This document shows, piece by piece, positions 1 through 64,000 of a DNA stretch of 64,000 nt (within the stretch, counting starts at the first letter, position 1; each line of letters begins with the position of its first letter). Both the position numbers and the translations under genes were made by a program. This stretch comes from an uncultured Nitrospirales bacterium (GTDB lineage Bacteria > Hydrogenedentota > Hydrogenedentia > Hydrogenedentales > CAILVY01). The DNA lies in NCBI GenBank assembly GCA_964474205.1, contig CAYYRW010000037.1, positions 5,599 through 69,598 of the forward strand, read 5' to 3'. Under the pieces are notes generated by a model. That model worked only from the letters and a program-made list of their open reading frames with translations. It was not told the DNA's origin and made no database searches.

Positions 1-754
1 GCGCCGCGATGCCCACTCTCGGGGCCATAAGGCCGGTTCCCGGCGCCGCCGCCGTCTCAAGATCTCCCACAAGAATGATGTTCCGGCCAAACCGGCGGGT
101 CCGGATTGTATTGCCGGATTCATACCCGGCAAGGCCGCTGGCCATGACCAAGGGGATTTCCGGAAAGCACCGGGAAAACGTTTCAGCGATCATGGCCTTG
201 GCTTCCGGAGTGTCAAACGCTTCGACCGCCACATCCACACCGTCGAAAATCACGGGGATGTTTTCCGGTGTCAACCGGACGGCATGGGTGTCACACCGCA
301 CATACGGATTGATGCGCGCCAGGTTTTCGGCCAGCGCATCCACCTTGCGTTCCCCTATTTGATCAATAAAATACTGCTGGCGGTTGAGATTGCTCGGTTC
401 CACCACGTCAAAATCCGCCAGGATCAGCCGCCCGACCCCTATCCGCGCCAAGGCTCCCGCCACCACCGAGCCCAGCCCCCCCAACCCGGCAATGCCCACC
501 GTGCCGCGCCGCATGACCACATGAACCCCCGGGGTATGGCGCGCGGTCATCAGGGCTTCGAGTTCCTCCAGGCCGGGCTTCTCGCCTCGGCGGATAAACA
601 CCACTTCATCCCCGTCTTCCAGTGCACAATCTTCTTTCACCGGAGCGCCGTTAATGCAGATGACGTCGGCGCCGGGCTTTACCTGCTCCATCAGGGAGAA
701 GAGCCTTGTTCCTTCGGGCGCCTCCATCAATTGCTCGCATACTTTGATTTTCAT
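1..754 (-). CDS. ThiF/MoeB-family E1-like adenylyltransferase with N-terminal ThiS/MoaD-like beta-grasp domain (partial; C-terminus runs off window start)
   Basis: Reverse-strand translation from ATG at 752-754: MKIKVCEQLMEAPEGTRLFSLMEQVKPGADVICINGAPVKEDCALEDGDEVVF (ThiS-like), then ...RRGTVGIAGLGGLGSVVAGALARIGVGRLIL (GxGxxG Rossmann of ThiF/MoeB). Not in ORF track because no stop inside window. Confidence 0.6.
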   Translation of the reverse strand, partial: MKIKVCEQLMEAPEGTRLFSLMEQVKPGADVICINGAPVKEDCALEDGDEVVFIRRGEKPGLEELEALMTARHTPGVHVVMRRGTVGIAGLGGLGSVVAGALARIGVGRLILADFDVVEPSNLNRQQYFIDQIGERKVDALAENLARINPYVRCDTHAVRLTPENIPVIFDGVDVAVEAFDTPEAKAMIAETFSRCFPEIPLVMASGLAGYESGNTIRTRRFGRNIILVGDLETAAAPGTGLMAPRVGIAA

Positions 755-1052
755 GGTCGGCCTCCTTCGCGGCCTGCTATTCTTGGAAATGTTTCTCGGG
801 TGTTGTTTATTCCCGGCGCGCATGATTGTACGCCATCCATTCATCGAAAAACAGGGGGGTGGACGTGTGTATCGCCTCCCCTGCACTTCATTCGGATATC
901 CATCCATGGGGCAGGCGGGATAATGGCGCGTTGGCCGGAAATGAATCCGTATAACGCCGCTGCTATTGGTTTGTACGGAAAATGAACTCCTGATAGAATA
1001 TCACTCCGTCCGTTGAAAAATTTAAGCTGTCTCACTTATAAGGAATGTTGCC

Positions 1053-2627
1053 ATGAGCACTGAACCGACTCCCGTTATCACGGTAACCAATCCCCGTACG
1101 GGCAAAGAACTGTACACCATTCCGGAACCCACGATAGAAGACGTGGATCGCATGTATGATACCGCGCGGTCGGCCTTCGAGGTGTGGGGCCGCATGTCCG
1201 TGCGGGACCGGCTTCAGGAAATCCTTAAACTGAAACGGTATCTGCTCGAAAACCGCGAGCATGTGGTGGACCGAATTGTGGAGGAAGCGGGCAAATGCCG
1301 TTCCGATGCGTTGATCATGGACGTGTTCCCGAGCATCGACATCATTGATTATTACGAAAAGAACGCGGAACGGATTCTTGCCGACAAGCGGGTGAAAACG
1401 CCCCTGATGCTCATCGGCAAGAAGAGCAAGGTGGTCCATGATCCCATGGGCATCGTGCTGGTGATCTCGCCGTGGAATTATCCGTTCCATCTGGCGTTTG
1501 TGCCCGCGCTGTGCGCGATGATGGCCGGCAATACGGTGATTTTGAAACCGTCGCGGTACACGCCGCTCCACGGCGTGATGGAAGAGATGGTGGAAAAGAG
1601 CGGTTTCATGAAGGGCGTGTTCCAAGTGGCGTATGCCAGCCGCAAGACCGCCAACCGGCTCATCGAACACCGCCCGGCCAAAATCCATTTCACCGGCAGT
1701 GTGGACGTGGGCAAGAAAATCATGGAACAGGCCGCGCCCTTCCTTATTCCGGTGGAACTCGAACTGGGCGGCAAAGACCCGTTCATCGTATTCGAGGATG
1801 TGAACATTGAACGGACCGTGAACGGCGCGTTGTGGGGCAGTTTCGCCAATTGCGGCCAAACCTGCATCGGCGTCGAGCGCATTTTCGTGCAAGACACCCT
1901 CTACGATGAATTCGTGCGCGTGTTCAAGGAAAAGACCGAGAAGCTGCGGCATTTGGAATCGCCGGGCGGTCCCGTGGATGATCGGAATCTGGACGTCGGC
2001 TGCATGACCACGGAATTCCAAATCCAGGAAATCGAACAGCAGCTTGAACAGGCCCGCCAGAAGGGCGCGAAAGTCATCACGGGTGGCGCGCGCAACGGCA
2101 AATCGCACGTCCTCCCCCCCACCATCATTACCGATGCGGATAATTCGATGGCCATCCATTACAACGAATCCTTTGGACCGGTGGTGACCGTCACCAAGTT
2201 CAAGACGGAAGAAGAAGCCATCAAAATGGCGAACGACTCCCCCTACGGTTTGGCCGCGAGTGTATGGTCGCGCGATCTGGCGCGCGCGGAGCGCGTGGCG
2301 CGCCGTATCGTGACCGGCAATGTGTCGATCAACAACGTGATGGCTACCCAGGGCAATTCCGGGCTTCCGTTCGGCGGGATTAAGGACAGCGGTTTCGGGC
2401 GGTACAAGGGCGAATGGGGCTTGCACGCATTCTCGAACGTAAAATCCGTGCTTGTGGACCGGCAATTGCCGCGCATCGAGCCGTACTGGTACCCCTATTC
2501 CGTTGAAAAATACACCCTGCTCTCAAAAATTATGGATGCCGTGTTCAACGGCGGCCCGCTGGGCGCACTTAAAACCAGCCTCATCGCCTTGAAACTGGAA
2601 CTGCTGAACCGCAAGAAGAAACTGTAA
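1053..2627 (+). CDS. NAD(P)-dependent aldehyde dehydrogenase family protein
   Basis: 524-aa ORF; ALDH hallmarks VISPWNYPF, ELGGKDP, catalytic Cys region FANCGQTCIGVERIFV. Confidence 0.9.
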   Translation: MSTEPTPVITVTNPRTGKELYTIPEPTIEDVDRMYDTARSAFEVWGRMSVRDRLQEILKLKRYLLENREHVVDRIVEEAGKCRSDALIMDVFPSIDIIDYYEKNAERILADKRVKTPLMLIGKKSKVVHDPMGIVLVISPWNYPFHLAFVPALCAMMAGNTVILKPSRYTPLHGVMEEMVEKSGFMKGVFQVAYASRKTANRLIEHRPAKIHFTGSVDVGKKIMEQAAPFLIPVELELGGKDPFIVFEDVNIERTVNGALWGSFANCGQTCIGVERIFVQDTLYDEFVRVFKEKTEKLRHLESPGGPVDDRNLDVGCMTTEFQIQEIEQQLEQARQKGAKVITGGARNGKSHVLPPTIITDADNSMAIHYNESFGPVVTVTKFKTEEEAIKMANDSPYGLAASVWSRDLARAERVARRIVTGNVSINNVMATQGNSGLPFGGIKDSGFGRYKGEWGLHAFSNVKSVLVDRQLPRIEPYWYPYSVEKYTLLSKIMDAVFNGGPLGALKTSLIALKLELLNRKKKL

Positions 2628-2653
2628 CGAAATTCCGGGAATAGCTTTTGCCC

Positions 2654-4378
2654 CTATTCCATCACCGCACCGTGCGCGGCGGAGGTTACATATTTCACGT
2701 ACTGGCGCATGAATCCCGGAGGAATATCGCGCTGCGGCGGTCTACTCATTTCCTTCAATCGCTGGGCAATATCCACGCCATGGACATTCAGGGAACGGTT
2801 GGGAATGTCAATTTCAATTTCATCCCCGTCGCACAGGGCGGCCAACGGCCCGCCCACATACGCTTCGGGGGACACATGCCCGACACACGGTCCTTCGCTT
2901 GCACCGGAAAATCGCCCATCGGTGACAAGGGCCACCCGCTTTAGCCCGGAATGCGCCAGCGCCATGGTTACCGCCAGGGTTTCCGGCATGCCCGGCCCCC
3001 CCTTCGGGCCTTCGTAGCGAATGACAATCACATCGCCTTCTTGAATCGTATTATCCTCAAAAGCTTTCAGGGCCTCTTTTTCCGAATTCATCACGCGGGC
3101 CTTGCCCGTGAAGTGGCGCATCGCCAGCGCCACGGCCGATTGCTTCACCACCGCGCCGTCCGGTGCCAGATTGCCAAACAAGATTACCGTGCCCCCTTCA
3201 GGAAGATAGGGCGCCTGCTTGGGGCGGATTACCTCGGCATTCAGCACTTCCGCGTCCCGGAGCGTTTCCCGCAACGGTTCCCCGGTTACGGTCAACGCAT
3301 CCAGGTGCAAATCCTCCACAAGTTCTTTCATCACGGCACGGATGCCTCCCGCGGCATACAAATCCAAAATGCCGTGCGGCCCGTTGGGGCTGATGGAGAG
3401 CAATGTGGGGATTTTTCGATTGAAGTCATTAAATACAGACAATGGCAGATCCAGGCCCAGTTCGTGGGCAATGGCGGGAAGATGAAGGGTGCTGTTGGTG
3501 GAACCGCCGATGGCCAGATCCATTATCACCGCGTTTTCCAGGGCGTCCCGCGTGAGAATTTTCCGTGTGGTCAGCCCTTCCTTAATCATCTCTACGATGC
3601 GCTGGCCGGTTTTCCGGGCATAGGCCAATTTTTCGGGGTGGAACGCCGGAATATTCGCCGAACCCGGCAAGGTCATGCCCATTACTTCCGAGAGGCACTG
3701 AAAGGTATTGGCGGTGCCCATCACCTCACACGCGCCGCACGAAGCCGCCGTGGCGCAGGCCAGCCCCAGCGGCGTGCCCGCGTAGTCTTTGAAATCCACA
3801 CTATCCTTGCGTCCGGGTACATGGCGCACTTGCCAGGCATTCGATCCGCCGGTGAGCAGAATGGCGGGCAGATCAAGGCGCGCGGCGGCCATCAGCATGC
3901 CCGGAATGATCTTGTCACACGAGGCGATTAACACCATGCCGTCGAAGACCATGCTGCGCACGTGGGTTTCGACGATGTTCGCGATAAGTTCGCGCTGCGG
4001 CAGGATGTAGCGCATACCCTCATGCCCTTCCGCCATGCCATCGCAGGGCGCGGGCACATTAAACTCGAAGGGCAATCCGCCCGCCGCGTGAATGCCTTCT
4101 TTAACCCGCTCCCCCAGGGCGCGCAGGTGCATGTGACCGGGATTCAGTTCGGTATGTGAATTCACCACGGCGATCATGGGCTTTTGCAGCGCTTCCACGA
4201 TGTCCGCGCCAGTGCTTTTGATAAGGGCCATACGCAATACGTTTATCAGGCCGTCACTGGGATTGAAATACTGGCTGCTCTTGGGCTTGTCCATGCCGGT
4301 CACTCCTGTCAACGATTTATGCCGTTCGATATCGTAACAGCCCCGGCGGGCGGGGCTGTCACAAACTTTTCGAAACAA
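2654..4378 (-). CDS. ilvD: dihydroxy-acid dehydratase
   Basis: 574 aa; IlvD/EDD family motifs CDKIIPGMLMAAARL, SGGSNAW..., CPGxGSC-like cluster region TCATAASCGACEVMGTANTF; typical length. Confidence 0.9.
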   Translation of the reverse strand: MFRKVCDSPARRGCYDIERHKSLTGVTGMDKPKSSQYFNPSDGLINVLRMALIKSTGADIVEALQKPMIAVVNSHTELNPGHMHLRALGERVKEGIHAAGGLPFEFNVPAPCDGMAEGHEGMRYILPQRELIANIVETHVRSMVFDGMVLIASCDKIIPGMLMAAARLDLPAILLTGGSNAWQVRHVPGRKDSVDFKDYAGTPLGLACATAASCGACEVMGTANTFQCLSEVMGMTLPGSANIPAFHPEKLAYARKTGQRIVEMIKEGLTTRKILTRDALENAVIMDLAIGGSTNSTLHLPAIAHELGLDLPLSVFNDFNRKIPTLLSISPNGPHGILDLYAAGGIRAVMKELVEDLHLDALTVTGEPLRETLRDAEVLNAEVIRPKQAPYLPEGGTVILFGNLAPDGAVVKQSAVALAMRHFTGKARVMNSEKEALKAFEDNTIQEGDVIVIRYEGPKGGPGMPETLAVTMALAHSGLKRVALVTDGRFSGASEGPCVGHVSPEAYVGGPLAALCDGDEIEIDIPNRSLNVHGVDIAQRLKEMSRPPQRDIPPGFMRQYVKYVTSAAHGAVME

Positions 4379-4379
4379 T

Positions 4380-5159
4380 TCAAATGTTGTGCTTCATAAA
4401 TTCCAGACTAATGCGGAGGTCGTCAAATATGTCGCCTTCGCAATTATCCTGCTCATAGACATACCATTCGACGCCCGCTTCTTCCGCGGCCGCGAATATG
4501 CCGTCCCAGGGCAGTACACCGCTGCCTATGGGGCAGAATTTGTGTTGGCCGGGCTTATTTTTTTTGGACACGTCCTTCACATGAATAACCGGACAGCGGT
4601 TGGCGTATTTGCGCAGGTAATCAATCTCCTCCACCCCGCCAAGATGCAACCAAGCCAGGTCAAATTCACAGTACAGGTTCTTGGGCGAGGTGCTTTCGTA
4701 CAAAATATCCAGTTTCGTGCGCGGATCCTCCGGGAATTTCTCCAATTCATGCGCATGGTTGTGATACGAAAGGCGCATGCCGGCGGCGGCCAGTTTCGCG
4801 CCCAAGGCGTCCAGGCGGGCCGCGCCGCGTTTCCAGTCCTCGAGTGTCTTGGTGCAATCCCCCATCATGCCGCCCGGCGCGACATCTTTCGCCCCGACGG
4901 TTTGCCAAAATTTCACTTGGGCGTCAAAATCCTTTTCAAAGTCTTCCACCCCGACGTGGGCGGCAATCGCTTTCAAGCCGGCCTTGTCGAGCGCCGCCTT
5001 AATTTCCTCCGCGGTCAGATTGGGCATGCCGCTCCATTGCACAAACTCATACCCGATGTCACGGGCCCGTTTCAGGGTTTCCTCCAGGTTCTTCTTTGCC
5101 GGTTCGCGCACGGTGTACAATTGCAGCGCGATTCTCGGATGGGGTTTGCCATTGCTCAT
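4380..5159 (-). CDS. sugar phosphate isomerase/epimerase (xylose-isomerase-like TIM barrel)
   Basis: 259 aa; AP-endonuclease-2/xylose isomerase-like TIM barrel pattern (IALQLYTVRE..., HNHAHE, EYEQD). Confidence 0.75.
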   Translation of the reverse strand: MSNGKPHPRIALQLYTVREPAKKNLEETLKRARDIGYEFVQWSGMPNLTAEEIKAALDKAGLKAIAAHVGVEDFEKDFDAQVKFWQTVGAKDVAPGGMMGDCTKTLEDWKRGAARLDALGAKLAAAGMRLSYHNHAHELEKFPEDPRTKLDILYESTSPKNLYCEFDLAWLHLGGVEEIDYLRKYANRCPVIHVKDVSKKNKPGQHKFCPIGSGVLPWDGIFAAAEEAGVEWYVYEQDNCEGDIFDDLRISLEFMKHNI

Positions 5160-5236
5160 GTCCTATCTCCCAGTGCTCATGGTTGAATGTTGATGCGCCG
5201 TTATTCTAACAGGTTCAGAAAATGTTTTCATACCAC

Positions 5237-5434
5237 TATAGCGCGCGTAGTTGCGCCGGGGATGGTGCACCTAATCCCCCAACGGGGCAACCGGCGGTTG
5301 CCCACTTTTTTCTGTGGTGACGATTATGGCGTCTACTTGGATTTGTTGGCGGAATGGTGTGGGCACCGTCACGTGAACATCTGGGGGTGGTGTTTGATGC
5401 CTAATCATAGGCGCTGCTTCCCCGCGGCTGTGGA
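5237..5434 (+). mobile_element. decayed 5' fragment of IS200-like/RAYT (COG1943) transposase gene, repeat copy A
   Basis: ORF 5187-5453 encodes ...VHLIPQRGNRRLPTFFCGDDYGVYLDLLAEWCGHRHVNIWGWCLMPNH, matching the RAYT N-terminus up to the first His of the HUH motif, then diverges/stops; nearly identical to 6162-6359. Confidence 0.7.
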
Positions 5435-5478
5435 AGTTCAGTCTTCGATTTAGACGTTCTGGCGTCAGGAATAACATT

Positions 5479-5553
5479 TTTTGTGTTCTTTGTGATCTCT
5501 TCGGGCAAGGCCCCGGAATATTGGCCACAAAGAACGCATAGACCACAAAGAAA
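5479..5553. repeat. left imperfect inverted-repeat arm flanking GxxExxY gene (tgtgttctttgtg ... ccggaatattggccacaaagaacgcatagaccacaaag)
   Basis: Reverse-complement partner at 6017-6080 (ttctttgtgatctttgtgttctatgcggccaatattccg ... acacaaagaacgcaaag). Confidence 0.55.
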
Positions 5554-5633
5554 GTTTTTGTGATTTATGATCACTTTGTGGTTATATGGTTTGTGCGTTG
5601 AACATCAATCATCAACTGTGAGGAGATTAGGCC

Positions 5634-6026
5634 ATGGATATGAAAGCGTTGTGTGATCAGGTGAGGCAAACATCGTATGACATTCATGCCTATCACGGGC
5701 ATGGCCACCTTGAAAAAGTGTATGAGAATGCTTTGGCGCATCGTCTGAAGAAAATTGGGTTAAAGGCCGAACAGCAGCATCCAATTGATGTCTATGATGA
5801 GGACGGGACGCTTCTTGGGGAATTTTTTGCTGATCTGTTGGCGGAGGGAGAGCTGGTCATCGAACTCAAAGCAGTTAAAGCATTTGCCCCCGAGCACGAA
5901 GCCCAGATTCTCGGGTATTTGAAATCGTCCCGGAAGGAACACGGGTTACTGATAAACTTCGGTTCGTATAAATTTGAAATCCGCAAATACATCAGGAGTG
6001 TTAATCAAAAAGAAATTTCTTTGTGA
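5634..6026 (+). CDS. GxxExxY family protein (PD-(D/E)XK nuclease superfamily, TIGR04256-like)
   Basis: 130 aa; LLGEFFADLLAEGELVIELKAV ... HEAQILGYLKSSRKEHGLLINFG matches the characteristic C-terminal signature of GxxExxY proteins. Confidence 0.75.
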   Translation: MDMKALCDQVRQTSYDIHAYHGHGHLEKVYENALAHRLKKIGLKAEQQHPIDVYDEDGTLLGEFFADLLAEGELVIELKAVKAFAPEHEAQILGYLKSSRKEHGLLINFGSYKFEIRKYIRSVNQKEISL

Positions 6027-6080
6027 TCTTTGTGTTCTATGCGGCCAATATTCCGTAATTGTAACACAAAGAACGCAAAG
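6017..6080. repeat. right imperfect inverted-repeat arm flanking GxxExxY gene
   Basis: Contains ggccaatattccg and cacaaagaacgca, reverse complements of motifs at 5516-5540. Confidence 0.55.
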
Positions 6081-6085
6081 ATAGC

Positions 6086-6359
6086 ATCTCGGAAATCCGG
6101 GGACACCTTACTGAAATAGTATTTTCCCGCTGACTTTTATGCATTTTTCTGGCAGGACACGTATAGCGCGCGTAGTTGCGCCGGGGATGGTGCACCTAAT
6201 CCCCCAACGGGACAACCGGCGGTTAACCACTTTTTTCTGTGGTGACGATTATGCCGTCTACTTGGATTTATTGGCGGAATGGTGTGGGCACCGTCACGTG
6301 AACATCTGGGGGTGGTGTTTGATGCCTAATCATAGGCGCTGCTTCCCCGCGGCTGTGGA
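6086..6359 (+). mobile_element. decayed 5' region + N-terminal fragment of IS200-like/RAYT transposase gene, repeat copy B (longest copy)
   Basis: ORF 6139-6426 encodes the same RAYT N-terminus (…CLMPNHRRCFPAAV) then diverges; upstream 75 bp (ggaaatccggggacacc…cttttatgcatttttctggc) shared with copy C. Confidence 0.7.
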
Positions 6360-6909
6360 CGCACAACCGGGGCGCAGGGTACCTCCGAAGAAACCGGGGC
6401 ACAAGGGTCCAAGAAAGCCAAATTAAATATACGGTCCCCGGAATACCCCGACCCGGGCTTCAGATTGAGCACCGCTTCCAATGCCCGGGGCATGAGTTCC
6501 TCGCGCAGTTTGGGAATGAGCGATACCTGCTGGGTAATGTCGGGGGCTGCCGCAACCGGAACAGTAACCGGAGCCGGAGGCGGTGTGCCTGCAGACTGCG
6601 GTGCTTCCGTTCCGGCCACCCAGGAAGCGGCGTTCTTCAGGCCGCCCCCGATGCCGCCGGCCACGTCGCCCACGTCCTTGAGCGCGCCACATCTCGCTAA
6701 AAAAAGCCGTGCGCCAGCAGATGGAATCTTGTATAATTGTTGCTGAAACCGGCGGTAACAGCGCCCAAACAACACAGCGGAGGTTTTGTAATGAGGGAAG
6801 TGCCGGAACGTTACGAAGTCGAATGTAATCAAGAAGTTGATTTCGTGGTTCCCATGAAACGATAATCTACCGTACAATCGCAAACAGCGGAACAAAGGAG
6901 GTTCATATA

Positions 6910-7368
6910 ATGTCAAGTGCGTTAGCATCTTCGCAGCCATCCCAGGTTCTTCGTGCTGTTGATGCGGACCTGCCGTTTCTGGCCTCAGAAGCGGCTATTG
7001 ATCTCGACAACTTGCATTCAGGCACCTACACCGAAGTGGATGCGGTACGGCGCTTAGCGGAGCGGCTCAAGAATTCGGTGCCGAGTCGATACGATCCTGC
7101 AAACAAGCGCGTTTTGGACCCTGCAACACTCATCGTCCTTGGGGAGGCCGTAACAGTCTCGTTGTGGAACGAGGAATCTCCGCAAAAGGTGGATGAATTA
7201 CTCGCTAAAGCTGCCGAGATCGCCGATTTCTTGTCGGGAGATGAACTAACCAAGAATCCGGAACAGCTCAATAGTGCTCGTAACTTTTGTGTTGCTCTGT
7301 CACGAGCGGCACTAGCTTATCGGAAATCCCTTCGTGACTTGCGCCCACCGCACCCCTTTCGGAGGTAG
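6910..7368 (+). CDS. hypothetical protein (first gene of lower-GC three-gene operon)
   Basis: 152-aa ORF with strong SD (aaaggagg) 8 nt upstream; stop TAG 7366-7368 two nt before next ATG; no recognisable motif. Confidence 0.6.
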   Translation: MSSALASSQPSQVLRAVDADLPFLASEAAIDLDNLHSGTYTEVDAVRRLAERLKNSVPSRYDPANKRVLDPATLIVLGEAVTVSLWNEESPQKVDELLAKAAEIADFLSGDELTKNPEQLNSARNFCVALSRAALAYRKSLRDLRPPHPFRR

Positions 7369-7370
7369 TC

Positions 7371-8612
7371 ATGGTCACAGTTGAGTATGCGCGGGCTCGC
7401 ATCATGTCTGCCATAGATGAAATTGAGCGGCTCAAGCATTCCGAATTCCCCGACGATCATTCGCGTCAAGCGATATGCCTTCTGGAAAATCTATTCCGAG
7501 AGCGAAGTAGGGTTTTGTCAAGGATCACTGACACAACCGACCCCGAGGTGGCAAACAACGAGTGCAGCGTTTCGCTCGAGTTGCTCTTCGTATTTGTCCC
7601 AATCATGGGCTTTGTATTACGCTCGACAAACGTACGGAACGCGTTCGAAGCCTATTCGCCATTATTACGTCTCGCCAAGAGCCTTATGGGTGTCGACACG
7701 AAGCTCGTCGTGTCATCGGAATGGGAGTTTTCGCCCATTACTTACGTTTCGGGTACAACTCTACCCGGCTTCGTTCTCATTGGTTTGCCTGCAACTGAAT
7801 CCTCAAATCCCTTGATTGTACCGTTAGCCGGACATGAACTTGGGCATTCCGTTTGGGAAGTCGAAGGAGTTGGACAGAAATTCGAAGACAGGATTCGCCA
7901 AGGGGTAGTGGATGAACTAACGGGAAAGCGGTGGGCTGACTACACGGCACTCTACCCACAATATAAAAAAGACGACATTGAAACCAATTTGTTCTGCCGA
8001 TCTACATGGGAACCTGCATACACTTGGTCGATGTTGCAAGCGGAGGAGATCTTTTGCGACTTCTTCGGTCTTCGCTTGTTTGCCGAGTCATATCTGCACG
8101 CCTTTGCTTATCTCCTTGCACCAGGCACGTCAAGTCAACGTTCTGTGAAGTACCCAAATATTAGGCGCCGCATATCGCATATTGTCTTAGCAGCCAAAAA
8201 ACTCAACGTGACGGTTCCCAGCGCCTTTGTGAACAGTTTCGTAGTTGAGTCAGAACCGACAGAACCCAGAACAGCTTTACTCGTTTCCGTTGCCGATTTT
8301 GCATCCGAACTCCTTGTGGAGGAGTTGCTCGACGAGGCCCGAAGTTTTGCAGATGGTCATTCCATTGCCCAACGCGATTCTGCACGAGTCACAAATATCG
8401 CCGGCCAGTTCACAAAATGGGTTGTTCCGTCTGCTTCTCACGAGGCGCTCGTCAATATTCTGAATGCCGGATGGAACTGCAATCTTGATCCCAAGCTTTG
8501 GTTGAATGTTCCGCAACTCAAAAGCGAGGACCGCGTTCGCGTCTTGCGAGACCTAATGCTAAAGAGCATGGAAGTGGCAGAGATACAAATCCGGTTGGGG
8601 AACGCGTCATGA
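7371..8612 (+). CDS. HExxH zinc-metallopeptidase-like protein (ImmA/IrrE- or SprT-like motif LAGHELGHSVW)
   Basis: 413 aa; single HExxH (HELGH) with downstream acidic candidate third ligand (QAEEIFCDFFG); stop TGA overlaps next gene start (ATGA at 8609-8612). Confidence 0.55.
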   Translation: MVTVEYARARIMSAIDEIERLKHSEFPDDHSRQAICLLENLFRERSRVLSRITDTTDPEVANNECSVSLELLFVFVPIMGFVLRSTNVRNAFEAYSPLLRLAKSLMGVDTKLVVSSEWEFSPITYVSGTTLPGFVLIGLPATESSNPLIVPLAGHELGHSVWEVEGVGQKFEDRIRQGVVDELTGKRWADYTALYPQYKKDDIETNLFCRSTWEPAYTWSMLQAEEIFCDFFGLRLFAESYLHAFAYLLAPGTSSQRSVKYPNIRRRISHIVLAAKKLNVTVPSAFVNSFVVESEPTEPRTALLVSVADFASELLVEELLDEARSFADGHSIAQRDSARVTNIAGQFTKWVVPSASHEALVNILNAGWNCNLDPKLWLNVPQLKSEDRVRVLRDLMLKSMEVAEIQIRLGNAS

Positions 8613-9223
8613 TTCTTAAAGCCGACAAGATCGCGCAGGAGTTGAGGACGCCGTCAAATCCAGAGGATCCCTTAGTCATTACTCCACAGCCTGACTTGGA
8701 GTCTCTGAAGAAATCCGGCGCGGCATCTATCGATATTCGCTTGGGATGTTGGTTCTTGGCGTGTCGAACGAGTCGTACGGGGGGGTTGGATGTCTACGAA
8801 AAAGATAGCGTTACGCCCAATGAAGCCCAACTCACCAAGGGAAGCTATGTCCGATATGGCGAAGGATTTGTTTTGCATCCACGTTCGTTTGTTCTTGGTG
8901 TTACCATGGAGTGGATCCGATTGCCAGCGAATCTGGCAGCGTATGTCATCGGGCGATCCTCATGGGGGCGTCATGGGTTGATCATTGCGACAGCTACGGG
9001 AGTTCACCCCGGCTTCACGGGGTGTTTGACTCTTGAGCTATCCAATGTGGGTGAAATTCCGATCAAGGTGAAGCCGGGAACAACCATTTGCCAATTGTTC
9101 ATTCACCATGTGGACAGTGGAGATCCCAAGCTCGTTGACCGTAGCACCTTTGTTGGGCGAAGAAAGCCTACGCTTGGTTCGATTACCCTAGACGACATTG
9201 CCAAACAATTGGCCGGAACGTGA
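8609..9223 (+). CDS. dCTP deaminase / dUTPase-fold (Dcd-like) protein
   Basis: 204 aa from ATG 8609; MILKADKI..., GRSSWGRHGL, TGVHPGFTGCLTLELSNVGEIPIKVKPGTTICQL match the Dcd signature (GRSS.GR.GL ... G.ITLEL.N.G..PI.L.PG..I.QL) including the catalytic Glu context. Confidence 0.8.
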   Translation: MILKADKIAQELRTPSNPEDPLVITPQPDLESLKKSGAASIDIRLGCWFLACRTSRTGGLDVYEKDSVTPNEAQLTKGSYVRYGEGFVLHPRSFVLGVTMEWIRLPANLAAYVIGRSSWGRHGLIIATATGVHPGFTGCLTLELSNVGEIPIKVKPGTTICQLFIHHVDSGDPKLVDRSTFVGRRKPTLGSITLDDIAKQLAGT

Positions 9224-9506
9224 CACCTGATACGACGTGCGTTGGGGCACATCGAAGTCTACAAAATCGCTCAACCGGCCAGCTATATAGACGCGCGTAA
9301 ATAAACCAACAATAACGGTTCACAAAAACGGTTTCATCAGGCCGAGAATATTTTCGGGGTTCTGCTGAATGTTGGCGAAAGTTGTGAACCGGCTCTGACA
9401 CAATTCCTCGGGAGTGTCGAAGTAGACATTGTGGGTTGACTCCATTCGCGTGTAATGCCATACCCATTCCACCGCGTTAAACTCCGGCGAGTAGGAAATC
9501 CGGGGG

Positions 9507-9675
9507 AAATCCGAGGACACCATGTAGAAATATTATTTTCCTGCGGACTTTTATGTATTTTTCTGGCGTGGCACATATAGCGCGCGTAGCCGCGCCGGGG
9601 AAAGCGCATCCTATCCCCCAACGGGGCAACCGGCGGTTGCCCGCTTTTTTCTGCGGTGACGATTATGGCGTCTAC
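9507..9675 (+). mobile_element. decayed RAYT 5' fragment, repeat copy C (shortest, most diverged)
   Basis: ggaaatccgaggacacc…tatagcgcgcgtagccgcgccgggg…caaccggcggttgcccgcttttttctgcggtgacgattatggcgtctac aligns with copies A/B; followed at ~9715-9750 by aattaaatata..cggaatac segment also present after copy B (~6420-6450). Confidence 0.6.
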
Positions 9676-9826
9676 AGAAATTGGGGTCCCACGGGTCCAT
9701 GGAAGCCGAATTAAATATAGTGCCTTCGGAATACGCCGGAATACTGAAAGTCGGGGGAGGCACGAGCGGGAGGGCAGGAGGGACAGATTATTGGACATTG
9801 GACGCGACACTTTATATGATTCGGTC

Positions 9827-11053
9827 ATGAGTAAAACTTCACGGATGATCTCTATATGTTATGGCTGCGGACAGGAGGCGCCGGTGGAGGCGGGGTTTGT
9901 TTGCGCGGGGTGCGGTGAACCGTGCAGTCTTCGTGTGGCGCGGACAATGCCGAGAGAAATGTTGCGGAAGGCGCCGCGGTCCCTATGGCATTACTTTGAT
10001 CTGTTGCCGGTGCAATCGCGGGAGCATGTGGTGAGTCTGGGGGAAGGCGCGACGCCGTTGGTGGCGGCATCCCGCTTGGCAAAACGTTTCGGTTTCGCGG
10101 AACTGCTGTTAAAGAATGAAATGGGCAATCCGACGGGGTCGTTCAAGGACCGGCAGATATCGGTGGGGATCAGTCATGCGCGGGAGATTGGGGCGGACAC
10201 GGTGGCGGTGGTGTCGTCGGGTAACGTGGCGGCGGCCACGGCGGCGTATGCGGCGCGCGCGGGGATGAAGGCGGTGGTGTTGATGCACGCGCACGCGGGG
10301 GCGGGAAAGATGGCCCAGGCGGCGGCGTATGGGGCCAAGGTGGTCCGGGTGGAATCGGATGCCCCAAGCGCTGTTTTCAACTTGTGTCTGGAGGCCTGCA
10401 AGCGTTGGGGCTGGTATCATCTCTCGACGGCGGGCATGTATGAGCCGTATAACGTGGAAGGGGCCAAAACCATCGCGTATGAATTGTATCAGCAATGCGG
10501 TGAAGTGTTGCCGGACTGCATTCTCGCGCCGGTGGGCGGAGGCGGACTTCTCGGCGGACTCTGGCGCGGTTTTTTGGATTTGCAGCGGTTGGGCGCCATT
10601 TCCCGCCTTCCGAAGCTTGTGGGAGTGCAAGCGTCCGGGTGTGCGCCGTTGCGGCAGGCCATCGAAAAAGGATGGTCGTTTCGAGAATCGTTGACGCATC
10701 CATGGCAGAATCCGAAAACCGTGGCGGGGGGCATTGCGGATGATATTCTCTTCGACGGGCATACCGCGCTTCCGGCCATTCGCGCCACCCAGGGTTCCGT
10801 TATCGCAGTGGATGATGATGCAATTATGGCGGGCCGCGATCTCCTTGCGCGCGAAGAAGGGCTTCTATGTGAACTGACGAGTGCCGTGGTGATTGCCGCG
10901 CTCTCGAAGGTTTCCCCGATGCCGTCTGACGCCCGGGCAGGCTGTCTGCTCACCGGCAACGGCATCAAGGAGACCGGGCTGCTGACGGCCAACGCTTCCG
11001 CATTCCCCGCCATTCCCCCGGACGTATCCTCTCTTGCACGGATTCTTGCGTGA
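9827..11053 (+). CDS. thrC: threonine synthase
   Basis: PLP-lysine motif GNPTGSFKDR, N-terminal Cys4 zinc-ribbon (CYGCG…CAGCG) typical of ThrC; start chosen at ATG 9827 (MSKTSRMISICYGCG); the longer ORF from 9656 overlaps repeat copy C. Confidence 0.85.
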   Translation: MSKTSRMISICYGCGQEAPVEAGFVCAGCGEPCSLRVARTMPREMLRKAPRSLWHYFDLLPVQSREHVVSLGEGATPLVAASRLAKRFGFAELLLKNEMGNPTGSFKDRQISVGISHAREIGADTVAVVSSGNVAAATAAYAARAGMKAVVLMHAHAGAGKMAQAAAYGAKVVRVESDAPSAVFNLCLEACKRWGWYHLSTAGMYEPYNVEGAKTIAYELYQQCGEVLPDCILAPVGGGGLLGGLWRGFLDLQRLGAISRLPKLVGVQASGCAPLRQAIEKGWSFRESLTHPWQNPKTVAGGIADDILFDGHTALPAIRATQGSVIAVDDDAIMAGRDLLAREEGLLCELTSAVVIAALSKVSPMPSDARAGCLLTGNGIKETGLLTANASAFPAIPPDVSSLARILA

Positions 11054-11480
11054 GCCTGTTGCCGTGTGTCCATGGGTGTAATTTTTGTGGTCCACAGATT
11101 ACACAGATTTACACAGATTTTTTGCAAGTTAAATCATGTTATCGGTATCGTTATCGCTATCGTTATCGAACCCTGTTCTTGCTCATTTCTTATTCCGTGT
11201 AAATTAAGCCCATCCGCGTCATCAGCGTTCTGTTTACTGATTTCGGCTGGATTTTGCCGAAAACCATAGCATTTCCCAGTATTCACACTGGCTTGAGGAT
11301 TTACCGCTGGGGTATACTTTCCGTGGATGCGTTGAGGAAACGTGCCCACGGGCACATGCCTGAAATGGGATTGTTTCAGGAACGAAACATTCCACGGGAA
11401 ATGAATGTCTAGTTGTGGAGTTCAAAGTGAAGGGGCCAAGAGCATAAACCGAAGTGGCGTAGTATCAGGAGAGGTCAGTA

Positions 11481-14400
11481 ATGAAGTGCAGAATCATGAA
11501 AAAACAATGCATGGGTATGGTGTTGCTTTGCGCCGTGATTATCGGAGCGGCGGGCGGCACGGGCGCGGAAGTTACGGCGATTCCGCGCGTGTTGTTGGTG
11601 GGCGATAGCTGGTCCGGATTCACCCAAGCCTTCAAAAGCTACGACGCGGCGTTCGCCGCGATGCCGGAACTGGCGAAGTATCGCCAGATCGGGTACATGA
11701 CGGCGATCATGGGCGGGCGCGCGAGCGAATTGAACACGCCCACGATGCTTGGGTACATTTCGAGCGAACTGGACAAGTATCCGACCCTGGACATTGTTCA
11801 TTTGAGCCTTGGGGGCAACGATGTGCTCTGGAGCGATGGCTGGCATCCCTGGATGACGCCGCAGCAAGTGCAGGCGCTGTGGGATAATGTCATTGCGAAT
11901 ATTCAGGCGGTGGTGGACCTCATTCTCGCGAAACGCCCGGACATCCGCATTTACATCTGCGGGTATGACTATGCCAATCATGAAAAAGACAATGCCACCA
12001 CCCGTCAGTTGAATGATGCCTTTGTCAGCCTCGAGTTGGCCAAGCGCAATTTCTTTTCCCAGCCGCAATTCAATAACCGCGTGTTTTATGTCCACAATTT
12101 CGGCATGATGCAATGGACCTATGGGGATGCCGAACCGGTCAATGGCCTTCCCGGCTATGCCGCGCACACCGTTCCGCTGCCCGGGGATTATCCCGCGTAT
12201 GATCCGTGGCCCGGCGGCAATCCCGATTACAATTCCCCCCTCGAAGCCTTGATTGATCTGGACATTCACCTCACGCGCGAGGGGTATCAAATTTTGATTC
12301 AACGGTGCATCGATCAATTTGCCGCCACCTGGCTGAGCTATCCGCGGGTGATCGAAATCCTGCCGTTGGACGGAAAAGCGGCTGAGGCCCAATTCCAGGT
12401 TACGTTCAGCGAAGACGTGACGGGAGTGGACGAAACGGACTTCACCGCCGCGTCGGCCAAGATGACCCACCCAATTATCTCGGTAACCGGTTCCGGCTCT
12501 GTGTATACGGTGACCACGGGCGCTTCCGGTGCCACAAGCCCGGTGACGCTTACAGTCATCGATGATGGCTCCATCCTGGATGGCGACAGCCATCCGCTCC
12601 AAGGGGAACTGGACGGCGGGTATGCGGTGAACGGTCCGTTGTTCTATGATAATCCACAGCCCCCCGCGTCCGATGATTTCGAGGCCGCGCTCCGCTTTTT
12701 CAACATTGCCACCGGCCCTTACCAGGAATTCCTGGGCGGATTCAGTTTCAATCCGGCGGTGTGCGACTCGAATGGCGGCATTTCCAGCATTGATCCGCTG
12801 GTGATCAATGGCAATGGCTTGTTGGACAGTTTCGAGTTCGCGGTCATCAAGCGGTGCCTGGATGACGACACGCTGGACCTGAGCGCGACGGGCGGCGTCA
12901 CCCACAGCATTGTGCAAGACGCCTGGGACAACAATTTCGCGCATATGACGGTTAATTGCGGCGGCGCGGACGGACTGCTGCAATTTGTGCTGCCGGGAAC
13001 GAATACGTTTCTTGCGGGGCTTATGACCCTCGGCGACACCCAATCCGCGGCGCTTCCGGTCATGTTGTTGACGGCACTCTGCGCGGTCCGCGAATTTCCT
13101 CCCTCGGTAACGCATGTGACCGCCCCCAACCAAAAGGATTACATCCTCTTGCCGCAATACCTGGGCTTGAATGGCGACGCCGATGGCGATGGATTCACCA
13201 ACCGCCAGGAATACACCTATTTTGCCCCGGGGGGGCGCGACGCCTATCTGGACGCCGTATTGAATCCCAACATTGTTCCGGAGATCACGGAAGGGGAAGG
13301 CGGTGGCGAAGGCGAAGGCACAACGGAAGGCGAAGGCGAACTGGAAGGGGAAGTGCCGGCAGCACTGGATTTCTGTGCCATCATGGATGAGATTTACGCC
13401 ACGACCCAATTGGAGGCGCTGGCGCCCCTCTTGGATTTATTGGGCGATGACGCCGCGCTCATCAGCCTTATCCAATGCGAAATCGCCGATCTGAATGGGC
13501 CGTTTGTGGACACTGATAACCCGCCGGACGGCAGCCCGGATATGCCGGGGCCCAACGGCCTGCTCGATGGCGCGTATGAATTGAACGTGATCGCGGAATT
13601 GATTAATAACGCGGACCGCTATTTGGAACTGCCCAGTGGAACGGCGATGGGCCAAGGGGATATCGGGGTAGACCCGGTGGCCGTGGCGTCCGCGTATGAA
13701 TTCAATTACAGCGCTTTATACAGCCCGTTGGAAGCCCTCCTGCCGGTGATACCGATCATCGTGCAGAATTTGGCGCATGTGACGCTTACGGAAGAGCAAA
13801 CGGATGAAATCCTCAGCCTCTTCCCGAATCTGCTGTCGATCCTCGCGGGGTATGCCACCCTGGGGGATAACGACTCGATTTCCGTCGTGTTGTTCCTCAC
13901 CAATCTGCTGCATGACTTCGCCCCCGCCCTGCCCACCACCGCGGATGGATTCATCACCTTGAACGGCATCTTGGGACCGAACGGAAACGCCGACGGCGAC
14001 GGATACACCAACCGCCAGGAATACAATTTCTTCGCCACGGAATTCATTGAGGAACCGGTCTGCAAGAAATGCGCAAAGACCTTTGATTGGACCGACCCCA
14101 AAACCTATATCCGTGCGGTCCTCAACCCGCGCATCAATCCCGGATTTCCCGACGGCATGCGCGACTTCTGCAAAACCATGGATGACATCTACGCCACCGC
14201 CCAATCGGATACGTTGGCGCCCCTGCTGGACTTGCTGGGCGATGACGCCGCGCTAATCTCACTGATTCTGTGCGATACGGCCGACCTGAACGGGCCGTTT
14301 GTCGATACCGATACCCCGCCCGATGGCAGCCCCGACATGCCGGGCCCCAATGGCCTGCTGGACGGGGCGTATGAATTGGGCGTGCTCGCGCGACTGATTA

Positions 14401-15344
14401 ATTTCCCAGGCTGGTATGCCGGTCTGGCAAGCGGCGCCTTGTCCGGGCAGGTGACCGCGGGCGTGGACGCCTCACTTGTGGGGCCGGCATTTGAGGCCAA
14501 TTACCTCGCGCTCTATGCGCCCCTGGAATCCCTATTGCCGGTATTGCCGATTATCGTGCAAAATCTGGCCCATATCACCTTGACCGAAGACCAGACCGAA
14601 GAAATCCTCAGCCTGTTCCCCAATCTTCTCTCCATTTTGGCGGGATATGCCACTTTAGGGGATGCGGATTCCTTGAGCGTGGTTCTCTTTCTCACAAATC
14701 TGCTCCACGACTTCGCCCCCGCGCTTCCCACCACCCCGGACGGTTTCGTTACCTTGGACGCCATTCTCGGCCCAGACGGCGATGCCGACGGGGATGGCTT
14801 CACCAACCGGCAGGAATACAACAGTGTTATTCCGCAAGACGCGCGCTCCTATGTGGCCGTCGCGTTGGACCCCAGCACCCATCAAACCCCGGGTGAAGGC
14901 GAGATGGAAGGCGAAGGCGCGGTCGAAGGCGAAGGCGCCATCGAGGGCGAAGGCGCCGTTGAAGGCGAAGGCGCCGTTGAAGGGGAAGGCGTTATCGAAG
15001 GAGAGGGCGCTGTCGAAGGGGAAGGCGCCGTCGAAGGCGATCTGCCGCCCCTCGAACATAGCGCGGACCCCGATGGCAATGGCATTATCAGCCTATCGGA
15101 ACTGCTGCGGGTCATTCAGTTCTTCAATTCCGGCGGGTTCCATTGTCAGGCCGGAACGGAAGACGGTTATGCGCCGGGAGCGGGCGATGAATCCTGCACC
15201 CCACACAGCAGCGATTATAATGAACAGGACTGGCACATAAATCTTTCTGAATTGCTGCGGCTGATTCAGTTCTTCAATTCCGGCGGCTATCATGCCTGTC
15301 CGGCGGAAAACACAGAAGACGGATTCTGCCCAGGCGTTGATTAA
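11481..15344 (+). CDS. giant secreted protein: N-terminal SGNH/GDSL-like hydrolase domain, three NGDADGDGFTNRQEY Ca-binding-like motifs, duplicated ~230-aa module, (EGEGAV)n spacer, C-terminal twin dockerin-like module
   Basis: 1287 aa; signal peptide; GDSWSG ... LSLGGNDVLW ... DxxH-like block; modules at ~13354-14030 and ~14160-14820 >70% identical; C-terminus DGNGIISLSELLRVIQFFNSGG…. Confidence 0.7.
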   Translation: MKCRIMKKQCMGMVLLCAVIIGAAGGTGAEVTAIPRVLLVGDSWSGFTQAFKSYDAAFAAMPELAKYRQIGYMTAIMGGRASELNTPTMLGYISSELDKYPTLDIVHLSLGGNDVLWSDGWHPWMTPQQVQALWDNVIANIQAVVDLILAKRPDIRIYICGYDYANHEKDNATTRQLNDAFVSLELAKRNFFSQPQFNNRVFYVHNFGMMQWTYGDAEPVNGLPGYAAHTVPLPGDYPAYDPWPGGNPDYNSPLEALIDLDIHLTREGYQILIQRCIDQFAATWLSYPRVIEILPLDGKAAEAQFQVTFSEDVTGVDETDFTAASAKMTHPIISVTGSGSVYTVTTGASGATSPVTLTVIDDGSILDGDSHPLQGELDGGYAVNGPLFYDNPQPPASDDFEAALRFFNIATGPYQEFLGGFSFNPAVCDSNGGISSIDPLVINGNGLLDSFEFAVIKRCLDDDTLDLSATGGVTHSIVQDAWDNNFAHMTVNCGGADGLLQFVLPGTNTFLAGLMTLGDTQSAALPVMLLTALCAVREFPPSVTHVTAPNQKDYILLPQYLGLNGDADGDGFTNRQEYTYFAPGGRDAYLDAVLNPNIVPEITEGEGGGEGEGTTEGEGELEGEVPAALDFCAIMDEIYATTQLEALAPLLDLLGDDAALISLIQCEIADLNGPFVDTDNPPDGSPDMPGPNGLLDGAYELNVIAELINNADRYLELPSGTAMGQGDIGVDPVAVASAYEFNYSALYSPLEALLPVIPIIVQNLAHVTLTEEQTDEILSLFPNLLSILAGYATLGDNDSISVVLFLTNLLHDFAPALPTTADGFITLNGILGPNGNADGDGYTNRQEYNFFATEFIEEPVCKKCAKTFDWTDPKTYIRAVLNPRINPGFPDGMRDFCKTMDDIYATAQSDTLAPLLDLLGDDAALISLILCDTADLNGPFVDTDTPPDGSPDMPGPNGLLDGAYELGVLARLINFPGWYAGLASGALSGQVTAGVDASLVGPAFEANYLALYAPLESLLPVLPIIVQNLAHITLTEDQTEEILSLFPNLLSILAGYATLGDADSLSVVLFLTNLLHDFAPALPTTPDGFVTLDAILGPDGDADGDGFTNRQEYNSVIPQDARSYVAVALDPSTHQTPGEGEMEGEGAVEGEGAIEGEGAVEGEGAVEGEGVIEGEGAVEGEGAVEGDLPPLEHSADPDGNGIISLSELLRVIQFFNSGGFHCQAGTEDGYAPGAGDESCTPHSSDYNEQDWHINLSELLRLIQFFNSGGYHACPAENTEDGFCPGVD
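14893..15040 (+). repeat. 18-bp tandem repeats (gaaggcgaaggcgccgtc-like) encoding (E-G-E-G-A-V/I)n
   Basis: about 8 in-frame units inside 11481-15344. Confidence 0.9.
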
Positions 15345-15374
15345 CCCATAGACACTGCGCAAATTGACAATAGT

Positions 15375-15414
15375 GCGGCCGGCAACCGGTGTTGGCCGCA
15401 TTTTTTTGTTTTTT
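15375..15414 (+). terminator. rho-independent terminator candidate
   Basis: GC hairpin gcggccgg-caa-ccggtgttggccgc followed by tttttttgtttttt, 30 nt after stop of giant gene. Confidence 0.65.
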
Positions 15415-15520
15415 CACTTGCCTGGGCGCGTGGATCGTGTATACTTAAATCAACGAGGTGGTGCGGATACGCACAAGAGCAGAGAATGAGAATGACAACC
15501 AGCCTTAAGGAGGCGCACAT

Positions 15521-18500
15521 ATGTTGCACGGAAATTGTGTCCCGAAGTATTTCAGTCAACCCCTGACCGGCATGCTTGTTTTTCTGGGAATGGCGTTTCT
15601 ATTCGTTCCATCGGCGCAGGCCGAGTGTGAAGACAATCTATTGCAAAATCCCGGTTTTGAATCGGGGGCGGATGTGAACTGGGCGGATACTTCGAGTTCC
15701 TCGGCGGAGATTATTCAAGCCACTGTGGCCGCCTACGAGGGGAACTACGCGGCGTGGTTTGGAAACGCGGGCCCCGGTGTCACATGGCAACTGGATCAGA
15801 CCATCCAAATCCCGGCCACGGTAAACGCTCATTTGGAATTTTATTTGCGGACCGTGTCCATTGCCGCAGGGGATATATTCCAGGTCCAAATGGATGGCGT
15901 TACGCTGTTTTCGATGAGTGACAGTTCCCCCGGCTATGCCTCGTACACGCTGATTTCGCTGGATGCGTCTCCGTATGCCGACGGCCAATACCATCTGGTG
16001 CGTTTTATGGGAACGATAGCGGGCAGTTTCTTGGTGGACAATGTCTGCATACGCGCACAAGGCCCCCTCTGCACGGTCCTGATTGATTTTGATGATGTCA
16101 CGGCCCCCGGTTTGTTCGCTGATGCCACGCATCTTACAGACGCCTATACGCAAAAGTATGGGGTGACCTTTGAAGGCCCCGGAGGGAATGACGGCGGAGT
16201 GATTCTGACCAGTGATTCCTGGGGCGCCGTCACCGGGGAAAGTGTCCCGAATTTCCTGGCATTCGACACCTATGGCAATCTTTCCGATGGCGGTACCGCG
16301 CAGGGGCCGGAGACCGTGTACTTCCGAACCCCCGTGGACGGCGTAAGCATGAAAGTAGGCACCGGCACGGGAGGCAGCGCCACCATCGAGGCCTATGATA
16401 ACAACAGTATGGTTATCGCCACCCAAACCGTCACCCTGGGATTCCCGATGCAAACGGTGGCCCTGTCCGTCCCTGGGATTCAATACCTGTCCATTTCGTT
16501 CACCGATTCCACGTTCTTACTGGATGATCTGTGCATTTATGGAGATCCTAATGCGGAATCCTGTTCGGACACGGCCTTTTTCAGCCAAAAACCCCTCAGC
16601 CCATGGGAGACATGGAATGGGTATCCCAGCAACACAGGAAACGATTCCATTATCTACGAGAATTTTTCCAATCTTGCCAAGGCCATCCAACGCGTCCGGT
16701 GGTGGGGATTTGGAGTGGTGCCGGGATATACCGATTGCACGCCTCCGGGCAGTTCGTTTGAAATTTCCCTATGCTACAACAATAGCGGCCTGCCCGGATA
16801 CCCGTTCTACACGGAAACCGTGACGGCCTTGATGAATGAAACCGGACGGGTGTTTGCCGGTTTGGACAACTTTCGCGAATTCCGCTTTGAAGCGGAGTTT
16901 GCCAATCCCCAAAACATCACCGACGGATGGATCATGATCAAAGGCCTGGGCGATTTCTCCACCTGCGGCTTCTACTGGCTGCTGTCGTCCGAGGGGGACA
17001 ATCTCTCCGCCACCGCCGATGAAGCCGGCACAACCTTTAACGCGAACACGTACAATTTCTCTCTTTGCCTGGACACCGGCCCCGGATTCAGGGAAGAATG
17101 CGCGATGGGTTCCGCGTTTTCACAGCGCCCCTCTACCCCGAACTCCATTGCGGAATCCGCAGAGTATTTCTTCAGCAGTCAGTCGCTGGAGTATACCGCC
17201 TACGAGAACTTCTCCGGGCTCACCTGGCCCGTGAAGCACATCACATGGTGGGGTATTGATTATTCCGGCTCCTTTAGCCCCTGCCTGCGCACCACGGGCG
17301 ACTTTACCATCACCGTCTACAATGACGCCGCCGGTCAACCGGGCAGTTCCGTGCTCCAGGAAACTTTGACCGCCACCCGCGTGGAAACCGGGCGGCAATG
17401 GTTATATGGGGCGAATTATTTTCCCGAATACCGCTATGAGGCGGAATTAACAGGTCAGATCGACTTGACGGAGGGTTGGATTTCCATCTATGGCGACAAT
17501 GAAGACGGGGGCTGCGGTTTCGTCTGGGCCAGTTCACCCGTGGGCGATAAATTGTTTTATACTCAGCAGGGCAACAATCCCCCCGTGAGTCAGACCGGAT
17601 TTTCTGATCTAAGTCTTTGCCTCGACACCTACACAGGTCCGGAACAATTCTGCATGGACAAAAGTCAAGCCGGTCAAATCCCGGACAGCCCCCTGGGCAC
17701 CGGGGTGAATTCGGCGCCGAGCGGAGATGATAGCGCCAAACTTGCCTATGAGAAATTCACCGCCCACTGGCCGATCACCAGCCTCCGGTGGTGGGGCGGA
17801 GCCCTCGGGACGGGCTGCTCCAACTATCAGATCGCATTCTATGAGGATAACGGCGGACAGCCCGGCAACGTGGTCCACCAAGAACAGGTTTCCGCCACAC
17901 AGGAACCCACGGGAAGAACCTTCTTTAGCGGCGGCCTGGTCGAATACCAGTTCGACGCTGTCCTGGCCACGCCGTTAACCCTGCGCAACGGCTGGGTGTC
18001 CATTGCGGGCATCAACGGCTCCGGGTGCGGCTTTGCATGGCTCACCGCCCCTTGGGGCGATGGCTTATCGTATTCGCAAACGCCTCCGGAAACGGGACCC
18101 TTCACCGATCTGGGCCGGGATTTGGCCCTATGCCTCGGGGCGGACACCGGGCCCGCGCAAACCTGCGCACCCCATGTCATGACGGGGCAGCCCAGCATGG
18201 ACCCCCTCACTCCCGGGACTAATGGATGGTTTAGCGACGAATTGCTGAATTATGCCACGTATGAGAATTTCTCCGGGCTTGCCGACTCCATAACAGACCT
18301 TTATTGGTGGGGGATTGATTACAATTATGGACTATGCACCCGCACCAGTAACACCTATCAAATTACGTTCTATGAAGACAATGCGGGCCAGCCGGGAGTC
18401 ATTGCCGCCCAATCGGTTGTCACTCCCAAGCGAACCCTGACCGGACGCACCTTCTCTTTCGGTGATTCCTACCCCGAATCCCTGTTCCATGCACGGTTAT

Positions 18501-19561
18501 CCACGCCGGTGCATCTTCCCTCGGGATGGGTTTCCATCGTGGGCATCGGAGATGCCGTCTGTGGCTTTGCCTGGTTGATATCGTCCGAAGGTGATGCCCT
18601 GTCCTATCAAGGGCCCGTCTCTGGCGGAATTACCATCACGAACCACTCGGATCCCAGCCTGTGCCTCAGCCACGAAGAAGAATTGTGCACGGTCCTTCTT
18701 GATGGGGCTCAGGAAGTGCCCCCGAGTGGAAGCGCCGCCGCCGGCACGGCCACCTTCTCCCTGCTCCCGCCGGATACCGTGCGGCTTACCATCCTCCATA
18801 ACGTGACGGACCCCGTTGCGGCGCACATTCATTTGGGCGCGCCCGGGGTGAATGGTCCCGTGGTCCTCGATTTGGGTACCGCAATCAGCCCCATAGAAAT
18901 GACGATGACGCTGGAACAATATGCCGAATTCTCCACGGGCCACTATGTGAATATTCATAGTATGGTCTTCTCGGAGGGTGATATCCGCGGCGATATCGCT
19001 TGTTCACCGATTGAAGGAGAAGGTGGAGTCGAGGGCGAAGGCACCGTGGAAGGCGAAGGCACCGTGGAAGGCGAAGGCGCCGTGGAAGGCGAAGGCGCTG
19101 TGGAAGGTGAAGGCGCTGTGGAAGGTGAAGGCGCTGTGGAAGGTGAAGGCGCTGTGGAAGGCGAAGGCGCCGTGGAAGGCGAAGGCGCCGTGGAAGGCGA
19201 AGGCGCCGTGGAAGGCGAAGGCGCCGTGGAAGGCGAAGGCGCGGTCGAAGGCGAAGGCGGAGGAGAAGATGGATTCCTGACAGCCGATCAGGATCAGAAC
19301 AACCTGATTAGCCTCTCCGAACTGCTCCGCGTGATCCAGTTCTTCAACTCGAACGGATTCCACTGTGAAGCGGGCACGGAAGACGGGTACGCCCCCGGCC
19401 CCGGCGACATAACGTGCGAGCCGTACGACAGCGACTACAACACCCAGGATTGGCATATCAGCCTCTCTGAACTGCTGCGTGTAATCCAGTTCTTCAATTC
19501 AGGCGGCTATCATTATTGTCCCGGTGAAGCCACCGAAGACGGCTTCTGTCCCGGCCCATAA
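15521..19561 (+). CDS. giant secreted protein: CBM4/9-like N-terminal domain, four tandem ~180-aa repeats, CHRD domain, (EGEGAV)n spacer, C-terminal twin dockerin-like module
   Basis: 1346 aa; signal peptide; LLQNPGFESG (CBM_4_9-like); repeats each with YENFS…WWG…FY(E/N)D..GQPG…GW.SI.G…CGF.W; CHRD-like CTVLLDGAQEVPP…AHIHLGAPGVNGPVVLDL; C-terminus nearly identical to that of 11481-15344. Confidence 0.7.
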   Translation: MLHGNCVPKYFSQPLTGMLVFLGMAFLFVPSAQAECEDNLLQNPGFESGADVNWADTSSSSAEIIQATVAAYEGNYAAWFGNAGPGVTWQLDQTIQIPATVNAHLEFYLRTVSIAAGDIFQVQMDGVTLFSMSDSSPGYASYTLISLDASPYADGQYHLVRFMGTIAGSFLVDNVCIRAQGPLCTVLIDFDDVTAPGLFADATHLTDAYTQKYGVTFEGPGGNDGGVILTSDSWGAVTGESVPNFLAFDTYGNLSDGGTAQGPETVYFRTPVDGVSMKVGTGTGGSATIEAYDNNSMVIATQTVTLGFPMQTVALSVPGIQYLSISFTDSTFLLDDLCIYGDPNAESCSDTAFFSQKPLSPWETWNGYPSNTGNDSIIYENFSNLAKAIQRVRWWGFGVVPGYTDCTPPGSSFEISLCYNNSGLPGYPFYTETVTALMNETGRVFAGLDNFREFRFEAEFANPQNITDGWIMIKGLGDFSTCGFYWLLSSEGDNLSATADEAGTTFNANTYNFSLCLDTGPGFREECAMGSAFSQRPSTPNSIAESAEYFFSSQSLEYTAYENFSGLTWPVKHITWWGIDYSGSFSPCLRTTGDFTITVYNDAAGQPGSSVLQETLTATRVETGRQWLYGANYFPEYRYEAELTGQIDLTEGWISIYGDNEDGGCGFVWASSPVGDKLFYTQQGNNPPVSQTGFSDLSLCLDTYTGPEQFCMDKSQAGQIPDSPLGTGVNSAPSGDDSAKLAYEKFTAHWPITSLRWWGGALGTGCSNYQIAFYEDNGGQPGNVVHQEQVSATQEPTGRTFFSGGLVEYQFDAVLATPLTLRNGWVSIAGINGSGCGFAWLTAPWGDGLSYSQTPPETGPFTDLGRDLALCLGADTGPAQTCAPHVMTGQPSMDPLTPGTNGWFSDELLNYATYENFSGLADSITDLYWWGIDYNYGLCTRTSNTYQITFYEDNAGQPGVIAAQSVVTPKRTLTGRTFSFGDSYPESLFHARLSTPVHLPSGWVSIVGIGDAVCGFAWLISSEGDALSYQGPVSGGITITNHSDPSLCLSHEEELCTVLLDGAQEVPPSGSAAAGTATFSLLPPDTVRLTILHNVTDPVAAHIHLGAPGVNGPVVLDLGTAISPIEMTMTLEQYAEFSTGHYVNIHSMVFSEGDIRGDIACSPIEGEGGVEGEGTVEGEGTVEGEGAVEGEGAVEGEGAVEGEGAVEGEGAVEGEGAVEGEGAVEGEGAVEGEGAVEGEGAVEGEGGGEDGFLTADQDQNNLISLSELLRVIQFFNSNGFHCEAGTEDGYAPGPGDITCEPYDSDYNTQDWHISLSELLRVIQFFNSGGYHYCPGEATEDGFCPGP
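19011..19268 (+). repeat. 18-bp tandem repeats encoding (E-G-E-G-A/T-V)n, ~14 units
   Basis: near-perfect units gaaggcgaaggcgccgtg / gaaggtgaaggcgctgtg. Confidence 0.9.
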
Positions 19562-19583
19562 CAACCATTGAGTGATAGCTTGT

Positions 19584-19620
19584 GGGCGGATGAATCAACA
19601 GGTTCATCCGCCCTTTTCTC
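19584..19620 (+). terminator. rho-independent terminator candidate
   Basis: gggcggatgaa-tcaacagg-ttcatccgccc followed by ttttctc, 22 nt after stop. Confidence 0.7.
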
Positions 19621-19781
19621 AGCAATCGATCTCCTACCCCGGATATCTCGTAATGACAAAGAGCACTATGATGTGCGGGGACAATACAGAATCCGCAGGG
19701 TGCAGATAAGAGACTGTTTCGAGTGAGCCGGCAGCGCCGCTTCTGGTATGATGCTCTCTACAACAAAAGGAAAGGCCTTAC

Positions 19782-20651
19782 ATGTTAAAGCTGGCGGCAT
19801 TCACCGATGAAATCTCCCAAGACCTCGCCCACGCCTGTGCCGTATGCACGGACTTCGGCGTGACCGGCGTGGAAATCCGGGGCGTATGGGATAAGAACGT
19901 TACGGAATTGAGCGATGAGGAGGCGGGTGAGGTGCGTGGCATCGTCGAAGACCACGGGCTGAAGATATGCAGCATTGCGTCCCCCTTCGGCAAGTGCGAA
20001 CTCGAAGACGGGGAGGCCTGGAGCAGTCATCTGGAGTTACTGCGGCGTTGCGCGGATATTGGATTTGAATGGGACTGCCCGCTGGTGCGCGGATTTGTTT
20101 TTTGGGGGCATGGCCGGGTGGAAAAGCCCTGGGACGCCATCTTTCGGGCGTATGAAGAGGTGCCCCCCATCCTCGAGGGGAATGAGATCGTGCTGGGGGT
20201 GGAAAATGAGGCGGCCTGCTATGTGGGAACTGCGGCGCACCTGCGCTATTTTCTGGATTCCATGGAATGTGAGTATATGAAAGCGATTTGGGATCCCGCG
20301 AATCATGTGCAGGACCCGGAAGGGACAAAAGTGCCCGTGATTCCCGATGCGTATGATTTGGTTAAGAAAGACATGGCGCATGTGCACATGAAGGATGCGG
20401 CCCCCGCCGCCGATGGCAGTGTGCCTAACGTATTTCTGGGCGAAGGCATCTGCCAGTGGCCCGAACAATTGCAGGGCTTGCATGACGATGGCTATGACGG
20501 GTATGTATCCCTGGAGACCCATGTGGACCCCAAGGATTTTCCCGCCGCAATGCAGAAACGCTATAAACGGTATCTCACCGGTGAAGGCCGCGAAGGCGCC
20601 AGCAAGGTATGTCTCGCGTGGGCGCGGGACATCGTGAAAACGCTGGGGTGA
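19782..20651 (+). CDS. sugar phosphate isomerase/epimerase (xylose-isomerase-like TIM barrel)
   Basis: 289 aa; same fold family as 4380-5159 (GVENEA, HVHMKD, SLETHVD blocks). Confidence 0.75.
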   Translation: MLKLAAFTDEISQDLAHACAVCTDFGVTGVEIRGVWDKNVTELSDEEAGEVRGIVEDHGLKICSIASPFGKCELEDGEAWSSHLELLRRCADIGFEWDCPLVRGFVFWGHGRVEKPWDAIFRAYEEVPPILEGNEIVLGVENEAACYVGTAAHLRYFLDSMECEYMKAIWDPANHVQDPEGTKVPVIPDAYDLVKKDMAHVHMKDAAPAADGSVPNVFLGEGICQWPEQLQGLHDDGYDGYVSLETHVDPKDFPAAMQKRYKRYLTGEGREGASKVCLAWARDIVKTLG

Positions 20652-20657
20652 ACGCGG

Positions 20658-21419
20658 ATGGAATTTTGCATCGAGACCACGGGACTGAGCAAAGCCTACG
20701 AGGCCGTGCGCGCGGTGGACGGCATTGATCTCCGTGTCGAGCGCGGCAGCTTCTACGGATTCCTCGGTCCCAACGGCGCGGGCAAATCCACCACCATCAA
20801 AATGCTCACCGGCATTACCGGCCCCACCAGCGGGCGCGCCCGCATCCTCGGGTTTGAATTAACCCGAAGCCCGCTGCAAATCAAACGGCGCATCGGCGTG
20901 GTGCCGGAGGAATTGTGCCTCTTTGAAAACCTGACGGCCCGGGAATATCTCGCCTTCGTTGGGCGTATGTACCGCCTGCCCCGGCATGTGGCCTGGCGGC
21001 GCAGCGAGGAACTGCTGGACCTGCTGGACCTCGCGAACACCGGGAAAACACTCACGCTCGAATTTTCGCACGGCATGAAGAAAAAACTCTCGTTGGCCGC
21101 GGCGCTCATCCACGATCCGGAGTTGCTCTTTCTCGATGAACCCTTCGAGGGCATTGACGCGCTCGCCTCGCGCACCATCCGCGCCGTGCTCGAACGCCTC
21201 GTGCAACGCGGCGCGACGGTCTTCCTCACGTCGCACATCCTCGAAATCGTGGAACGCCTCTGCACGCACGTCGGCATCATCCACAAAGGGCGGCTGGTGA
21301 AACAGGGCCGGCTGGACGCACTGGCCTCCGGCGGCTCCCTCGAGGATTTGTTTGTGTCCGCCGTGGGCCAGCCGGAAGAGGCCACGGTAAGCCTGTCGTG
21401 GCTGGGGGGCCGCGCCTGA
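20658..21419 (+). CDS. ABC transporter ATP-binding protein (ABC-2 exporter type)
   Basis: Walker A GPNGAGKST, signature SHGMKKKLSLA, Walker B LLFLDEP. Confidence 0.9.
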   Translation: MEFCIETTGLSKAYEAVRAVDGIDLRVERGSFYGFLGPNGAGKSTTIKMLTGITGPTSGRARILGFELTRSPLQIKRRIGVVPEELCLFENLTAREYLAFVGRMYRLPRHVAWRRSEELLDLLDLANTGKTLTLEFSHGMKKKLSLAAALIHDPELLFLDEPFEGIDALASRTIRAVLERLVQRGATVFLTSHILEIVERLCTHVGIIHKGRLVKQGRLDALASGGSLEDLFVSAVGQPEEATVSLSWLGGRA

Positions 21420-23113
21420 TGCTGGGCCAATGTTGGGCAATCGTCCTGCTCAAATTCGCGGTGCTCCGGCACACCTGGTCCACCGGAAGAATCATCTCGA
21501 CCATCGTCATGGGCTTCTTCCTCCTCCTGGGGGTTGTGGCGGCCATCGCCAGCGCGGCGGGCGGTTACTACGCCGGGCGTGTATGGCTGGGCACGCAGGA
21601 ACCGCTCATCGCCCTCGTGGTGCTGGACGGCATCGTGACCGTGTTCCTGTTCATCTGGTTTTGGAGCCTGCTGATTGAAATCCAGCGCGCGGACATCATT
21701 GACTTCAAGCGAATGATGTTCTTTCCCATTTCCCTGCGGCTCGTGTTCTTCCTGAATTTCATCACATCGCTGTTAAGCCCCGCCCTCGTGTTGTTCATTC
21801 CCGGATTGATTGCCCTGTTGTTCGGCATGAGCACCGTTCAAGGCCCGCATGTCCTGTGGGGCGTGCCCCTCTCCCTGGTGTTCTTTCTCATGCTGACCGC
21901 CTGGGCCTATTACGCGCGCGGCATCATGTCCATCCTCATGGAAAACAAGCGCCGCCGCCGCCTCATTCTCATGCTGCTGCCCCTGTGCTTCGCCCTCCTG
22001 CCGCAGGCGCCCAACCTGATTGTACATTCCCTGCGCACCAACAAGGAAGCCAAAGAGGCCATGAAACACGTCTCCGCGGAGCAGGCCGAACAATGGCTGC
22101 ACTACGGCAACATCGCCGTGCCCGTGGGGTGGCTGCCCTACGGCATCTGGAGCCTGCAAAACAACCATCCACAGGCCGCGGGCCTGTGCTGTATCGGCAT
22201 GGGCGGCCTCGCCTTGCTGGGGCTGGGCATGGGGTACCGGTCCACTGTCCGCTACTACCGCGGCGAGACCAATGTCCGCCGCGTTAAAAAATCCGTCCGG
22301 AAAAAGACCGGCGGGAAACCCCTCACCGCGCGGTGGCTCCCCCTCCTCGATGAAGACACCGCCGCCATGACTTGGGCCGCGTACATCAACTACGCCCGCC
22401 ATCCCAACATCCGCATGCTGCTCATCATGCCCCCGATCATGGCCGCCATCATTCTGTTCACCCTCAAAACCGGTATCGCCAAAGAACAAATGGGCGGCAA
22501 TACCACCTGGCTCCCCGCCGCGCTCCTCGTCTGGCCTTACTTCAATTTCTCCATGGTCTTCTTCAATATTTTCGGCACCGACCACGCCGGATTCCGGGGA
22601 CTCCTCCTCCTCCCCGCGCCCCGCCACAAATACATCCTCGCCAAAAACATCGCCCTGTTCCCCTTCGTCGCCGGCATGGGAGTATTCTTCGTCCTCGGCG
22701 GCGGATGGCTCCTCGAAACCCCGCCGCGCATTCTCTACATCTCCCTCGTACAAGTCTTCGAGTTCTTCCTCATCTACTGCCTCATCGGAAACTTCATCTC
22801 CCTCTACTTCCCCTACCGCCTTGGGCGCGACACCATGCGCGCCCAGGGAAACCGCCCCATCCTCCTCCTCATGGGACTCTGCTCCGCCGCCTTCGTCGGA
22901 CTCCTCATGCTCCCCGCCATGTTCTGCCTCGCCCTCGACGACTTCGTCGCCGTCACCTGGGGCTACCGCGGACTCCCCATCGGGCTCATTACCTCCCTCA
23001 TACTCCTCGCCCTCACCGCCCTCGCCTACGCCATGGCCCTCGTCCACGCCGGCGACCTCCTCCTCTCCCGCGAACAACGCATCCTCGCCGCCCTCGTCAA
23101 AGACCGGGAATAG
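21398..23113 (+). CDS. polytopic membrane protein, probable ABC-2 type permease partner
   Basis: ~565 aa, many hydrophobic segments; start at 21398 or ATG 21419 (TGATG overlap with ATPase stop). Confidence 0.55.
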   Translation: MAGGPRLMLGQCWAIVLLKFAVLRHTWSTGRIISTIVMGFFLLLGVVAAIASAAGGYYAGRVWLGTQEPLIALVVLDGIVTVFLFIWFWSLLIEIQRADIIDFKRMMFFPISLRLVFFLNFITSLLSPALVLFIPGLIALLFGMSTVQGPHVLWGVPLSLVFFLMLTAWAYYARGIMSILMENKRRRRLILMLLPLCFALLPQAPNLIVHSLRTNKEAKEAMKHVSAEQAEQWLHYGNIAVPVGWLPYGIWSLQNNHPQAAGLCCIGMGGLALLGLGMGYRSTVRYYRGETNVRRVKKSVRKKTGGKPLTARWLPLLDEDTAAMTWAAYINYARHPNIRMLLIMPPIMAAIILFTLKTGIAKEQMGGNTTWLPAALLVWPYFNFSMVFFNIFGTDHAGFRGLLLLPAPRHKYILAKNIALFPFVAGMGVFFVLGGGWLLETPPRILYISLVQVFEFFLIYCLIGNFISLYFPYRLGRDTMRAQGNRPILLLMGLCSAAFVGLLMLPAMFCLALDDFVAVTWGYRGLPIGLITSLILLALTALAYAMALVHAGDLLLSREQRILAALVKDRE

Positions 23114-23596
23114 GAAATACTTGTTCCACCTTGGACGAGGTTAAGACGTGGGTGGAAGAAGAACGAATACAACACGGACCGGCACAGACGAGCACCGACG
23201 CGCACGGACAACCGGTGGAATCAGAAAAGTCCGTGCCGGTCCGTGCTGGTCCGTGCTCGTCCGTGCCCTCCTCGGCGCTTGTGGCAAATGCGGCATTGTC
23301 CCTTTTGAACCTTTGCTGCCATTTGCTGGATCGCCAACTCACTGCGCAAGCCAAAGCCTTTAAAAAATGGTGGCTTTACCGAACACCTATACCGCCATTG
23401 AAAACGCACAAGAACGGCTATGTCCCCGAGGCGCACACGTTGGGCGATGTATTCCGGCACCTGGCACGCCACAACGGGTAACGGGTTGAAGGAACTGGCC
23501 GTCGTCTTGCGGTGTACTCCCACCATGCGCTTTGGCTAGAATATTGAGACAGACACGTGATTCCCTTGTTTGATGGGATGAAAACGGAGGTGCATT

Positions 23597-24619
23597 ATGA
23601 CCGGGGAAGAGAATTTTAGCCGCGCGATTGAGTTTCAGGGCCCGGCCTGGCTGCCCTTGCGGCTGGGATGTGATATCGATTGGCTGTATGAGAAAAACGA
23701 ATCCAAACAAAATCGTATTCGCGATCTGCAATCACGCATCCCGGACGATTGGCTGGTGATCAGTGAATCGCCAAAGCCTCAGCAGGAACCGCATACGGAA
23801 AATGGAATCGTTCGCTGGGTGGACCATTGGGGCACGGGCTGGATGGATGATGGCCATGGCGCTAAAACCGAAACCTATCCGCTGGAGGCGGGATATCCCC
23901 TTGCCGACGGCCATCCATTCCCCAATCCGTACGCGCCTGGTCTCTTCGACAATGCGGACCAACTGCTCAAGGATCGTTTGGACAAGTATGTGGCGGGAAC
24001 CGTATGGTTCACTCTCTTTGAACGTCTCTGGATGTTACGCGGGTTTGAAAACATGCTGATGGACCCCTACACGGAACCGGATCACTGGCAAAGGCTGATG
24101 GAACGAATCCTAACCTATAATCTCGTGATGATTGAGGAATGCCTTCGGCGCGGTGTAAAGGGCGTTTACTTTTCCGACGACTGGGGCAGCCAGCGCGGAT
24201 TGCTCATTAACCCGGACGACTGGCGCCGATTCTACAAACCCGCCTACGCCGTCATGTTCCGGAAAGTCCGCGAAGGCGGTGCGCATGTCTGGATGCATTT
24301 GTGCGGCGACATCACCACCATCCTAGGCGACCTCATCGACCTGGGATTGAACGTCCTGAATCCGGTCCAACCTCAAGCCATGGACATTCGCCAACTGGCA
24401 CGTAGTTTCGGCGGTCATGTGTGCTTTAATGGCGGACTGGACGTGCAGGGCACGATGATCCACGGCACGCCCGAGGATGTAAAACGCGAAGCAGAAGAAC
24501 TCGTGCGCCTCTTTGGTTCCTTCAATGGCGGCTACATTGCCGGCGCCAGCCATAGCATCATGCCCGAAACCCCGCTCGACAACGTTATTGCCATGTACGA
24601 GGCATTTCTATCATGTTGA
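23597..24619 (+). CDS. uroporphyrinogen decarboxylase (URO-D)-like family protein (MtaA/CmuA-like)
   Basis: 340 aa; URO-D fold family pattern (…GVYFSDDWGSQRGLLINPDDWRRFYKPAY…HLCGDIT…). Confidence 0.65.
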   Translation: MTGEENFSRAIEFQGPAWLPLRLGCDIDWLYEKNESKQNRIRDLQSRIPDDWLVISESPKPQQEPHTENGIVRWVDHWGTGWMDDGHGAKTETYPLEAGYPLADGHPFPNPYAPGLFDNADQLLKDRLDKYVAGTVWFTLFERLWMLRGFENMLMDPYTEPDHWQRLMERILTYNLVMIEECLRRGVKGVYFSDDWGSQRGLLINPDDWRRFYKPAYAVMFRKVREGGAHVWMHLCGDITTILGDLIDLGLNVLNPVQPQAMDIRQLARSFGGHVCFNGGLDVQGTMIHGTPEDVKREAEELVRLFGSFNGGYIAGASHSIMPETPLDNVIAMYEAFLSC

Positions 24620-24796
24620 AAAGTGATATGCGAAGGGAGTGGAGTGCAGAGGGTACTTTTGGGACTCTTGGGAATCGATAAAATAAACAATATCGGACGG
24701 ATTGGATGAGGTGTTGAGTGGGGGCGATGTGGCGGAGGGGTTGATTAGCGGGACGGGGCGTGGTATATGGATAGCGTCGGCAGGAAAGGAACCATC

Positions 24797-25687
24797 ATGA
24801 GTGTTCGTATTGTGGGTGCGGGGATAGCTTGTCTGGATTATATTGTGACGGCGCCGCAGGTGGAATGGGGCAATCAAGCGCATGTGAGCGGTTTTGTGGT
24901 GCAGGGAGGCGGCTTGGTGGCGACGGCGCTGGTGGCGTGTGCACGGCTGGGCGCGGAAACGGTGCTGTACAGTCTCTTGGGCGATGACGAGGTGGCGAAG
25001 CCGATCCTTGCGGGCTTGGAGGAAGAACAAGTATCGACGGCGGGGGTGCGCACAATTCCGGGCGGGGCGAGTCCGTTCAGTTTTATTCATGTGGATGCGC
25101 AGAGCGGGGAGCGCACGATTTTTCATCGTCCGGGGCAGGGATTGTCTTGGCCTCCGGACGAACGTTTCGCGCATCTCGAGCATGCGGATGCAATGCTGGT
25201 GGATCATTGTTTCCCGGAATTGTCGGTGGCGGCGGTGAAGGCGGCCCGCGCGCGAAAGGTGCCGGTAATCGCGGACACGCAGCCGGAGGAAAAACACCGT
25301 GCATGGCTGGAAGGTGTGAACGTATTGATAGCGCCGCATCATTTCGCGGACCGATTGGGCTATACCGAACACCCGGAACAGGCGCTCGATGCGATTCACG
25401 CCTATGGGCCGGAAATCGCGGTGATTACCCTGGGAAGCGAGGGCTGGGTGTGCTCTGACGGGAAAGAGATAACACGTGGAAAGGCATTTTCGGTGGAGGT
25501 GGTGGACACGGTGGGCGCGGGAGATGTGTTTCATGGGGCATTTGCCTTCGGGTGGGCGCAGCATTGGGCCGCGCCGCGCTGTTGTGAATTCGCCTCGGCG
25601 GTGGCGGCGCTGAAGTGCACGAAACCGGGCGGCCGGACGGGAATTCCGGATTTGGCAACAACACTGGCGTTTATAGCTGACCGCTGA
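24797..25687 (+). CDS. PfkB-family carbohydrate kinase (ribokinase-like)
   Basis: GAGIACLDY N-terminal motif, DTVGAGDVFHGAFAFG anion-hole motif; SD aaggaa before ATG 24797 (alternative start 24767). Confidence 0.85.
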   Translation: MSVRIVGAGIACLDYIVTAPQVEWGNQAHVSGFVVQGGGLVATALVACARLGAETVLYSLLGDDEVAKPILAGLEEEQVSTAGVRTIPGGASPFSFIHVDAQSGERTIFHRPGQGLSWPPDERFAHLEHADAMLVDHCFPELSVAAVKAARARKVPVIADTQPEEKHRAWLEGVNVLIAPHHFADRLGYTEHPEQALDAIHAYGPEIAVITLGSEGWVCSDGKEITRGKAFSVEVVDTVGAGDVFHGAFAFGWAQHWAAPRCCEFASAVAALKCTKPGGRTGIPDLATTLAFIADR

Positions 25688-25744
25688 TAGCTGATAGCTG
25701 ATGGCTGATGGCTTTATGGTAAAGTTCATCAAACTGAATTAAAA

Positions 25745-27460
25745 TTGTGCCATACTGGAGACACACCAACCGTGAACATTCTAGGTATAGGCGGTTACAG
25801 TCATGATTCGGCGGCCGCGCTGGTGGTGGACGGGCAGGTGGTGGCGGCGGTGGAAGAGGAACGTCTCACCCGGGTAAAGCATCAGGGCGGCGTGCCGAAA
25901 AAGGCGGTGGCGTATTGCCTGGAGACCGCCGGGCTGAAACCGGATGACGTGGATCATATTGGCTGTTACATGCGCCCGGGCTTGCGGGTGGGGCGAAGGC
26001 TGCCGTATCGCGTGACGCAGATGTTGCGGAGCCCGGTCTATTCAGCGGGGTTTATGGCGTATGAATTGGCCCACAATGCCCTTTATTTTCAGGGCATGCG
26101 GGGGCTGGCGGGAAAAAACACGCGGGTGCATTTCATGGAACACCATCCCGCGCACGCGGCGAGCGCCTTTCTGGCGGGTCCCTTTGATCGTGCGGCGCTA
26201 CTGACGCTGGATTATATCGGCGAATTCACCGCTACATGGATGGGCGTGGGCGAAGGAACATCGGTGCGGTGCTTGCGCCAGATTCACTATCCGAATTCGC
26301 TGGGCGTGTTTTATTCAGCCATCACGGATTATTTGGGATTCCTGCGGGCCAGCGATGAGTATAAGGTCATGGGTCTGGCCTCGTATGGGGAGCCGGAGTA
26401 TTACGAGGACTTTGCCAAGTTCATTCGGAGCACGCCGGACGGTTTATACGATATCGATCTCTCCTGGGCGGCTTGGCATTACTTGCCGGGATCGCGTTGC
26501 GGCTATTTGTCGAAGAAATTCATCGAGCGGTTTGGCCCGCCGCGAAAAAAAGGCGAGCCCATCGAAAAGCGGCATGAAAATATCGCGGCATCGGCACAAC
26601 GCATCCTGGAAGAGGCGTGTTTGCAGCTTGTGCGGAAATTGCATCGGGAAACAGGCGAGAAAAAGTTGTGCATGGCGGGCGGGGTGGCGCTGAATTGCTC
26701 GATGAACGGGCGTTTGTTGCGGGAAGGCCCCTTCGAGGAAATTTTCATTCAACCGGCGGCCGGCGATGACGGGATTGCGATTGGCGCGGCGCTTCAGTTG
26801 CATCATGCGCATACCGGCGCGCCGCGCGGATATGAAATGCACAATGCGTGCCTGGGGCCTGAATATGACAACGAAAGCATCCGCCGCACGCTCGATATGG
26901 CGAAAATTCGTTATGAGCATCCAGACTCTGTGGAGCGGCGCACGGCGGAGTTGATCGCGGAAGGGAAGATTGTGGGGTGGTTCCAGGGGCGCATGGAATT
27001 CGGCCCGCGCGCATTGGGCGGGCGCAGCATTCTCGCCGATCCGACACGCCCGGAAATGAAGGACCTGCTGAATCATTACGTGAAGCACCGGGAGGAATTC
27101 CGCCCGTTTGCGCCCAGCGTCTTGGAAGAACGTGCAAGTGAATTCTTCACGGGGTGCCAGCGTTCGCCGTTCATGCTGTTCGTGTATCCCGTGGAAAAGG
27201 ATCAACAGACGCGGGTTCCCGCGATTACGCATGTGGACGGCACGGCGCGCGTGCAGACGGTATCGGTCTCGGTGCAGCCACGGTATTACCGCATGATCCA
27301 GGAGTTTGAGCGATTGCGGGGCGTGCCGATGGTGGTGAATACGAGTTTCAATGTAATGGGCGAACCGATTGTGAACACCCCCACCGACGCATTGCGGTGT
27401 TTTTTCAGCACGGGCATGGACGCGTTGGTGATGGGCGATTATGTGGTGGTCAAGCCATGA
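25745..27460 (+). CDS. carbamoyltransferase (NodU/CmcH family)
   Basis: 571 aa; NILGIGGYSHDSAAALV N-terminus and overall NodU-like layout; alternative GTG start 25772. Confidence 0.85.
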   Translation: MCHTGDTPTVNILGIGGYSHDSAAALVVDGQVVAAVEEERLTRVKHQGGVPKKAVAYCLETAGLKPDDVDHIGCYMRPGLRVGRRLPYRVTQMLRSPVYSAGFMAYELAHNALYFQGMRGLAGKNTRVHFMEHHPAHAASAFLAGPFDRAALLTLDYIGEFTATWMGVGEGTSVRCLRQIHYPNSLGVFYSAITDYLGFLRASDEYKVMGLASYGEPEYYEDFAKFIRSTPDGLYDIDLSWAAWHYLPGSRCGYLSKKFIERFGPPRKKGEPIEKRHENIAASAQRILEEACLQLVRKLHRETGEKKLCMAGGVALNCSMNGRLLREGPFEEIFIQPAAGDDGIAIGAALQLHHAHTGAPRGYEMHNACLGPEYDNESIRRTLDMAKIRYEHPDSVERRTAELIAEGKIVGWFQGRMEFGPRALGGRSILADPTRPEMKDLLNHYVKHREEFRPFAPSVLEERASEFFTGCQRSPFMLFVYPVEKDQQTRVPAITHVDGTARVQTVSVSVQPRYYRMIQEFERLRGVPMVVNTSFNVMGEPIVNTPTDALRCFFSTGMDALVMGDYVVVKP

Positions 27461-28575
27461 AAATCCTGATACCCACCGTGGACTATCCGCCGATTGAGGG
27501 CGGGATTTCGACCGTGGCGGTGCAGGTCTCGCGCGAGTTGGCCGCCTTGGGGCATGAAGTCACGGTGGTGGCGCCGATAGTGCAGGGGGAACGCGCCGTG
27601 GACGACACACGGGAGCCGGTACGCATAATTCGGTATGGCGGCTACGAGTGGGGCTGGCTTCGTTTTTTCCCATTGATCCGTAAGACGTGGCCGTTAATCA
27701 AAGAGACCGATTTGTTGCTGGCCATCAACGTAAGTTACGGCGGCATTATCGGGCGGATGGCGTGGGGAAGGCGAAAAACACGTTATATCGTTTTTGCCTA
27801 TGCCTATGAGTTTTTGAAGTTCCGGCGGACGCCGCTCATTCGCGGCTTGCTGCGAAGCGTATACCGCCATGCCGAAAAAACCGTGGCCATCAGCCGGTTC
27901 ACGCGGAGCAACCTGGAAGATTTCGGGGTGCCGCATGATCGCATTTCGGTTATTTTCCCGGGCGCCTCTTTACCGAAGCGTGTACCCGAAGAAAAGGTGC
28001 AAGCATTACGCGAACGGTTCGGGTTGGGCAACGCCAAAGTCATTCTGTCCGTGGGGCGCTTCATTCCCCGCAAGGGGCAAATCACGCTGGTGACCGCGCT
28101 GCCCGAGATTTTTGAACATTGCCCGAACACCCATCTAGTGATGGCGGGCCGCGGGCCGTGCCGCGAGGAATGCCTCGAAAAAGCCCGCGCCATGGACATT
28201 GAGGGCCAGGTGCACTGCCCTGGATATCTGACGGACGATGATCTCGCGGCGTTGTATCAAACGTGCGACGTGTTCGCATTGCCGGCGGGTGAGGATGAAC
28301 ACGGGCAGGTGGAAGGGTTTGGATTGGTGTTCACGGAAGCGCACGCCCATGGGAAACCGGTGGTGGCGGGGATGTCCGGCGGTGTGGTGGACGCCGTTCA
28401 GGACGGGGAAACAGGAATTCTGGTGAAACCGGAGGACCCGCATGCTTTGGCCCTGGCCGTCGTTTCACTGTTAAACGATCCCCACCGCGCCCGCCGCATG
28501 GGCGATGCAGGACACAAGCGCGTCGAAAATGAACTGAACTGGACCGAATTTGCCCGGCGCTTGCTCGAACAATAA
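27457..28575 (+). CDS. glycosyltransferase family 4
   Basis: 372 aa from ATG 27457 overlapping upstream stop; MKILIPTVDYPP…GGISTV, GT4 C-terminal E..G..EA motif region (EGFGLVFTEAHAHGKPVVA). Confidence 0.85.
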   Translation: MKILIPTVDYPPIEGGISTVAVQVSRELAALGHEVTVVAPIVQGERAVDDTREPVRIIRYGGYEWGWLRFFPLIRKTWPLIKETDLLLAINVSYGGIIGRMAWGRRKTRYIVFAYAYEFLKFRRTPLIRGLLRSVYRHAEKTVAISRFTRSNLEDFGVPHDRISVIFPGASLPKRVPEEKVQALRERFGLGNAKVILSVGRFIPRKGQITLVTALPEIFEHCPNTHLVMAGRGPCREECLEKARAMDIEGQVHCPGYLTDDDLAALYQTCDVFALPAGEDEHGQVEGFGLVFTEAHAHGKPVVAGMSGGVVDAVQDGETGILVKPEDPHALALAVVSLLNDPHRARRMGDAGHKRVENELNWTEFARRLLEQ

Positions 28576-28714
28576 ACGTTGTCCTCGCGAAAACCCTTCT
28601 CCGTCCTTGATCATGGAGCGTTGCCCCATGGGAACCGGGCTTGCCTTCCTGCGGGACACGCATCCATTCGAGTGAATGTGCGTAATCCGTCGTAGCCGGG
28701 TATAATACGCCGCC

Positions 28715-31351
28715 ATGGGCGAAAACTGGATGAAACTGAGCGACGTGAAACCGCATCGCACCACCCCGATGCTCCGGCAATATTTGCAGGCCAAGGCGGA
28801 GTGCGCGGGTTCCCTGTTGCTTTTCCGGATGGGCGATTTCTATGAAATGTTCTTTGACGACGCCTTCGAGGCGGCGGAGGTGCTGGGGCTTGCCCTGACC
28901 TCACGCGATGGCGCGGACAAGGAACAGCGCGTGCCCATGTGCGGCGTGCCGTTCCGCGCGGTGGACGCCTATGTCGCCAAGCTCATCAAAGCGGGGAAAA
29001 CCGTCACCCTGTGCGATCAGATCGAGGATCCAAAGGAGGCCAAAGGCATCGTCAAGCGTGCCGTGGTGCGCACCATCACCCCCGGCACCGTAATGGAAGC
29101 GAACCTGCTGGAGGAAACCGCCAATAATTACCTGGCGGCGATGTTGGCGCGGGGCGATGGGGCGGGGCTGGCGTTTGTGGACGTCACCACGGGCGAGTTT
29201 CTGGTGGCGCATATTGACGCGCACATCGAGCAAACCTTGCTGGACGAACTCACCCGCATGGCCCCGGCGGAAGTATTGTTGCCCGAAAGCCATGACGAAA
29301 CCTCCCTGAAGCGGCTCAAACTGCATTTCGGCAATATCACCTTTACACAACGTCCGGACGAGGAATTTGACGCAGCCGCGGCCCGGGATGTGATTCTGGA
29401 TATGTTCGGCCTGAGCACCTTGAAGGGGCTTGGGCTGGACGATGCTCCGGAGGCCTCCGCCTGTGCCGGGGCCGTGCTCGCCTATGTCAAAACCACACAG
29501 CGGGACGCCGCCCCGCGCCTGCGTCTCCCCCGGCGCTACAGCCCCTCCGGGTATGTCGTGCTGGATGGCAATACGCAGCGCAATTTGGAACTGATCGAAT
29601 CGCTGGCCGACCGCTCGAAGCGCGGTACGCTCTTGAATGTACTGGACCGCACGCTCACCAGCATGGGCGCGCGCAAACTGCGGCAATGGATTCTCCATCC
29701 GCTGTTGTCCGTGGAGGAAATCCAGGCGCGGCTGAACGCCGTCGAAGAATTTTTTGAACATACCGAGTCGCGCCTTGAATTGCGCGAACATCTCAAAGGC
29801 GTGGCGGATCTCGAACGCCTTATGGGCCGGATCACCGCCAAAACCGCGAATGCCCGGGATGTGCAGGCGCTGGGGCGTTCTCTCGCCCGCGTGCCCGCCT
29901 TGCGCAGCGCCTTGGCGGATGTGAACGCGGAATTGCTGGAAGGCTTGCGTGACGGGCTGGACGCCCTGGAGGAAATCACGTCCGCGATTGATGCCGCGAT
30001 TGTGGACGAGCCGCCGGTTCCCATCACGGAGGGCGGCATTATCCGGGATGGGTATAACGAGACGCTGGACCATTTGCATGCATTGGTGCGCGGCGGGCGC
30101 GACTGGATCGCCACCCTCCAACAGGAGGAACGTCAGCGCACCGGCATCTCCAACCTGCGGGTGGGCTACAACAAGGTCTTCGGCTATTTCATCGAGGTGA
30201 GCAAGGCCAATACGCGCCTGGTGCCGGAAGATTACCAGCGGAAGCAAACGCTGGTGAATGGCGAACGCTATGTGACGCCGGCCCTCAAGGCGAGAGAAGA
30301 GGAAATCCTCACTGCGCAGGAGCGCATGCAAACCCTGGAATATGACCTGTTTGTTGAATTGCGGGACCGTATCGGCGCGGAAGCGCGGCGCATCCAAAAT
30401 ACCGCGGACGCCATCGCCACGCTCGATACGCTGTTGTCTCTGGCGGACGTGGCAATCACCAAAGGCTACTGTAAACCGGACGTGAATGCCTCGGACGAAA
30501 TCCGCATCCGTGACGGACGCCACCCCGTGGTGGAAGACCTGATGTCCCGGGGCGATTTCGTGCCAAACGACACCCTGCTCGATCCCGCCGGAGCCTCCAT
30601 GCTGATTGTGACCGGCCCGAATATGGCGGGCAAGTCCACCTACTTGCGTCAGGTGGCGCTGATCACGCTCATGGCGCAGATTGGGAGTTTTGTGCCGGCC
30701 GCCGAAGCGAAAATCGGCGTGGTGGACCGCATCTTCACCCGCGTGGGCGCATCCGACAATCTCGTCCGGGGCGAGAGCACGTTCATGGTTGAAATGATCG
30801 AGACCGCGAACATTTTGAACTCCGCCACTGAAAAAAGCCTCCTCGTGCTGGATGAAATCGGGCGCGGTACCAGCACCTTTGACGGCATCAGCATCGCGTG
30901 GTCCGTGGCCGAACATATCCACGACCGCGTCCATGCCAAAACCCTCTTCGCCACCCACTACCACGAATTGACCGACCTCGGCAACAAGCTGGAGCACGCC
31001 AGGAACGTCAACGTTTCCGTGCGTGAATGGGGCGAAAAGGTGGTATTCCTCTACCGCATTGTGGACGGGGGCGCGGACCACAGCTACGGCATCCAGGTCG
31101 CGAAACTCGCCGGATTGCCCCAAGGCGTGATCCAGCGCGCCCGTGAAATCCTGGAATCCCTGGAATCCGGCAATGCCGCCAGCGCGGGGCTTCCCCAGCA
31201 GATGTATCTTTTCGGCCCCATGCCCGCCGCGGAACCCAGTGCCGTGGATAAAGAACTTGAAAAGATTGATCCCGACGCGTTATCCCCCCGCGAAGCCCAC
31301 GATCTTATCTACCATCTCAAACACCTCGCCAACAAGCCCCGCCGGAAATAG
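28715..31351 (+). CDS. mutS: DNA mismatch repair protein MutS
   Basis: 878 aa; TPMLRQYL…GDFYEMFFDDA mismatch-binding domain, Walker A GPNMAGKST, MutS signature STFMVEM. Confidence 0.95.
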   Translation: MGENWMKLSDVKPHRTTPMLRQYLQAKAECAGSLLLFRMGDFYEMFFDDAFEAAEVLGLALTSRDGADKEQRVPMCGVPFRAVDAYVAKLIKAGKTVTLCDQIEDPKEAKGIVKRAVVRTITPGTVMEANLLEETANNYLAAMLARGDGAGLAFVDVTTGEFLVAHIDAHIEQTLLDELTRMAPAEVLLPESHDETSLKRLKLHFGNITFTQRPDEEFDAAAARDVILDMFGLSTLKGLGLDDAPEASACAGAVLAYVKTTQRDAAPRLRLPRRYSPSGYVVLDGNTQRNLELIESLADRSKRGTLLNVLDRTLTSMGARKLRQWILHPLLSVEEIQARLNAVEEFFEHTESRLELREHLKGVADLERLMGRITAKTANARDVQALGRSLARVPALRSALADVNAELLEGLRDGLDALEEITSAIDAAIVDEPPVPITEGGIIRDGYNETLDHLHALVRGGRDWIATLQQEERQRTGISNLRVGYNKVFGYFIEVSKANTRLVPEDYQRKQTLVNGERYVTPALKAREEEILTAQERMQTLEYDLFVELRDRIGAEARRIQNTADAIATLDTLLSLADVAITKGYCKPDVNASDEIRIRDGRHPVVEDLMSRGDFVPNDTLLDPAGASMLIVTGPNMAGKSTYLRQVALITLMAQIGSFVPAAEAKIGVVDRIFTRVGASDNLVRGESTFMVEMIETANILNSATEKSLLVLDEIGRGTSTFDGISIAWSVAEHIHDRVHAKTLFATHYHELTDLGNKLEHARNVNVSVREWGEKVVFLYRIVDGGADHSYGIQVAKLAGLPQGVIQRAREILESLESGNAASAGLPQQMYLFGPMPAAEPSAVDKELEKIDPDALSPREAHDLIYHLKHLANKPRRK

Positions 31352-31360
31352 GCCGCCTCT

Positions 31361-32692
31361 TTACTCTTGATCATCGCGCAACGTGATCCTGGCGCCGTCG
31401 GCGAGATCGTTGGGCGGGTTGGTGATCACACGGTCATCTCGTTTCAGGCCGTTCTTAATCTCGGCCCAGGCGTCATTCCGCAAGCCCATCTCGACGGCAA
31501 CCAGCGTGGCATGTCCATTATGCGCGGCAAACACCTGCCATTGTTCGCCATGCCGGAAGACCGCGCTGTCGGGCACGGCAAGCACATCCTTGGATTCGGC
31601 GGTGATAATGCGGATATCCACACTGGTGCCGGGGCGAAGCTGGACGTCCGCATTATCAAATTCAGTTATCACCTTGACCCGCTGCTGTTCCACGCCCAAG
31701 GCGGAAATTTTGGTGAATGCGGAAGGGTATATCCGCTTCACTTTGCCCAAAAGCGTTTTTCCCGCCAGCGCTTTTCCGGTGATTTCAACGTGCTGCCCCT
31801 GCCGCACCCGCACCACTTCTTCGGACAGAATATCGCTCTCAATTTCAATATCCGCGAGATCGCCGAGTTTCATGAGGGGCATGCCGGGGGCAAGCGTGCG
31901 CTCACTGTCCACGTATTTTTCCAACAGCACGCCCGTCACGGGGGCCGTCACCGACGCCAGCCGCACATCGTGCTCCACGGCTTTGGTTTCGGCGGTTAGG
32001 CGTTCCAGTTCCGCCGCGTACACTTCGCGCATATATTCATTGTCTTCCACGGAGGCCTTGAGGCTGCGCGAGGCCAGTTCGGCGGCCTCACATGCCTTCG
32101 CCGCGGCCTTCTCCGCGAGGGCCGCCCGCTGCACTTCTTCCTGAAGGCTCTTGTAGGCGCGTTCCGCCGCGTCCAGCGCGGACTGGCTTGCGGCGCCCTG
32201 TTCCCGCAAAGCGTGCAGCCGGTCAAATTCTTTCCGGGCATTCTCCAGATTAATTTCCGCCACGGACCGTTCCCGCGCCACGGCGGCCACACTCTCGCGT
32301 AATTCCTGCACGCGGGCATCGGCCGCGGCAAGGTCCTCGGGTTTTGGCTTGGCCTTGTCCACCCCCGTCATTTGGGCGCGGGCCTGGTTGCACAGCGCTT
32401 CGGAGGCGGCAATCTGCTGTTTGAGCGCGAAGGCGTCCACCGTGGCAAGGCAGTCGCCCTCTTTCACGGTGTCCCCTTCGTTCAACGCAATGCGCCCCAC
32501 ACGCCCGGCGACGGGCACATCCACCAGATACTCCTTGGCGAGGCGGGTCTTGCCATCCTCGGCGATGTATTCTCGCACATCCCGTTGTGTCACCAGGGCG
32601 GTTTCCACCAGCACCGATTTGCCGCGCCACACATAGGCGGCCCCGGCCAGGACGATACAGGCCACCACGGCCCGGATAAGCCACTTCTTCAT
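31361..32692 (-). CDS. HlyD-family periplasmic adaptor (membrane fusion protein)
   Basis: 443 aa, N-terminal TM anchor, long coiled-coil (ERAYKSLQEEVQRAALAEKAAAKA…), beta-barrel C-terminus; convergent with mutS. Confidence 0.8.
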   Translation of the reverse strand: MKKWLIRAVVACIVLAGAAYVWRGKSVLVETALVTQRDVREYIAEDGKTRLAKEYLVDVPVAGRVGRIALNEGDTVKEGDCLATVDAFALKQQIAASEALCNQARAQMTGVDKAKPKPEDLAAADARVQELRESVAAVARERSVAEINLENARKEFDRLHALREQGAASQSALDAAERAYKSLQEEVQRAALAEKAAAKACEAAELASRSLKASVEDNEYMREVYAAELERLTAETKAVEHDVRLASVTAPVTGVLLEKYVDSERTLAPGMPLMKLGDLADIEIESDILSEEVVRVRQGQHVEITGKALAGKTLLGKVKRIYPSAFTKISALGVEQQRVKVITEFDNADVQLRPGTSVDIRIITAESKDVLAVPDSAVFRHGEQWQVFAAHNGHATLVAVEMGLRNDAWAEIKNGLKRDDRVITNPPNDLADGARITLRDDQE

Positions 32693-32706
32693 ACGGTCCT
32701 CCAGTT

Positions 32707-35079
32707 TTACTCGCGCGCCTTCAATGCCTCAATCACGTCGAGCGCATTGATTTTCCGGCGCACCAAAAAATTCGATACGGCGATAAACAACGCTATCAGG
32801 ATGCAGGATATAAACACGGTTCGCGGTTCGATGCGGTAGGGCAGGCGGTAAAGCTCGGTATCATACAAGTGGACCAGCCAGAGGCACACCGCCATGCCAA
32901 AGGGTATCCCGAGCAGCAATCCGATGCCGCCCAACAAGAAATTTTCACGGTATACAATCTGCCCGACCTCCTCCGACGAAAATCCCAACACGCGCAGGGA
33001 GGCCAATTCCCGCTGGCGCTCCGCCAGGGAGACGGTGGTCAGATTGTAGATCAACGAACAGGCGATGGCCCCGGCAAACAACACCAGGATGGTGTTGGTG
33101 GTGACCATGCTCTTGACAAAGGTCTGCATCAGAGCGATAAGCGAGTCCTTTTTGATTTCCACGGAAGAAATGCCCGGCACATCCTTCAACTGCGTGTTTA
33201 ACGATCGTTCTTGACCAGCATCCACGCGCATCAACGCCGCATTCATGGCAAAAGGCTCCTCCAGCAGCCTACTCAGGCATTCAATATTCATATACGCGGA
33301 CATTCCCAGATATTGCCGGACGGTTTTCGACACGCGCACCCTCTGTTCGCGGGTCACCTTGCCCATCAGCGGCTTGAGCATCACTTCATCCCCCGGCTGA
33401 ACGTGCAGGCATTCCGCCAGTTTGTCCGATAAGATCAATCCGCCCTCGCCGATGTCCACAACGTTCCCCTTGTAGTCCAACAAACGGCGCAACTGCGCAT
33501 TTCGGGGCAGGCCTTCCGTCACCACTTCCCGTTTCCGCCATCCCGCGCGGAGTTCGACGGGATACTGCAACATGGGTTCGGCGTAGCGGACATGATCGAA
33601 TCGGCAAGCCTCATGGTACGCGGCCTTTCCCCGCTCGATGGGGAAACTGGTCCGCATGTCTTCCCGCTGCACTTCCCGAAACTGAAATTTAAGCATGTAA
33701 TCCAGGGAGTCGAGGGTGAAGAAGCCCATGATGAGAATGCCCGTGGCCACCATGACGCCCATGATGTTGAGCATGGCGCGGAAGGCATTGCGCGCGGCGT
33801 TGCGCGCAATCATTTTCGACGAGAAGGACAATCGTTTCCAAAGCGCGGTGAAGTGTTCGAGCCAGATGCGGCGGGCATAGCGGGGCGCTTCCGCGCGCAT
33901 GGACTCGGCGGGCTGAATCGCCGCCACGCGGCGCACCGCGGAGAGGGCGCCGAGCAGGGCGGCAAGAAACGCGAGGCCCATCGAGCGGAAGACCACTTCG
34001 GGATAGATGCGGGTCACCAGCAGAGGAAAGTGATAGAAGTCTATGTAAATCCGAATCAGGCCGCTGGCGAGCCACAGCCCCACCAGAAATCCGCCCGCGC
34101 ACCCCGCCAGTGTCAGCACAAATGCATACTTCAGGTAGTACCCCGCAATGGCGGCGTTACTGTAGCCGAACGCTTTAAGAAGGCCGATCTCCGTGCGCTC
34201 GTTGCGCACCATCCTGTTTAGCAAGATAAGGAGGATCATGGAGGCCATCGCCAGAAAAATGACGGGCAGGGTGTTTGCGGAGACTTTCAGTCCGGCAATC
34301 TCCTCCGCAAGGAACCGGTGCGAAAGCTGATGTTCGCGCTTTGTTTTGGCAAAAACGCCATACGGTTTCAAGAGGGCCTCGGCATCATCCAGCACTTGGT
34401 CCAGCCGGTCCGGACGGTCCACGGCGCCGATCAGGTTGTTGCAGGCCCCGTCCATGGAGAGGGCCGACTCGGCAAAATCCTCCGGCACCCACAAAATGCC
34501 AAAGCGCTTGGGGTCCGGGATCAGTTCCTGCACGTTGCGCAGCATGTACACATATTCCGGCGAAAGGCCGAGGCCCACCACCCGCAAGCGGTGCTTCTTG
34601 TTGTCCACGGAAATCTGGAGGGTGGAGCCGGGGGCCAAATGGTTCTCTTTCGCGAAACGGTCCGAAAGGATCACCTCATTCTTCACTTCCGGCGAAAAAT
34701 AGCGTCCACTGGTGAGACAGACATCGTTCAGGACCGGATCATGCCGGGCGGGCATGGAAATCAGGCGGCCCATGCGGGGTTCGTTTACGTTCTCGATGTC
34801 CACGTTCACATCTTTGACAATGCGCCCGCGCACCTGCCGCACGCCGCTAATGGTTTCCAGCTTGCCGGCGGTCCGCGCCGGGGCACGTTCGAGATAAATC
34901 TCAAAATCGGCAAATCGGTACTGGGCGTAATAGGTGTCGCGGGTAAGCAGCAGATTCTTATGGACGGAGGCCAAACAGAGATACCCGGCGGTTCCGCACA
35001 ACACCACAATCGCGGTGGCCAACGCCTGGCCCCACGACCATTTCAGGGTGCGCGCCAGTTTTTTATTGAGAATCGTCAT
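32707..35079 (-). CDS. ABC transporter permease with two FtsX-like domains (MacB/DevC-like)
   Basis: 790 aa; two 4-TM FtsX modules each preceded by large periplasmic domain. Confidence 0.8.
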   Translation of the reverse strand: MTILNKKLARTLKWSWGQALATAIVVLCGTAGYLCLASVHKNLLLTRDTYYAQYRFADFEIYLERAPARTAGKLETISGVRQVRGRIVKDVNVDIENVNEPRMGRLISMPARHDPVLNDVCLTSGRYFSPEVKNEVILSDRFAKENHLAPGSTLQISVDNKKHRLRVVGLGLSPEYVYMLRNVQELIPDPKRFGILWVPEDFAESALSMDGACNNLIGAVDRPDRLDQVLDDAEALLKPYGVFAKTKREHQLSHRFLAEEIAGLKVSANTLPVIFLAMASMILLILLNRMVRNERTEIGLLKAFGYSNAAIAGYYLKYAFVLTLAGCAGGFLVGLWLASGLIRIYIDFYHFPLLVTRIYPEVVFRSMGLAFLAALLGALSAVRRVAAIQPAESMRAEAPRYARRIWLEHFTALWKRLSFSSKMIARNAARNAFRAMLNIMGVMVATGILIMGFFTLDSLDYMLKFQFREVQREDMRTSFPIERGKAAYHEACRFDHVRYAEPMLQYPVELRAGWRKREVVTEGLPRNAQLRRLLDYKGNVVDIGEGGLILSDKLAECLHVQPGDEVMLKPLMGKVTREQRVRVSKTVRQYLGMSAYMNIECLSRLLEEPFAMNAALMRVDAGQERSLNTQLKDVPGISSVEIKKDSLIALMQTFVKSMVTTNTILVLFAGAIACSLIYNLTTVSLAERQRELASLRVLGFSSEEVGQIVYRENFLLGGIGLLLGIPFGMAVCLWLVHLYDTELYRLPYRIEPRTVFISCILIALFIAVSNFLVRRKINALDVIEALKARE

Positions 35080-35109
35080 GCTTTCAATTCATGGGAATGT
35101 CCGCCGGGG

Positions 35110-35820
35110 TTACCATTCCAGATGGTCCGCCCGCTTACGCTCCCGGTTTTCCTTGATCTCGTGGATGCATCCGTCCTTCATGTGAATCACGCGGTGGGCC
35201 ATGCCGCCAATCACGGCATTGTGCGTGATCACAATGACCGTGGTGCCCAACGACGCATTGATGTCGTCCAATACTTGCAGCACGATTTTTCCGGTTTCAA
35301 AGTCCAGGGCGCCGGTGGGCTCGTCGCACAATAACACTTCGGGCTGTTTGGCAACGGCGCGCGCTATAGCCACGCGCTGCTGTTCCCCCCCGGAAAGCTG
35401 GGAGGGGAAATGCCTGCCGCGTTCCATCAGATTCACCAACCGCAGGGCATCCGGGGCTTTGATGGGGTTGGTGCAGATTTCCGCGGCCATTTCCACGTTT
35501 TCCTCCGCGGTAAGATTGGGCATCAGGTTGTAAAACTGAAACACGAAGCCAATATGGTGGCGGCGGTACTGTGTGCGTTGAAATTCGGAATATTGGTCCA
35601 GCGCTTCCTGGCGAAACAACACCTTTCCCGAGGTAGGGGCATCCAGCCCCCCCAGGATATTGAGCAGGGTGCTTTTGCCCGAACCGCTTGGCCCCAAAAC
35701 CACGAGAAACTCCCCCTCCCGGACTTCGAGGGAAATATCGCGCAGGGCGGGCACCATCACTTCGCCCATTTGATACTGCTTCCGGACATCCACCACTTTG
35801 AACAGGGCATTCTCCACCAA
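35110..35820 (-). CDS. ABC transporter ATP-binding protein (MacB/LolD-like)
   Basis: [12 protein letters not shown] Walker [15 protein letters not shown] signature, [11 protein letters not shown] Walker B. Confidence 0.9.
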
Positions 35821-35926
35821 CGGAACCTCCTCAACGGTTAATCCGCCACCACGCTCCCTAAACTTCCCGATCGTTATTCCATACAGGGTATCCTGTGGGA
35901 AAATTCAGCCTAAATAAGCAGAACCC

Positions 35927-36910
35927 TCAGCGAAGATACCGCTCGAAAAACGACAGCAGCGCCTCCAGTTCAATTTCATGCCCCCCGTCATGAACGCGAA
36001 GCTCCGCCTTATCGGGAACTCCATAATCCTTGTAGATTAACGAGACCTCCTCCATGGCCTCTTGGGCGAGGGGCACGGTGAACTGGGTCTTGGGCTCTTT
36101 CTTCCCATTTTGGCATTGGAGGGCGCGCGGCGCAATCAAGGAATAAATATCGGCGAAGTCCGCCAGGGCGCGCAGCCCGTCAAACTTCCAGCACATGCAA
36201 TGATTCTTTTCCATCTGGTCCATGCGGGTAAGGAAACCGGCGCTGACGGTGGCGGCGATCCGGGGGTCCATCGCGCCGAGCCACATGGCCATTTCGCCGC
36301 CGAGGGATAATCCGGCGCAGCCCACGCGCTTCGCATCCACTTCGGGAAGCGAAACGAGATAGTCCACACACCGCATGAGGTTCCACAACCGTTCTCCCAT
36401 CACAGTGCGCCCAGGTTCTTGGGCCTCATGCTGCCCCACATCGGTGGAAATCACCACATATCCTTTCCGGGCCAGGGCCTCGCCAAAACATTTATATATC
36501 TTTTCCGAACACATGAACGGGGTATGCCGGCGTCCGCCATGACCGTGAATGCACACCACCGCCGGGGCCGGGACGGTCAGGCGGGCGGGTTTGGCCAGGA
36601 TTGCCTTGAACGTGCGCCCGGGCGTGGCGCGCAATTCCAATTCCTGCAAAACATATCCCTCACGTTCCTCCTTGTCCCCAAGCACGGCCCCCAAGGGCAG
36701 GGACTCCGATTTTCCCGCCACGTCCCGCAGGTGCAGCCGTCCGAACAATTGGGTTCGCAGGTCCTGTTGCCAAACCGCGGCTTCGCTGTCGGTGCGCGGG
36801 GTATAGCGCATCGTGCGCAGCGGCTCCTCCCCCATGGCGCAGAAACAAAACATGGTCCATGCCAAAACCGTCACACACCCAAAGGACATAAGCCTATACC
36901 GCCTTTTCAT
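35927..36910 (-). CDS. secreted alpha/beta hydrolase (dienelactone hydrolase / acetyl-xylan-esterase-like)
   Basis: signal peptide MKRRYRLMSFGCVTVLAWTMFCFCAMG from ATG at 36910; VVCIHGHGG and nucleophile elbow GLSLGG. Confidence 0.6.
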   Translation of the reverse strand: MKRRYRLMSFGCVTVLAWTMFCFCAMGEEPLRTMRYTPRTDSEAAVWQQDLRTQLFGRLHLRDVAGKSESLPLGAVLGDKEEREGYVLQELELRATPGRTFKAILAKPARLTVPAPAVVCIHGHGGRRHTPFMCSEKIYKCFGEALARKGYVVISTDVGQHEAQEPGRTVMGERLWNLMRCVDYLVSLPEVDAKRVGCAGLSLGGEMAMWLGAMDPRIAATVSAGFLTRMDQMEKNHCMCWKFDGLRALADFADIYSLIAPRALQCQNGKKEPKTQFTVPLAQEAMEEVSLIYKDYGVPDKAELRVHDGGHEIELEALLSFFERYLR

Positions 36911-36968
36911 ATCCAACTCCCTTCGGCCTTCTTCCATCATATCAAAAGTGAAGGGCAACATGTAATGC

Positions 36969-39101
36969 GTGCGGGAACCATACTTTTCGCATTTTGAAAA
37001 CCATAAAAGAAGTGGTGTAGCGTTTCCTGGACAAATAGAAGCAAACAAAGGAAACCGCTTGAAGAACATACCTCAAACGCTACGAGACGCCGTGTCCACC
37101 GCGTCCGCATTGGCTTTTTTTTTCATTCTGCTGGAGATGCTCAAGGCATGCCGTTCCTCCCAGTGGAGCGGAACCTCCTGGCAGGATTATCCGGGGCTGA
37201 TTTCCGGATGGGCACTCTATTTGTTCTTCCTGTTGCTCGTCATTCATGCCGTGCAGCGGCTGCTCCCTATGGGACGGCCCAAATCGATTTCGATCCCCCT
37301 TGGCACGCTCATGGGCGGGATGGCGCTGTGGGTGTTGCTGAGCCTCCATCGTGAAGTCACCCCCACCTTCGACGATGTCCTCGTTGCCGCAGGCGTGTTG
37401 GTTTTCACCGGGGCGCTTTTCCTGTTGCCCGCCACCCGGCGTTTCACGGCGGCGGATGTCTCCCTTCTCGCGGGCGGAGTCATTCTCGCCGGCATTTCAG
37501 CCCTTTTGGCCACGTGCAACTTTTTCCTTTTTGATGAAAACCGGAACGACTACATCACCACCGCGCCCCTGCTCTGGATGCTTCTGGCGGGACTTCCGGG
37601 CATCGGGGTGTGGCTGTACGCACGATCCGCGCGCGTGGTTTATGCCGTGGCCATTATCCTGCTGCCACAGGCGCTCGATGCCACACTCACGGTGGCGCGG
37701 CCTCATCGGCCCGATGCGCAACGGCCCAATCTGGTGTTGATCGTATCCGATGCCTTGCGCGCGGATTCTCTGCGCCTGTATGGCGGAACCGTGCCCGCGC
37801 CCAACCTCGAACGGCTCGGCCGGGAAGGGGTGGTATTTGATAAAGCGTACGCGTTGGCCCCGTGGACGCTTCCCTCGATGACAAGCCTGTTTGCCTCAGC
37901 GTATCCGGCGGGATTGACACCCAACATTGACGGGCGGCACTGGCTCACGCAACTCTGGCAGTATGGTCTTTCGCCAACCCACCCCACGCTGGCGGAATTA
38001 TTGAAAAAGCGGGGGTATGCCACCGGCGCCATAACCTCCAACGCGCTGCTATGGTCCATCCCCGGAATCATGAACGGGTTCGACACCCGCGCGAGCGCGC
38101 ACCCAATCCTCCTGGCACACGAGGGTGTGTTCCGGCATCTGCCTTTCCTTCAGGAACTCCTGGCCGCGTGGTGGCCCGCGCTGGACGGGCTGCGCCCGCA
38201 CAATGCCTGCGAAGACATGGCGCATTATTCGAGAGCGTATCTCGCGCGCACCTGTTCCAAACCATTTTTCCTGTGGACCCATTATATTGATCCGCACGCC
38301 CCGTATGATCCACCGCAGCGATTTCGTGGCAAGGAGAAGGGGCCGTGGCCGTTTTTTTACCCCTATGACGGGGGCGAACGGTGGAATATTCCCAAGCAAG
38401 GGCCGGAATTTTCGATTGACAAAGCAGATCAGGCGTACGTGAAATCCCTGTATGAAGGTGAGATACGGTATGTGGATGAACTGGTGGGCCGGGTCCTGAA
38501 TCAACTTGATGCCTTGGGACTCCGGGCGTCCACCTATATTTGTTTCACGTCGGACCATGGGGAGGAACTTTGGGAACATGGAAATTGGGGACATGGTCAT
38601 AGCGTATTTCAAGAATTGCTCCGGGTGCCCCTGATCATTGCCGGTCCTGGAATCCAACCCCAACGTATTACAGAGCCCGCCACCGCCCTCGATTTGATCC
38701 CCACCCTGGCCGAACTGACGGGTGAACCCCCACTCGCCGAATGGAAAGGAACAAGTTTTGCCGAAGCCCTTCGCGGACAAGCGCCCTATGCGCCCCCGCC
38801 GGCTATCTTTGCCCAAGGCACGAGCAACCGCACCTATCCCAATCCGTTGCGAACCATCATTTCGGGGGATTGGAAACTCATCCAAAAAGCGGGAACCCAG
38901 GAAACGGCCTTGTTCGATCTGCGCAAGGATCCCCACGAGACCACCAATCTCAGCGGGCGTCACCCGGAACGGGTGCAGGAATTGCTGCAACGGCTGGAAA
39001 CATGGCTGGCGTCTTTCCCTTCGACCTTCCCGGCCCCCGCGGAAACCGATGCGCCCGGCCAAGATAAAGTGGAGCAACTCCGGGCCATGGGCTATCTGTA
39101 A
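36969..39101 (+). CDS. membrane-anchored alkaline-phosphatase-superfamily (sulfatase/LtaS/PEtN-transferase-like) protein
   Basis: N-terminal ~230 aa with several TM segments; RPNLVLIVSDALRADSL…TPNLERLGREGVVF…FTSDHGEELWEHGNWGHGHS; start uncertain (36969 vs ATG 37137). Confidence 0.7.
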   Translation: MREPYFSHFENHKRSGVAFPGQIEANKGNRLKNIPQTLRDAVSTASALAFFFILLEMLKACRSSQWSGTSWQDYPGLISGWALYLFFLLLVIHAVQRLLPMGRPKSISIPLGTLMGGMALWVLLSLHREVTPTFDDVLVAAGVLVFTGALFLLPATRRFTAADVSLLAGGVILAGISALLATCNFFLFDENRNDYITTAPLLWMLLAGLPGIGVWLYARSARVVYAVAIILLPQALDATLTVARPHRPDAQRPNLVLIVSDALRADSLRLYGGTVPAPNLERLGREGVVFDKAYALAPWTLPSMTSLFASAYPAGLTPNIDGRHWLTQLWQYGLSPTHPTLAELLKKRGYATGAITSNALLWSIPGIMNGFDTRASAHPILLAHEGVFRHLPFLQELLAAWWPALDGLRPHNACEDMAHYSRAYLARTCSKPFFLWTHYIDPHAPYDPPQRFRGKEKGPWPFFYPYDGGERWNIPKQGPEFSIDKADQAYVKSLYEGEIRYVDELVGRVLNQLDALGLRASTYICFTSDHGEELWEHGNWGHGHSVFQELLRVPLIIAGPGIQPQRITEPATALDLIPTLAELTGEPPLAEWKGTSFAEALRGQAPYAPPPAIFAQGTSNRTYPNPLRTIISGDWKLIQKAGTQETALFDLRKDPHETTNLSGRHPERVQELLQRLETWLASFPSTFPAPAETDAPGQDKVEQLRAMGYL

Positions 39102-39139
39102 ACAGACCGGCCCTCCCTAAAGATTCTTGGGCCTCCTAA

Positions 39140-40573
39140 TCAGGCGGCGCCGCGGGCTTGAAACACGGCGCTGAAGGTTCTCAGCAGAATCACAAAATCC
39201 TGAACGATGGACCATGTGTCGATGTACTGTAGATCGAGGTCAACCCATTCCTGGAATTTCAGATCGCTGCGCCCGCTCACCTGCCAAAGGCCGGTCATGC
39301 CGGGTTTCACGCTTAACCGGCGGCGCTGGTCCCAGGATTGCTTTTCGATTTCATCCTGCGGCAGGGGGCGCGGTCCGACAAGGCTCATTTCCCCCCTCAA
39401 CACATTAATCAATTGCGGCAATTCATCAATGCTGTATTTCCGGATAAACCGGCCCACGCGCGTTACGCGGGGATCGTTCTTGATTTTGAAGACGGGGCCG
39501 TCCGCCTCATTGAACTCCTCGAGTTCCTTGCGCAAGGCCTCCGCGTTGGACACCATCGAGCGGAATTTTATCATGCGGAAGCGCCGTTGATTCAGTCCCA
39601 CGCGGTCCTGGGCGAAAAACACGGGGCCGGGGGAATCCAGCTTGATGCAAAGGCCCACAATACAGAACAAGGGGGCGAACAACACCAACAGTATCAGGGA
39701 GGCAAATACATCGATCATCCGTTTCAGGGCAATTTGGATGCCGCTGTCGGGGGCGGTGGACAACGAAAGCATGGGGATGTTCTCAATGTGGTGCAGGCGG
39801 CTGGTGGCGATGCGCAGCGGGAACAGGTCCGCCACCATGCGCACGGCAATGCCCAGCCCCACGCAATAGTGCGCCATGCTCTGTATCAATTCGTAACAGG
39901 AGCGGACGGGCAGGCAGATGTGCACTTCATCCACGATATTGTTCACCAGGACTTTTTCCAGGTCTTTGAAGCCGCCCAGGTAGGGAACGCGATGCTCGAA
40001 TTCCCGGAGCATTTTCATGCGGCCGATATCATCGTCCAGCAGGCCGATAATGTGATAGCCCATGCGGGGATGGCGCAGGAGCGAACGCATAAGGCGGACG
40101 GTGCGTTCATTCGCCCCCACCACCACGACATACCGGATGTTCAGCCCCCATTGGCGCACGCCCCAGAAACACAGGCACAACAGGGCGCGGTAGGCGGCAA
40201 TACCGGCGATGGAAAACACGCCGAAATAGGTCAGGACCTTCGTGTCCGCAATGAATGGATTCCAATAGAGGGAGACCAGGCCGCTGAAGGCAATGGAAAT
40301 CAAACCGGCTTTGGCCACTCCAGACAACTGGAAGAAAAGATCATCTTTGTGCCCCGCCCGGAACAAATGCATGGAGAGCGCCACCCAAAACCAGGTGATG
40401 AAAAATGCCAGGGTATACACCAAATGCCGCGCAAAATACATTTCCAGGCTCAGGGTGGAAGACGGGTCACGGGTCAACACGGTGGCCAAGGCGGTGGCCA
40501 GCAGAATGCACACGCTGTCCAAGAACAACAGAAGCAGCGCATAGGGGATGGAATGCTCTTTTAGAAAGCTCAC
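39140..40573 (-). CDS. polyprenyl-phosphate sugar phosphotransferase (WcaJ/EpsL-like bacterial sugar transferase)
   Basis: 477 aa; TM N-terminus; C-terminal RVGLNQRRFRMIKFRSM…DELPQLINVLRGEMSLVGPRP. Confidence 0.9.
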   Translation of the reverse strand: MSFLKEHSIPYALLLLFLDSVCILLATALATVLTRDPSSTLSLEMYFARHLVYTLAFFITWFWVALSMHLFRAGHKDDLFFQLSGVAKAGLISIAFSGLVSLYWNPFIADTKVLTYFGVFSIAGIAAYRALLCLCFWGVRQWGLNIRYVVVVGANERTVRLMRSLLRHPRMGYHIIGLLDDDIGRMKMLREFEHRVPYLGGFKDLEKVLVNNIVDEVHICLPVRSCYELIQSMAHYCVGLGIAVRMVADLFPLRIATSRLHHIENIPMLSLSTAPDSGIQIALKRMIDVFASLILLVLFAPLFCIVGLCIKLDSPGPVFFAQDRVGLNQRRFRMIKFRSMVSNAEALRKELEEFNEADGPVFKIKNDPRVTRVGRFIRKYSIDELPQLINVLRGEMSLVGPRPLPQDEIEKQSWDQRRRLSVKPGMTGLWQVSGRSDLKFQEWVDLDLQYIDTWSIVQDFVILLRTFSAVFQARGAA

Positions 40574-40707
40574 GGTTTATTCCCTCTTGCACAACGCCCG
40601 GGACGGCGGAAACAGCACCTTTTCCTGTATCCTCGGCTTTGTCATGGCTTTGTCCCTGCGTAGCACACACCATTTTCCAACAACAACATTCATTTCCTTC
40701 GCATTAT

Positions 40708-41235
40708 TCATGCTGTTGCCGGAGGGGAATTGGGAGAACATCCCGTGAGATACCGTTCACAACGCGGTAATCGCGTCAATAGATATTCATTATCACCAAC
40801 GTGGGAAGCACCCGGTTTCACATCCGGCGCGGAGGGAATCTCGGCACCCCGCCGCGCCAAGGGAACGAACAGGAGAACACCCGGCGCTCCGCATAAGACC
40901 CCTTCCGTCTTCAGTTTCAGCGGTTGTTCCGGAAAGGAATCCGTACGTTCGGTTTGCGCCATTAGCCGTTGAAAATCGAGGACATCCACTCGGCCATCCC
41001 CGTTCACATCCGCCCCCCCTGAATCCATCGAGGCCAGCAACGAAACGGCGACGGCCTGCATATCCAAGACATCCACCCGGCTGTCGTTGTTGATGTCGCC
41101 GGTTCGGCAAACCGACACAGAAGCCCCGTAAAGCGCACTAACGCCAAACACTACGGCCACCATAACGCTTATATACGGTTTGTAAAACACGCAGGCAATT
41201 ACCTCTTGGATAAATTTATACCAAATTATACCCAA
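40708..41235 (-). CDS. small secreted protein with dockerin-type I repeat pair
   Basis: DINNDSRVDVLDMQAVAVSLL and DVNGDGRVDVLDFQRLM Ca-binding loop + helix repeats; N-terminal hydrophobic segment (true start probably internal Met/Val near MVAVVFGVSALYG). Confidence 0.5.
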   Translation of the reverse strand: MGIIWYKFIQEVIACVFYKPYISVMVAVVFGVSALYGASVSVCRTGDINNDSRVDVLDMQAVAVSLLASMDSGGADVNGDGRVDVLDFQRLMAQTERTDSFPEQPLKLKTEGVLCGAPGVLLFVPLARRGAEIPSAPDVKPGASHVGDNEYLLTRLPRCERYLTGCSPNSPPATA

Positions 41236-41433
41236 CAGGTCAATGTTCTTCTTTTCCCGTTACCCCTAAATACTCAGATTATCAGGAATTCTTACCTGGA
41301 ATTCCTCTTTTTACTCAGTATTAGCAGCCACGCAGCGTTGCCATTGACTTATCCGGTGTACGGTTCCTGCATTTTGCGCTAGCGGCTGGACCTGCCTGCG
41401 TAAAAGCATGTACACTATCCGGATAAGGAACCG

Positions 41434-44001
41434 GTGATGAATTTCAAAGAACAATTGTATAACGAGATATTACCGCAGGTGGAACGCCCTTCGCGTTATC
41501 TCGGAAACGAGCTGCATTCGGTGCATAAATCCAAGGAAGAAGCCGCGTTACGGATATGCCTGTTTTTCCCGGATTTGTATGAACTGGGCCTTGGGAACCT
41601 TGGCCTGCACATTCTCTATGCCGTTTTGAACGACCAGGAGGGGGTGTGGGCGGAACGGGGGTATTCCCCCGCCCCCGACATGGAGGCGCTGCTCCGATCC
41701 CGTCAAATTCCCCTGTTCATGTACGAGTCCAAAGACCCGCTCGTGGATGCGGACCTTGTTGGTTTCACGCTTCAATCCGAACTCACCTATACCAATGTGG
41801 TGAATGCGCTCGATCTCGCGGGCATCCCGTTGCGGAGCGCCGCGCGCGGGGAACAACATCCTCTGATTTTCGCGGGAGGCCCCGGCGCGTATAATCCTGA
41901 ACCTTTGGCCCCGTTCATTGATTTTTTTGTCATTGGCGATGGCGAGGACGCCATTCTGGAGATTGTCCAGGCGTTGCGCCCGCTGAAAAACGCCCCGCGC
42001 CAAGCGAAACTGGAAGCGGCGGCCCGGATCGAAGGCGTTTATGCGCCGGCGTTGTATCCGGTGGAACTATTGCCGGATGGGCAGGTGGCGCCGGCGCTGG
42101 ACGGGCCCAAAATCCGCAAGCGGTTGACACGCAACCTGGACACGGCGCGGTATCCAGCAAATTATATTGTGCCGTTCACCCAGTTGATTCATGACGGGGT
42201 GAGCCTGGAAGTATTGCGTGGCTGCACGCATGGATGCCGCTTCTGCCAGGGCGGGGTTATCACGCGCCCGGTCCGGGAGCGGAGCCTCGAAACCATCGAC
42301 GCACTCATGCGGGACGTGATAACAGCCACCGGGCTGGACACCGTTTCGCTGATCTCTCTTTCCACCTGTGATTACTCGCGGGTGCGTACGCTGGTTCGGC
42401 AGGCGGCGCGCCGGGCGCATGCGGAAGGCGTATCGGTTTCCCTGCCCTCCCTGCGGCTGGATTCCTTTGCGGTGGAACTGGCGGACTCCCTCGCGGGCGT
42501 ACGCCGCAGCGGGTTGACCTTCGCCCCGGAGGCCGCCACCGCACGGTTGCGCTCCGTTATTAACAAGTTCATCCCCGACGAAGACCTGATCGACCTTGCC
42601 TGTGAAGCGTACCGGCGGGGCTGGGGGCACATCAAAACCTACTTCATGATCGGCCTGCCCACGGAAACGGACGAAGACGTGGCCGCCATCGCCGATTTAT
42701 GCCTGCGCACCCTGCAGCAAGGACGCAAGATTACCAATCGGGCCATGGTGCACACCGGCGTATCCACGTTTGTACCCAAACCGTTCACCCCCTTCCAATG
42801 GGCGGCGCAGATCGGCCTTGACGAAACGGTGCGCAAGCAGCGCATTTTATCCGATGCCTTTCATAAGAACCGGGGCATCAAATTCGGGCGGCACCTGCCG
42901 GAAAGTTCGTTTGTGGAAGGCCTTATTGCACGGGCGGACCGCCGGTGCGCGGACCTCATCGAGGCGGCATGGCGCCATGGGGCGCGGCTGGATACCTGGG
43001 ATGAGCAACTCAACTTCCCGGCCTGGCAAAAGGCCATCGAAGAAACCGGCTTCGACGTGGCATTCCAATTCCGCGAACGCGCCCTCGACGAACGCCTCCC
43101 CTGGGACCACATCGACGTATTGATTCCCAAGACCTGGTTTCAGGAGGAATGGCGCCGAGCCATGGAACGTGAACATGCCCGCGATTGCCGGTATGGCAAA
43201 TGCAATCTTTGCGGCATCATGCAGCAGGAACCGGAGTTGTGCCGCGCCATGCTCAACCGCCCGGCCATCATTGAACAAGAAGCCACCACCCTGGACCGCA
43301 TTCCTGCGCCCCCACCCACCGTCAAGGACCCGCTCCAACGCATCCGCCTGCGGATCGGGCGTAAAGGCGAGGCCCGTTTCCTGAGCCATCTGGAATTCCA
43401 AAATGCCTGGATTCGCGCCTTCCGCCGCGCGCACCTGCCCGTCGCACAATCCCAGGGGTTCCATGCGCATCCCCGCATCAGTTTATCCACTGCCTCTCCC
43501 GTGGGCGAAGAAAGCGAAGGCGATTACCTCGATGTCCTGCTCGAAGAATTCATCTACCCCGATGAACTGCTGGAGGCGCTGCATAAGGTGCTCCCCCCCG
43601 ATCTCCTGGCACTGGAAGCCACCGATATCCCCCTGCGCGGCCCTTCCCTCATGAGCCTCGTCGATGGGTTTGAATACACGCTCCACACCACTGCGGATGC
43701 AGAAACCCTCCAAACCACCATGGAACATCTTCTTGCCCAGAACACCCTGCCTGTGCAACGCCGCGTGAAAGACGCCAACAGCAAAAAGAATCCTGGCCAC
43801 GAAGACACCGCCCCCTTCGATATTCGCCCCCTGATCGAAAAACTTCGCGTAACCTCAAAAAACGGGCCAGAAGCCATCATTGAGTTCAATACCCGCGTTA
43901 AAGAAGGACGCCACGCCCGCCCCAAGGAAATCATCGCCCTCCTCGGACTCGACCCCACAAAGACCCGCGTCATCAAACGCAACACCCGCTTACTGCCTTG
44001 A
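41434..44001 (+). CDS. B12-binding-domain radical SAM protein fused to DUF2344-like C-terminal domain (TIGR03960/TIGR03936-type)
   Basis: 855 aa; CTHGCRFC (Cx3Cx2C) radical SAM cluster motif after an N-terminal B12-binding-like region. Confidence 0.8.
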   Translation: MMNFKEQLYNEILPQVERPSRYLGNELHSVHKSKEEAALRICLFFPDLYELGLGNLGLHILYAVLNDQEGVWAERGYSPAPDMEALLRSRQIPLFMYESKDPLVDADLVGFTLQSELTYTNVVNALDLAGIPLRSAARGEQHPLIFAGGPGAYNPEPLAPFIDFFVIGDGEDAILEIVQALRPLKNAPRQAKLEAAARIEGVYAPALYPVELLPDGQVAPALDGPKIRKRLTRNLDTARYPANYIVPFTQLIHDGVSLEVLRGCTHGCRFCQGGVITRPVRERSLETIDALMRDVITATGLDTVSLISLSTCDYSRVRTLVRQAARRAHAEGVSVSLPSLRLDSFAVELADSLAGVRRSGLTFAPEAATARLRSVINKFIPDEDLIDLACEAYRRGWGHIKTYFMIGLPTETDEDVAAIADLCLRTLQQGRKITNRAMVHTGVSTFVPKPFTPFQWAAQIGLDETVRKQRILSDAFHKNRGIKFGRHLPESSFVEGLIARADRRCADLIEAAWRHGARLDTWDEQLNFPAWQKAIEETGFDVAFQFRERALDERLPWDHIDVLIPKTWFQEEWRRAMEREHARDCRYGKCNLCGIMQQEPELCRAMLNRPAIIEQEATTLDRIPAPPPTVKDPLQRIRLRIGRKGEARFLSHLEFQNAWIRAFRRAHLPVAQSQGFHAHPRISLSTASPVGEESEGDYLDVLLEEFIYPDELLEALHKVLPPDLLALEATDIPLRGPSLMSLVDGFEYTLHTTADAETLQTTMEHLLAQNTLPVQRRVKDANSKKNPGHEDTAPFDIRPLIEKLRVTSKNGPEAIIEFNTRVKEGRHARPKEIIALLGLDPTKTRVIKRNTRLLP

Positions 44002-44217
44002 TCCCATCCGAAATAAGGACAGACATTTTCGATCCGCGGAGAGACTAATAACATACACGGCCAATCCTTCCTCGCCGGATTGACCGTGCCACCCAGCGGA
44101 TTACGGATTCAATCCCGAAAAACTTTCTGCTTCGCGTGGCACGGTCAAGGCTGCATAGCAGGCTTGGCCGTGAGTTCTTCTGTTAGTTGCCGTCAATAAA
44201 GGATACGAAAATCCCGT

Positions 44218-47200
44218 TTATTCTTTTCTCTTCTTCCGCGACGCCATGATTAGCGCCAAGGCGCCAGACAGGGTAAGCAGCAGATCACCGGGCGCCACAC
44301 CGGCCAGACTGCCCGGGGCGGCTTTATTCCCCGCACACCCGCAATCGTTGTCCGGTTCCCCCTCGCCTTCCCCCTCGCCTTCCACGGTTCCTTCAGCCTG
44401 CCCTTCTTCCTGGCCTTCGACTTCGCCTTCCACCGGCACCCCTTCCTCCTCGCCCTCGATAACCCCTTCGCCTTCTTGTTGGCCTTCATCGTCTCCTTCA
44501 CCCTCGGGCTGGCCTTCGAGTTGGCCCTCTTGTTCGCCTTCCGGCGGTACCCCCAGGGTGTTGAACACTTCATTGGTTTCAATTGCGGCATTTTGATCGA
44601 AAACAATGGACGCGCTGTTTACTATTCGGGCGGCTTCCGGCGCATCGGCCCTCGGCAGAATCGTAAAGGAAACATGGCCTTCGCCACGGTGCGTAGCGTC
44701 ATTGGGCGGCAGCAACCCCGCCAACGCATCCTCCGGCAATTCACCGGTGTCCGGGTCCAGCGTGCGGAATCTCCATTCCACCTTGCCGTTCACCGAATTC
44801 ATGGTCGCGGTAACGTCCACCCACCATGCCTTGGATACGTCCACCCGGTAATCCGCGATCGTTTCCCGCGTGCTCAGCACACCGGCGTCCGCAGGGACCT
44901 CGACCGAATAGCTCCCCCACTGGATATCCGTCAGCCGGAAGGTCGACCAGTCAAGATACTCGCTTAAATAGTCGGTTACGATGACTTCCTGTGCGGGGGC
45001 GGAGGCCGAGGATTTGTTCTCAAAGAAAATGCTGTAGGTGAGCACTTCTCCGCGCGGCACCCAATGCTCCGCCCCCGTGCCCGGCACACCCGTCTTTTCA
45101 TTCGGGTCATCCGGGAACAATATTTCCGGGTCCCCCAGGTATTCCCAAATGGGATCATCGTGGGGTATCAACATGTTCTTTCCCGCCTTTAATAACGGGT
45201 CAGTCGCCCACGGGTTGCGCGGCACCGGCTTATACCAGTCGGCATCCCGGAGCGAGGCCACATAGTCATCGGTAAGCTTGTCGGCAATGACTTTTGTGGT
45301 GCCCAGCACAAACAGCGTGGCGCCCACCGGCGTCGGCGCGCCAATCGTAAAGGCAATCAATCCGCCGCCCCACAATCCCCAATTAACATCCGCGCGCCAA
45401 TCGTCATAAGGGTCGGGCGTCTTTCGCGCATCGTCTTCGGCAAACGCCGCGGCAATGCCCCCGGTAACCGAGGTAAAGTACCCGGCCGCATTATTCGCCA
45501 CACTGCCATCGGGCGCGAAATTGCCTAAATACCCGATAATGTATTCGCCCAGCGCCTGCACATCCGCCGCTTTAAATTTGGACAAACTCTTGGGCGGATG
45601 ATAATCGCCCTGGGTTCCCTGGCCCGGTGTTGGCGTCAGTGTTTGGTTGGTTTGCGTGTCGGTATGGGTCTGGCCGTTGTAGACGGTTCCCGACCCGTCG
45701 GAGGTTGACCCTCCCTGGCCTCCGGCCTGATAGGGGGTGCCCGTCCCTTGTTTGGAGGAAGACAGCACCTGGCCAAAGGGATCATACTGGTACTCCGCAA
45801 TCACCGCACCCGTGGCATCCGTAAGCTGCACCGTGTTTCCGTCCGCGTCAAATGCATAATACTCGGCGGCCCCGCTGCCATTGATGCGGGCCACAAGGCC
45901 ATACCCAATGACGTTTGAGGCCACCAGATTTCCACTGCCATCGAATTCCGCGATGCCCCCGCCCCAGCCTTCCAGCCCCGGCGCAAACCGCTTCGTTTCG
46001 CCATTATGGGTAATGGACGTGCGCTGGCCAAGCGCGTTGTAGGTGTATTCCCAGACATCGCCCGCCGAAGCTTCGACCCGCACGAGCCGGTTGTCATAAT
46101 TGTACTGATAGTCCGTCGTGCCGGAACCATCCGTACGGGAAGCGCGATTCCCATTCGCATCGTAGGTAAAGGTTGCATCGCCCGCCTGCAGACACTGATT
46201 CAGGACGCCCACGCCATACGTTTCCGGCAATGCGCCCCCGGTGCTGCTCAGCCGGTTCCCGGCCGCATCGTATATAAAGCTCTGCGTGTGGCCATCCGGA
46301 TAGGTAACTTCCGTGAGCCGTCCCGCCGCATCATAATCATACAGCCGGGTTCCATCCACGGTATTCATCGAAATCACGCGTTCCGCGGCATCATAGGCAT
46401 AATCAAACCGTGACTGCACTCCCCCCGCCCCGCTGTAATTGACCATACTCATGATATGCCCCACGGCATCATACGCGTACTCCGTATACGTCCCGTTGCC
46501 CCTGGTTTCGCGCGAAAGGCGCCCGTCCGCATCGTATTCATACCCCGCCAGATCCCCCACGCCTTCCTGTACCAGGCGCATCAATCGGCCCTGGGCATCA
46601 TACTGGTAATTCAACACCACGCCATCACTGCCGGAACGCCGGGTTCGTAATCCTGCATCGTTGTATTCATAGGCAAACCACATTCCCCCGGGATAATCGA
46701 TGCGTACCGGGAAGTTTCGAGCATCATACGTGATCGAAATGGTTCCCGAGGCATCCGTAACGCTGGCAAGCTGCCGCGCGGCGGTATAGGTGCAGGTCAC
46801 TTCGCGCCCGTCCGGATATGCCTTGCGCGTCATTTGTCCGTGGCTATTGAACTCAAAATAAAACGTCTCCCCCTTGCGATTGGTGTACCGCGTGAGCTGG
46901 CCATGGTCATCATAGTTGAAATTCTCATACGTGCCATCCGCAAACGTAGCCCGCTGCAGCCGCCGCTGTTCGTTGTATTCAAATTGCAGCGCATTCCCCT
47001 TGGCATCCACGAGCGCCTTGGGCATCCCAATCCCGGACTTCATTTGCAGGGTGGTTTCATTCCCCAAGGGATCGCGGATCACGCTCTCAGCGATATCCTG
47101 CTGGTGCTCCGATACATGCCCCAGCCCGTCCGTGACCCGCGCAAGATGGCCGTCACTCCAGTCATACTCCAACGTTACAACCGGCCCGTCCGGTTTTTGC

Positions 47201-50200
47201 ACGCGGACCACCCGATTGGTGGCGTCGGGCGAAAGCACCACGGCGGGAGCGGAATCATCGCCAAACGTTATGGAGACCCGGCCATCCTCATCATAGGAAT
47301 ATGCCCGGCGGTTCGCCGTTCCGTCCGAATAATCCGCCGCCAGGCGGCCATAGGCGTCATAATCGAAATGACCCGCCGAACCATCCGGGTGCACCGTGCC
47401 GCGCAATGCGTGGTCCGCAGGGCTTCCGGCATCCCCGTTATAGCTGTATTGAACCACCCGTCCTGCGGCATCCGTCACACTCAGCAAATGCTCGTTCGCC
47501 GTATCATACGCAAAAGTGGTGGTGCGCCCCGCCTGATCCGTGAGTTGTTTGATACGGCCCGCCGTGTTGTACTCCAATTGGAAGCGGTCCCCGCTGGAAT
47601 GTTGCATCGCCACCAAACGGCCTTGATCATACTGCGCCGTGAGACGGTTCCCCCGCACATCGGTCAGGGTGGCCAGTTTGAGGTCGGTGCGAAAGACATA
47701 CTCATTCCCGTTGACTTCCGTCAGATGATAGGCACCGCCCTCTTCCACGAAATGCCCCCGGTCTCCCGCGTTCAAGGCCACATACGCGCCATCGTCCTTT
47801 TTCTGGAAGAATCGTTGCGCGCCGGAACCGTCCTGCAGCGTTACACCGCCATCGTCCGATACTTCGAGGAAAATGTTGAGGGAATGCGTCCAACCATATC
47901 CCAATGGGCCAAGGTTCAGGCGATCTCCCATCTGGCCCCGGTATACCCGGGTAAAAGCCAGCGGCAGGCCTTTTTCCGGGCAATAGGCGTCCACGGCGCG
48001 CGCCAGGCATGGCCGCACGGACAGACCGATAATCTTGCGCATTTCGTACAGGGTGAGCTGGGGGACGGACCAATACAATGCGCCTTGGGAACTCAGATAC
48101 TCCGCATTTTTCCGCAGTTGTGCCACATACTCACCCCAGGTCGTCCCAAAATTCTGTTTCAACAGCGGCCAGATGCGTGTCCAAAGCGCATCCTCGACAT
48201 TCGCCGGACGCATATTCGCCTCGTGCGCATCCCAATCAATCACGGTTTCCGGATCACTCTCGACGCTTACGTCGAAATCCAGTTTTTGATGCGCGTGGCC
48301 ATTGCCCAAGACCTGTATGGGAATGCGCTGCCGCGCCCCAGGTTCACAGGTGGAAACGCCTGTTCCGTTCTCATCCGGGGTCAATCCCAATACTTGGATC
48401 GGGTTTGTGGACCACGGTTCATTTTGCGACAGGCGCATCGGCATGGTATCCCGCGAGGTGATTGTGAACACCGGCGCGGCCTTATCCGCCAACCCGATAT
48501 TCTCAAACCCGAACCACAACGAAAACGGCCGTTTCCCCCGGGCATAGGCGGGGACATCCAGGGTGGTGGTTAATTGCGCCGGCGCACCCGCCACAATCTC
48601 GAACGCCTGCGGCAAGAGCAGTGCTTCGTTGTCGGGCCACACCACGGCCACATTCACGACCTGCGGCGGCAATCCTGTCAAATCCAAGGCGACTCTCAAC
48701 GCGGACAAGTCGAACGAAGACGGCGTAAAGGTGCGCAATACCGCTCCCGCACCGCTGCGCAATTCCACCCGCATCCCGGTTTCAAACCCAAGCCCGGAAA
48801 GGCTCACCGTGGTGCTTCCGGCATTGCCGCCCGTGTGGTGGCTGATATCCGCCAAATACCGGTTCATACTCAGGCATTGCAGGGTAAAATGCCCTTGGTA
48901 GGCCTTTGCCCAATAGGAATAAAACACGCTCAGATACAGGCTGTTTGAACCCGGCGCGGGAATCAGCATTTCCATGGTTCCATCAGATTTCAGCACGCCT
49001 CGCCAATCGTAGTCCACCAACGTGGGGAAACCGCCGCGCCGCCCCACCAGCGTCCAATTCCCGGAGTCACCCGCCGGTGTCATCCGCACCACCACGTTCG
49101 GCGCCGCGCCGATCCGTAGTTTCAGGCGGAAATCGCTGTACTCCAGGGAATACACATCGCTTTCCACACTCTCATCCAAGGCAATATCCCGCGCATGACG
49201 GTTCGCGGGGGGCAATCCCGAGTCGAATACCAGCCCCTTTGAATCGTCATAGCCTGCCAGCAACACTTGGGCGCCGTCCCGCGACAAGTCCAAAGAATCG
49301 CACCCGGAAGCGCCCATGACCGGCCCGAACGCTGAAACCACCGCCCCAGTGAGCATATCCCACACTACCGCCTGGCCATTTTTCAGCCCGGCGAAGACAT
49401 GCCACCCGTCCGGGGCCGCCGCGAGACTTAACACCGGCGAATCCCCGTTCAGGGTTTGCAGCTCCCCGCCTGTTCCCGCATCGTACACCACAATATTCCC
49501 CGTGCTGCACCCCGCCAGAAAACGTTTCCCGTCCGCCGTGAACGCCACGCTGCGCACTTCTCCATACGGATGCGCCGGATTGAACGAATACACCTCATCG
49601 CCCGTCTGGGCATCAAAAATCTTCGCCGTGTTGTTCAGGGCTCCCGTGCCAATCCGCGCGCCGTCCGGGCTGATCGCCACCGACATCACCGCATCCTCAT
49701 TCGCCGTGCAATCGGCGGCCACCGCGCCCGTATTCACATTCCACAACTTGGCGGTTCCATCCTCCGACCCCGTCAATACATGAATGCCATCCGGCGAATA
49801 CACGGCGCCGCGTATGGCCCCATTATGTCCTTCAAATGCCCGCAATTCCGCCCCCGTCGCCACTTCCCATAACTGCACCGTTCCATTGAGTTGCCCGGTC
49901 AATACCGACGCCCCGTCCCGCGAGCATGCCACCGCGGAACCTTGCCAGGTAAGATCCGAAATTTTCCGTTCCGCTACTTCCCCATGCGCATCCCATAACC
50001 ACACATTGTACCCAAACATCGTATATGAACTTACGCCCGCCACCCGGCTCCCATCCGGTGAAAACGCCCCGCGGGACAGCGTCTCGGCAGCTTGCTCCCG
50101 CTGCATCAGCAGCGGATTTGGCGCGGCATCATAACTCACCAGCGCATAGGGATCGTCCGCCCCTGTGCCACAGGCCAAGGCAATGCGCGCCCCATCGGGT

Positions 50201-52209
50201 GACAACGCCCAGCAGCCCACCCTATTTTGGTAATCAAACCGGTTCAACAATGTCCCGGAGGCCACGTCCCATATATAAACATCGTCAAACCCGCCTATCA
50301 GCGCACGGCTGGAATCCCCGGAAAACATTATATCTTCCGACCCATAGAAATACCCAACCCCCGGCGGGTCGAATCGCTGCACTTCCGCCCCCGTCACCGT
50401 GCTGACTATGGCGGCATATTGCTGATCCGGCTGTTGAAGGCACAACGCCCGCGACAAATCCCCATTAAAATCCATCGCTTCCAATCCAGGCAGAGCCAGC
50501 GTGCGAATCAATGCACCGGTCTGGACATTCAAAAATCGAAGCGTGCATGAACGCGTTCCGCCGTAATCCCCCTCCGTATGCACGGTCACAAGCGTCCGGT
50601 TATCGTTCGAGAAATGCATTAACTGCACCGAATCTGTCTGGTCAAGTGCGGGAAGCGCTTCCCCCGTCGTGGTATTCCAAAGCTGGCATACGCCGGTGTT
50701 CGACCACCCTCCCACCCCCACGATGGTCCCATCCGGCGAATACACCGCGGTCTGCGCACGCACGGCATTGTCAAACGTGCGGAGATGCGCCCCCGTTTGC
50801 GCGTTCCATAAATCCACCTGCTTGCCAAAAACCGTGAATACTTTCGTACCATCCGCCGAATAGAGTATTCGCGCGGTGTCCGTGTTATACCCACTGGCAA
50901 TATCCACCGTAAAGGAAGCCCCGGGCGCCCCCGTCTCCGTATTGCATTGAAACACCTGCATTTGCGTTTCACTTTCTTTGTAAACCGCCACCGCCGCCGT
51001 CGTACTATCCGGCGCAAATGCAATATAGACCCCCTCATCCACAATCGGCACCGCCGGATGCCGCGCAAACGAAGCCATGCCAAACACGTCCACAATGGCG
51101 GTATTCGCCAGCAGGCTCCGGTACCCCGAAGTGGTTTCGACAAGGTTGAACGCCGTCACGGACCGCTGTCCGTCCGGTGAAATGGCGCTCACCACATCAC
51201 TAACTGTCTTTTCATGATTTTCCAGCAGGCGATCCGAGAGGGGCAGCGTGCCGTAGTAAATGCGTTGTTGGATGTCCGCGCAGGTATGCCCGTCAAAAAT
51301 AACCTTCGCCCCATCCGGGGTGAAAAGAATCGAGTCCGCGCCATAAAATGTCTTTTCCGCCTGCACCCCTGTCGCCGCATCCCAAATCGTCGTCTTTTGC
51401 ACATCCCACGTCGAGCTATACCCTTGATGATTGTACGTCGAACTCACATACACGTGCGTGCCGTCCGGTGTCATGGCCGCGCTTATCACAGATTTAAACG
51501 CATCATACTCCGCCGGACGATCCGGCGGCGTGATCGTGGCCATCGGTGCGAGGGCCGCCGTGTCCCACACGCGCACCGCACTTTCGCATACGGTGGCAAA
51601 TCGCGCCCCATCGGCACTGAACGATACGTGTTTAACCTCGTGTTTGTCCTCATGCATCAGCGTATTCAACAACACACCCGATGCCGCATCCCAAATCGAA
51701 ATCGTCCCCACAGGGTCCGTATGCACAGACTGTTTGTGATGATTGCACGTAAGTATCTTCTCCCCATTCTCAAAAAACGCCACATCATTCACCCGATCCC
51801 CCACCGTGAATGTGCGGACCACCGATCCCGTGGCCACGTCCCACAGAACCGCCTGGCCCACCTTGGCGCCATCCGATTGTATGGTCTGACCTCCCGTGAG
51901 CACCCGTGCGCCGTCCGGAGAATAGGCAATGGACGTCATGGCCCCCGTCGTGCCCGCAAACACTTTGACGGACGATCCCGTATCACTTCGGATAATTCTC
52001 ACCAATGACGATGCACACGCCACCGCCAAGTTCATTCCGTCCGGGGAAAAGACCACGTCCGCGATCTTCTGCCCACCCAGCACCTGTTTTGGAATTCGTT
52101 GCATATCAAGCGTTTGCGCCTGCGCCAAGCCCATCTCAACCACCACAAGAAGGCAAACGAATACCCTTTGCCCACACTTCATGCACCACATACCGGCACC
52201 TCCTGGCAA
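44218..52209 (-). CDS. giant (2663 aa) secreted beta-propeller (WD40/YVTN-like) + RHS/YD-repeat protein with C-terminal sorting-signal-like tail
   Basis: signal peptide; >15 FSPDG/YSPDG-type propeller blades; long YD-repeat array (YDAAGRL…, YDANGNR…) ending in YQYDPFGQVL core-like motif; then DUF11-like region, (EGEG)n spacer and CGC-motif/TM/KKRKE tail. Confidence 0.8.
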   Translation of the reverse strand: MPGGAGMWCMKCGQRVFVCLLVVVEMGLAQAQTLDMQRIPKQVLGGQKIADVVFSPDGMNLAVACASSLVRIIRSDTGSSVKVFAGTTGAMTSIAYSPDGARVLTGGQTIQSDGAKVGQAVLWDVATGSVVRTFTVGDRVNDVAFFENGEKILTCNHHKQSVHTDPVGTISIWDAASGVLLNTLMHEDKHEVKHVSFSADGARFATVCESAVRVWDTAALAPMATITPPDRPAEYDAFKSVISAAMTPDGTHVYVSSTYNHQGYSSTWDVQKTTIWDAATGVQAEKTFYGADSILFTPDGAKVIFDGHTCADIQQRIYYGTLPLSDRLLENHEKTVSDVVSAISPDGQRSVTAFNLVETTSGYRSLLANTAIVDVFGMASFARHPAVPIVDEGVYIAFAPDSTTAAVAVYKESETQMQVFQCNTETGAPGASFTVDIASGYNTDTARILYSADGTKVFTVFGKQVDLWNAQTGAHLRTFDNAVRAQTAVYSPDGTIVGVGGWSNTGVCQLWNTTTGEALPALDQTDSVQLMHFSNDNRTLVTVHTEGDYGGTRSCTLRFLNVQTGALIRTLALPGLEAMDFNGDLSRALCLQQPDQQYAAIVSTVTGAEVQRFDPPGVGYFYGSEDIMFSGDSSRALIGGFDDVYIWDVASGTLLNRFDYQNRVGCWALSPDGARIALACGTGADDPYALVSYDAAPNPLLMQREQAAETLSRGAFSPDGSRVAGVSSYTMFGYNVWLWDAHGEVAERKISDLTWQGSAVACSRDGASVLTGQLNGTVQLWEVATGAELRAFEGHNGAIRGAVYSPDGIHVLTGSEDGTAKLWNVNTGAVAADCTANEDAVMSVAISPDGARIGTGALNNTAKIFDAQTGDEVYSFNPAHPYGEVRSVAFTADGKRFLAGCSTGNIVVYDAGTGGELQTLNGDSPVLSLAAAPDGWHVFAGLKNGQAVVWDMLTGAVVSAFGPVMGASGCDSLDLSRDGAQVLLAGYDDSKGLVFDSGLPPANRHARDIALDESVESDVYSLEYSDFRLKLRIGAAPNVVVRMTPAGDSGNWTLVGRRGGFPTLVDYDWRGVLKSDGTMEMLIPAPGSNSLYLSVFYSYWAKAYQGHFTLQCLSMNRYLADISHHTGGNAGSTTVSLSGLGFETGMRVELRSGAGAVLRTFTPSSFDLSALRVALDLTGLPPQVVNVAVVWPDNEALLLPQAFEIVAGAPAQLTTTLDVPAYARGKRPFSLWFGFENIGLADKAAPVFTITSRDTMPMRLSQNEPWSTNPIQVLGLTPDENGTGVSTCEPGARQRIPIQVLGNGHAHQKLDFDVSVESDPETVIDWDAHEANMRPANVEDALWTRIWPLLKQNFGTTWGEYVAQLRKNAEYLSSQGALYWSVPQLTLYEMRKIIGLSVRPCLARAVDAYCPEKGLPLAFTRVYRGQMGDRLNLGPLGYGWTHSLNIFLEVSDDGGVTLQDGSGAQRFFQKKDDGAYVALNAGDRGHFVEEGGAYHLTEVNGNEYVFRTDLKLATLTDVRGNRLTAQYDQGRLVAMQHSSGDRFQLEYNTAGRIKQLTDQAGRTTTFAYDTANEHLLSVTDAAGRVVQYSYNGDAGSPADHALRGTVHPDGSAGHFDYDAYGRLAADYSDGTANRRAYSYDEDGRVSITFGDDSAPAVVLSPDATNRVVRVQKPDGPVVTLEYDWSDGHLARVTDGLGHVSEHQQDIAESVIRDPLGNETTLQMKSGIGMPKALVDAKGNALQFEYNEQRRLQRATFADGTYENFNYDDHGQLTRYTNRKGETFYFEFNSHGQMTRKAYPDGREVTCTYTAARQLASVTDASGTISITYDARNFPVRIDYPGGMWFAYEYNDAGLRTRRSGSDGVVLNYQYDAQGRLMRLVQEGVGDLAGYEYDADGRLSRETRGNGTYTEYAYDAVGHIMSMVNYSGAGGVQSRFDYAYDAAERVISMNTVDGTRLYDYDAAGRLTEVTYPDGHTQSFIYDAAGNRLSSTGGALPETYGVGVLNQCLQAGDATFTYDANGNRASRTDGSGTTDYQYNYDNRLVRVEASAGDVWEYTYNALGQRTSITHNGETKRFAPGLEGWGGGIAEFDGSGNLVASNVIGYGLVARINGSGAAEYYAFDADGNTVQLTDATGAVIAEYQYDPFGQVLSSSKQGTGTPYQAGGQGGSTSDGSGTVYNGQTHTDTQTNQTLTPTPGQGTQGDYHPPKSLSKFKAADVQALGEYIIGYLGNFAPDGSVANNAAGYFTSVTGGIAAAFAEDDARKTPDPYDDWRADVNWGLWGGGLIAFTIGAPTPVGATLFVLGTTKVIADKLTDDYVASLRDADWYKPVPRNPWATDPLLKAGKNMLIPHDDPIWEYLGDPEILFPDDPNEKTGVPGTGAEHWVPRGEVLTYSIFFENKSSASAPAQEVIVTDYLSEYLDWSTFRLTDIQWGSYSVEVPADAGVLSTRETIADYRVDVSKAWWVDVTATMNSVNGKVEWRFRTLDPDTGELPEDALAGLLPPNDATHRGEGHVSFTILPRADAPEAARIVNSASIVFDQNAAIETNEVFNTLGVPPEGEQEGQLEGQPEGEGDDEGQQEGEGVIEGEEEGVPVEGEVEGQEEGQAEGTVEGEGEGEGEPDNDCGCAGNKAAPGSLAGVAPGDLLLTLSGALALIMASRKKRKE
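44340..44560 (-). repeat. low-complexity GAAGGC-rich tandem repeats encoding (E-G-E/Q-G)n spacer
   Basis: encodes EGEQEGQLEGQPEGEGDDEGQQEGEGVIEGEEEGVPVEGEVEGQEEGQAEGTVEGEGEGEGE. Confidence 0.8.
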
Positions 52210-52328
52210 GGGATTTCATCGCCCGGCCCCTGCCCGTTAAACTGCTTCCCAATCCTGCAAACCACGGCCCCTTTACTCTAGCCGTTCCGGGCTGTCAGGT
52301 CAACAGGCCCGGGGTGGTGAAAAAAGAC

Positions 52329-52357
52329 TTGACACGGGCGCATTTCAGATATATAAT
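52329..52357 (+). promoter_or_regulatory. sigma70-type promoter candidate: TTGACA-N17-TATAAT
   Basis: perfect consensus hexamers with 17-nt spacer, ~75 nt upstream of hcp start; followed by ccggacacggtccgg palindrome. Confidence 0.55.
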
Positions 52358-52431
52358 ATCTGCGTTATCTGATTTAAGGCCGGACACGGTCCGGTCAACC
52401 GCTTCAACAACGCAATGTAAGGAGAACAAAC

Positions 52432-53733
52432 ATGTCGATGTACTGCGATCAATGTGAGCAGACCTTTGGCGGGAAAGGGTGCACCACGAAGGGTGTCTGT
52501 GGAAAGAACGAGGATATTGAGTCCCTGCAGAAGATATTGCTGTATGGATTGAAGGGGATGGCGGCGTACAAAGCGCACGCGCGGCGGCTGGGCAAGACGG
52601 ATGCAGAAGTTGAAGCATTCATCGAGGATGCGCTTTTCGCCACGATGACCAACGTGAATTTCGACATGGAATCGCTGCTGGGGATGGTGCTGGAATGCGG
52701 GCGGATGAATTTGAAGACCATGCAGTTGCTGAACGACGGTCATGTGGAAACCTTCGGCACGCCGGAACCGACGGAAGTGACGGAAGGCATAGCGGACGCG
52801 GCCCCCGGTATTCTGGTGACGGGCCACGATCTGATTGATTTGCGCGAACTCCTGGAACAAACCAAGGACACGGGCATTAAAATATACACGCATGGCGAAA
52901 TGCTTCCGGCCAATGCCTATCCGGGCTTGAAAAAGTATCCGCACCTCGCGGGCAACTACGGCGGCGCCTGGCAAAAGCAGAAGAAGGAATTTGAAAGCTT
53001 CGGCGGACCCATCATCGCCACCACCAACTGTGTGCTGATCCCGCCGGCCGCCAGCACCTATCTGAACAGACTGTACCTCACCAACGTCACCGGCATACCC
53101 GGCGCGGTGAAAATACAAGGCACGGATTTCTCTCCCGTAATCAAACGCGCCTTGGAAATCGGCCCGCTTACTCCGACAGAAACCAAAAAATCCCTGATCG
53201 GTTTCCATTACAGCCAGATTCTGGGCATCGCGGACAAGGTGGTGGAAGCGGTGAAGAGCGGCCAGATCAAACATTTCTTCCTGATCGGCGGGTGCGATGG
53301 CGCGGAACCCGGCCGGAATTATTTCACCGAATATGCGCAAAACACGCCCCCGGATTCCATCGTGCTCACCTTGGGCTGCGGCAAGTACCGGATTCGTGAC
53401 AACGAGTACGGCACGGTGGCGGGCCTCCCCCGCTTTCTTGACATGGGCCAATGCAACGATTCCTACGGCGCCATCCAGGTCGCCGTGGCTCTGGCCGGGG
53501 CATTCAACTGCTCCGTAAACGAGTTGCCCCTGACAATGTGCATCAGTTGGTTTGAACAGAAGGCCGTGGCGGTGTTGCTGACCCTGCTGCACCTGGGTGT
53601 GAAAGGTATTCGCCTCGGTCCGGCCCTGCCCGCATTCGTGACCCCGAACGTGTTCAAGGTATTGCAGGACACCTTTGATCTTGGCCCCATCGGTTCGGAT
53701 CCGAAAGCCGACATTGCGGCGCGCGTCGCCTAA
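52432..53733 (+). CDS. hcp: hydroxylamine reductase / hybrid-cluster protein (short form)
   Basis: MSMYCDQCEQTFGGKGCTTKGVCGK N-terminal Cys cluster typical of Hcp; 433 aa. Confidence 0.85.
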   Translation: MSMYCDQCEQTFGGKGCTTKGVCGKNEDIESLQKILLYGLKGMAAYKAHARRLGKTDAEVEAFIEDALFATMTNVNFDMESLLGMVLECGRMNLKTMQLLNDGHVETFGTPEPTEVTEGIADAAPGILVTGHDLIDLRELLEQTKDTGIKIYTHGEMLPANAYPGLKKYPHLAGNYGGAWQKQKKEFESFGGPIIATTNCVLIPPAASTYLNRLYLTNVTGIPGAVKIQGTDFSPVIKRALEIGPLTPTETKKSLIGFHYSQILGIADKVVEAVKSGQIKHFFLIGGCDGAEPGRNYFTEYAQNTPPDSIVLTLGCGKYRIRDNEYGTVAGLPRFLDMGQCNDSYGAIQVAVALAGAFNCSVNELPLTMCISWFEQKAVAVLLTLLHLGVKGIRLGPALPAFVTPNVFKVLQDTFDLGPIGSDPKADIAARVA

Positions 53734-53966
53734 TTCGAAACAAGCGAAAAACAGGGACGGACACAAGCGGAGCAAGTCCCCGATCACAGACGTGTCTGTT
53801 CCTGCTTTTCACGTCATGGGCGGGCGAGACGGGTCTGTCCCTGCTTTTTCGCGTGCTTCAGTGCCATGTGCTTAACACAGTTCCATTCGTGTCCATCTTG
53901 AATTTTTCGCGCACCCAACCATTCATGTACAATCTTACGAAAACCGAATCAGGAAGCGGGTATTTT

Positions 53967-54419
53967 ATGCTGACCAAGACCTCCCTTAACGCCATTCAGG
54001 CGCTGCTGTATATTGCGCGGCAGAAATCCGCCGACCCCGTGCCGCCCCATGAAATCGCGGAACGTCTCGGCGCGTCTCCCTCCTACCTCGGAAAAATCAA
54101 CACGGAATTGGTGAAAGCGAACATCCTGCATGCCCATCGCGGGGTGAAAGGTGGCGTGACCCTGGCACGGACTCCGGAATCCATCACCCTCCTGGATGTC
54201 GTCGAAGCCTGCCAGGGGAAAGTTCTGGGGGATTACTGCACGTCCTACGATAAACTGGCGGAGGTCTGCGCGTTTCACGAAGCCATGCACGGCCTGCAAC
54301 AGGCCATTGTCCGTACATTGCGGCAATGGACGCTTCAGGACCTCGTGAACCGTCCTTTACCCGCCAAACACCTTCGCGGCAAAGTGGCCTGCCGGATGGG
54401 GTGTGCACAGCCCAAATAA
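53967..54419 (+). CDS. Rrf2-family transcriptional regulator (NsrR/IscR-like)
   Basis: MLTKTSLNAIQALLYIARQ…HEIAERLGASPSYLGKI wHTH of Rrf2 family; adjacent to hcp as in NsrR-hcp modules. Confidence 0.8.
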   Translation: MLTKTSLNAIQALLYIARQKSADPVPPHEIAERLGASPSYLGKINTELVKANILHAHRGVKGGVTLARTPESITLLDVVEACQGKVLGDYCTSYDKLAEVCAFHEAMHGLQQAIVRTLRQWTLQDLVNRPLPAKHLRGKVACRMGCAQPK

Positions 54420-54513
54420 ACACGGCTTATACACTGTACAAACAATGGCAGATACATTGACCATTGACTGGGTGGACGTGTACCGTTAGTTTATAACCAA
54501 TATTGGAGGAAAC

Positions 54514-55137
54514 ATGAGTTTTTTGACGTTGATCTGTTTCCTGGGCGCATCGGTGCTTTTGACCCTCGCCCCAGGACCCGATAACACCTTTGTGGTGGCG
54601 CAAGGCCTGTCGCGCGGACGCCGGGCGGCGATCATTACCGCGCTGGGCATGTGCAGTGGCGTGAGCGTGCATACGATCGCAGCGGCACTGGGCATTTCCG
54701 CGCTGCTTTATTCCTCCGCCTATGCGTTCACCATTATCAAATACGCCGGCGCGGCCTATCTTCTGTTTCTTGCTTACAAATCCATAAAAGAACACTCCGT
54801 CTTTTTACAGCAGCAGGATAGAAACGCCATCAGCTCCCATCTGCTCTTCCGGCGCGGGTTCATCATGAATGTCCTGAATCCGAAAGTAGCCCTGTTTTTC
54901 CTGGCCTTCCTGCCCCAATTCATCACCCCGGGCGGATTCAGCATTCCGGCGCAAATGATGCTCTTGGGTCTGATTTTCATGATTCAGGCCGTGCTCATCT
55001 TTTCCGCCATCGGGTATCTCTCCGGCAGTTTGGGGAATGTCATCTTGACGCGGCCAGGCATTTCCAAGTATTTTGCATGGATGTCGGCGGGCATATTCGC
55101 GTCTCTGGGTCTCCGGCTCGCTCTTGCGGAACGATGA
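54514..55137 (+). CDS. LysE/RhtB-family amino-acid exporter
   Basis: 207 aa, 6 TM, LTLAPGPDNTFV N-terminal signature. Confidence 0.85.
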   Translation: MSFLTLICFLGASVLLTLAPGPDNTFVVAQGLSRGRRAAIITALGMCSGVSVHTIAAALGISALLYSSAYAFTIIKYAGAAYLLFLAYKSIKEHSVFLQQQDRNAISSHLLFRRGFIMNVLNPKVALFFLAFLPQFITPGGFSIPAQMMLLGLIFMIQAVLIFSAIGYLSGSLGNVILTRPGISKYFAWMSAGIFASLGLRLALAER

Positions 55138-55180
55138 ATAACGGCAACGATGCCAACACGAATTACGAAAGGCGGTCGTC

Positions 55181-56794
55181 ATGTTTTTAATGAATATCAT
55201 GCTGTGTGTCGCGGCGGGAGGAAGTCTCATGTCCGCCCCTAAGCCCGAGATCAACATCCTCCCCGCGCCGGTGAACATGGAACATCACAAAGGCGTTTTC
55301 ACGCTCAACGCGCAGACCCGAATTTTATTCCCGCAGGGAAACGCGGAGGCGGAGAAGACGGCAACCTATCTGGCCTCGGTGTTGCGCCCCGCCACAGGGT
55401 ATCCCCTGCCGGTAAGCGCGGACGCCTCAGCCGCCAACGTTCTTTCCTTAACAGTTGAAGACATCGGTTTGGGGGATGAAGGCTACCGGCTGAACGTTTC
55501 AAAAGAAGGCATCACGATTGCCGCCGCCACGTCTGCAGGCTTGTTCAACGGCATCCAGACCCTCCGTCAATTATTCCCGGCCGCGATATTCAGTGCGGCG
55601 AAAGTGGACGGACAATCCTGGACCGCGCCCGCGGTGACCATCGAGGATTATCCCCGGTTTGCCTGGCGGGGCATGATGCTCGACACGGCCCGGCACTTCC
55701 TGCCGAAAGAATTCATCAAGAAATTCATCGATACGATCGCCCTGCATAAAATGAATCACTTGCATCTCCACCTCACGGACGACCAGGGCTGGCGCATCGA
55801 GATCAAGAAATACCCCAAACTGACGGAAGTGGGCGCATGGCGGAAAGAGACCCTGGTGGGACATTCCAGCGCAAAGGCGGAAACGTATGACGGCAAGCCC
55901 CATGGCGGATTCTATACCCAGGATGATCTTCGCGAGTTGGTGGCGTATGCGGCGGAACGGCACATCACCATCCTGCCCGAAATTGAAATGCCGGGGCATG
56001 CCCAGGCCGCCATCGCGTCGTATCCCGAACTGGGAAACCTGAATGAACCCCTGCCCGTCCACACCTCGTGGGGCGTCAATAAAAACATCTTCAACGTGGA
56101 AGAAAAAACCATCCTGTTTCTGCAAGACGTGCTTGCCGAGGTCGTGGAGATATTCCCCGGTGCGTACATTCACATCGGCGGCGATGAAGCGGTGAAGGAC
56201 CAATGGAAAGCCAGCGAAGCCGTTCAGAAGCGCATGAAGGAATTGGGCATCGCGGATGAGGCAAAGATGCAAAGTTACTTCATCGCCCGGATGAACGAGT
56301 TCCTTAAAAGCAAGGGCCGGAAGCTGATTGGCTGGGACGAAATTCTCGAAGGCGGCCTGGGCAAGGACGCCACCGTGATGGCGTGGCGCGGCCTCGACAA
56401 GGCGGTCGAAGCGGCCAAAGCCGGGAACGACGTGGTCATGGCCCCCACCGCATTCACCTATTTGGATTATTACCAGGGCAAGAAACAAGAAGAACCATTG
56501 GCCATCGGCGGAAACCTTCCACTGAGTAAAGTCTATAGTTTCGACCCGATGTCCATTGAATTGGAGCCCGAAGCCCTGAAACACGTTCTCGGAACACAGG
56601 GCCAGTTGTGGGGTGAATATATCGCCACGCCGGAACATGCCGAGTACATGGCCTTTCCGCGCGCCTGCGCCCTGGCGGAAGCCGCTTGGACTCCACAGGC
56701 ACAGCGCAAGTACGAAGACTTCTTCTCCCGTCTCAAGGAACATGTGGCCCGGCTGGATCAACTGGGCGTCCGCTATCGAACGCTGGACAAATAG
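55181..56794 (+). CDS. beta-N-acetylhexosaminidase (GH20)
   Basis: signal peptide; HLHLTDDQGWRIEIKKYP, IHIGGDEA catalytic region. Confidence 0.9.
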   Translation: MFLMNIMLCVAAGGSLMSAPKPEINILPAPVNMEHHKGVFTLNAQTRILFPQGNAEAEKTATYLASVLRPATGYPLPVSADASAANVLSLTVEDIGLGDEGYRLNVSKEGITIAAATSAGLFNGIQTLRQLFPAAIFSAAKVDGQSWTAPAVTIEDYPRFAWRGMMLDTARHFLPKEFIKKFIDTIALHKMNHLHLHLTDDQGWRIEIKKYPKLTEVGAWRKETLVGHSSAKAETYDGKPHGGFYTQDDLRELVAYAAERHITILPEIEMPGHAQAAIASYPELGNLNEPLPVHTSWGVNKNIFNVEEKTILFLQDVLAEVVEIFPGAYIHIGGDEAVKDQWKASEAVQKRMKELGIADEAKMQSYFIARMNEFLKSKGRKLIGWDEILEGGLGKDATVMAWRGLDKAVEAAKAGNDVVMAPTAFTYLDYYQGKKQEEPLAIGGNLPLSKVYSFDPMSIELEPEALKHVLGTQGQLWGEYIATPEHAEYMAFPRACALAEAAWTPQAQRKYEDFFSRLKEHVARLDQLGVRYRTLDK

Positions 56795-56832
56795 TTGAAA
56801 ATGCATCGAAAACCATTGCGGGAGAAGTCCTC

Positions 56833-57540
56833 GTGATTGCCACGGTGGTAAATGCGCTGGCAATACTCGGCGGAAGCTTGATTGGCCTGCTGGCGGGAGG
56901 AATCATTCCATCCCGGATACACGACACGGTGATGAAGGGATTATCCCTGTGCGTGCTCATGATTGGGCTGCTGGGGATCGTTCATGTTGGGCCAACCCTG
57001 AGTTCCACGCATGTGCTGGTCATCATTTTCTCCATGGCCCTGGGCGCGATGATTGGCGAAGCCATTGATATAGATTGCAGGCTTCAGTGGATGGGAAAAA
57101 GTATTGAAAATAAACTGAACGGCCGGGGCGGGCAGTTTTCCGAAGGCTTTGTCACCGCCAGTATTGTGTATTGCGTGGGCGCCATGGCCATTGTGGGTTC
57201 CCTGCAAAGCGGTCTTTCCGGCAATCATGAAACGCTCTTCGCAAAGTCGGTGCTGGATGGGATATCGGCCATTGTGTTTACATCCACTTTCGGAATCGGC
57301 GTCCTGTTTTCCGCCGTACCGGTCTTTTTGTACCAGGGTTCCATCACGCTGTGTGCGGGATTGCTCAAAAACGTGTTAACCACCACCACAATTAACGACA
57401 TGACCGCCGCCGGAAGTTTGCTCATTATGGCCATCGGGTTTAATTTGATTGGGGCCACCAAGATCAAAGTGGCGAATCTGCTCCCGGGACTCTTTATCCC
57501 CATTCTCTGCCAAATCATTCTCAATCTCACCGGCTGGTAA
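56833..57540 (+). CDS. DUF554-family membrane protein
   Basis: GTG start 56833 with SD gggagaag; VIATVVNALAILGGSLIGLL N-terminus typical of DUF554. Confidence 0.65.
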   Translation: MIATVVNALAILGGSLIGLLAGGIIPSRIHDTVMKGLSLCVLMIGLLGIVHVGPTLSSTHVLVIIFSMALGAMIGEAIDIDCRLQWMGKSIENKLNGRGGQFSEGFVTASIVYCVGAMAIVGSLQSGLSGNHETLFAKSVLDGISAIVFTSTFGIGVLFSAVPVFLYQGSITLCAGLLKNVLTTTTINDMTAAGSLLIMAIGFNLIGATKIKVANLLPGLFIPILCQIILNLTGW

Positions 57541-57547
57541 CACAGCG

Positions 57548-58165
57548 TTAGGAAAATAGGCCTTTCCCAGCGTCATACATAAATTTGACGCCAAAGACAG
57601 ACAGAATAATGGCAATAAGAAAGAACACCTTTTTCTGGCTGCTTTTCCCCAAGGCTTCCGAACCTTTATAACCGGCCAACGACAACACTTCCAGCCATCC
57701 CAGATCGCAGGACCAATGAAGCAGGGCAAACAGCAGGACTGCCAGAAAACCGAGGTCCACGGCTTTTAAGGTGAGTTCAAGGCCAACCGTGGTGGACCAG
57801 ATGATGAAATAAGGGTTTACAGCGGTGAGGAGGAGGCCGATGAGAAATGGGTGACGTTGAACCGATGTCTGGGATGTTGTGTCCAATTTATTCAGATTAA
57901 TCAGAAGTTGACTGCCCATCAATAACAGAAACAGGCCACCCGCCAGGTTAATGCCGATGCGAACAGCTTGAAGGTTGAGAAAGGCCGCAGCACCGCCCGC
58001 CAAAAGCAACAACACGGGGAATTCGATGGCGATGTGGCCGAAGCCAACCATGAGCCCCGCATGGCGATTGCGTGTTCCGGCGGCCAGGGTCGCCGCCGTG
58101 ATGGGCCCCGGCGACAAAGTGCCCGACAGCGATACCAGGATCACCGTCACTATAAAGGCCAGCAT
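57548..58165 (-). CDS. LysE/RhtB-family translocator
   Basis: 205 aa; SLSGTLSPGPITAATL signature, 6 TM. Confidence 0.8.
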   Translation of the reverse strand: MLAFIVTVILVSLSGTLSPGPITAATLAAGTRNRHAGLMVGFGHIAIEFPVLLLLAGGAAAFLNLQAVRIGINLAGGLFLLLMGSQLLINLNKLDTTSQTSVQRHPFLIGLLLTAVNPYFIIWSTTVGLELTLKAVDLGFLAVLLFALLHWSCDLGWLEVLSLAGYKGSEALGKSSQKKVFFLIAIILSVFGVKFMYDAGKGLFS

Positions 58166-58216
58166 AGTACCCGTGCTCCCGAAGCCAACATCACGTCGAG
58201 CAGCCGCATGTGCCGT

Positions 58217-59905
58217 TCATGGAACCGTGCGCTCTTCTTCATATACCGACATCACCTCAGTTTCAGATAACGCCTTCTCATATACGCGCACGTGTTTCAT
58301 CCAACCATAGAAATAATCCCCCGCGCCAAAGCCTATCCGCAAGGGTTGGTTGTTGGAGAGGTCATATCCTGCCGCATCAAAACCGGTACTTTCAGCCACA
58401 GGCTTCCCATCAATGAACAGGCGGAGAGAGTGGGCATCACACGCCACCGCAAGATGCCGCCACCCCGGCTTCAAGGCATCATCGAAGGTAACGTTCCTGC
58501 CCGCTTCCATGCAGAACACCTTGCCGGAAGGCAGCGTCCCGCAAAACAGTTTGCCTTGATACACCGCCATGGACCACGCCCGCCGGTATTTCCCCTCCGC
58601 CGTGTCCAAGGGCTGTCCAATGAGCGTCCAGGCATTCTCATGGTCATGGCGATACACCCTGGCGGAGGGCAGGGTGCCTGCATACAGCTTGCCGTTGTAA
58701 ACCATCATGCCCATGCTCTCATTCTCTTCTCCGGGCTTTCCGCACGGCGTCCACACGAACTTCTCATCCATGCGGTATATATAGGCTTTCGGCCAGGTCG
58801 AAACATGCAATTGCCCCCCATACACCGCGAAGGAATAGTCCTGATCGATGGGAGGGTTAATGGTGCCGCCCACATACGACCAGTTTGCGCCGTCGTAACG
58901 AAACGGACCTCCTGGCGCATCATAAGAAACCATATACAAACTGCCATTGAACACACAGGGGTTCAGCACGCGGCGGCCCGGATTGCCGCAATACACCCAT
59001 TTCTTATCCCCTTCATACCGGTATAATCCAAATCCGTCTTTCTTCAGAGTGGTGGCATAGAGCCTGCCCTTGAATACGGCCAGCCCGCCTATCGTAATTG
59101 CCTTGCCGGTTTCCGGATTTTCCAACGCCCCGCAATCCGTCCATTGTTTCCCTCCCTCAAAACAATAGATCGTGCCTCCCGGGGCCGTATTGGGAGAGGC
59201 CGCGAGGGCCGATCCCGTCGTGTCATACCAGGAAGACCCTGCATAAAGCTTTCCGTTGTACACGGCCAAGGCCCCCACCGAATTGCTCGGTCCCGGACTG
59301 CCGCAATCGCGCCAGGATGTTCCGCCCTCATAGCGGTACACATGCCCGGATTCCCCTTCCCCCGCTTCACACGTGGCCGCGTAAAGCGCCCCCTCATGAA
59401 CCACCATGCCAAAAATGAAAATGGCGTTTCCGGGACGCCCACAATCCGTCCATTGGGTCACCTCCGTGCCGCTGTCCATGCCACAGTGTACCGTTCGATA
59501 GTTGGACTGGGAATTTGATACCCCCGAACAGGTCAGAAATCCGAGATTGAATCCCCGGCGGGTCTCCGGATCATACTTGCTTAAAAGATCGCCAAGGGCA
59601 TCGTCCAGTTCCTCCTTGGTATAAACCCACATGGACACACAAAAGCCACTTGCCTTGAATTGGGGCGAAACAGCGTTGGGCGCCTCCAAAAACGCAGTAC
59701 GGCCATCAAAGCGCGCAGCACGGCTTCCATCAGGGACAACAGCGCCAAATTCCACCCCATGGTTTTCCGCATGACAGCCATTCCCGGAACTGTCCTGCCC
59801 GTCTTCCAGCAGCTTCCAATAAGCCGCCGGAACGGGATTGGCCATGGCTGCCACGCATGTACCTAAGGCAACGAGCACGACCGCATATCGAAAAAACAGT
59901 CTCAT
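58217..59905 (-). CDS. secreted protein: LamG/concanavalin-like domain apparently interrupted by a ~6-bladed beta-propeller-like insertion
   Basis: signal peptide; N-terminal ARFDGRTAFLEAP…FCVSMWVY and C-terminal WRHLAVACDAHSLRLFIDGKP…LRIGFG…GWMKHVRVYEKALSETEV look like the two halves of one LamG domain; middle has six Y(R/C)(Y/F)EGG…W..CG.PG repeats. Confidence 0.5.
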   Translation of the reverse strand: MRLFFRYAVVLVALGTCVAAMANPVPAAYWKLLEDGQDSSGNGCHAENHGVEFGAVVPDGSRAARFDGRTAFLEAPNAVSPQFKASGFCVSMWVYTKEELDDALGDLLSKYDPETRRGFNLGFLTCSGVSNSQSNYRTVHCGMDSGTEVTQWTDCGRPGNAIFIFGMVVHEGALYAATCEAGEGESGHVYRYEGGTSWRDCGSPGPSNSVGALAVYNGKLYAGSSWYDTTGSALAASPNTAPGGTIYCFEGGKQWTDCGALENPETGKAITIGGLAVFKGRLYATTLKKDGFGLYRYEGDKKWVYCGNPGRRVLNPCVFNGSLYMVSYDAPGGPFRYDGANWSYVGGTINPPIDQDYSFAVYGGQLHVSTWPKAYIYRMDEKFVWTPCGKPGEENESMGMMVYNGKLYAGTLPSARVYRHDHENAWTLIGQPLDTAEGKYRRAWSMAVYQGKLFCGTLPSGKVFCMEAGRNVTFDDALKPGWRHLAVACDAHSLRLFIDGKPVAESTGFDAAGYDLSNNQPLRIGFGAGDYFYGWMKHVRVYEKALSETEVMSVYEEERTVP

Positions 59906-62571
59906 TTCCCGGTCCTTCCTGTCTTTCTTTGCTGCTTATTATCCGTATTTGCGCGCCAAGAAAAAATCTGCGCTTTTCGTTCATCATTGGGAGTATCGAG
60001 AGAGAGCGTGAACGTGAGAGCCCAAGTCCCTGTCACCGAATCATAGTCGGCCTGCCACCAGTCATTGCCAGCGGACGATGATTCATCAATCACTTCGATA
60101 TCCCCATTGGCACCCTGTTTTGATAGATGGAAACCGGTGTTATGGGTGACCTCGGAGATGGTGACGGGGGTATATCCAATCCCGCCCGTGATGCTGAATT
60201 CCGCGCGCTGTCCCTTCTTTGCGCGAATACGGACCGGCCACGTGTTCTCCACCGTGCCGACGGAAGCCTTCACTTCGACGTTCGACCCCATGGCCTCCCG
60301 GAGCGTCAACGCCCAAGGTTCCGATGATCGCTTCAAGGCAACCATCACGTTCTGGTTGGGTCCGTAGTAGTCTTCCGCCTGTTGCGGCAGGACAAGCACT
60401 TCTATCTGGGCGTCAACAAAATCGCCTTGTTCCAGTTTCTGGAGTTCCGGCGGGGGCGCCAACTCCACCAACGCGCTTTTCATACCATCCTCCGTCCCAA
60501 ACACGGAATAGCGCGGTGTGGCACATTCCATTCCGCCCAGTTTCGCCTTCCAACTCCGAACTATCATTGCCTTATCCGCCAGCGCACCCTGATCGTCTTT
60601 GGGATAGGCCTCCGGCGGCGTTTTCTGAACACCATAAAGGCCAATCCACGGAAGCGTTCCCGGCAATTCCTGGCTCCTTCGGCTATAGGTCCATCCGCCT
60701 GTGGCTGGTTCCCATGCTTCATCCATTCCCGCGCTGGAACCCCGCGCAATCTTTTGAAACTGAATCGAGTTATAGTGGTCCGCGCCCAATTGGAAAAACG
60801 CAAGCCGGTCTATGTTTCCCACAGGTTTCGTCACGTCATACCGCAACGTATACAGTGCCCGGACATAATCGTCGGAACGCCAGCTTTGCGTGCGAACGCA
60901 GGATTGTAGCGCACCGCCATGCGTCTGCCCCGCATACGTCACATCCGTAAGGACCGGGCCATAACTGCGGTATAACGTTTTCTGACGCCCAAGGAATTTC
61001 CGGTCCGGGCTGTCCTTGGTAAACAAGGCCAGAAAATCGCAACCACCCACATTGTGCGTCCAACTCCATTGGGTCTTCGGCTTGGCGCCCATGCCCCAGA
61101 CCATCAGCGGACGCATGTCATCCACCATCGAACGGCCCAGATTCACATCCGCGTCATAGCAGATGCTCTCCCCGAAGGAACCTATGGACATTTCATCCCA
61201 CAACTGATTGCCGCCATAGCCAACCAGGCATAATTGCGCATGCGCCACCGCCGGGACGCCTCCCCACCGGCTATACGCCAAATCGAATTCCAGTTCCAGC
61301 GATTGACTCGCCCCAAGTTCCAGCATTGCAAGACCGTTGAACCACGGTGGCGCGCAATGCCAGTTTTTGGAAATTTGAATGGGAAGCCCAATGGGATAAC
61401 CGTTCTTATCCCGCAGAATCGGCGACATCCCGGTAATCGAGAAGTTACCTCCGATCTTGGCGAAATTCAGACGAACAGTGCATGGCTCCGGCGCGGCATT
61501 CCTCAGCGTCACGCGCACACGCTCCATCGTATTGACATCCGCATTCTCCCCCAGCAGAATCTGGTGCCATCCCTTCACCGCATCATAATCCACCCGAAGC
61601 GCACCACTATAAGGGGCCATCCCTTCCGCCGTCACCTCAATGCGCCCCTCGGCCGCGGCGACCATCTGGCGAACCTCCCGCAATGCATCACGCCGGACAT
61701 CCGCGGAGGGAACCACCACACAGGAAAAGGTGTGCACGCTCTCCCCCACCATGCTTATGGGGTCCGTCTCTATCGCCAAATGGCCGTCGCCCATCCGCCG
61801 CACATGCTGATTTTGACCAGGAAGAGTCAATAGCGCAATGCCATTCTCCGCCGAATTGCGCACCACCACCGCCCGGTCCGAAATCTCCCCCATTTCTGCC
61901 TCATGCCACGTATCATCCTTCCCAAGCATTTCAAGAATGGGGTATTCCGTGGGAATCGTAAGCAGCGTGGTAAAAGTCACCTGTTCCAGCCCATGCGGGG
62001 GCGTGAGGTGATTCTTATACGAAGCGGTATGAAGTTGTAATGCCACCCGGTCACTCCAGGCATACCCCTCCATCCACGCATGAACCCCTTCCAATCCCGC
62101 CCCGGATTGCAACCCGCCAATTTGCACGTGCTGTACGGAAAAATGTTGTAGATATTTCCCCACACGGTGTAACCATACCTGCCTTGGGTCGGTGGTGCCT
62201 GTCCCCACGGGAAAAACCCGGCCATTCCACGTCAGGGTAAAGGTCAACTCCGTTTCGGGAAGCGAATTAAGCACCTCGTTGCCCTGATTCGCCGCCGCCG
62301 CATCATCCAACGGATTTACGATGGGGCCTATTCGGTTGATGCGGCCCCTGGAAGCATCCAACAGGAAAGCATACCGGTTGGTCTGAACCGCAAAGCGGAT
62401 GGGACCATCTTTTTTCGGAGGCCGCCATCCATAGGGATAGTATCCGAACGTGTAATCGCTTGCATGACTCAGCGACGTCCCTGCCACCAGGGCAGCGCTG
62501 GCTCCAGTCCCGGCGGCACCCAGAACACTCGAAACCAACACACAACAAACGGCACGTGCGGAAAACATCAC
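59902..62571 (-). CDS. large secreted hypothetical protein (889 aa)
   Basis: signal peptide MMFSARAVCCVLVSSVLGAAGTGASA; no motif I can assign; possibly carbohydrate-active. Confidence 0.5.
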   Translation of the reverse strand: MMFSARAVCCVLVSSVLGAAGTGASAALVAGTSLSHASDYTFGYYPYGWRPPKKDGPIRFAVQTNRYAFLLDASRGRINRIGPIVNPLDDAAAANQGNEVLNSLPETELTFTLTWNGRVFPVGTGTTDPRQVWLHRVGKYLQHFSVQHVQIGGLQSGAGLEGVHAWMEGYAWSDRVALQLHTASYKNHLTPPHGLEQVTFTTLLTIPTEYPILEMLGKDDTWHEAEMGEISDRAVVVRNSAENGIALLTLPGQNQHVRRMGDGHLAIETDPISMVGESVHTFSCVVVPSADVRRDALREVRQMVAAAEGRIEVTAEGMAPYSGALRVDYDAVKGWHQILLGENADVNTMERVRVTLRNAAPEPCTVRLNFAKIGGNFSITGMSPILRDKNGYPIGLPIQISKNWHCAPPWFNGLAMLELGASQSLELEFDLAYSRWGGVPAVAHAQLCLVGYGGNQLWDEMSIGSFGESICYDADVNLGRSMVDDMRPLMVWGMGAKPKTQWSWTHNVGGCDFLALFTKDSPDRKFLGRQKTLYRSYGPVLTDVTYAGQTHGGALQSCVRTQSWRSDDYVRALYTLRYDVTKPVGNIDRLAFFQLGADHYNSIQFQKIARGSSAGMDEAWEPATGGWTYSRRSQELPGTLPWIGLYGVQKTPPEAYPKDDQGALADKAMIVRSWKAKLGGMECATPRYSVFGTEDGMKSALVELAPPPELQKLEQGDFVDAQIEVLVLPQQAEDYYGPNQNVMVALKRSSEPWALTLREAMGSNVEVKASVGTVENTWPVRIRAKKGQRAEFSITGGIGYTPVTISEVTHNTGFHLSKQGANGDIEVIDESSSAGNDWWQADYDSVTGTWALTFTLSLDTPNDERKAQIFSWRANTDNKQQRKTGRTGK

Positions 62572-62622
62572 CCCGAAGTCTCCTTATGCGTTCAGGCATC
62601 CTTTTGCCAAATTCAGTAACCT

Positions 62623-62704
62623 GTCATTGCGAACGAAGTGAAGCAATCTCGCCGGCGGTCAATCAAGTGTGGCTCCGAGATTGCTTCACTTCGTTCGCAA
62701 TGAC
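62623..62704. repeat. 29-bp perfect inverted repeat (gtcattgcgaacgaagtgaagcaatctcg / cgagattgcttcacttcgttcgcaatgac) with 24-nt loop
   Basis: exact reverse complements at 62623-62651 and 62676-62704; intergenic between two minus-strand genes; no adjacent T-run. Confidence 0.9.
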
Positions 62705-62753
62705 AAATGTACTGTCAGGATGCCCAAAAAACCTGGTAAAAAGGCCATCATGA

Positions 62754-63491
62754 TTACTCCGCACGCAGGATGCACACGATGATCGAGCCGGGGAAGATAC
62801 CGGACTTTGTCTCAAGCCGGTGCATACACTCGGCCCCGCGCCAGCTCAGGGGCGCCATCCAAGGGGCCAGAAAACAAGATGTTGCAAGCGCACTGATGGA
62901 AAATCCCGCGTCTTTGGCAAGCCGTGTAAGTTTGTATGCGTTATATTTGGCGATATGCTGGTCCCCCTGCATTTTCGGGGCGCTGGTCAAATGATCCATC
63001 CCATATTCTATCAGGGGCCACAGGCTGCGGTAATTGGGCGTGGTGAGAAAAACCTTGCCCCCGGGCCTGAGGAGGTTTTTGAAACTCTTTAGCATGGCCA
63101 GCCCCTGCCATTCATGAATGTGCTCAATCACTTCCAGGCAATAGATTTTATCCGGCGGTTCGTCCAGTTGAAGCTGGTCGTCCACGAGCCCTTGCAGAAA
63201 AGACACATTTTCGGAAGCGAAATGTTCCCGTGCATACGTTATGGCTTCCAAATTTCCATCAATGCCCAGGACGCGCCGGCTGGTCTTGCCTAAAAAAGAA
63301 GCGATCACCCCGGAACCGCAGCCCACATCCAACACGAAATCGGAAGCATCGGGGGGCAACAAATCCGATATCAGCATCAACTTTGACGCATGCCAAAAAC
63401 GTTGCACCGGATTTTTCGACTGAATGGCCCGGTGCTGATAGCCGCCGTCAATTTGCCGAGTATCGCCTGTTCTTCGATCCATAAATTCCAA
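62754..63491 (-). CDS. class I SAM-dependent methyltransferase
   Basis: VLDVGCGSGVIASFLG motif I, LRPGGKVFLTTPN motif. Confidence 0.85.
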   Translation of the reverse strand: MEFMDRRTGDTRQIDGGYQHRAIQSKNPVQRFWHASKLMLISDLLPPDASDFVLDVGCGSGVIASFLGKTSRRVLGIDGNLEAITYAREHFASENVSFLQGLVDDQLQLDEPPDKIYCLEVIEHIHEWQGLAMLKSFKNLLRPGGKVFLTTPNYRSLWPLIEYGMDHLTSAPKMQGDQHIAKYNAYKLTRLAKDAGFSISALATSCFLAPWMAPLSWRGAECMHRLETKSGIFPGSIIVCILRAE

Positions 63492-63499
63492 TGATTCCG

Positions 63500-64000
63500 C
63501 TATGCGTTGTCTGCTGGCCGTTGGTCCGGTGGAGAAAAGGGCTCATTACCGAGGGTTTCGCTGACCAGATAGCGCGGACGCCGTTTCATCTCCCAATACA
63601 TATTGGTCATGTACTCGCCGATAATGCCAAGCCCCATCATGGTGCACCCTCCGATGATGAGTTGCAGCAGAATAACCGTGGAGAAGCCGGGCAGCGCCCT
63701 GCCGATAACCCAGTAGAAGGCGGTGTACATAAACAGCAAGGCGGCGAAAAACAGGAAGACCACGCCCAGGAACGTGACGATGTGCAACGCGGACGTACTG
63801 AACGAGGTAATGGCCACCAAGGCGAGTTTTATCAGGCGCAGGGTGGACCAGGAAGTCGTTCCCGCCGTGCGCTCCCGGACATTCATGGAGACGGTGCCAT
63901 GGCGGAATCCGAGCCATTCGGTCATGCCGCGGAAAAAAGTGCAGGATTCCTCCATGGACAGCAGGGCGTTCACCACCTTGCGGTCCAGCAATTTGTAATC
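63500..64000 (-). CDS. GT2-family polyprenyl-phosphate glycosyltransferase (ArnC/DPM1-like), C-terminal part (gene continues beyond window end)
   Basis: C-terminal two-TM region with GIIGEYMTNMYWEMKRRPRYLVSE typical of ArnC/DPM-like GT2; catalytic N-terminus lies past 64000. Confidence 0.65.
   Translation of the reverse strand, partial: DYKLLDRKVVNALLSMEESCTFFRGMTEWLGFRHGTVSMNVRERTAGTTSWSTLRLIKLALVAITSFSTSALHIVTFLGVVFLFFAALLFMYTAFYWVIGRALPGFSTVILLQLIIGGCTMMGLGIIGEYMTNMYWEMKRRPRYLVSETLGNEPFSPPDQRPADNA

Follow-up and report, generated by a model that had tools for sequence, protein, structure and literature searches.

A Hydrogenedentota RHS/YD-shell protein with a degenerate RHS-associated core and a conserved C-terminal stalk, spacer and anchor-like tail

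Described RHS/YD-shell systems and the Hydrogenedentota locus

The RHS/YD shells are understood as single-use containers, which cleave off a C-terminal toxin and keep it until its release into a target, and the metazoan teneurins are the textbook exception, namely a container that was turned into an adhesion receptor after the loss of cleavage. In the T6SS Rhs effectors, such as RhsA (PDB 7q97), the Salmonella bongori Rhs protein (8qjc) and Tse5 (8cp6), YD repeats and a plug domain are accompanied by N-termini linked to PAAR/VgrG and by an active DPxG-x18-DPxG core; the toxin lies at the very C-terminus, and an immunity gene is present. The Arg and two Asp in DPxG-x18-DPxG are the aspartyl autoprotease residues of the RHS core (PMC13018210). 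The bacterial teneurin-like proteins (TLPs), with BiTLP (PDB 9ifo) as an example, are Sec-exported, surface-attached YD shells accompanied by a beta-propeller and adhesion-type domains; they are defined by the FN-plug, NHL and YD shell, attach via N-terminal modules, are cleaved at the RHS motif, fully enclose a C-terminal domain of ~15 kDa and have the immunity gene directly downstream, and the hydrophobic C-terminal domain of one of them permeabilised E. coli (PMC13018210). The metazoan teneurins have no RHS cleavage motif, and their uncleaved C-terminus exits the shell and forms domains outside it (PMC13018210).

Here a gene of an uncultured Hydrogenedentota bacterium, a phylum for which we know of no cultured model organisms, was analysed in a window, i.e. 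the whole stretch of DNA examined, of 64 kb. The gene encodes one intact exported protein of 2657 residues, and an identical protein of 2657 aa is present in public data (P0001). A protein of 2663 aa had been claimed from the sequence alone, and the ORF list and translation verified a single minus-strand ORF that is unbroken across 44218..52209; the proposed length had to be corrected, in that the ATG at 52191 behind AGGAGG gives 2657 aa, equal to P0001, and residues are numbered here from this Met. From the N- to the C-terminus, a signal peptide, ~21 WD40 blades, three Ig-like sandwiches, a helical bundle, a DUF6531 plug and the YD shell are followed by a partial RHS core, a helical segment, DUF7619, an acidic EG spacer and a tail of Cys motif, TM helix and basic cluster (Table 1). 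As the best explanation, at a probability of roughly one half, we consider it a non-cleaving, Sec-exported, C-terminally tethered RHS/YD-shell surface protein, whose likeliest role would be cell or particle adhesion or recognition and not polymorphic-toxin injection.

Table 1. Coordinates of the gene, its protein features and the adjoining downstream region in the window
Feature	Residues	Window position	Strand	Basis
Ribosome-binding site AGGAGG, 7 nt 5' of the ATG		52199..52204	-	Direct sequence reading
Complete gene, 2657 codons + stop	1-2657	44218..52191	-	ORF list and translation
Predicted Sec-type signal peptide (MWCMKCGQRVFVCLLVVVEMGLAQA, cleavage before Q)	1-26	52114..52191	-	Hydropathy and ortholog
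~21 WD40 blades	~40-985	49237..52074	-	Pfam WD40/beta-propeller families, E 1e-32 to 6e-59
Three tandem Ig-like beta-sandwiches (~1000-1109, 1112-1200, 1207-1310)	~1000-1319	48235..49194	-	AlphaFold and Foldseek
Four-helix segment before the plug	~1320-1395	48007..48234	-	AlphaFold helices at model positions 336-415
DUF6531 plug (~1398-1460) and RHS/YD-repeat shell	1398-2186	45634..48000	-	Pfam, AlphaFold, Foldseek
Degenerate RHS-associated core	2134-2215	45547..45792	-	TIGR03696, family alignment, custom core HMM
Helical, partly hydrophobic segment in the 'toxin slot'	2187-2361	45109..45633	-	AlphaFold, hydropathy, profile search
DPNEK motif and DUF7619 beta-sandwich	2362-2548	44548..45108	-	PF24595, E 1.3e-19, 71 bits
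Acidic (E/G/Q)-rich low-complexity spacer	2549-2612	44356..44547	-	Translation
Tripartite tail: DCGCAG, 16-residue spacer, helix DLLLTLSGALALIMAS, RKKRKE	2613-2657	44221..44355	-	Translation, hydropathy
Downstream intergenic region, 216 bp, no ORF		44002..44217	.	ORF list
Radical-SAM/DUF2344 gene, convergent, next downstream		41434-44001	+	Pfam

Export signal, propellers and shell

Hydropathy values of 1.4-1.9 across residues 1-30 and a predicted cleavage site between AQA and Q are consistent with the signal peptide that the sequence-only reading had proposed, and the equivalent N-terminus of an ortholog with 79% identity (P0002) ends in VQA before Q. More than 15 propeller blades had been claimed as well, and 21 xSPDG-type blade anchors were counted between residues 48 and 969 at a spacing of ~40-50 residues, together with strong WD40-family Pfam matches; as counted by these anchors, the blades would be enough for three 7-bladed propellers. 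What had been labelled a linker behind them was resolved by Pfam, AlphaFold and Foldseek into three Ig-like sandwiches, a helical bundle and the DUF6531 plug: residues ~1000-1319 gave no match in the Pfam scan, while residues 985-1400 were modelled by AlphaFold with a mean pLDDT of 89.7, and the Foldseek matches of the Ig-like region comprised tandem Ig, FN3, IPT and macroglobulin domains only.

The plug was identified by its Pfam DUF6531 match (E 4e-10), and in the AlphaFold model the shell comes straight after it. For the long YD-repeat array, which had been correctly recognised from the sequence, RHS_repeat (PF05593) matched in 10 stretches at E 1.8e-64 and TIGR01643 at E 1.3e-41, with a pLDDT of ~90 across residues 1392-2186. 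Foldseek matched the modelled shell to 8qjc (E 9.5e-48), RhsA 7q97 (6.4e-46) and TLP 9ifo (6.7e-40), and also to teneurins (~1e-37) and TcB-TcC. The predicted fold is a beta-spiral shell, presumably closed, with an N-terminal plug, both shell and plug being intact.

The T6SS Rhs effectors are thus the closest shell structures (E 1e-43 to 1e-47), and they share with the window protein the YD repeats, the plug and a short, at times hydrophobic domain straight after the core position. Unlike them, the window protein carries a Sec signal and WD40 arrays, its core fails the HMM, it continues for 470 more residues of stalk, spacer and anchor, and neither an immunity gene nor T6SS genes are located nearby. 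Assignment as a T6SS effector was ruled out by the Sec signal, the lack of a PAAR/VgrG context and the surrounding annotated genes, which are ordinary chromosomal ones unconnected with toxin delivery, including MutS, IlvD, aldehyde dehydrogenase, GH20 and a hybrid-cluster protein; no T6SS, mobile-element or toxin genes were found in the 64 kb window.

With the TLPs, the window protein has in common an exported and probably surface-attached YD shell next to beta-propeller and adhesion-type domains. Membership of the TLPs was ruled out as well, there being no NHL between plug and shell and no cleavage motif. In place of the contiguous FN-plug, NHL and YD shell, the only propellers are of the WD40 type (residues 40-985), lying far upstream with the three Ig domains between them and the plug; in place of a cleaved and encapsulated domain of ~15 kDa, a folded 190-residue domain and a C-terminal anchor follow the core start, and no immunity gene lies downstream.

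The degenerate core and the segment behind it

YQYDPFGQVL, which the sequence-only reading had likened to the RHS repeat-associated core, was located at residues 2134-2143 and holds as the start of the core, but not as a whole core domain. TIGR03696 (cut-off 32.5 bits) matched neither the window protein nor its ortholog P0002 at E ≤ 10 or E ≤ 1, while six homologs sharing the architecture (P0003, P0004, P0006, P0010, P0012 and P0014) yielded 60-78 bits in the same scan, so that a true RHS core, on whose presence in an HMM analysis the earlier interpretation had been made to depend, is absent by this model. With a custom core HMM, the window protein scored 15.5 bits over positions 1-51 only, versus 57-104 bits of the canonical loci; the recognisable core thus comprises the first 51 of 81 positions, about the first two thirds.

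The autoproteolysis motif of the aspartyl protease, suggested earlier as something to look for, was not found intact in the family alignment. Thr substitutes for both the catalytic Arg and the first Asp (within GQTHTD, 2173-2178, and TLTPTPGQG, 2184-2192), GRF reads NQT, and the second DPxG(L) motif could not be aligned in the window protein, AADVQALG standing in its place, by which an Asp at one of the three catalytic positions may be retained. On this alignment, what has evidently been replaced is the last third of the core, with the DPxG-x18-DPxG aspartyl autoprotease and its Arg. Degenerate cores with intact downstream modules also occur in separate lineages (L005, L014, L015, L028, P0149, P0152 and P0327), and one further relative (L084) has an in-frame stop exactly at its degenerate core.

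Behind YQYDPFGQVL follow 514 residues, not the ~750 aa that had been stated. Among these, the segment of residues 2187-2361 ends in the motif D-x-Y-V-x-x-L-R-x(3)-W-Y-x-P-V-P-R-N-P-W; AlphaFold predicted helices at a pLDDT <50 (residues 2189-2361), and hydropathy revealed one borderline TM-like stretch at ~2278-2296. Its profile found just 12 clusters among 1.84 billion proteins, and neither Pfam, NCBIfam nor PDB gave a match, with the profile hits to PDB sequences being noise at E of at least 0.8. That no toxin is recognisable, as had been claimed, agrees with the scans against Pfam and NCBIfam, which covered residues 2064-2368 and the tail and in which no toxin domain was recognised.

Compared with the ortholog P0002, which retains the same architecture, the segment is 95.9% identical while the proteins overall are 79% identical. 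A dN/dS of 0.015, the lowest in the protein, was determined for residues 2216-2361, versus 0.036 for DUF7619 and 0.11 for the whole gene, the synonymous sites being near saturation. Constraint is thus strongest behind the core.

These data bear on a rival explanation, namely a toxin-delivery device, in which the segment would be a membrane-inserting or pore-forming effector that is soluble inside the shell, and the anchor would hold the loaded cage until contact, with release through an external protease, mechanical opening at target contact or residual self-cleavage. It is backed by the slot itself, where 25 canonical-core relatives carry a hypervariable cassette of 100-210 residues (mean column identity 11%), sometimes enzyme-like, with one being a PPPDE peptidase and several being glycine-rich and hydrophobic, and by the close relatives of the segment in P0004, P0005, P0328 and P0330-P0332, all located after an intact core. 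The segment also resembles in character the membrane-damaging hydrophobic C-terminal domain of BiTLP (PMC13018210), and with ~19 kDa it would fit the RHS cavity. However, the core is not recognised by its HMM and carries substitutions at two catalytic residues, only the single borderline TM-like stretch is present, no toxin family was matched, the extreme C-terminus is a predicted membrane anchor, and 96% identity between orthologs of 79% is the opposite of polymorphic-toxin behaviour.

An immunity-like gene is lacking at this locus too. The claim that no small downstream ORF resembles one was borne out, as the 216 bp spacer is followed by the convergent radical-SAM gene, and no downstream ORF is conserved at the three related loci of P0002, P0004 and P0005: the P0002 and P0004 genes are followed by small ORFs that are mutually unrelated and lack a counterpart in the window, and the gene following P0005 lies on the opposite strand. 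Hence toxin delivery appears rather unlikely to us, and the tethered, non-cleaving surface protein is preferred. The earlier reading had placed a novel effector beside a non-toxic surface adhesin, and the second is favoured in outline by the degenerate core, the missing immunity gene and the stalk, spacer and anchor at the end, 'adhesin' itself being conjectural.

The beta-sandwich behind the segment had been read as DUF11-like from its signature LTYSIFFENKSSASAPAQEVIVTDYL; it stands as a sandwich, but its Pfam family is DUF7619 (PF24595, 71 bits versus a gathering cut-off of 27), while DUF11 itself (TIGR01451) reached just E 0.017. AlphaFold modelled it with a pLDDT of ~95, and the DUF7619 profile gave nothing significant against PDB sequences. 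A Lys-Asp-Asn intramolecular isopeptide bond is predicted for the DUF7619 family (PMC12617251), and by analogy with the published positions K2366 (DPNEK), D2407 (VTD) and N2525 (NxAxIxFD) were assigned as a candidate triad; D2407 and N2525 are invariant in 16 of 16 aligned sequences, and DPNEK in 7 of 7 (alignment A3). Conserved Lys/Asp/Asn candidates and a Gram-negative surface-protein context are shared with the CnaA-like isopeptide domains of the DUF7619/CLIPPER (DUF11) type (PMC12617251), yet, compared with these domains of fibrillar surface proteins, the window domain is single instead of tandem and always has DPNEK before it. Among 81 ORFs examined, DUF7619 is located just ahead of the C-terminal end, or ahead of dockerins or other extracellular C-terminal domains, and is preceded by an RHS shell in 29. 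A pairing of RHS with DUF7619 was not mentioned in the available part of the DUF7619/CLIPPER survey (PMC12617251), and no hits came from literature searches that paired RHS with dockerin and WD40, with DUF11 or with Hydrogenedentes.

Translation and hydropathy also verified the EG-rich spacer and the TM-plus-basic tail pointed out before. Like EG spacers occur in the Hydrogenedentota relatives L003, L009 and P0329, and the same tail design, which recurs among Hydrogenedentota-type proteins, in P0002, P0003, P0329/L084 and L012, while neither was found in other ORFs of the window. In its tripartite organization the tail resembles the Cys-containing MYXO-CTERM-type sorting signals described by Haft, having likewise a short Cys motif (CGC here, GCGC in MYXO-CTERM), a hydrophobic helix and a C-terminal basic cluster. 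It differs from the MYXO-CTERM type by the 16-residue spacer between Cys motif and helix and a conserved DLL at the helix start, and from MYXO-CTERM/JDVT-CTERM by the lack of a curated-model match, Hydrogenedentota lying outside the taxa described. The 53-residue tail matched no NCBIfam model at E ≤ 10, including TIGR03901 and relatives; short sorting-signal HMMs are known to be lineage-specific (sorting-signal literature).

Because the tail matched no sorting-signal HMM and no CPBP-type protease is present among the genes annotated in the 64 kb window, a plain periplasm-facing inner-membrane anchor is possible. The protein would then be internal to the envelope, with the C-terminal helix as a simple stop-transfer anchor that holds a periplasmic 290-kDa ectodomain at the inner membrane, where it could serve as a scaffold or sensor; signal peptide, C-terminal hydrophobic helix and RKKRKE make up the classic topology for this, and no sorting-enzyme or secretion genes are nearby. 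But in the homologs the place of the tail is taken by dockerins or by SLH, PKD or T9SS C-terminal domains, which all serve for extracellular anchoring, four independent proteins have the conserved Cys motif ahead of their helix, an arrangement also found in processed sorting signals, and an isopeptide stalk domain with a long acidic spacer is typical of exposed surface proteins, which leaves an envelope-internal location improbable beside the surface-tethered one.

A decaying RHS toxin gene, i.e. a relic with eroding core and toxin, would conform to the degenerate core, the missing immunity gene and the in-frame stop in L084, but is very improbable given the intact 7.97 kb ORF with its strong ribosome-binding site, the architecture kept in the ortholog at a whole-gene dN/dS of 0.11 (0.015-0.036 in the post-core region), by which pseudogene decay was ruled out, and the recurrence of degenerate cores with intact downstream modules in separate lineages.

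A shell proposed to be tethered by its former cargo

For the tethered surface protein, the following arrangement is proposed. Since the RHS core protease is lost, the shell probably stays joined to stalk and membrane anchor without toxin release, and would be covalently linked to the C-terminal module. Being uncleaved, the chain must presumably exit the shell, as in the metazoan teneurins, with which the window protein shares a propeller-plus-shell ectodomain that teneurins use in adhesion; the teneurins differ in being type II membrane proteins with an N-terminal anchor, and the likeness would be a functional analogy that arose convergently. The conserved segment would probably be held in or at the cage mouth, serving as a joint between cage and stalk and not as a released toxin, and DUF7619 would form an isopeptide-locked stalk base. 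The tail would anchor the protein in the envelope, and by the MYXO-CTERM-type analogy an intramembrane protease might cleave it, with lipidation of its Cys and export to the cell surface to follow. At the other end, three WD40 propellers and the Ig-like domains could face outward as the ligand-binding end, which is purely conjectural.

The window protein falls into an apparently undescribed class, in which the core is followed by a variable RHS tail and this in turn by a conserved module of DUF7619 and anchor. As the cassette is flanked by the RHS core upstream and the DPNEK/DUF7619 stalk and anchor downstream, the cage would be tied to its producer via its own cargo. It is possible, if doubtful, that this represents an undescribed RHS class with an internal polymorphic cassette that extends over uncultured phyla, among them Hydrogenedentota, Chloroflexota, Acidobacteriota, Planctomycetota and Verrucomicrobiota, and that inactivation of the autoprotease and fixation of the cargo came about independently in several of its lineages, this one included, by which a toxin cage on a tether became a permanent receptor at the surface. 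If true, this would be the same evolutionary step as that of the metazoan teneurins, repeated inside bacteria.

For Hydrogenedentota, the tail adds a candidate Cys-type sorting signal. The wider class of RHS, cassette, DUF7619 and anchor raises the questions of how a cleaved cargo can double as the tether of its cage and whether the two conserved flanks aid cassette exchange, and a bacterial lineage that is without the same protease, with the former cargo and the anchor under strong constraint, would be a living intermediate of the container-to-receptor transition.

Gene context and the N-terminal half

The interval 44218..52209 on the minus strand is one unbroken ORF (ORF list and translation of the window). 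An AGGAGG lies 7 nt 5′ of the ATG at 52191 and the identical public protein (P0001) has 2657 aa, so residues are counted here from the Met at 52191; the 2663 aa of the sequence-only reading came from taking an upstream TTG as the start. With one divergent and one convergent neighbour (see the table), the gene stands alone. The annotated rest of the window consists of ordinary chromosomal genes (MutS, IlvD, aldehyde dehydrogenase, carbamoyltransferase, GH20, LysE, Rrf2 and sulfatase) unconnected with toxin delivery; neither T6SS genes nor mobile elements nor CPBP proteases are among the genes annotated. The hybrid-cluster neighbour is grouped, in a 90% cluster, with a protein recorded under Candidatus Hydrogenedentes, and the best genome matches of the RHS protein's C-terminal domain are Hydrogenedentota MAGs, which makes an uncultured Hydrogenedentota bacterium the most likely source. 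Elsewhere in the window lie two adjoining giant ORFs, and two abutting ORFs that may encode a further pair of large proteins, secreted or on the surface.

Coordinates of features in the window, in its RHS protein (residues) and at homologous loci
Feature	Position	Strand	Remarks
Acidic E/G/Q spacer	residues 2549-2612		from translation
C-terminal tail	residues 2613-2657		DCGCAG, 16 residues, DLLLTLSGALALIMAS, RKKRKE
Hybrid-cluster protein gene	52432-53733	+	divergent neighbour
Radical-SAM/DUF2344 gene	41434-44001	+	convergent neighbour
Dockerin type I gene	40708-41235	-	stand-alone, 175 aa; between sugar transferase and radical-SAM gene
Laminin_G_3 gene	58217-59905	-	562 aa; domain at C-terminal end
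ORF without Pfam match	59902-62571	-	889 aa; abuts 58217-59905
Giant ORF	11481-15344	+	1287 aa; only a GDSL-lipase-like stretch recognisable
Giant ORF	15521-19561	+	1346 aa; only a CHRD domain recognisable
L003 end module	about 5086-5466		Hydrogenedentota MAG
L011 end module	about 6377-6718		Nitrospirales MAG
Proteins/loci with (Y/W/I)-(L/V)-P-(L/V)-(V/I/L)-x-(R/K) end			L006, L007, L008, L016, L020, L027, L029, L037, L039, L047, L048, L052, L056, L074, L078; P0006, P0008, P0011, P0126-P0141

The signal peptide and the more than 15 propeller blades noticed earlier were both borne out: residues 1-26 are hydrophobic and signal-like, ending in AQA|Q (translation, hydropathy), and strong WD40/propeller matches across residues about 40-985 contain 21 evenly spaced xSPDG-type blade anchors, which suffice for three seven-bladed propellers. 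What had been called a linker region is present but structured, with three beta-sandwiches and a helical bundle at residues 985-1400 (AlphaFold, mean pLDDT 89.7), for which Foldseek returned nothing more specific than tandem Ig, FN3, IPT and macroglobulin domains, and then a DUF6531 plug (Pfam, E 4e-10) at the start of the RHS region. The long YD-repeat array is clear-cut (PF05593, 1.8e-64; TIGR01643, 1.3e-41). AlphaFold, run with 60 homologs on residues 1392-2556, gives a pLDDT of about 90 from the plug to about residue 2186, and the shell matches T6SS Rhs shells (Foldseek E 9.5e-48), the bacterial teneurin-like protein (TLP) 9ifo (E 6.7e-40), Tse5, teneurins and TcB-TcC.

A degenerate core and a conserved C-terminal region

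YQYDPFGQVL (residues 2134-2143), earlier taken as the RHS repeat-associated core, marks only the start of one; as a domain the core fails TIGR03696, which gave no match at E<=10. When equivalent 400-residue segments of homologs were scanned (cut-off 32.5 bits), six with the same overall architecture scored 60-78 bits; for the window protein and P0002, its ortholog, there was no match at E<=1. A family alignment and a custom core HMM (39 canonical sequences) still recognise core positions 1-51, at 15.5 bits, and show the last 30 to be replaced: Thr stands there for the Arg of RxYYD and for the first DPxG Asp (TPTPGQG), NQT stands for GRF, and nothing corresponds to the PxxxxDPxGL cleavage motif. 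The aspartyl-protease autoproteolysis motif envisaged earlier is thus missing. Work on a bacterial teneurin-like protein assigns the autoprotease to this Arg together with both Asp residues of DPxG-x18-DPxG, a motif that mammalian teneurins lack (PMC13018210). Since the Arg and the first Asp are replaced and the cleavage motif is absent, we infer that the window protein has lost self-cleavage. In a third close relative (L084:2-4318, ENA ERZ724078 NODE_6322), an in-frame stop falls precisely at the degenerate core (YQHDPFGFVVASSKNTDVKAYQAKGYDDTFES-stop-MYEQTNDLY), so that its shell (677-aa upstream product) and C-terminal module (P0329, lacking a signal peptide) are called as two abutting genes; sequencing error, nonsense mutation, read-through and a genuine gene split may each explain the stop.

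After YQYDPFGQVL come 514 residues rather than the ~750 first estimated. Residues 2187-2361 are predicted, at low confidence, to be helical (AlphaFold), include one borderline TM-like stretch at about 2278-2296 (hydropathy) and matched nothing in Pfam, NCBIfam or PDB sequences, in keeping with the earlier failure to recognise a toxin. A profile of this segment retrieved only 12 clusters from 1.84 billion representative proteins, and in each the segment directly precedes the DPNEK motif that opens the DUF7619 region. Residues 2362-2548 are Pfam DUF7619 (71 bits, pLDDT about 95); the former label, a DUF11-like beta-sandwich, was close rather than exact, because DUF11 itself reaches only E 0.017. 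A 2025 survey (PMC12617251) places DUF7619 with the CnaA-like domains for which an intramolecular isopeptide bond of the Lys-Asp-Asn type is predicted and which are frequent in Gram-negative surface proteins; K2366, D2407 and N2525 are conserved in our alignments as a candidate triad.

The (EGEG)n spacer and membrane tail reported previously were recovered (see the table), and P0002, P0003, P0329 and, at L012, a protein of a Hydrogenedentes MAG end in the same design: GC-x-GG, a spacer, a DLL helix and RRR. A tripartite layout with an invariant Cys characterises MYXO-CTERM, JDVT-CTERM and related signals, whose processing is attributed to CPBP-type intramembrane proteases (Haft). The tail of the window protein shares the layout and the Cys, but matches no curated model and has no CPBP-type protease encoded nearby; on paper, it would function as a Cys-type sorting signal. 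Other ends occur among DUF7619 proteins. Many Chloroflexota/Anaerolineae DUF7619 proteins have a short conserved motif (see the table) at the extreme C-terminus, a few residues after the domain; scored in 15 of 81 DUF7619 ORFs, it looks like a lineage-specific sorting or attachment signal, and no named signal matched. L003 and L011 have an EG-rich spacer followed, in place of the TM tail, by a common module, C-x-x-H-A-S-D-Y-x-P-x-D-W-x-I-x-L-S-E-L-L-R-x-I-Q-F-F-N-x-G-G-Y-H-x-C.

An RHS class with an internal variable cassette

The architecture is not confined to the window gene: P0002, at a partly syntenic locus in a JGI metagenome, is a full-length ortholog (79% identity), and P0003-P0006, P0010, P0012 and P0014 (30-34% identity) combine WD40 arrays, the same Ig linker, RHS shell and DUF7619. 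P0008 and P0011 (2363-2368 aa) keep the WD40 head, Ig linker and DPNEK/DUF7619 end, but where the shell would be they have an unrelated, beta-rich body some 900 residues long, which shows modular exchange in the middle of these giant proteins.

In a scan with the DUF7619 alignment that took a single genome for each species, 323 loci were confirmed; the best 80 belong to Hydrogenedentota, Chloroflexota, Acidobacteriota, Planctomycetota, Verrucomicrobiota, Sumerlaeia and other phyla. YD repeats lie upstream in at least 29 of the 81 DUF7619 ORFs at these 80 loci, with a canonical core in at least 25 (57-104 bits, custom HMM) and a weak one in at least four (L005, L014, L015, L028), all of them minimum counts, as some ORFs are cut off by the ends of the loci. 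The canonical cores end 100-210 residues before DPNEK, and the stretch between is hypervariable (mean column identity 11%; a Pfam match, to PPPDE peptidase, in only 1 of 27). After DUF7619 the protein either ends or continues with dockerins, PKD, T9SS, SLH or other extracellular modules. These proteins thus form an RHS class with an internal variable cassette, flanked by the core on one side and a conserved stalk and anchor on the other; the searchable open-access literature yielded no description of it. At least some cassettes may be real enzymes or toxins, since those of L006 and L017 carry W-R-H-D-x-A-(C/L)-(A/H), reminiscent of the phospholipase A2 catalytic HD, and the RHS homolog P0260 has a precomputed match to PF00068, the phospholipase A2 family. 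The window's dockerin gene keeps its arrangement at the ortholog locus (L002 24203-24613), and, taken with the RHS-DUF7619 homologs that end in dockerins, it is a hint that these uncultured lineages may assemble surface structures in the manner of cohesin-dockerin systems.

A proposed tethered shell and its alternatives

In the best-supported model (probability about 0.5), the window protein would be Sec-exported and C-terminally tethered, its shell uncut from what follows. TLP C-terminal domains average about 15 kDa and the cavity of BiTLP, one of the TLPs, measures 44,000 cubic angstroms (PMC13018210); a folded 190-residue sandwich with spacer and anchor would be too large for an RHS cavity, so the chain would need an exit from the shell like that of metazoan teneurins (PMC13018210). 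The conserved 175-residue segment, with PVPRN at its end, would be the obvious candidate for an element in or at the shell mouth, and the exposed end, for binding, would consist of the WD40 propellers and Ig domains.

The main rival, that the post-core segment is still a membrane-active effector freed by other means, is possible though clearly less probable: the segment sits in the toxin slot, and its near relatives come after intact cores. Against P0002, with synonymous sites near saturation, dN/dS is 0.11 for the whole gene, 0.036 for DUF7619 and 0.015 for residues 2216-2361 (95.9% identity); no other part of the protein is as constrained as the post-core segment, which is the reverse of how a polymorphic toxin tip behaves. 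As the sequence-only reading had it, no immunity gene follows: no partner gene lies downstream in the window, and none is conserved at the P0002, P0004 and P0005 loci, where the small ORFs 3′ of the first two are unrelated to each other and the gene 3′ of P0005 is on the opposite strand. A periplasmic, inner-membrane-anchored protein seems unlikely. These dN/dS values largely refute a decaying gene, which is very improbable.

Compared with known families, the window protein is an RHS/YD shell protein in its repeats, plug and fold, but not in its core domain or protease. Identity as a T6SS Rhs effector was rejected for its Sec signal and the want of a PAAR/VgrG context and of T6SS genes among the window's annotated genes, and membership of the TLPs for want of an NHL between plug and shell, a cleavage motif and an immunity gene; TLPs are moreover attached N-terminally, whereas the window protein would be attached C-terminally. 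Its likeness to metazoan teneurins is one of logic only. The protein would matter more if the class-level reading and an independent loss of the protease are true.

What the first reader, a model, noticed from the sequence alone, without database searches (positions are those of the whole stretch)
44218..44355. Cys-motif + hydrophobic helix + basic tail at the C-terminus of the RHS giant: putative sorting signal
Seen in sequence: the protein ends …EPDNDCGCAGNKAAPGSLAGVAPGDLLLTLSGALALIMASRKKRKE. This is a short Cys-containing motif, a single TM-like helix and a Lys/Arg tail.

Established knowledge: this tripartite layout is the hallmark of exosortase/archaeosortase-type (PEP-CTERM) and MYXO-CTERM-like (conserved Cys before the TM) sorting signals.

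Inference: a dedicated sortase-like processing system may anchor this and other proteins. The two neighbouring giants use the dockerin-like module instead.
Basis: partly seen in the sequence, partly recalled or inferred. Interest (0 to 1): 0.5.

Follow-up and report, generated by a model that had tools for sequence, protein, structure and literature searches.

The report
New Cys-type C-terminal sorting tail
The giant RHS surface protein ends in a short cysteine motif, membrane helix and basic tail that recurs on many unrelated secreted proteins of the uncultured phylum Hydrogenedentota, so it is most likely an undescribed protein-sorting or anchoring signal whose processing enzyme is still unknown.

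Summary
The 2657-aa RHS/WD40 protein (44218..52191, minus strand) ends ...EPDNDCGCAGNKAAPGSLAGVAPGDLLLTLSGALALIMASRKKRKE*.

The tail is not a one-off. In about 0.95 Mb of related Hydrogenedentota-like metagenome DNA, and among database fragments, I found 17 further distinct tails with the same layout:
- usually a (GE)n acidic linker;
- one invariant Cys, with a second Cys at -2 in 10 of 18;
- an 11-18 residue spacer;
- [G/S/A]-Asp;
- 12-18 hydrophobic residues;
- a basic end.

All matches lie within 6 residues of the stop codon. The carrier proteins differ widely: RHS, beta-helix, Ig-like, VWA-PKD, TIG and PASTA. Homologous carriers end either in this tail or in a dockerin-like module.

No curated model fits. 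MYXO-CTERM, JDVT-CTERM, PEP-CTERM, GlyGly-CTERM and all Pfam models score below threshold. So this is a new family within the known class of tripartite, Cys-containing sorting signals.

Two gaps remain:
- No sortase-like enzyme was found in the window or next to any member; cleavage, lipidation and surface display are inferred by analogy with MYXO-CTERM and myxosortase.
- Recurrence was shown in relatives, not in this genome.

Leave-one-out support for the window's own tail is weak (10.9 bits).

The parts
44218..52191 (-). Carrier gene: a 2657-aa secreted giant protein. Order of modules: signal peptide, WD40 beta-propellers, a 420-aa shared middle module, RHS/YD repeats, DUF7619, acidic linker, Cys tail.
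   Evidence: Translation. Pfam RHS_repeat 213 bits, WD40 families and DUF7619. NCBIfam YD_repeat. Exact product on record. Orthologue named 'DUF6531 domain-containing protein [Ca. Hydrogenedentes]'.
52114..52191 (-). Predicted N-terminal Sec signal peptide (MWCMKCGQRVFVCLLVVVEMGLAQA/Q).
   Evidence: Read from the sequence. No predictor was run. Equivalent N-termini occur in orthologue L006 and in tail-bearing proteins L025 and L038.
44542..45108 (-). DUF7619-type domain, the last folded domain before the linker.
   Evidence: PF24595 hit. 47% identity to the same domain in P0029/P0063. In other proteins this domain is followed by Dockerin_1, IPTL-like tails and other anchors.
44359..44541 (-). 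Acidic (G/E)-rich low-complexity linker.
   Evidence: Sequence. It varies with indels among orthologues. The same kind of linker precedes most other Cys tails and the dockerin-like modules.
44335..44343 (-). Cys motif C-G-C. The second Cys is the invariant residue of the family.
   Evidence: Alignment A4 has one invariant column, this Cys. A Cys at -2 is present in 10 of 18 tails. The motif is unchanged in the orthologues despite synonymous changes.
44293..44334 (-). Pro/Gly/Ala/Lys-rich spacer (AGNKAAPGSLAGVA).
   Evidence: The distance from Cys to Asp is 17 residues here and 11-18 across the family.
44284..44292 (-). P-G-D: small residue plus Asp at the start of the hydrophobic helix, the second signature of the family.
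   Evidence: Asp in 16 of 18 tails, Glu once, Gln once; preceded by G, S or A in 17 of 18.
44239..44283 (-). Hydrophobic helix LLLTLSGALALIMAS (15 aa).
   Evidence: Mean Kyte-Doolittle hydropathy 2.13 over 15 aa. Family range 12-18 aa.
44221..44238 (-). Basic cluster RKKRKE, predicted to be cytoplasmic.
   Evidence: Sequence. Family members have 2-5 K/R after the helix.
44218..44220 (-). TAA stop codon.

Best explanation
The tail belongs to a previously uncurated family of tripartite C-terminal sorting or anchoring signals used by Candidatus Hydrogenedentota and close relatives.

Family layout: (GE)n acidic linker; invariant Cys, often C-x-C; an 11-18 residue P/G-rich spacer; [G/S/A]-Asp; a 12-18 residue hydrophobic helix; a Lys/Arg cluster; stop.

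Proposed mechanism:
1. The giant protein is exported by Sec through its N-terminal signal peptide (inferred from sequence).
2. The C-terminal helix stops transfer and holds the protein in the inner membrane, with the basic end in the cytoplasm (inferred from the positive-inside rule).
3. A housekeeping intramembrane sorting enzyme encoded elsewhere recognises the Cys/G-D signature and removes the helix and basic end. The Cys probably carries a lipid that becomes the mature anchor. By analogy with the four known Cys-containing signals, a CPBP/Rce1-type 'myxosortase-like' protease is the favoured candidate (inferred by analogy).
4. The mature protein is displayed on the cell surface of this diderm organism (inferred).

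What is shown directly: the module recurs, it is strictly C-terminal, it has a conserved signature, it sits on diverse carriers, it is interchangeable with a dockerin-like ending, and it is under purifying selection.
For: Lineage. Orthologues at 79-86% identity occur in a Hydrogenedentota MAG. Public names are given.

Recurrence. A six-frame scan of C-termini, followed by an iterated HMM, was run on 75 related metagenome loci (about 945 kb unique). It found 8 more distinct members: L013, L025, L031, two in L038, L069 and two in L082. A further 8 are protein fragments P0064-P0071, of which P0068 is annotated Ca. Hydrogenedentes. P0063 is another.

Specificity.
- With the 18-seed HMM, members score at least 28 bits against at most 10.7 bits of noise among 8973 ORF C-termini.
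- Across 1.21 M residues of full ORFs, every match of 24 bits or more ends 0-6 residues from the stop. There were no internal matches, and the reversed-sequence control peaked at 8.8 bits.
- L038a, L082b and L025 were picked up by models that did not contain them.

Signature. One invariant Cys and a near-invariant G-D.

Carriers are unrelated to each other: RHS/WD40/DUF7619; beta-helix/PMP with CarboxypepD_reg; Ig-like/HYR; VWA with PKD; TIG; PASTA.

Module swapping. An RHS paralogue, L064 (34% identity over 1351 aa), and Ig-like paralogues end in the dockerin-like module instead.

Other support.
- Signal peptides are present where N-termini are complete.
- The envelope appears diderm: a FadL-type outer-membrane protein lies just left of the window, and a MacAB-like efflux system is in the window.
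- The tail is under purifying selection.
- For the mechanistic analogy, the MYXO-CTERM Cys is required for MrtX cleavage and surface anchoring (PMC11980579), and all four known Cys-type signals are paired with CPBP proteases (doi 10.1101/2023.06.07.544157).
Against: - No CPBP, exosortase, archaeosortase or rhombosortase gene lies in the 64-kb window, in its 5.5-kb left extension, or next to any family member.
- Only generic candidates turned up in related contigs: a CPBP-like protein (L080; Mrt_core 17.7 bits against a cutoff of 100) and a rhomboid (L086; rhombosortase model 31.8 against 84).
- Recurrence was shown in relatives (67-80% nucleotide identity in shared genes), not in the window's own genome.
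- Sequence similarity among tails is weak. In leave-one-out tests only 8 of 16 were clearly recovered. The window's tail scored 10.9 bits, level with the best sequence then counted as non-family. That sequence, L082b, later proved to be a member.
- A phmmer search of 1.84 billion representative proteins with the window tail found only the orthologue.
- The Cys lies 11-18 residues from the helix, further than in MYXO-CTERM. Cleavage just after the Cys would therefore have to happen outside the membrane core.
- Several members share the CarboxypepD_reg-plus-linker context, so they are not all independent.
Confidence: 0.6

Rival explanations
1. Permanent single-pass membrane anchor. The helix is a stop-transfer sequence that is never cleaved. 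The giant protein stays tethered to the inner membrane, and the juxtamembrane Cys and Asp serve some other purpose, such as a disulfide, metal binding or helix positioning.
For: No processing enzyme was found anywhere in the sampled DNA. The Cys is 11-18 residues from the helix, an awkward distance for an intramembrane protease that cuts next to the Cys. Similarity between tails is low.
Against: A plain anchor needs only hydrophobicity. Here an invariant Cys and a G-D recur at a fixed position on unrelated carriers. The hydrophobic stretches are short, 12-18 aa. Homologous carriers alternatively end in a dockerin-like module that has no membrane segment, which points to an extracellular destination. 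In a diderm, that destination cannot be reached with an intact inner-membrane anchor. The carrier domains are adhesin-like: Ig-like, PKD, VWA and beta-helix.
Confidence: 0.23
2. Exosortase- or archaeosortase-type signal. The P-G-D immediately before the helix stands in for P-E-P or P-G-F and is cut by an exosortase-family transpeptidase. The upstream Cys motif is a separate feature.
For: The window tail aligns from P-G-D onward to PEP-CTERM (TIGR02595) at 10.7 bits. The L013 tail weakly matches the PEP-CTERM ends of two PEP-CTERM protein families, E 0.03-0.07. Pfam PEP-CTERM is hit by 2 of 16 tails, best E 0.15. A polyprenyl-phosphate sugar transferase (Bac_transf) lies 3.6 kb away in the window. 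From my own knowledge, not tested here, exopolysaccharide loci often accompany exosortase systems.
Against: All these hits fall below the cutoff (16 bits for TIGR02595). Pro before G-D is present in only about 5 of 18 tails. The invariant residue is the Cys, not the P-x-P positions. No exosortase was found. JDVT-CTERM, a Cys-type model, gives equally weak hits: 2 of 16, E 0.018.
Confidence: 0.12
3. Chance resemblance or mis-annotated ORF end. The C-terminus simply happens to be hydrophobic and basic.
For: Only one such tail occurs in the window. The single-sequence database searches found nothing beyond the orthologue.
Against: The tail is conserved in three orthologues with an excess of synonymous changes. 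Eighteen distinct tails share the signature, and all are strictly C-terminal.
Confidence: 0.02

Closest known systems
MYXO-CTERM (NCBIfam TIGR03901.2), processed by the myxosortases MrtX, MrtC and MrtP (CPBP/Rce1-type intramembrane proteases)
   Same: Both are tripartite: a signature with an invariant Cys and often a second Cys two residues away (GCGC there, C-x-C here), then a helix, then a basic cluster. Both sit at the extreme C-terminus of many different secreted surface proteins per genome, and in neither case is the enzyme expected to be adjacent (doi 10.1101/2023.06.07.544157; PMC11980579).
   Different: The HMM does not match: there is no hit for the window tail, and 1 of 16 tails matches at E 0.57. 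Here the Cys is separated from the helix by 11-18 residues containing Pro and charged residues, and a near-invariant G-D marks the start of the helix. The lineage is Hydrogenedentota, not Myxococcota or Bradymonadales. No myxosortase has been identified.
JDVT-CTERM (NF033191), processed by MrtJ
   Same: Both have an invariant Cys plus a conserved Asp downstream, near or in the helix, with a Leu-rich helix. It is the NCBIfam model hit by the most members, tied with LPXTG_anchor (2 of 16, best E 0.018).
   Different: JDVT-CTERM has a single Cys, a D-P exactly 9 residues after it, about one client per genome and an adjacent MrtJ gene. Here there is often a second Cys, a G-D sits 11-18 residues after the Cys, contigs carry several clients (L038, L082), and no CPBP gene is adjacent.
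PEP-CTERM (TIGR02595 / PF07589), processed by exosortase
   Same: Both have a short motif ending in an acidic residue or Pro immediately before a short Gly/Leu-rich helix and a basic cluster, carried by many client proteins. The helix part gives weak similarity (10.7 bits).
   Different: There is no P-E-P motif. The score is below the 16-bit cutoff. The invariant Cys has no PEP-CTERM counterpart. No exosortase was found.
Dockerin-like C-terminal module of the neighbouring giants (11481..15344 and 15521..19561)
   Same: It occupies the same position, after a (GE)n linker at the C-terminus of homologous giant carriers in the same lineage. It is presumably an alternative way to attach proteins to the cell surface.
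   Different: It is a soluble tandem EF-hand-like module of about 95 aa with no membrane segment, and it is about ten times more frequent in the loci sampled. That sample is biased, because the loci were fetched using this module. It is not covered by Pfam or NCBIfam either.

Membership tests
Generic class: tripartite C-terminal protein-sorting signals (signature motif, TM helix, basic cluster) | Signature motif, hydrophobic helix and Lys/Arg cluster at the extreme C-terminus | tested here: met
   Sequence. All family matches end 0-6 residues from the stop codon.
Generic class: tripartite C-terminal protein-sorting signals (signature motif, TM helix, basic cluster) | The same short domain is shared by proteins with no other homology, several per genome | tested here: met
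   Eighteen distinct tails on RHS, beta-helix, Ig-like, VWA/PKD, TIG and PASTA carriers. Contigs L038 and L082 carry two each. This was shown in related contigs only; the window's own genome could not be scanned.
Generic class: tripartite C-terminal protein-sorting signals (signature motif, TM helix, basic cluster) | The carrier has an N-terminal signal peptide | tested here: met
   Judged by eye from the N-termini of the window protein, L006, L025 and L038b. No predictor was run.
Generic class: tripartite C-terminal protein-sorting signals (signature motif, TM helix, basic cluster) | A cognate sorting enzyme is co-distributed with the signal | not testable with these tools
   No whole genomes were accessible. 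None was found in the window or near members.
MYXO-CTERM (TIGR03901.2) | HMM score at or above the curated cutoff | tested here: not met
   No hit for the window tail at E up to 10. One of 16 tails matches at E 0.57.
MYXO-CTERM (TIGR03901.2) | Invariant Cys in the signature, frequently a second nearby Cys | tested here: met
   Alignment A4 has one invariant Cys. A Cys at -2 occurs in 10 of 18 tails.
MYXO-CTERM (TIGR03901.2) | Restricted to Myxococcota and Bradymonadales, with MrtX, MrtC or MrtP present | tested here: not met
   The lineage is Ca. Hydrogenedentota. The only CPBP seen, in a related contig, scores 17.7 bits on Mrt_core against a cutoff of 100.
PEP-CTERM (TIGR02595 / PF07589) | P-E-P motif and HMM score at or above the cutoff | tested here: not met
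   The motif here is P-G-D. TIGR02595 scores 10.7 bits against a cutoff of 16. PF07589 is hit by 2 of 16 tails, best E 0.15.
PEP-CTERM (TIGR02595 / PF07589) | An exosortase (EpsH family) is encoded in the genome | not testable with these tools
   None appeared among the window genes or the roughly 30 polytopic membrane ORFs scanned. The whole genome was not available.
JDVT-CTERM (NF033191) | Single Cys, D-P nine residues downstream, adjacent MrtJ gene, about one client per genome | tested here: not met
   Two of 16 tails give weak hits (E at best 0.018), and the window tail is not one of them. Here G-D lies 11-18 residues after the Cys, the neighbours are an hcp/Rrf2 pair and a radical SAM gene, and contigs carry several clients.
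GlyGly-CTERM (TIGR03501) / rhombosortase | Gly-Gly signature and HMM match, with a rhombosortase present | tested here: not met
   One of 16 tails matches at E 0.0095; the window tail has no hit. The one rhomboid found in a related contig scores 31.8 bits on the rhombosortase model against a cutoff of 84.
RHS/YD-repeat proteins (the carrier) | Multiple RHS/YD repeats | tested here: met
   PF05593 scores 213 bits with 7 stretches. TIGR01643 scores 139 bits with 13 stretches.

The most novel reading that the evidence does not exclude
Hydrogenedentota have their own, so far undescribed protein-sorting system. Its signal is Cys-X(11-18)-G-D-helix-basic, and its machinery is not a simple copy of myxosortase. 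One possibility is a bacterial CAAX-like pathway: the Cys is lipidated, the chain is cleaved, and the new C-terminus is carboxyl-methylated. A divergent Lgt-like gene next to an ICMT-like gene in related contig L023 hints at this. The system would work in parallel with a second, equally uncharacterised anchoring system based on the dockerin-like module.
Probability: 0.2. Interest if true: 0.7.

Novelty: new variant of a known kind. Interest (0 to 1): 0.5.

Why it matters
C-terminal sorting signals determine which proteins a bacterium displays on its surface. Each newly recognised signal has so far led to a dedicated processing enzyme: sortase, exosortase, archaeosortase, rhombosortase and, most recently, myxosortase.

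Hydrogenedentota are an uncultured phylum, and I found no paper in the searched library that links them to C-terminal sorting signals or dockerins. A defined signal gives four practical things:
- an HMM that labels a whole class of their giant surface proteins;
- a phylogenetic profile that can be used to find the cognate enzyme;
- a fifth Cys-containing signal to test the proposed general pairing of such signals with CPBP/Rce1-type proteases;
- a case where the same carrier families alternate between two anchoring modules (Cys tail or dockerin-like), which is useful for studying how surface display evolves.

It would not change any concept. It extends a known class.

Tried and rejected
- Tail-only homologous-protein search: no candidates. 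This is not informative, because the word index seems blind to long proteins. The 330-aa query did not return even the query protein itself, and all 57 hits were 569 aa or shorter.
- phmmer of the 46-aa tail against 1.84 billion representatives: only orthologue P0058 and a spurious repeat protein, P0059. Divergent short tails cannot reach significance in a library of that size.
- NCBIfam and Pfam scans of the tails: only scattered sub-threshold hits to many different sorting-signal models.
- Search for a sorting enzyme. I ran Pfam or NCBIfam on nearly all sizeable window genes and about 30 polytopic membrane ORFs from the related loci. I also ran a regex for the CPBP motifs EExxxR/FxxxH/HxxxN and looked at the contexts of P0064 and P0067. 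This gave only a generic CPBP-like protein next to an ABC-2 transporter (L080), a generic rhomboid (L086), YhhN, LysE, DUF554 and similar. None is linked to a tail gene.
- Extending the window: only the left side could be recovered, and it held no candidate. The look-up for the right-end protein failed.
- P0029 first looked like an independent short protein. It is in fact the C-terminal part of a 1981-aa protein (P0063), cut off by a TAG where P0063 has Trp.
- The first leave-one-out runs appeared to show 'non-family' sequences scoring as well as members. Two of those sequences (L082:14392-14679 and L025:10517-14509) turned out to be true members.
- I considered the RHS C-terminal region as a polymorphic toxin. 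No RHS-associated core domain or toxin domain was detected, and I did not pursue it.
Full report
OBSERVATION

The ORF 44218..52209 on the minus strand translates to a giant protein ending ...GEGEGEGEPDNDCGCAGNKAAPGSLAGVAPGDLLLTLSGALALIMASRKKRKE*. The product that starts at the Met at 52191 (2657 aa) is on record verbatim in public assemblies.

From N- to C-terminus the protein has:
- a signal-peptide-like start;
- WD40 propellers;
- a 420-aa middle module;
- RHS/YD repeats (PF05593 213 bits; TIGR01643 139 bits);
- a DUF7619 domain;
- a roughly 60-residue Gly/Glu linker;
- the tail.

In the window it is the only real ORF whose C-terminus combines a hydrophobic helix with a basic end.

LINEAGE AND CONSERVATION

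A genome-collection scan found two orthologous loci with 85% identity over the C-terminal 330 aa. One is in a Candidatus Hydrogenedentota MAG. The other is binned as Nitrospirales, which is probably a mis-binning. Public names for the orthologue cluster are 'DUF6531 domain-containing protein [Candidatus Hydrogenedentes]'.

In these orthologues the acidic linker varies with indels while the tail is almost fixed. At codon level, the 46 tail codons differ by 19-22 synonymous against 5-9 non-synonymous changes per pair. The stretch DCGCAGNKAAPGS never changes. The tail is therefore translated and under purifying selection.

IS THE TAIL UNIQUE?

Single-sequence searches were uninformative. The word-indexed search returned no candidates. 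That index evidently misses long proteins, because a 330-aa query did not return even the query protein. A full phmmer search of 1.84 billion representatives returned only the orthologue and one spurious repeat protein.

The 330-aa search did reveal P0029. This is the C-terminal part of a 1981-aa Hydrogenedentota protein, P0063 (beta-helix, DUF7619, PKD and PASTA domains, no RHS). It ends ...SLCGCGPARRGKTGFTSDLVLLCLLVTALSLSGPSKNIKG.

To sample related genomes, I used the dockerin-like C-terminal module of the two neighbouring giants as a probe against JGI metagenomes. It has 450 relatives there. Seventy-five loci were fetched, 1.05 Mb in total and about 945 kb non-redundant. They share 67-80% nucleotide identity with the window in common genes, and their GC content ranges from 37 to 66%.

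A six-frame scan of ORF C-termini, followed by an iterated HMM, found eight further distinct members in these loci:
- L013: DDCGCNKNKRNTLPAPGDLFLAGLGLAVLFVSSALYRRED
- L025: TRCNGGAGTISTGFPKPDAGDALLLIVMAAVLLCMRNIR...
- L031: PQCACAAGTYHPGGPAQGLGGDFLITMLALLTLLIAAKKRDEE...
- L038a: DDCHCSNPKKALPDPGEIFLGALSVMVLMLASTKLRIKE
- L038b: PDCHCGKSEPSLPTGDQAFMVALALVTLLAFSRRGKSG
- L069: FMGCGPGAAASGGRFGDMLVAGMMMAALALALRRKRGRAD
- L082a: IISCGITNTPDSPYFSDYIVAGLLLSLLLIESYPKR...
- L082b: GGCGCGGGKDMPSFDGFMKYLLDIIFVGLLVSLMSGMKKQSKQ

A profile search with four C-terminal regions added eight more fragments, P0064-P0071. One of them is annotated Ca. Hydrogenedentes.

THE FAMILY SIGNATURE

Features of the 18 distinct tails:
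- One Cys is invariant.
- A second Cys lies at -2 in 10 tails; one more has CCGGCC.
- An acidic residue sits 11-18 residues downstream, directly before the hydrophobic stretch. It is Asp in 16 tails, Glu in one and Gln in one, and it is preceded by G, S or A in 17.
- The hydrophobic stretch is 12-18 residues long.
- It is followed by 2-5 Lys/Arg.
- Most tails follow a (GE)n linker.

With the 18-seed HMM, members score at least 28 bits and everything else at most 10.7 bits among 8973 ORF C-termini. Searched against full ORFs (1.21 million residues), every match of 24 bits or more ends 0-6 residues from the stop codon. There are no internal matches, and reversed sequences peak at 8.8 bits.

Caveats:
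- The seeds match their own model by construction.
- In leave-one-out tests only 8 of 16 tails were clearly recovered. The window's own tail, which has one of the longest spacers, reached only 10.9 bits.
- Three members (L038a, L082b, L025) were found by models that did not include them.
- Several members share the CarboxypepD_reg-plus-linker context and are paralogues of one another.

CARRIERS AND MODULE SWAPPING

The carriers are diverse:
- RHS/WD40/DUF7619 (the window protein)
- beta-helix/PMP repeats with CarboxypepD_reg (L038b)
- Ig-like/HYR (L013)
- VWA with PKD (L025)
- IPT/TIG (L069)
- PASTA (L082a, P0063)

The tail follows a linker, a PASTA, a PKD or a TIG domain.

Homologous carriers use either ending. 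An RHS paralogue, L064 (34% identity over 1351 aa), and several Ig-like paralogues end in the dockerin-like module. In other lineages DUF7619 is followed by Dockerin_1, IPTL-CTERM-like tails or other anchors. The position occupied by the tail is therefore an 'anchor slot'.

Where N-termini are complete they look like Sec signal peptides. A FadL-type outer-membrane protein lies just left of the window in the same organism, and a MacAB-like efflux system is in the window. Both indicate a diderm envelope.

COMPARISON WITH KNOWN FAMILIES

NCBIfam release 20 and Pfam give no family for the tails. The window tail has no hit at E up to 10 when scanned with some upstream linker. When trimmed, it scores 10.7 bits on PEP-CTERM against a cutoff of 16.

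Across 16 tails the hits are scattered and below threshold:
- JDVT-CTERM: 2 tails, best E 0.018
- LPXTG anchor: 2 tails
- GlyGly-CTERM, CGP-CTERM, IPTL-CTERM and MYXO-CTERM (E 0.57): 1 tail each
- Pfam PEP-CTERM: 2 tails, best E 0.15

The literature defines four Cys-containing tripartite signals: MYXO-, JDVT-, Synerg- and CGP-CTERM. It assigns each to a CPBP/Rce1-type intramembrane protease (doi 10.1101/2023.06.07.544157). For MYXO-CTERM, MrtX has been shown experimentally to cleave in a Cys-dependent way and to be needed for surface anchoring. [quoted passage not shown]

The present tail shares the class features, including the frequent double Cys of MYXO-CTERM and a conserved Asp as in JDVT-CTERM. 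It differs in the long Pro/Gly-rich spacer, the G-D at the start of the helix, the lineage and the HMM results. It is a new family within a known class. No paper in the searched library connects Hydrogenedentota with sorting signals.

THE ENZYME

No enzyme was found. The window genes are an hcp/Rrf2 pair upstream; a convergent radical-SAM/DUF2344 gene downstream; a small dockerin protein; a Bac_transf sugar transferase; a membrane sulfatase-family protein; and MacAB, MutS, LysE, DUF554, GH20 and others. None is a CPBP, exosortase or rhomboid.

Among 59 non-redundant polytopic ORFs in all the held DNA, about 30 were scanned. These gave a generic rhomboid (L086; rhombosortase model 31.8 bits against a cutoff of 84). 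A regex-detected CPBP-like protein lies beside an ABC-2 transporter (L080; MrtJ 23 bits, Mrt_core 17.7 bits, both far below cutoff). There is also a row of radical-SAM, divergent Lgt-like and ICMT-like genes (L023). None is adjacent to a tail gene, and the contexts of P0064 and P0067 show nothing either.

For a housekeeping enzyme with many clients, non-adjacency is expected (doi 10.1101/2023.06.07.544157). Even so, this half of the hypothesis is untested.

VERDICT

The tail is best explained as a lineage-specific, previously uncurated Cys-type C-terminal sorting or anchoring signal (confidence about 0.6).

The main rival is an uncleaved membrane anchor with a conserved juxtamembrane motif (about 0.23). 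An exosortase-type reading of P-G-D comes next (about 0.12).

Novelty: a new variant of a known kind. Interest is moderate. It is a useful, testable addition for an uncultured phylum, not a conceptual surprise.

Noticed in passing
window 15057..15341 (+) and 19274..19558 (+); loci L013-L087: Both neighbouring giants end, after an (EG)n linker, in a tandem EF-hand/dockerin-like module (D.D.N..ISLSELLRVIQFFNSGG[YF]H.C..EDG[YF].PG, twice). It has no Pfam or NCBIfam match. It has 450 relatives in JGI metagenomes, and 87 of 1035 large ORFs in the fetched loci end this way. It looks like a second uncharacterised surface-anchoring module of this lineage.
   Followed up: partly
L023:8522..10785 (-): Three genes lie in a row in a related contig: a radical-SAM-like gene, a divergent Lgt-like gene (prolipoprotein diacylglyceryl transferase family, 48 bits against a cutoff of 334) and an ICMT-like gene (isoprenylcysteine carboxyl methyltransferase family). 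This is the chemistry of Cys lipidation and C-terminal Cys methylation. Any link to the Cys tails is speculative.
   Followed up: partly
L080:4883..5692 (-): A CPBP/Rce1-like intramembrane protease (motifs EELIYR, FSIVH, HTVRN) lies next to ABC-2 transporter genes in a related high-GC contig. It scores below cutoff for MrtJ (23 bits) and Mrt_core (17.7 bits). It is only a lead for the sorting enzyme.
   Followed up: partly
L003 and L004, position 5933..5935: An in-frame TAG splits the P0063-type giant in two Logan assemblies. The NCBI MAG protein HOC69996.1 has Trp at this position (GFLVV*SQDKDD against GFLVVWSQDKDD). This is a nonsense polymorphism or a pseudogene.
   Followed up: partly
window 44542..45108 (-); proteins P0001-P0057: In homologues, DUF7619 is followed directly by many different C-terminal endings: Dockerin_1, IPTL-CTERM-like tails (VPTLTEWG...), short 'YLPLIRR/K' ends, and T9SS-like domains. 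It seems to be a common last domain before an anchor.
   Followed up: no
window 45109..45630 (-), approximately: After the last YD repeat (YQYDPFGQVLSS) there is no detectable RHS-associated core or toxin domain. About 170 residues follow, including a hydrophobic stretch (WGLWGGGLIAFTIGAPTPVGATLFVLG), before DUF7619. This RHS protein does not look like a classical polymorphic toxin.
   Followed up: no
window 21398..23113 (+): A 12-TM protein with no Pfam or NCBIfam family lies directly downstream of an ABC ATPase-like gene (20658..21419).
   Followed up: partly
L005 (CAYXPO010000235.1): This contig encodes an orthologue of the Hydrogenedentota RHS protein that is 85-86% identical, yet it is binned as 'uncultured Nitrospirales'. 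This is probably a binning error.
   Followed up: no
window 40708..41235 (-): A small (~160 aa) protein consists of little more than a signal-anchor-like N-terminus and a canonical type I dockerin (PF00404, 37.5 bits). It lies between the sugar transferase and the radical SAM gene.
   Followed up: no
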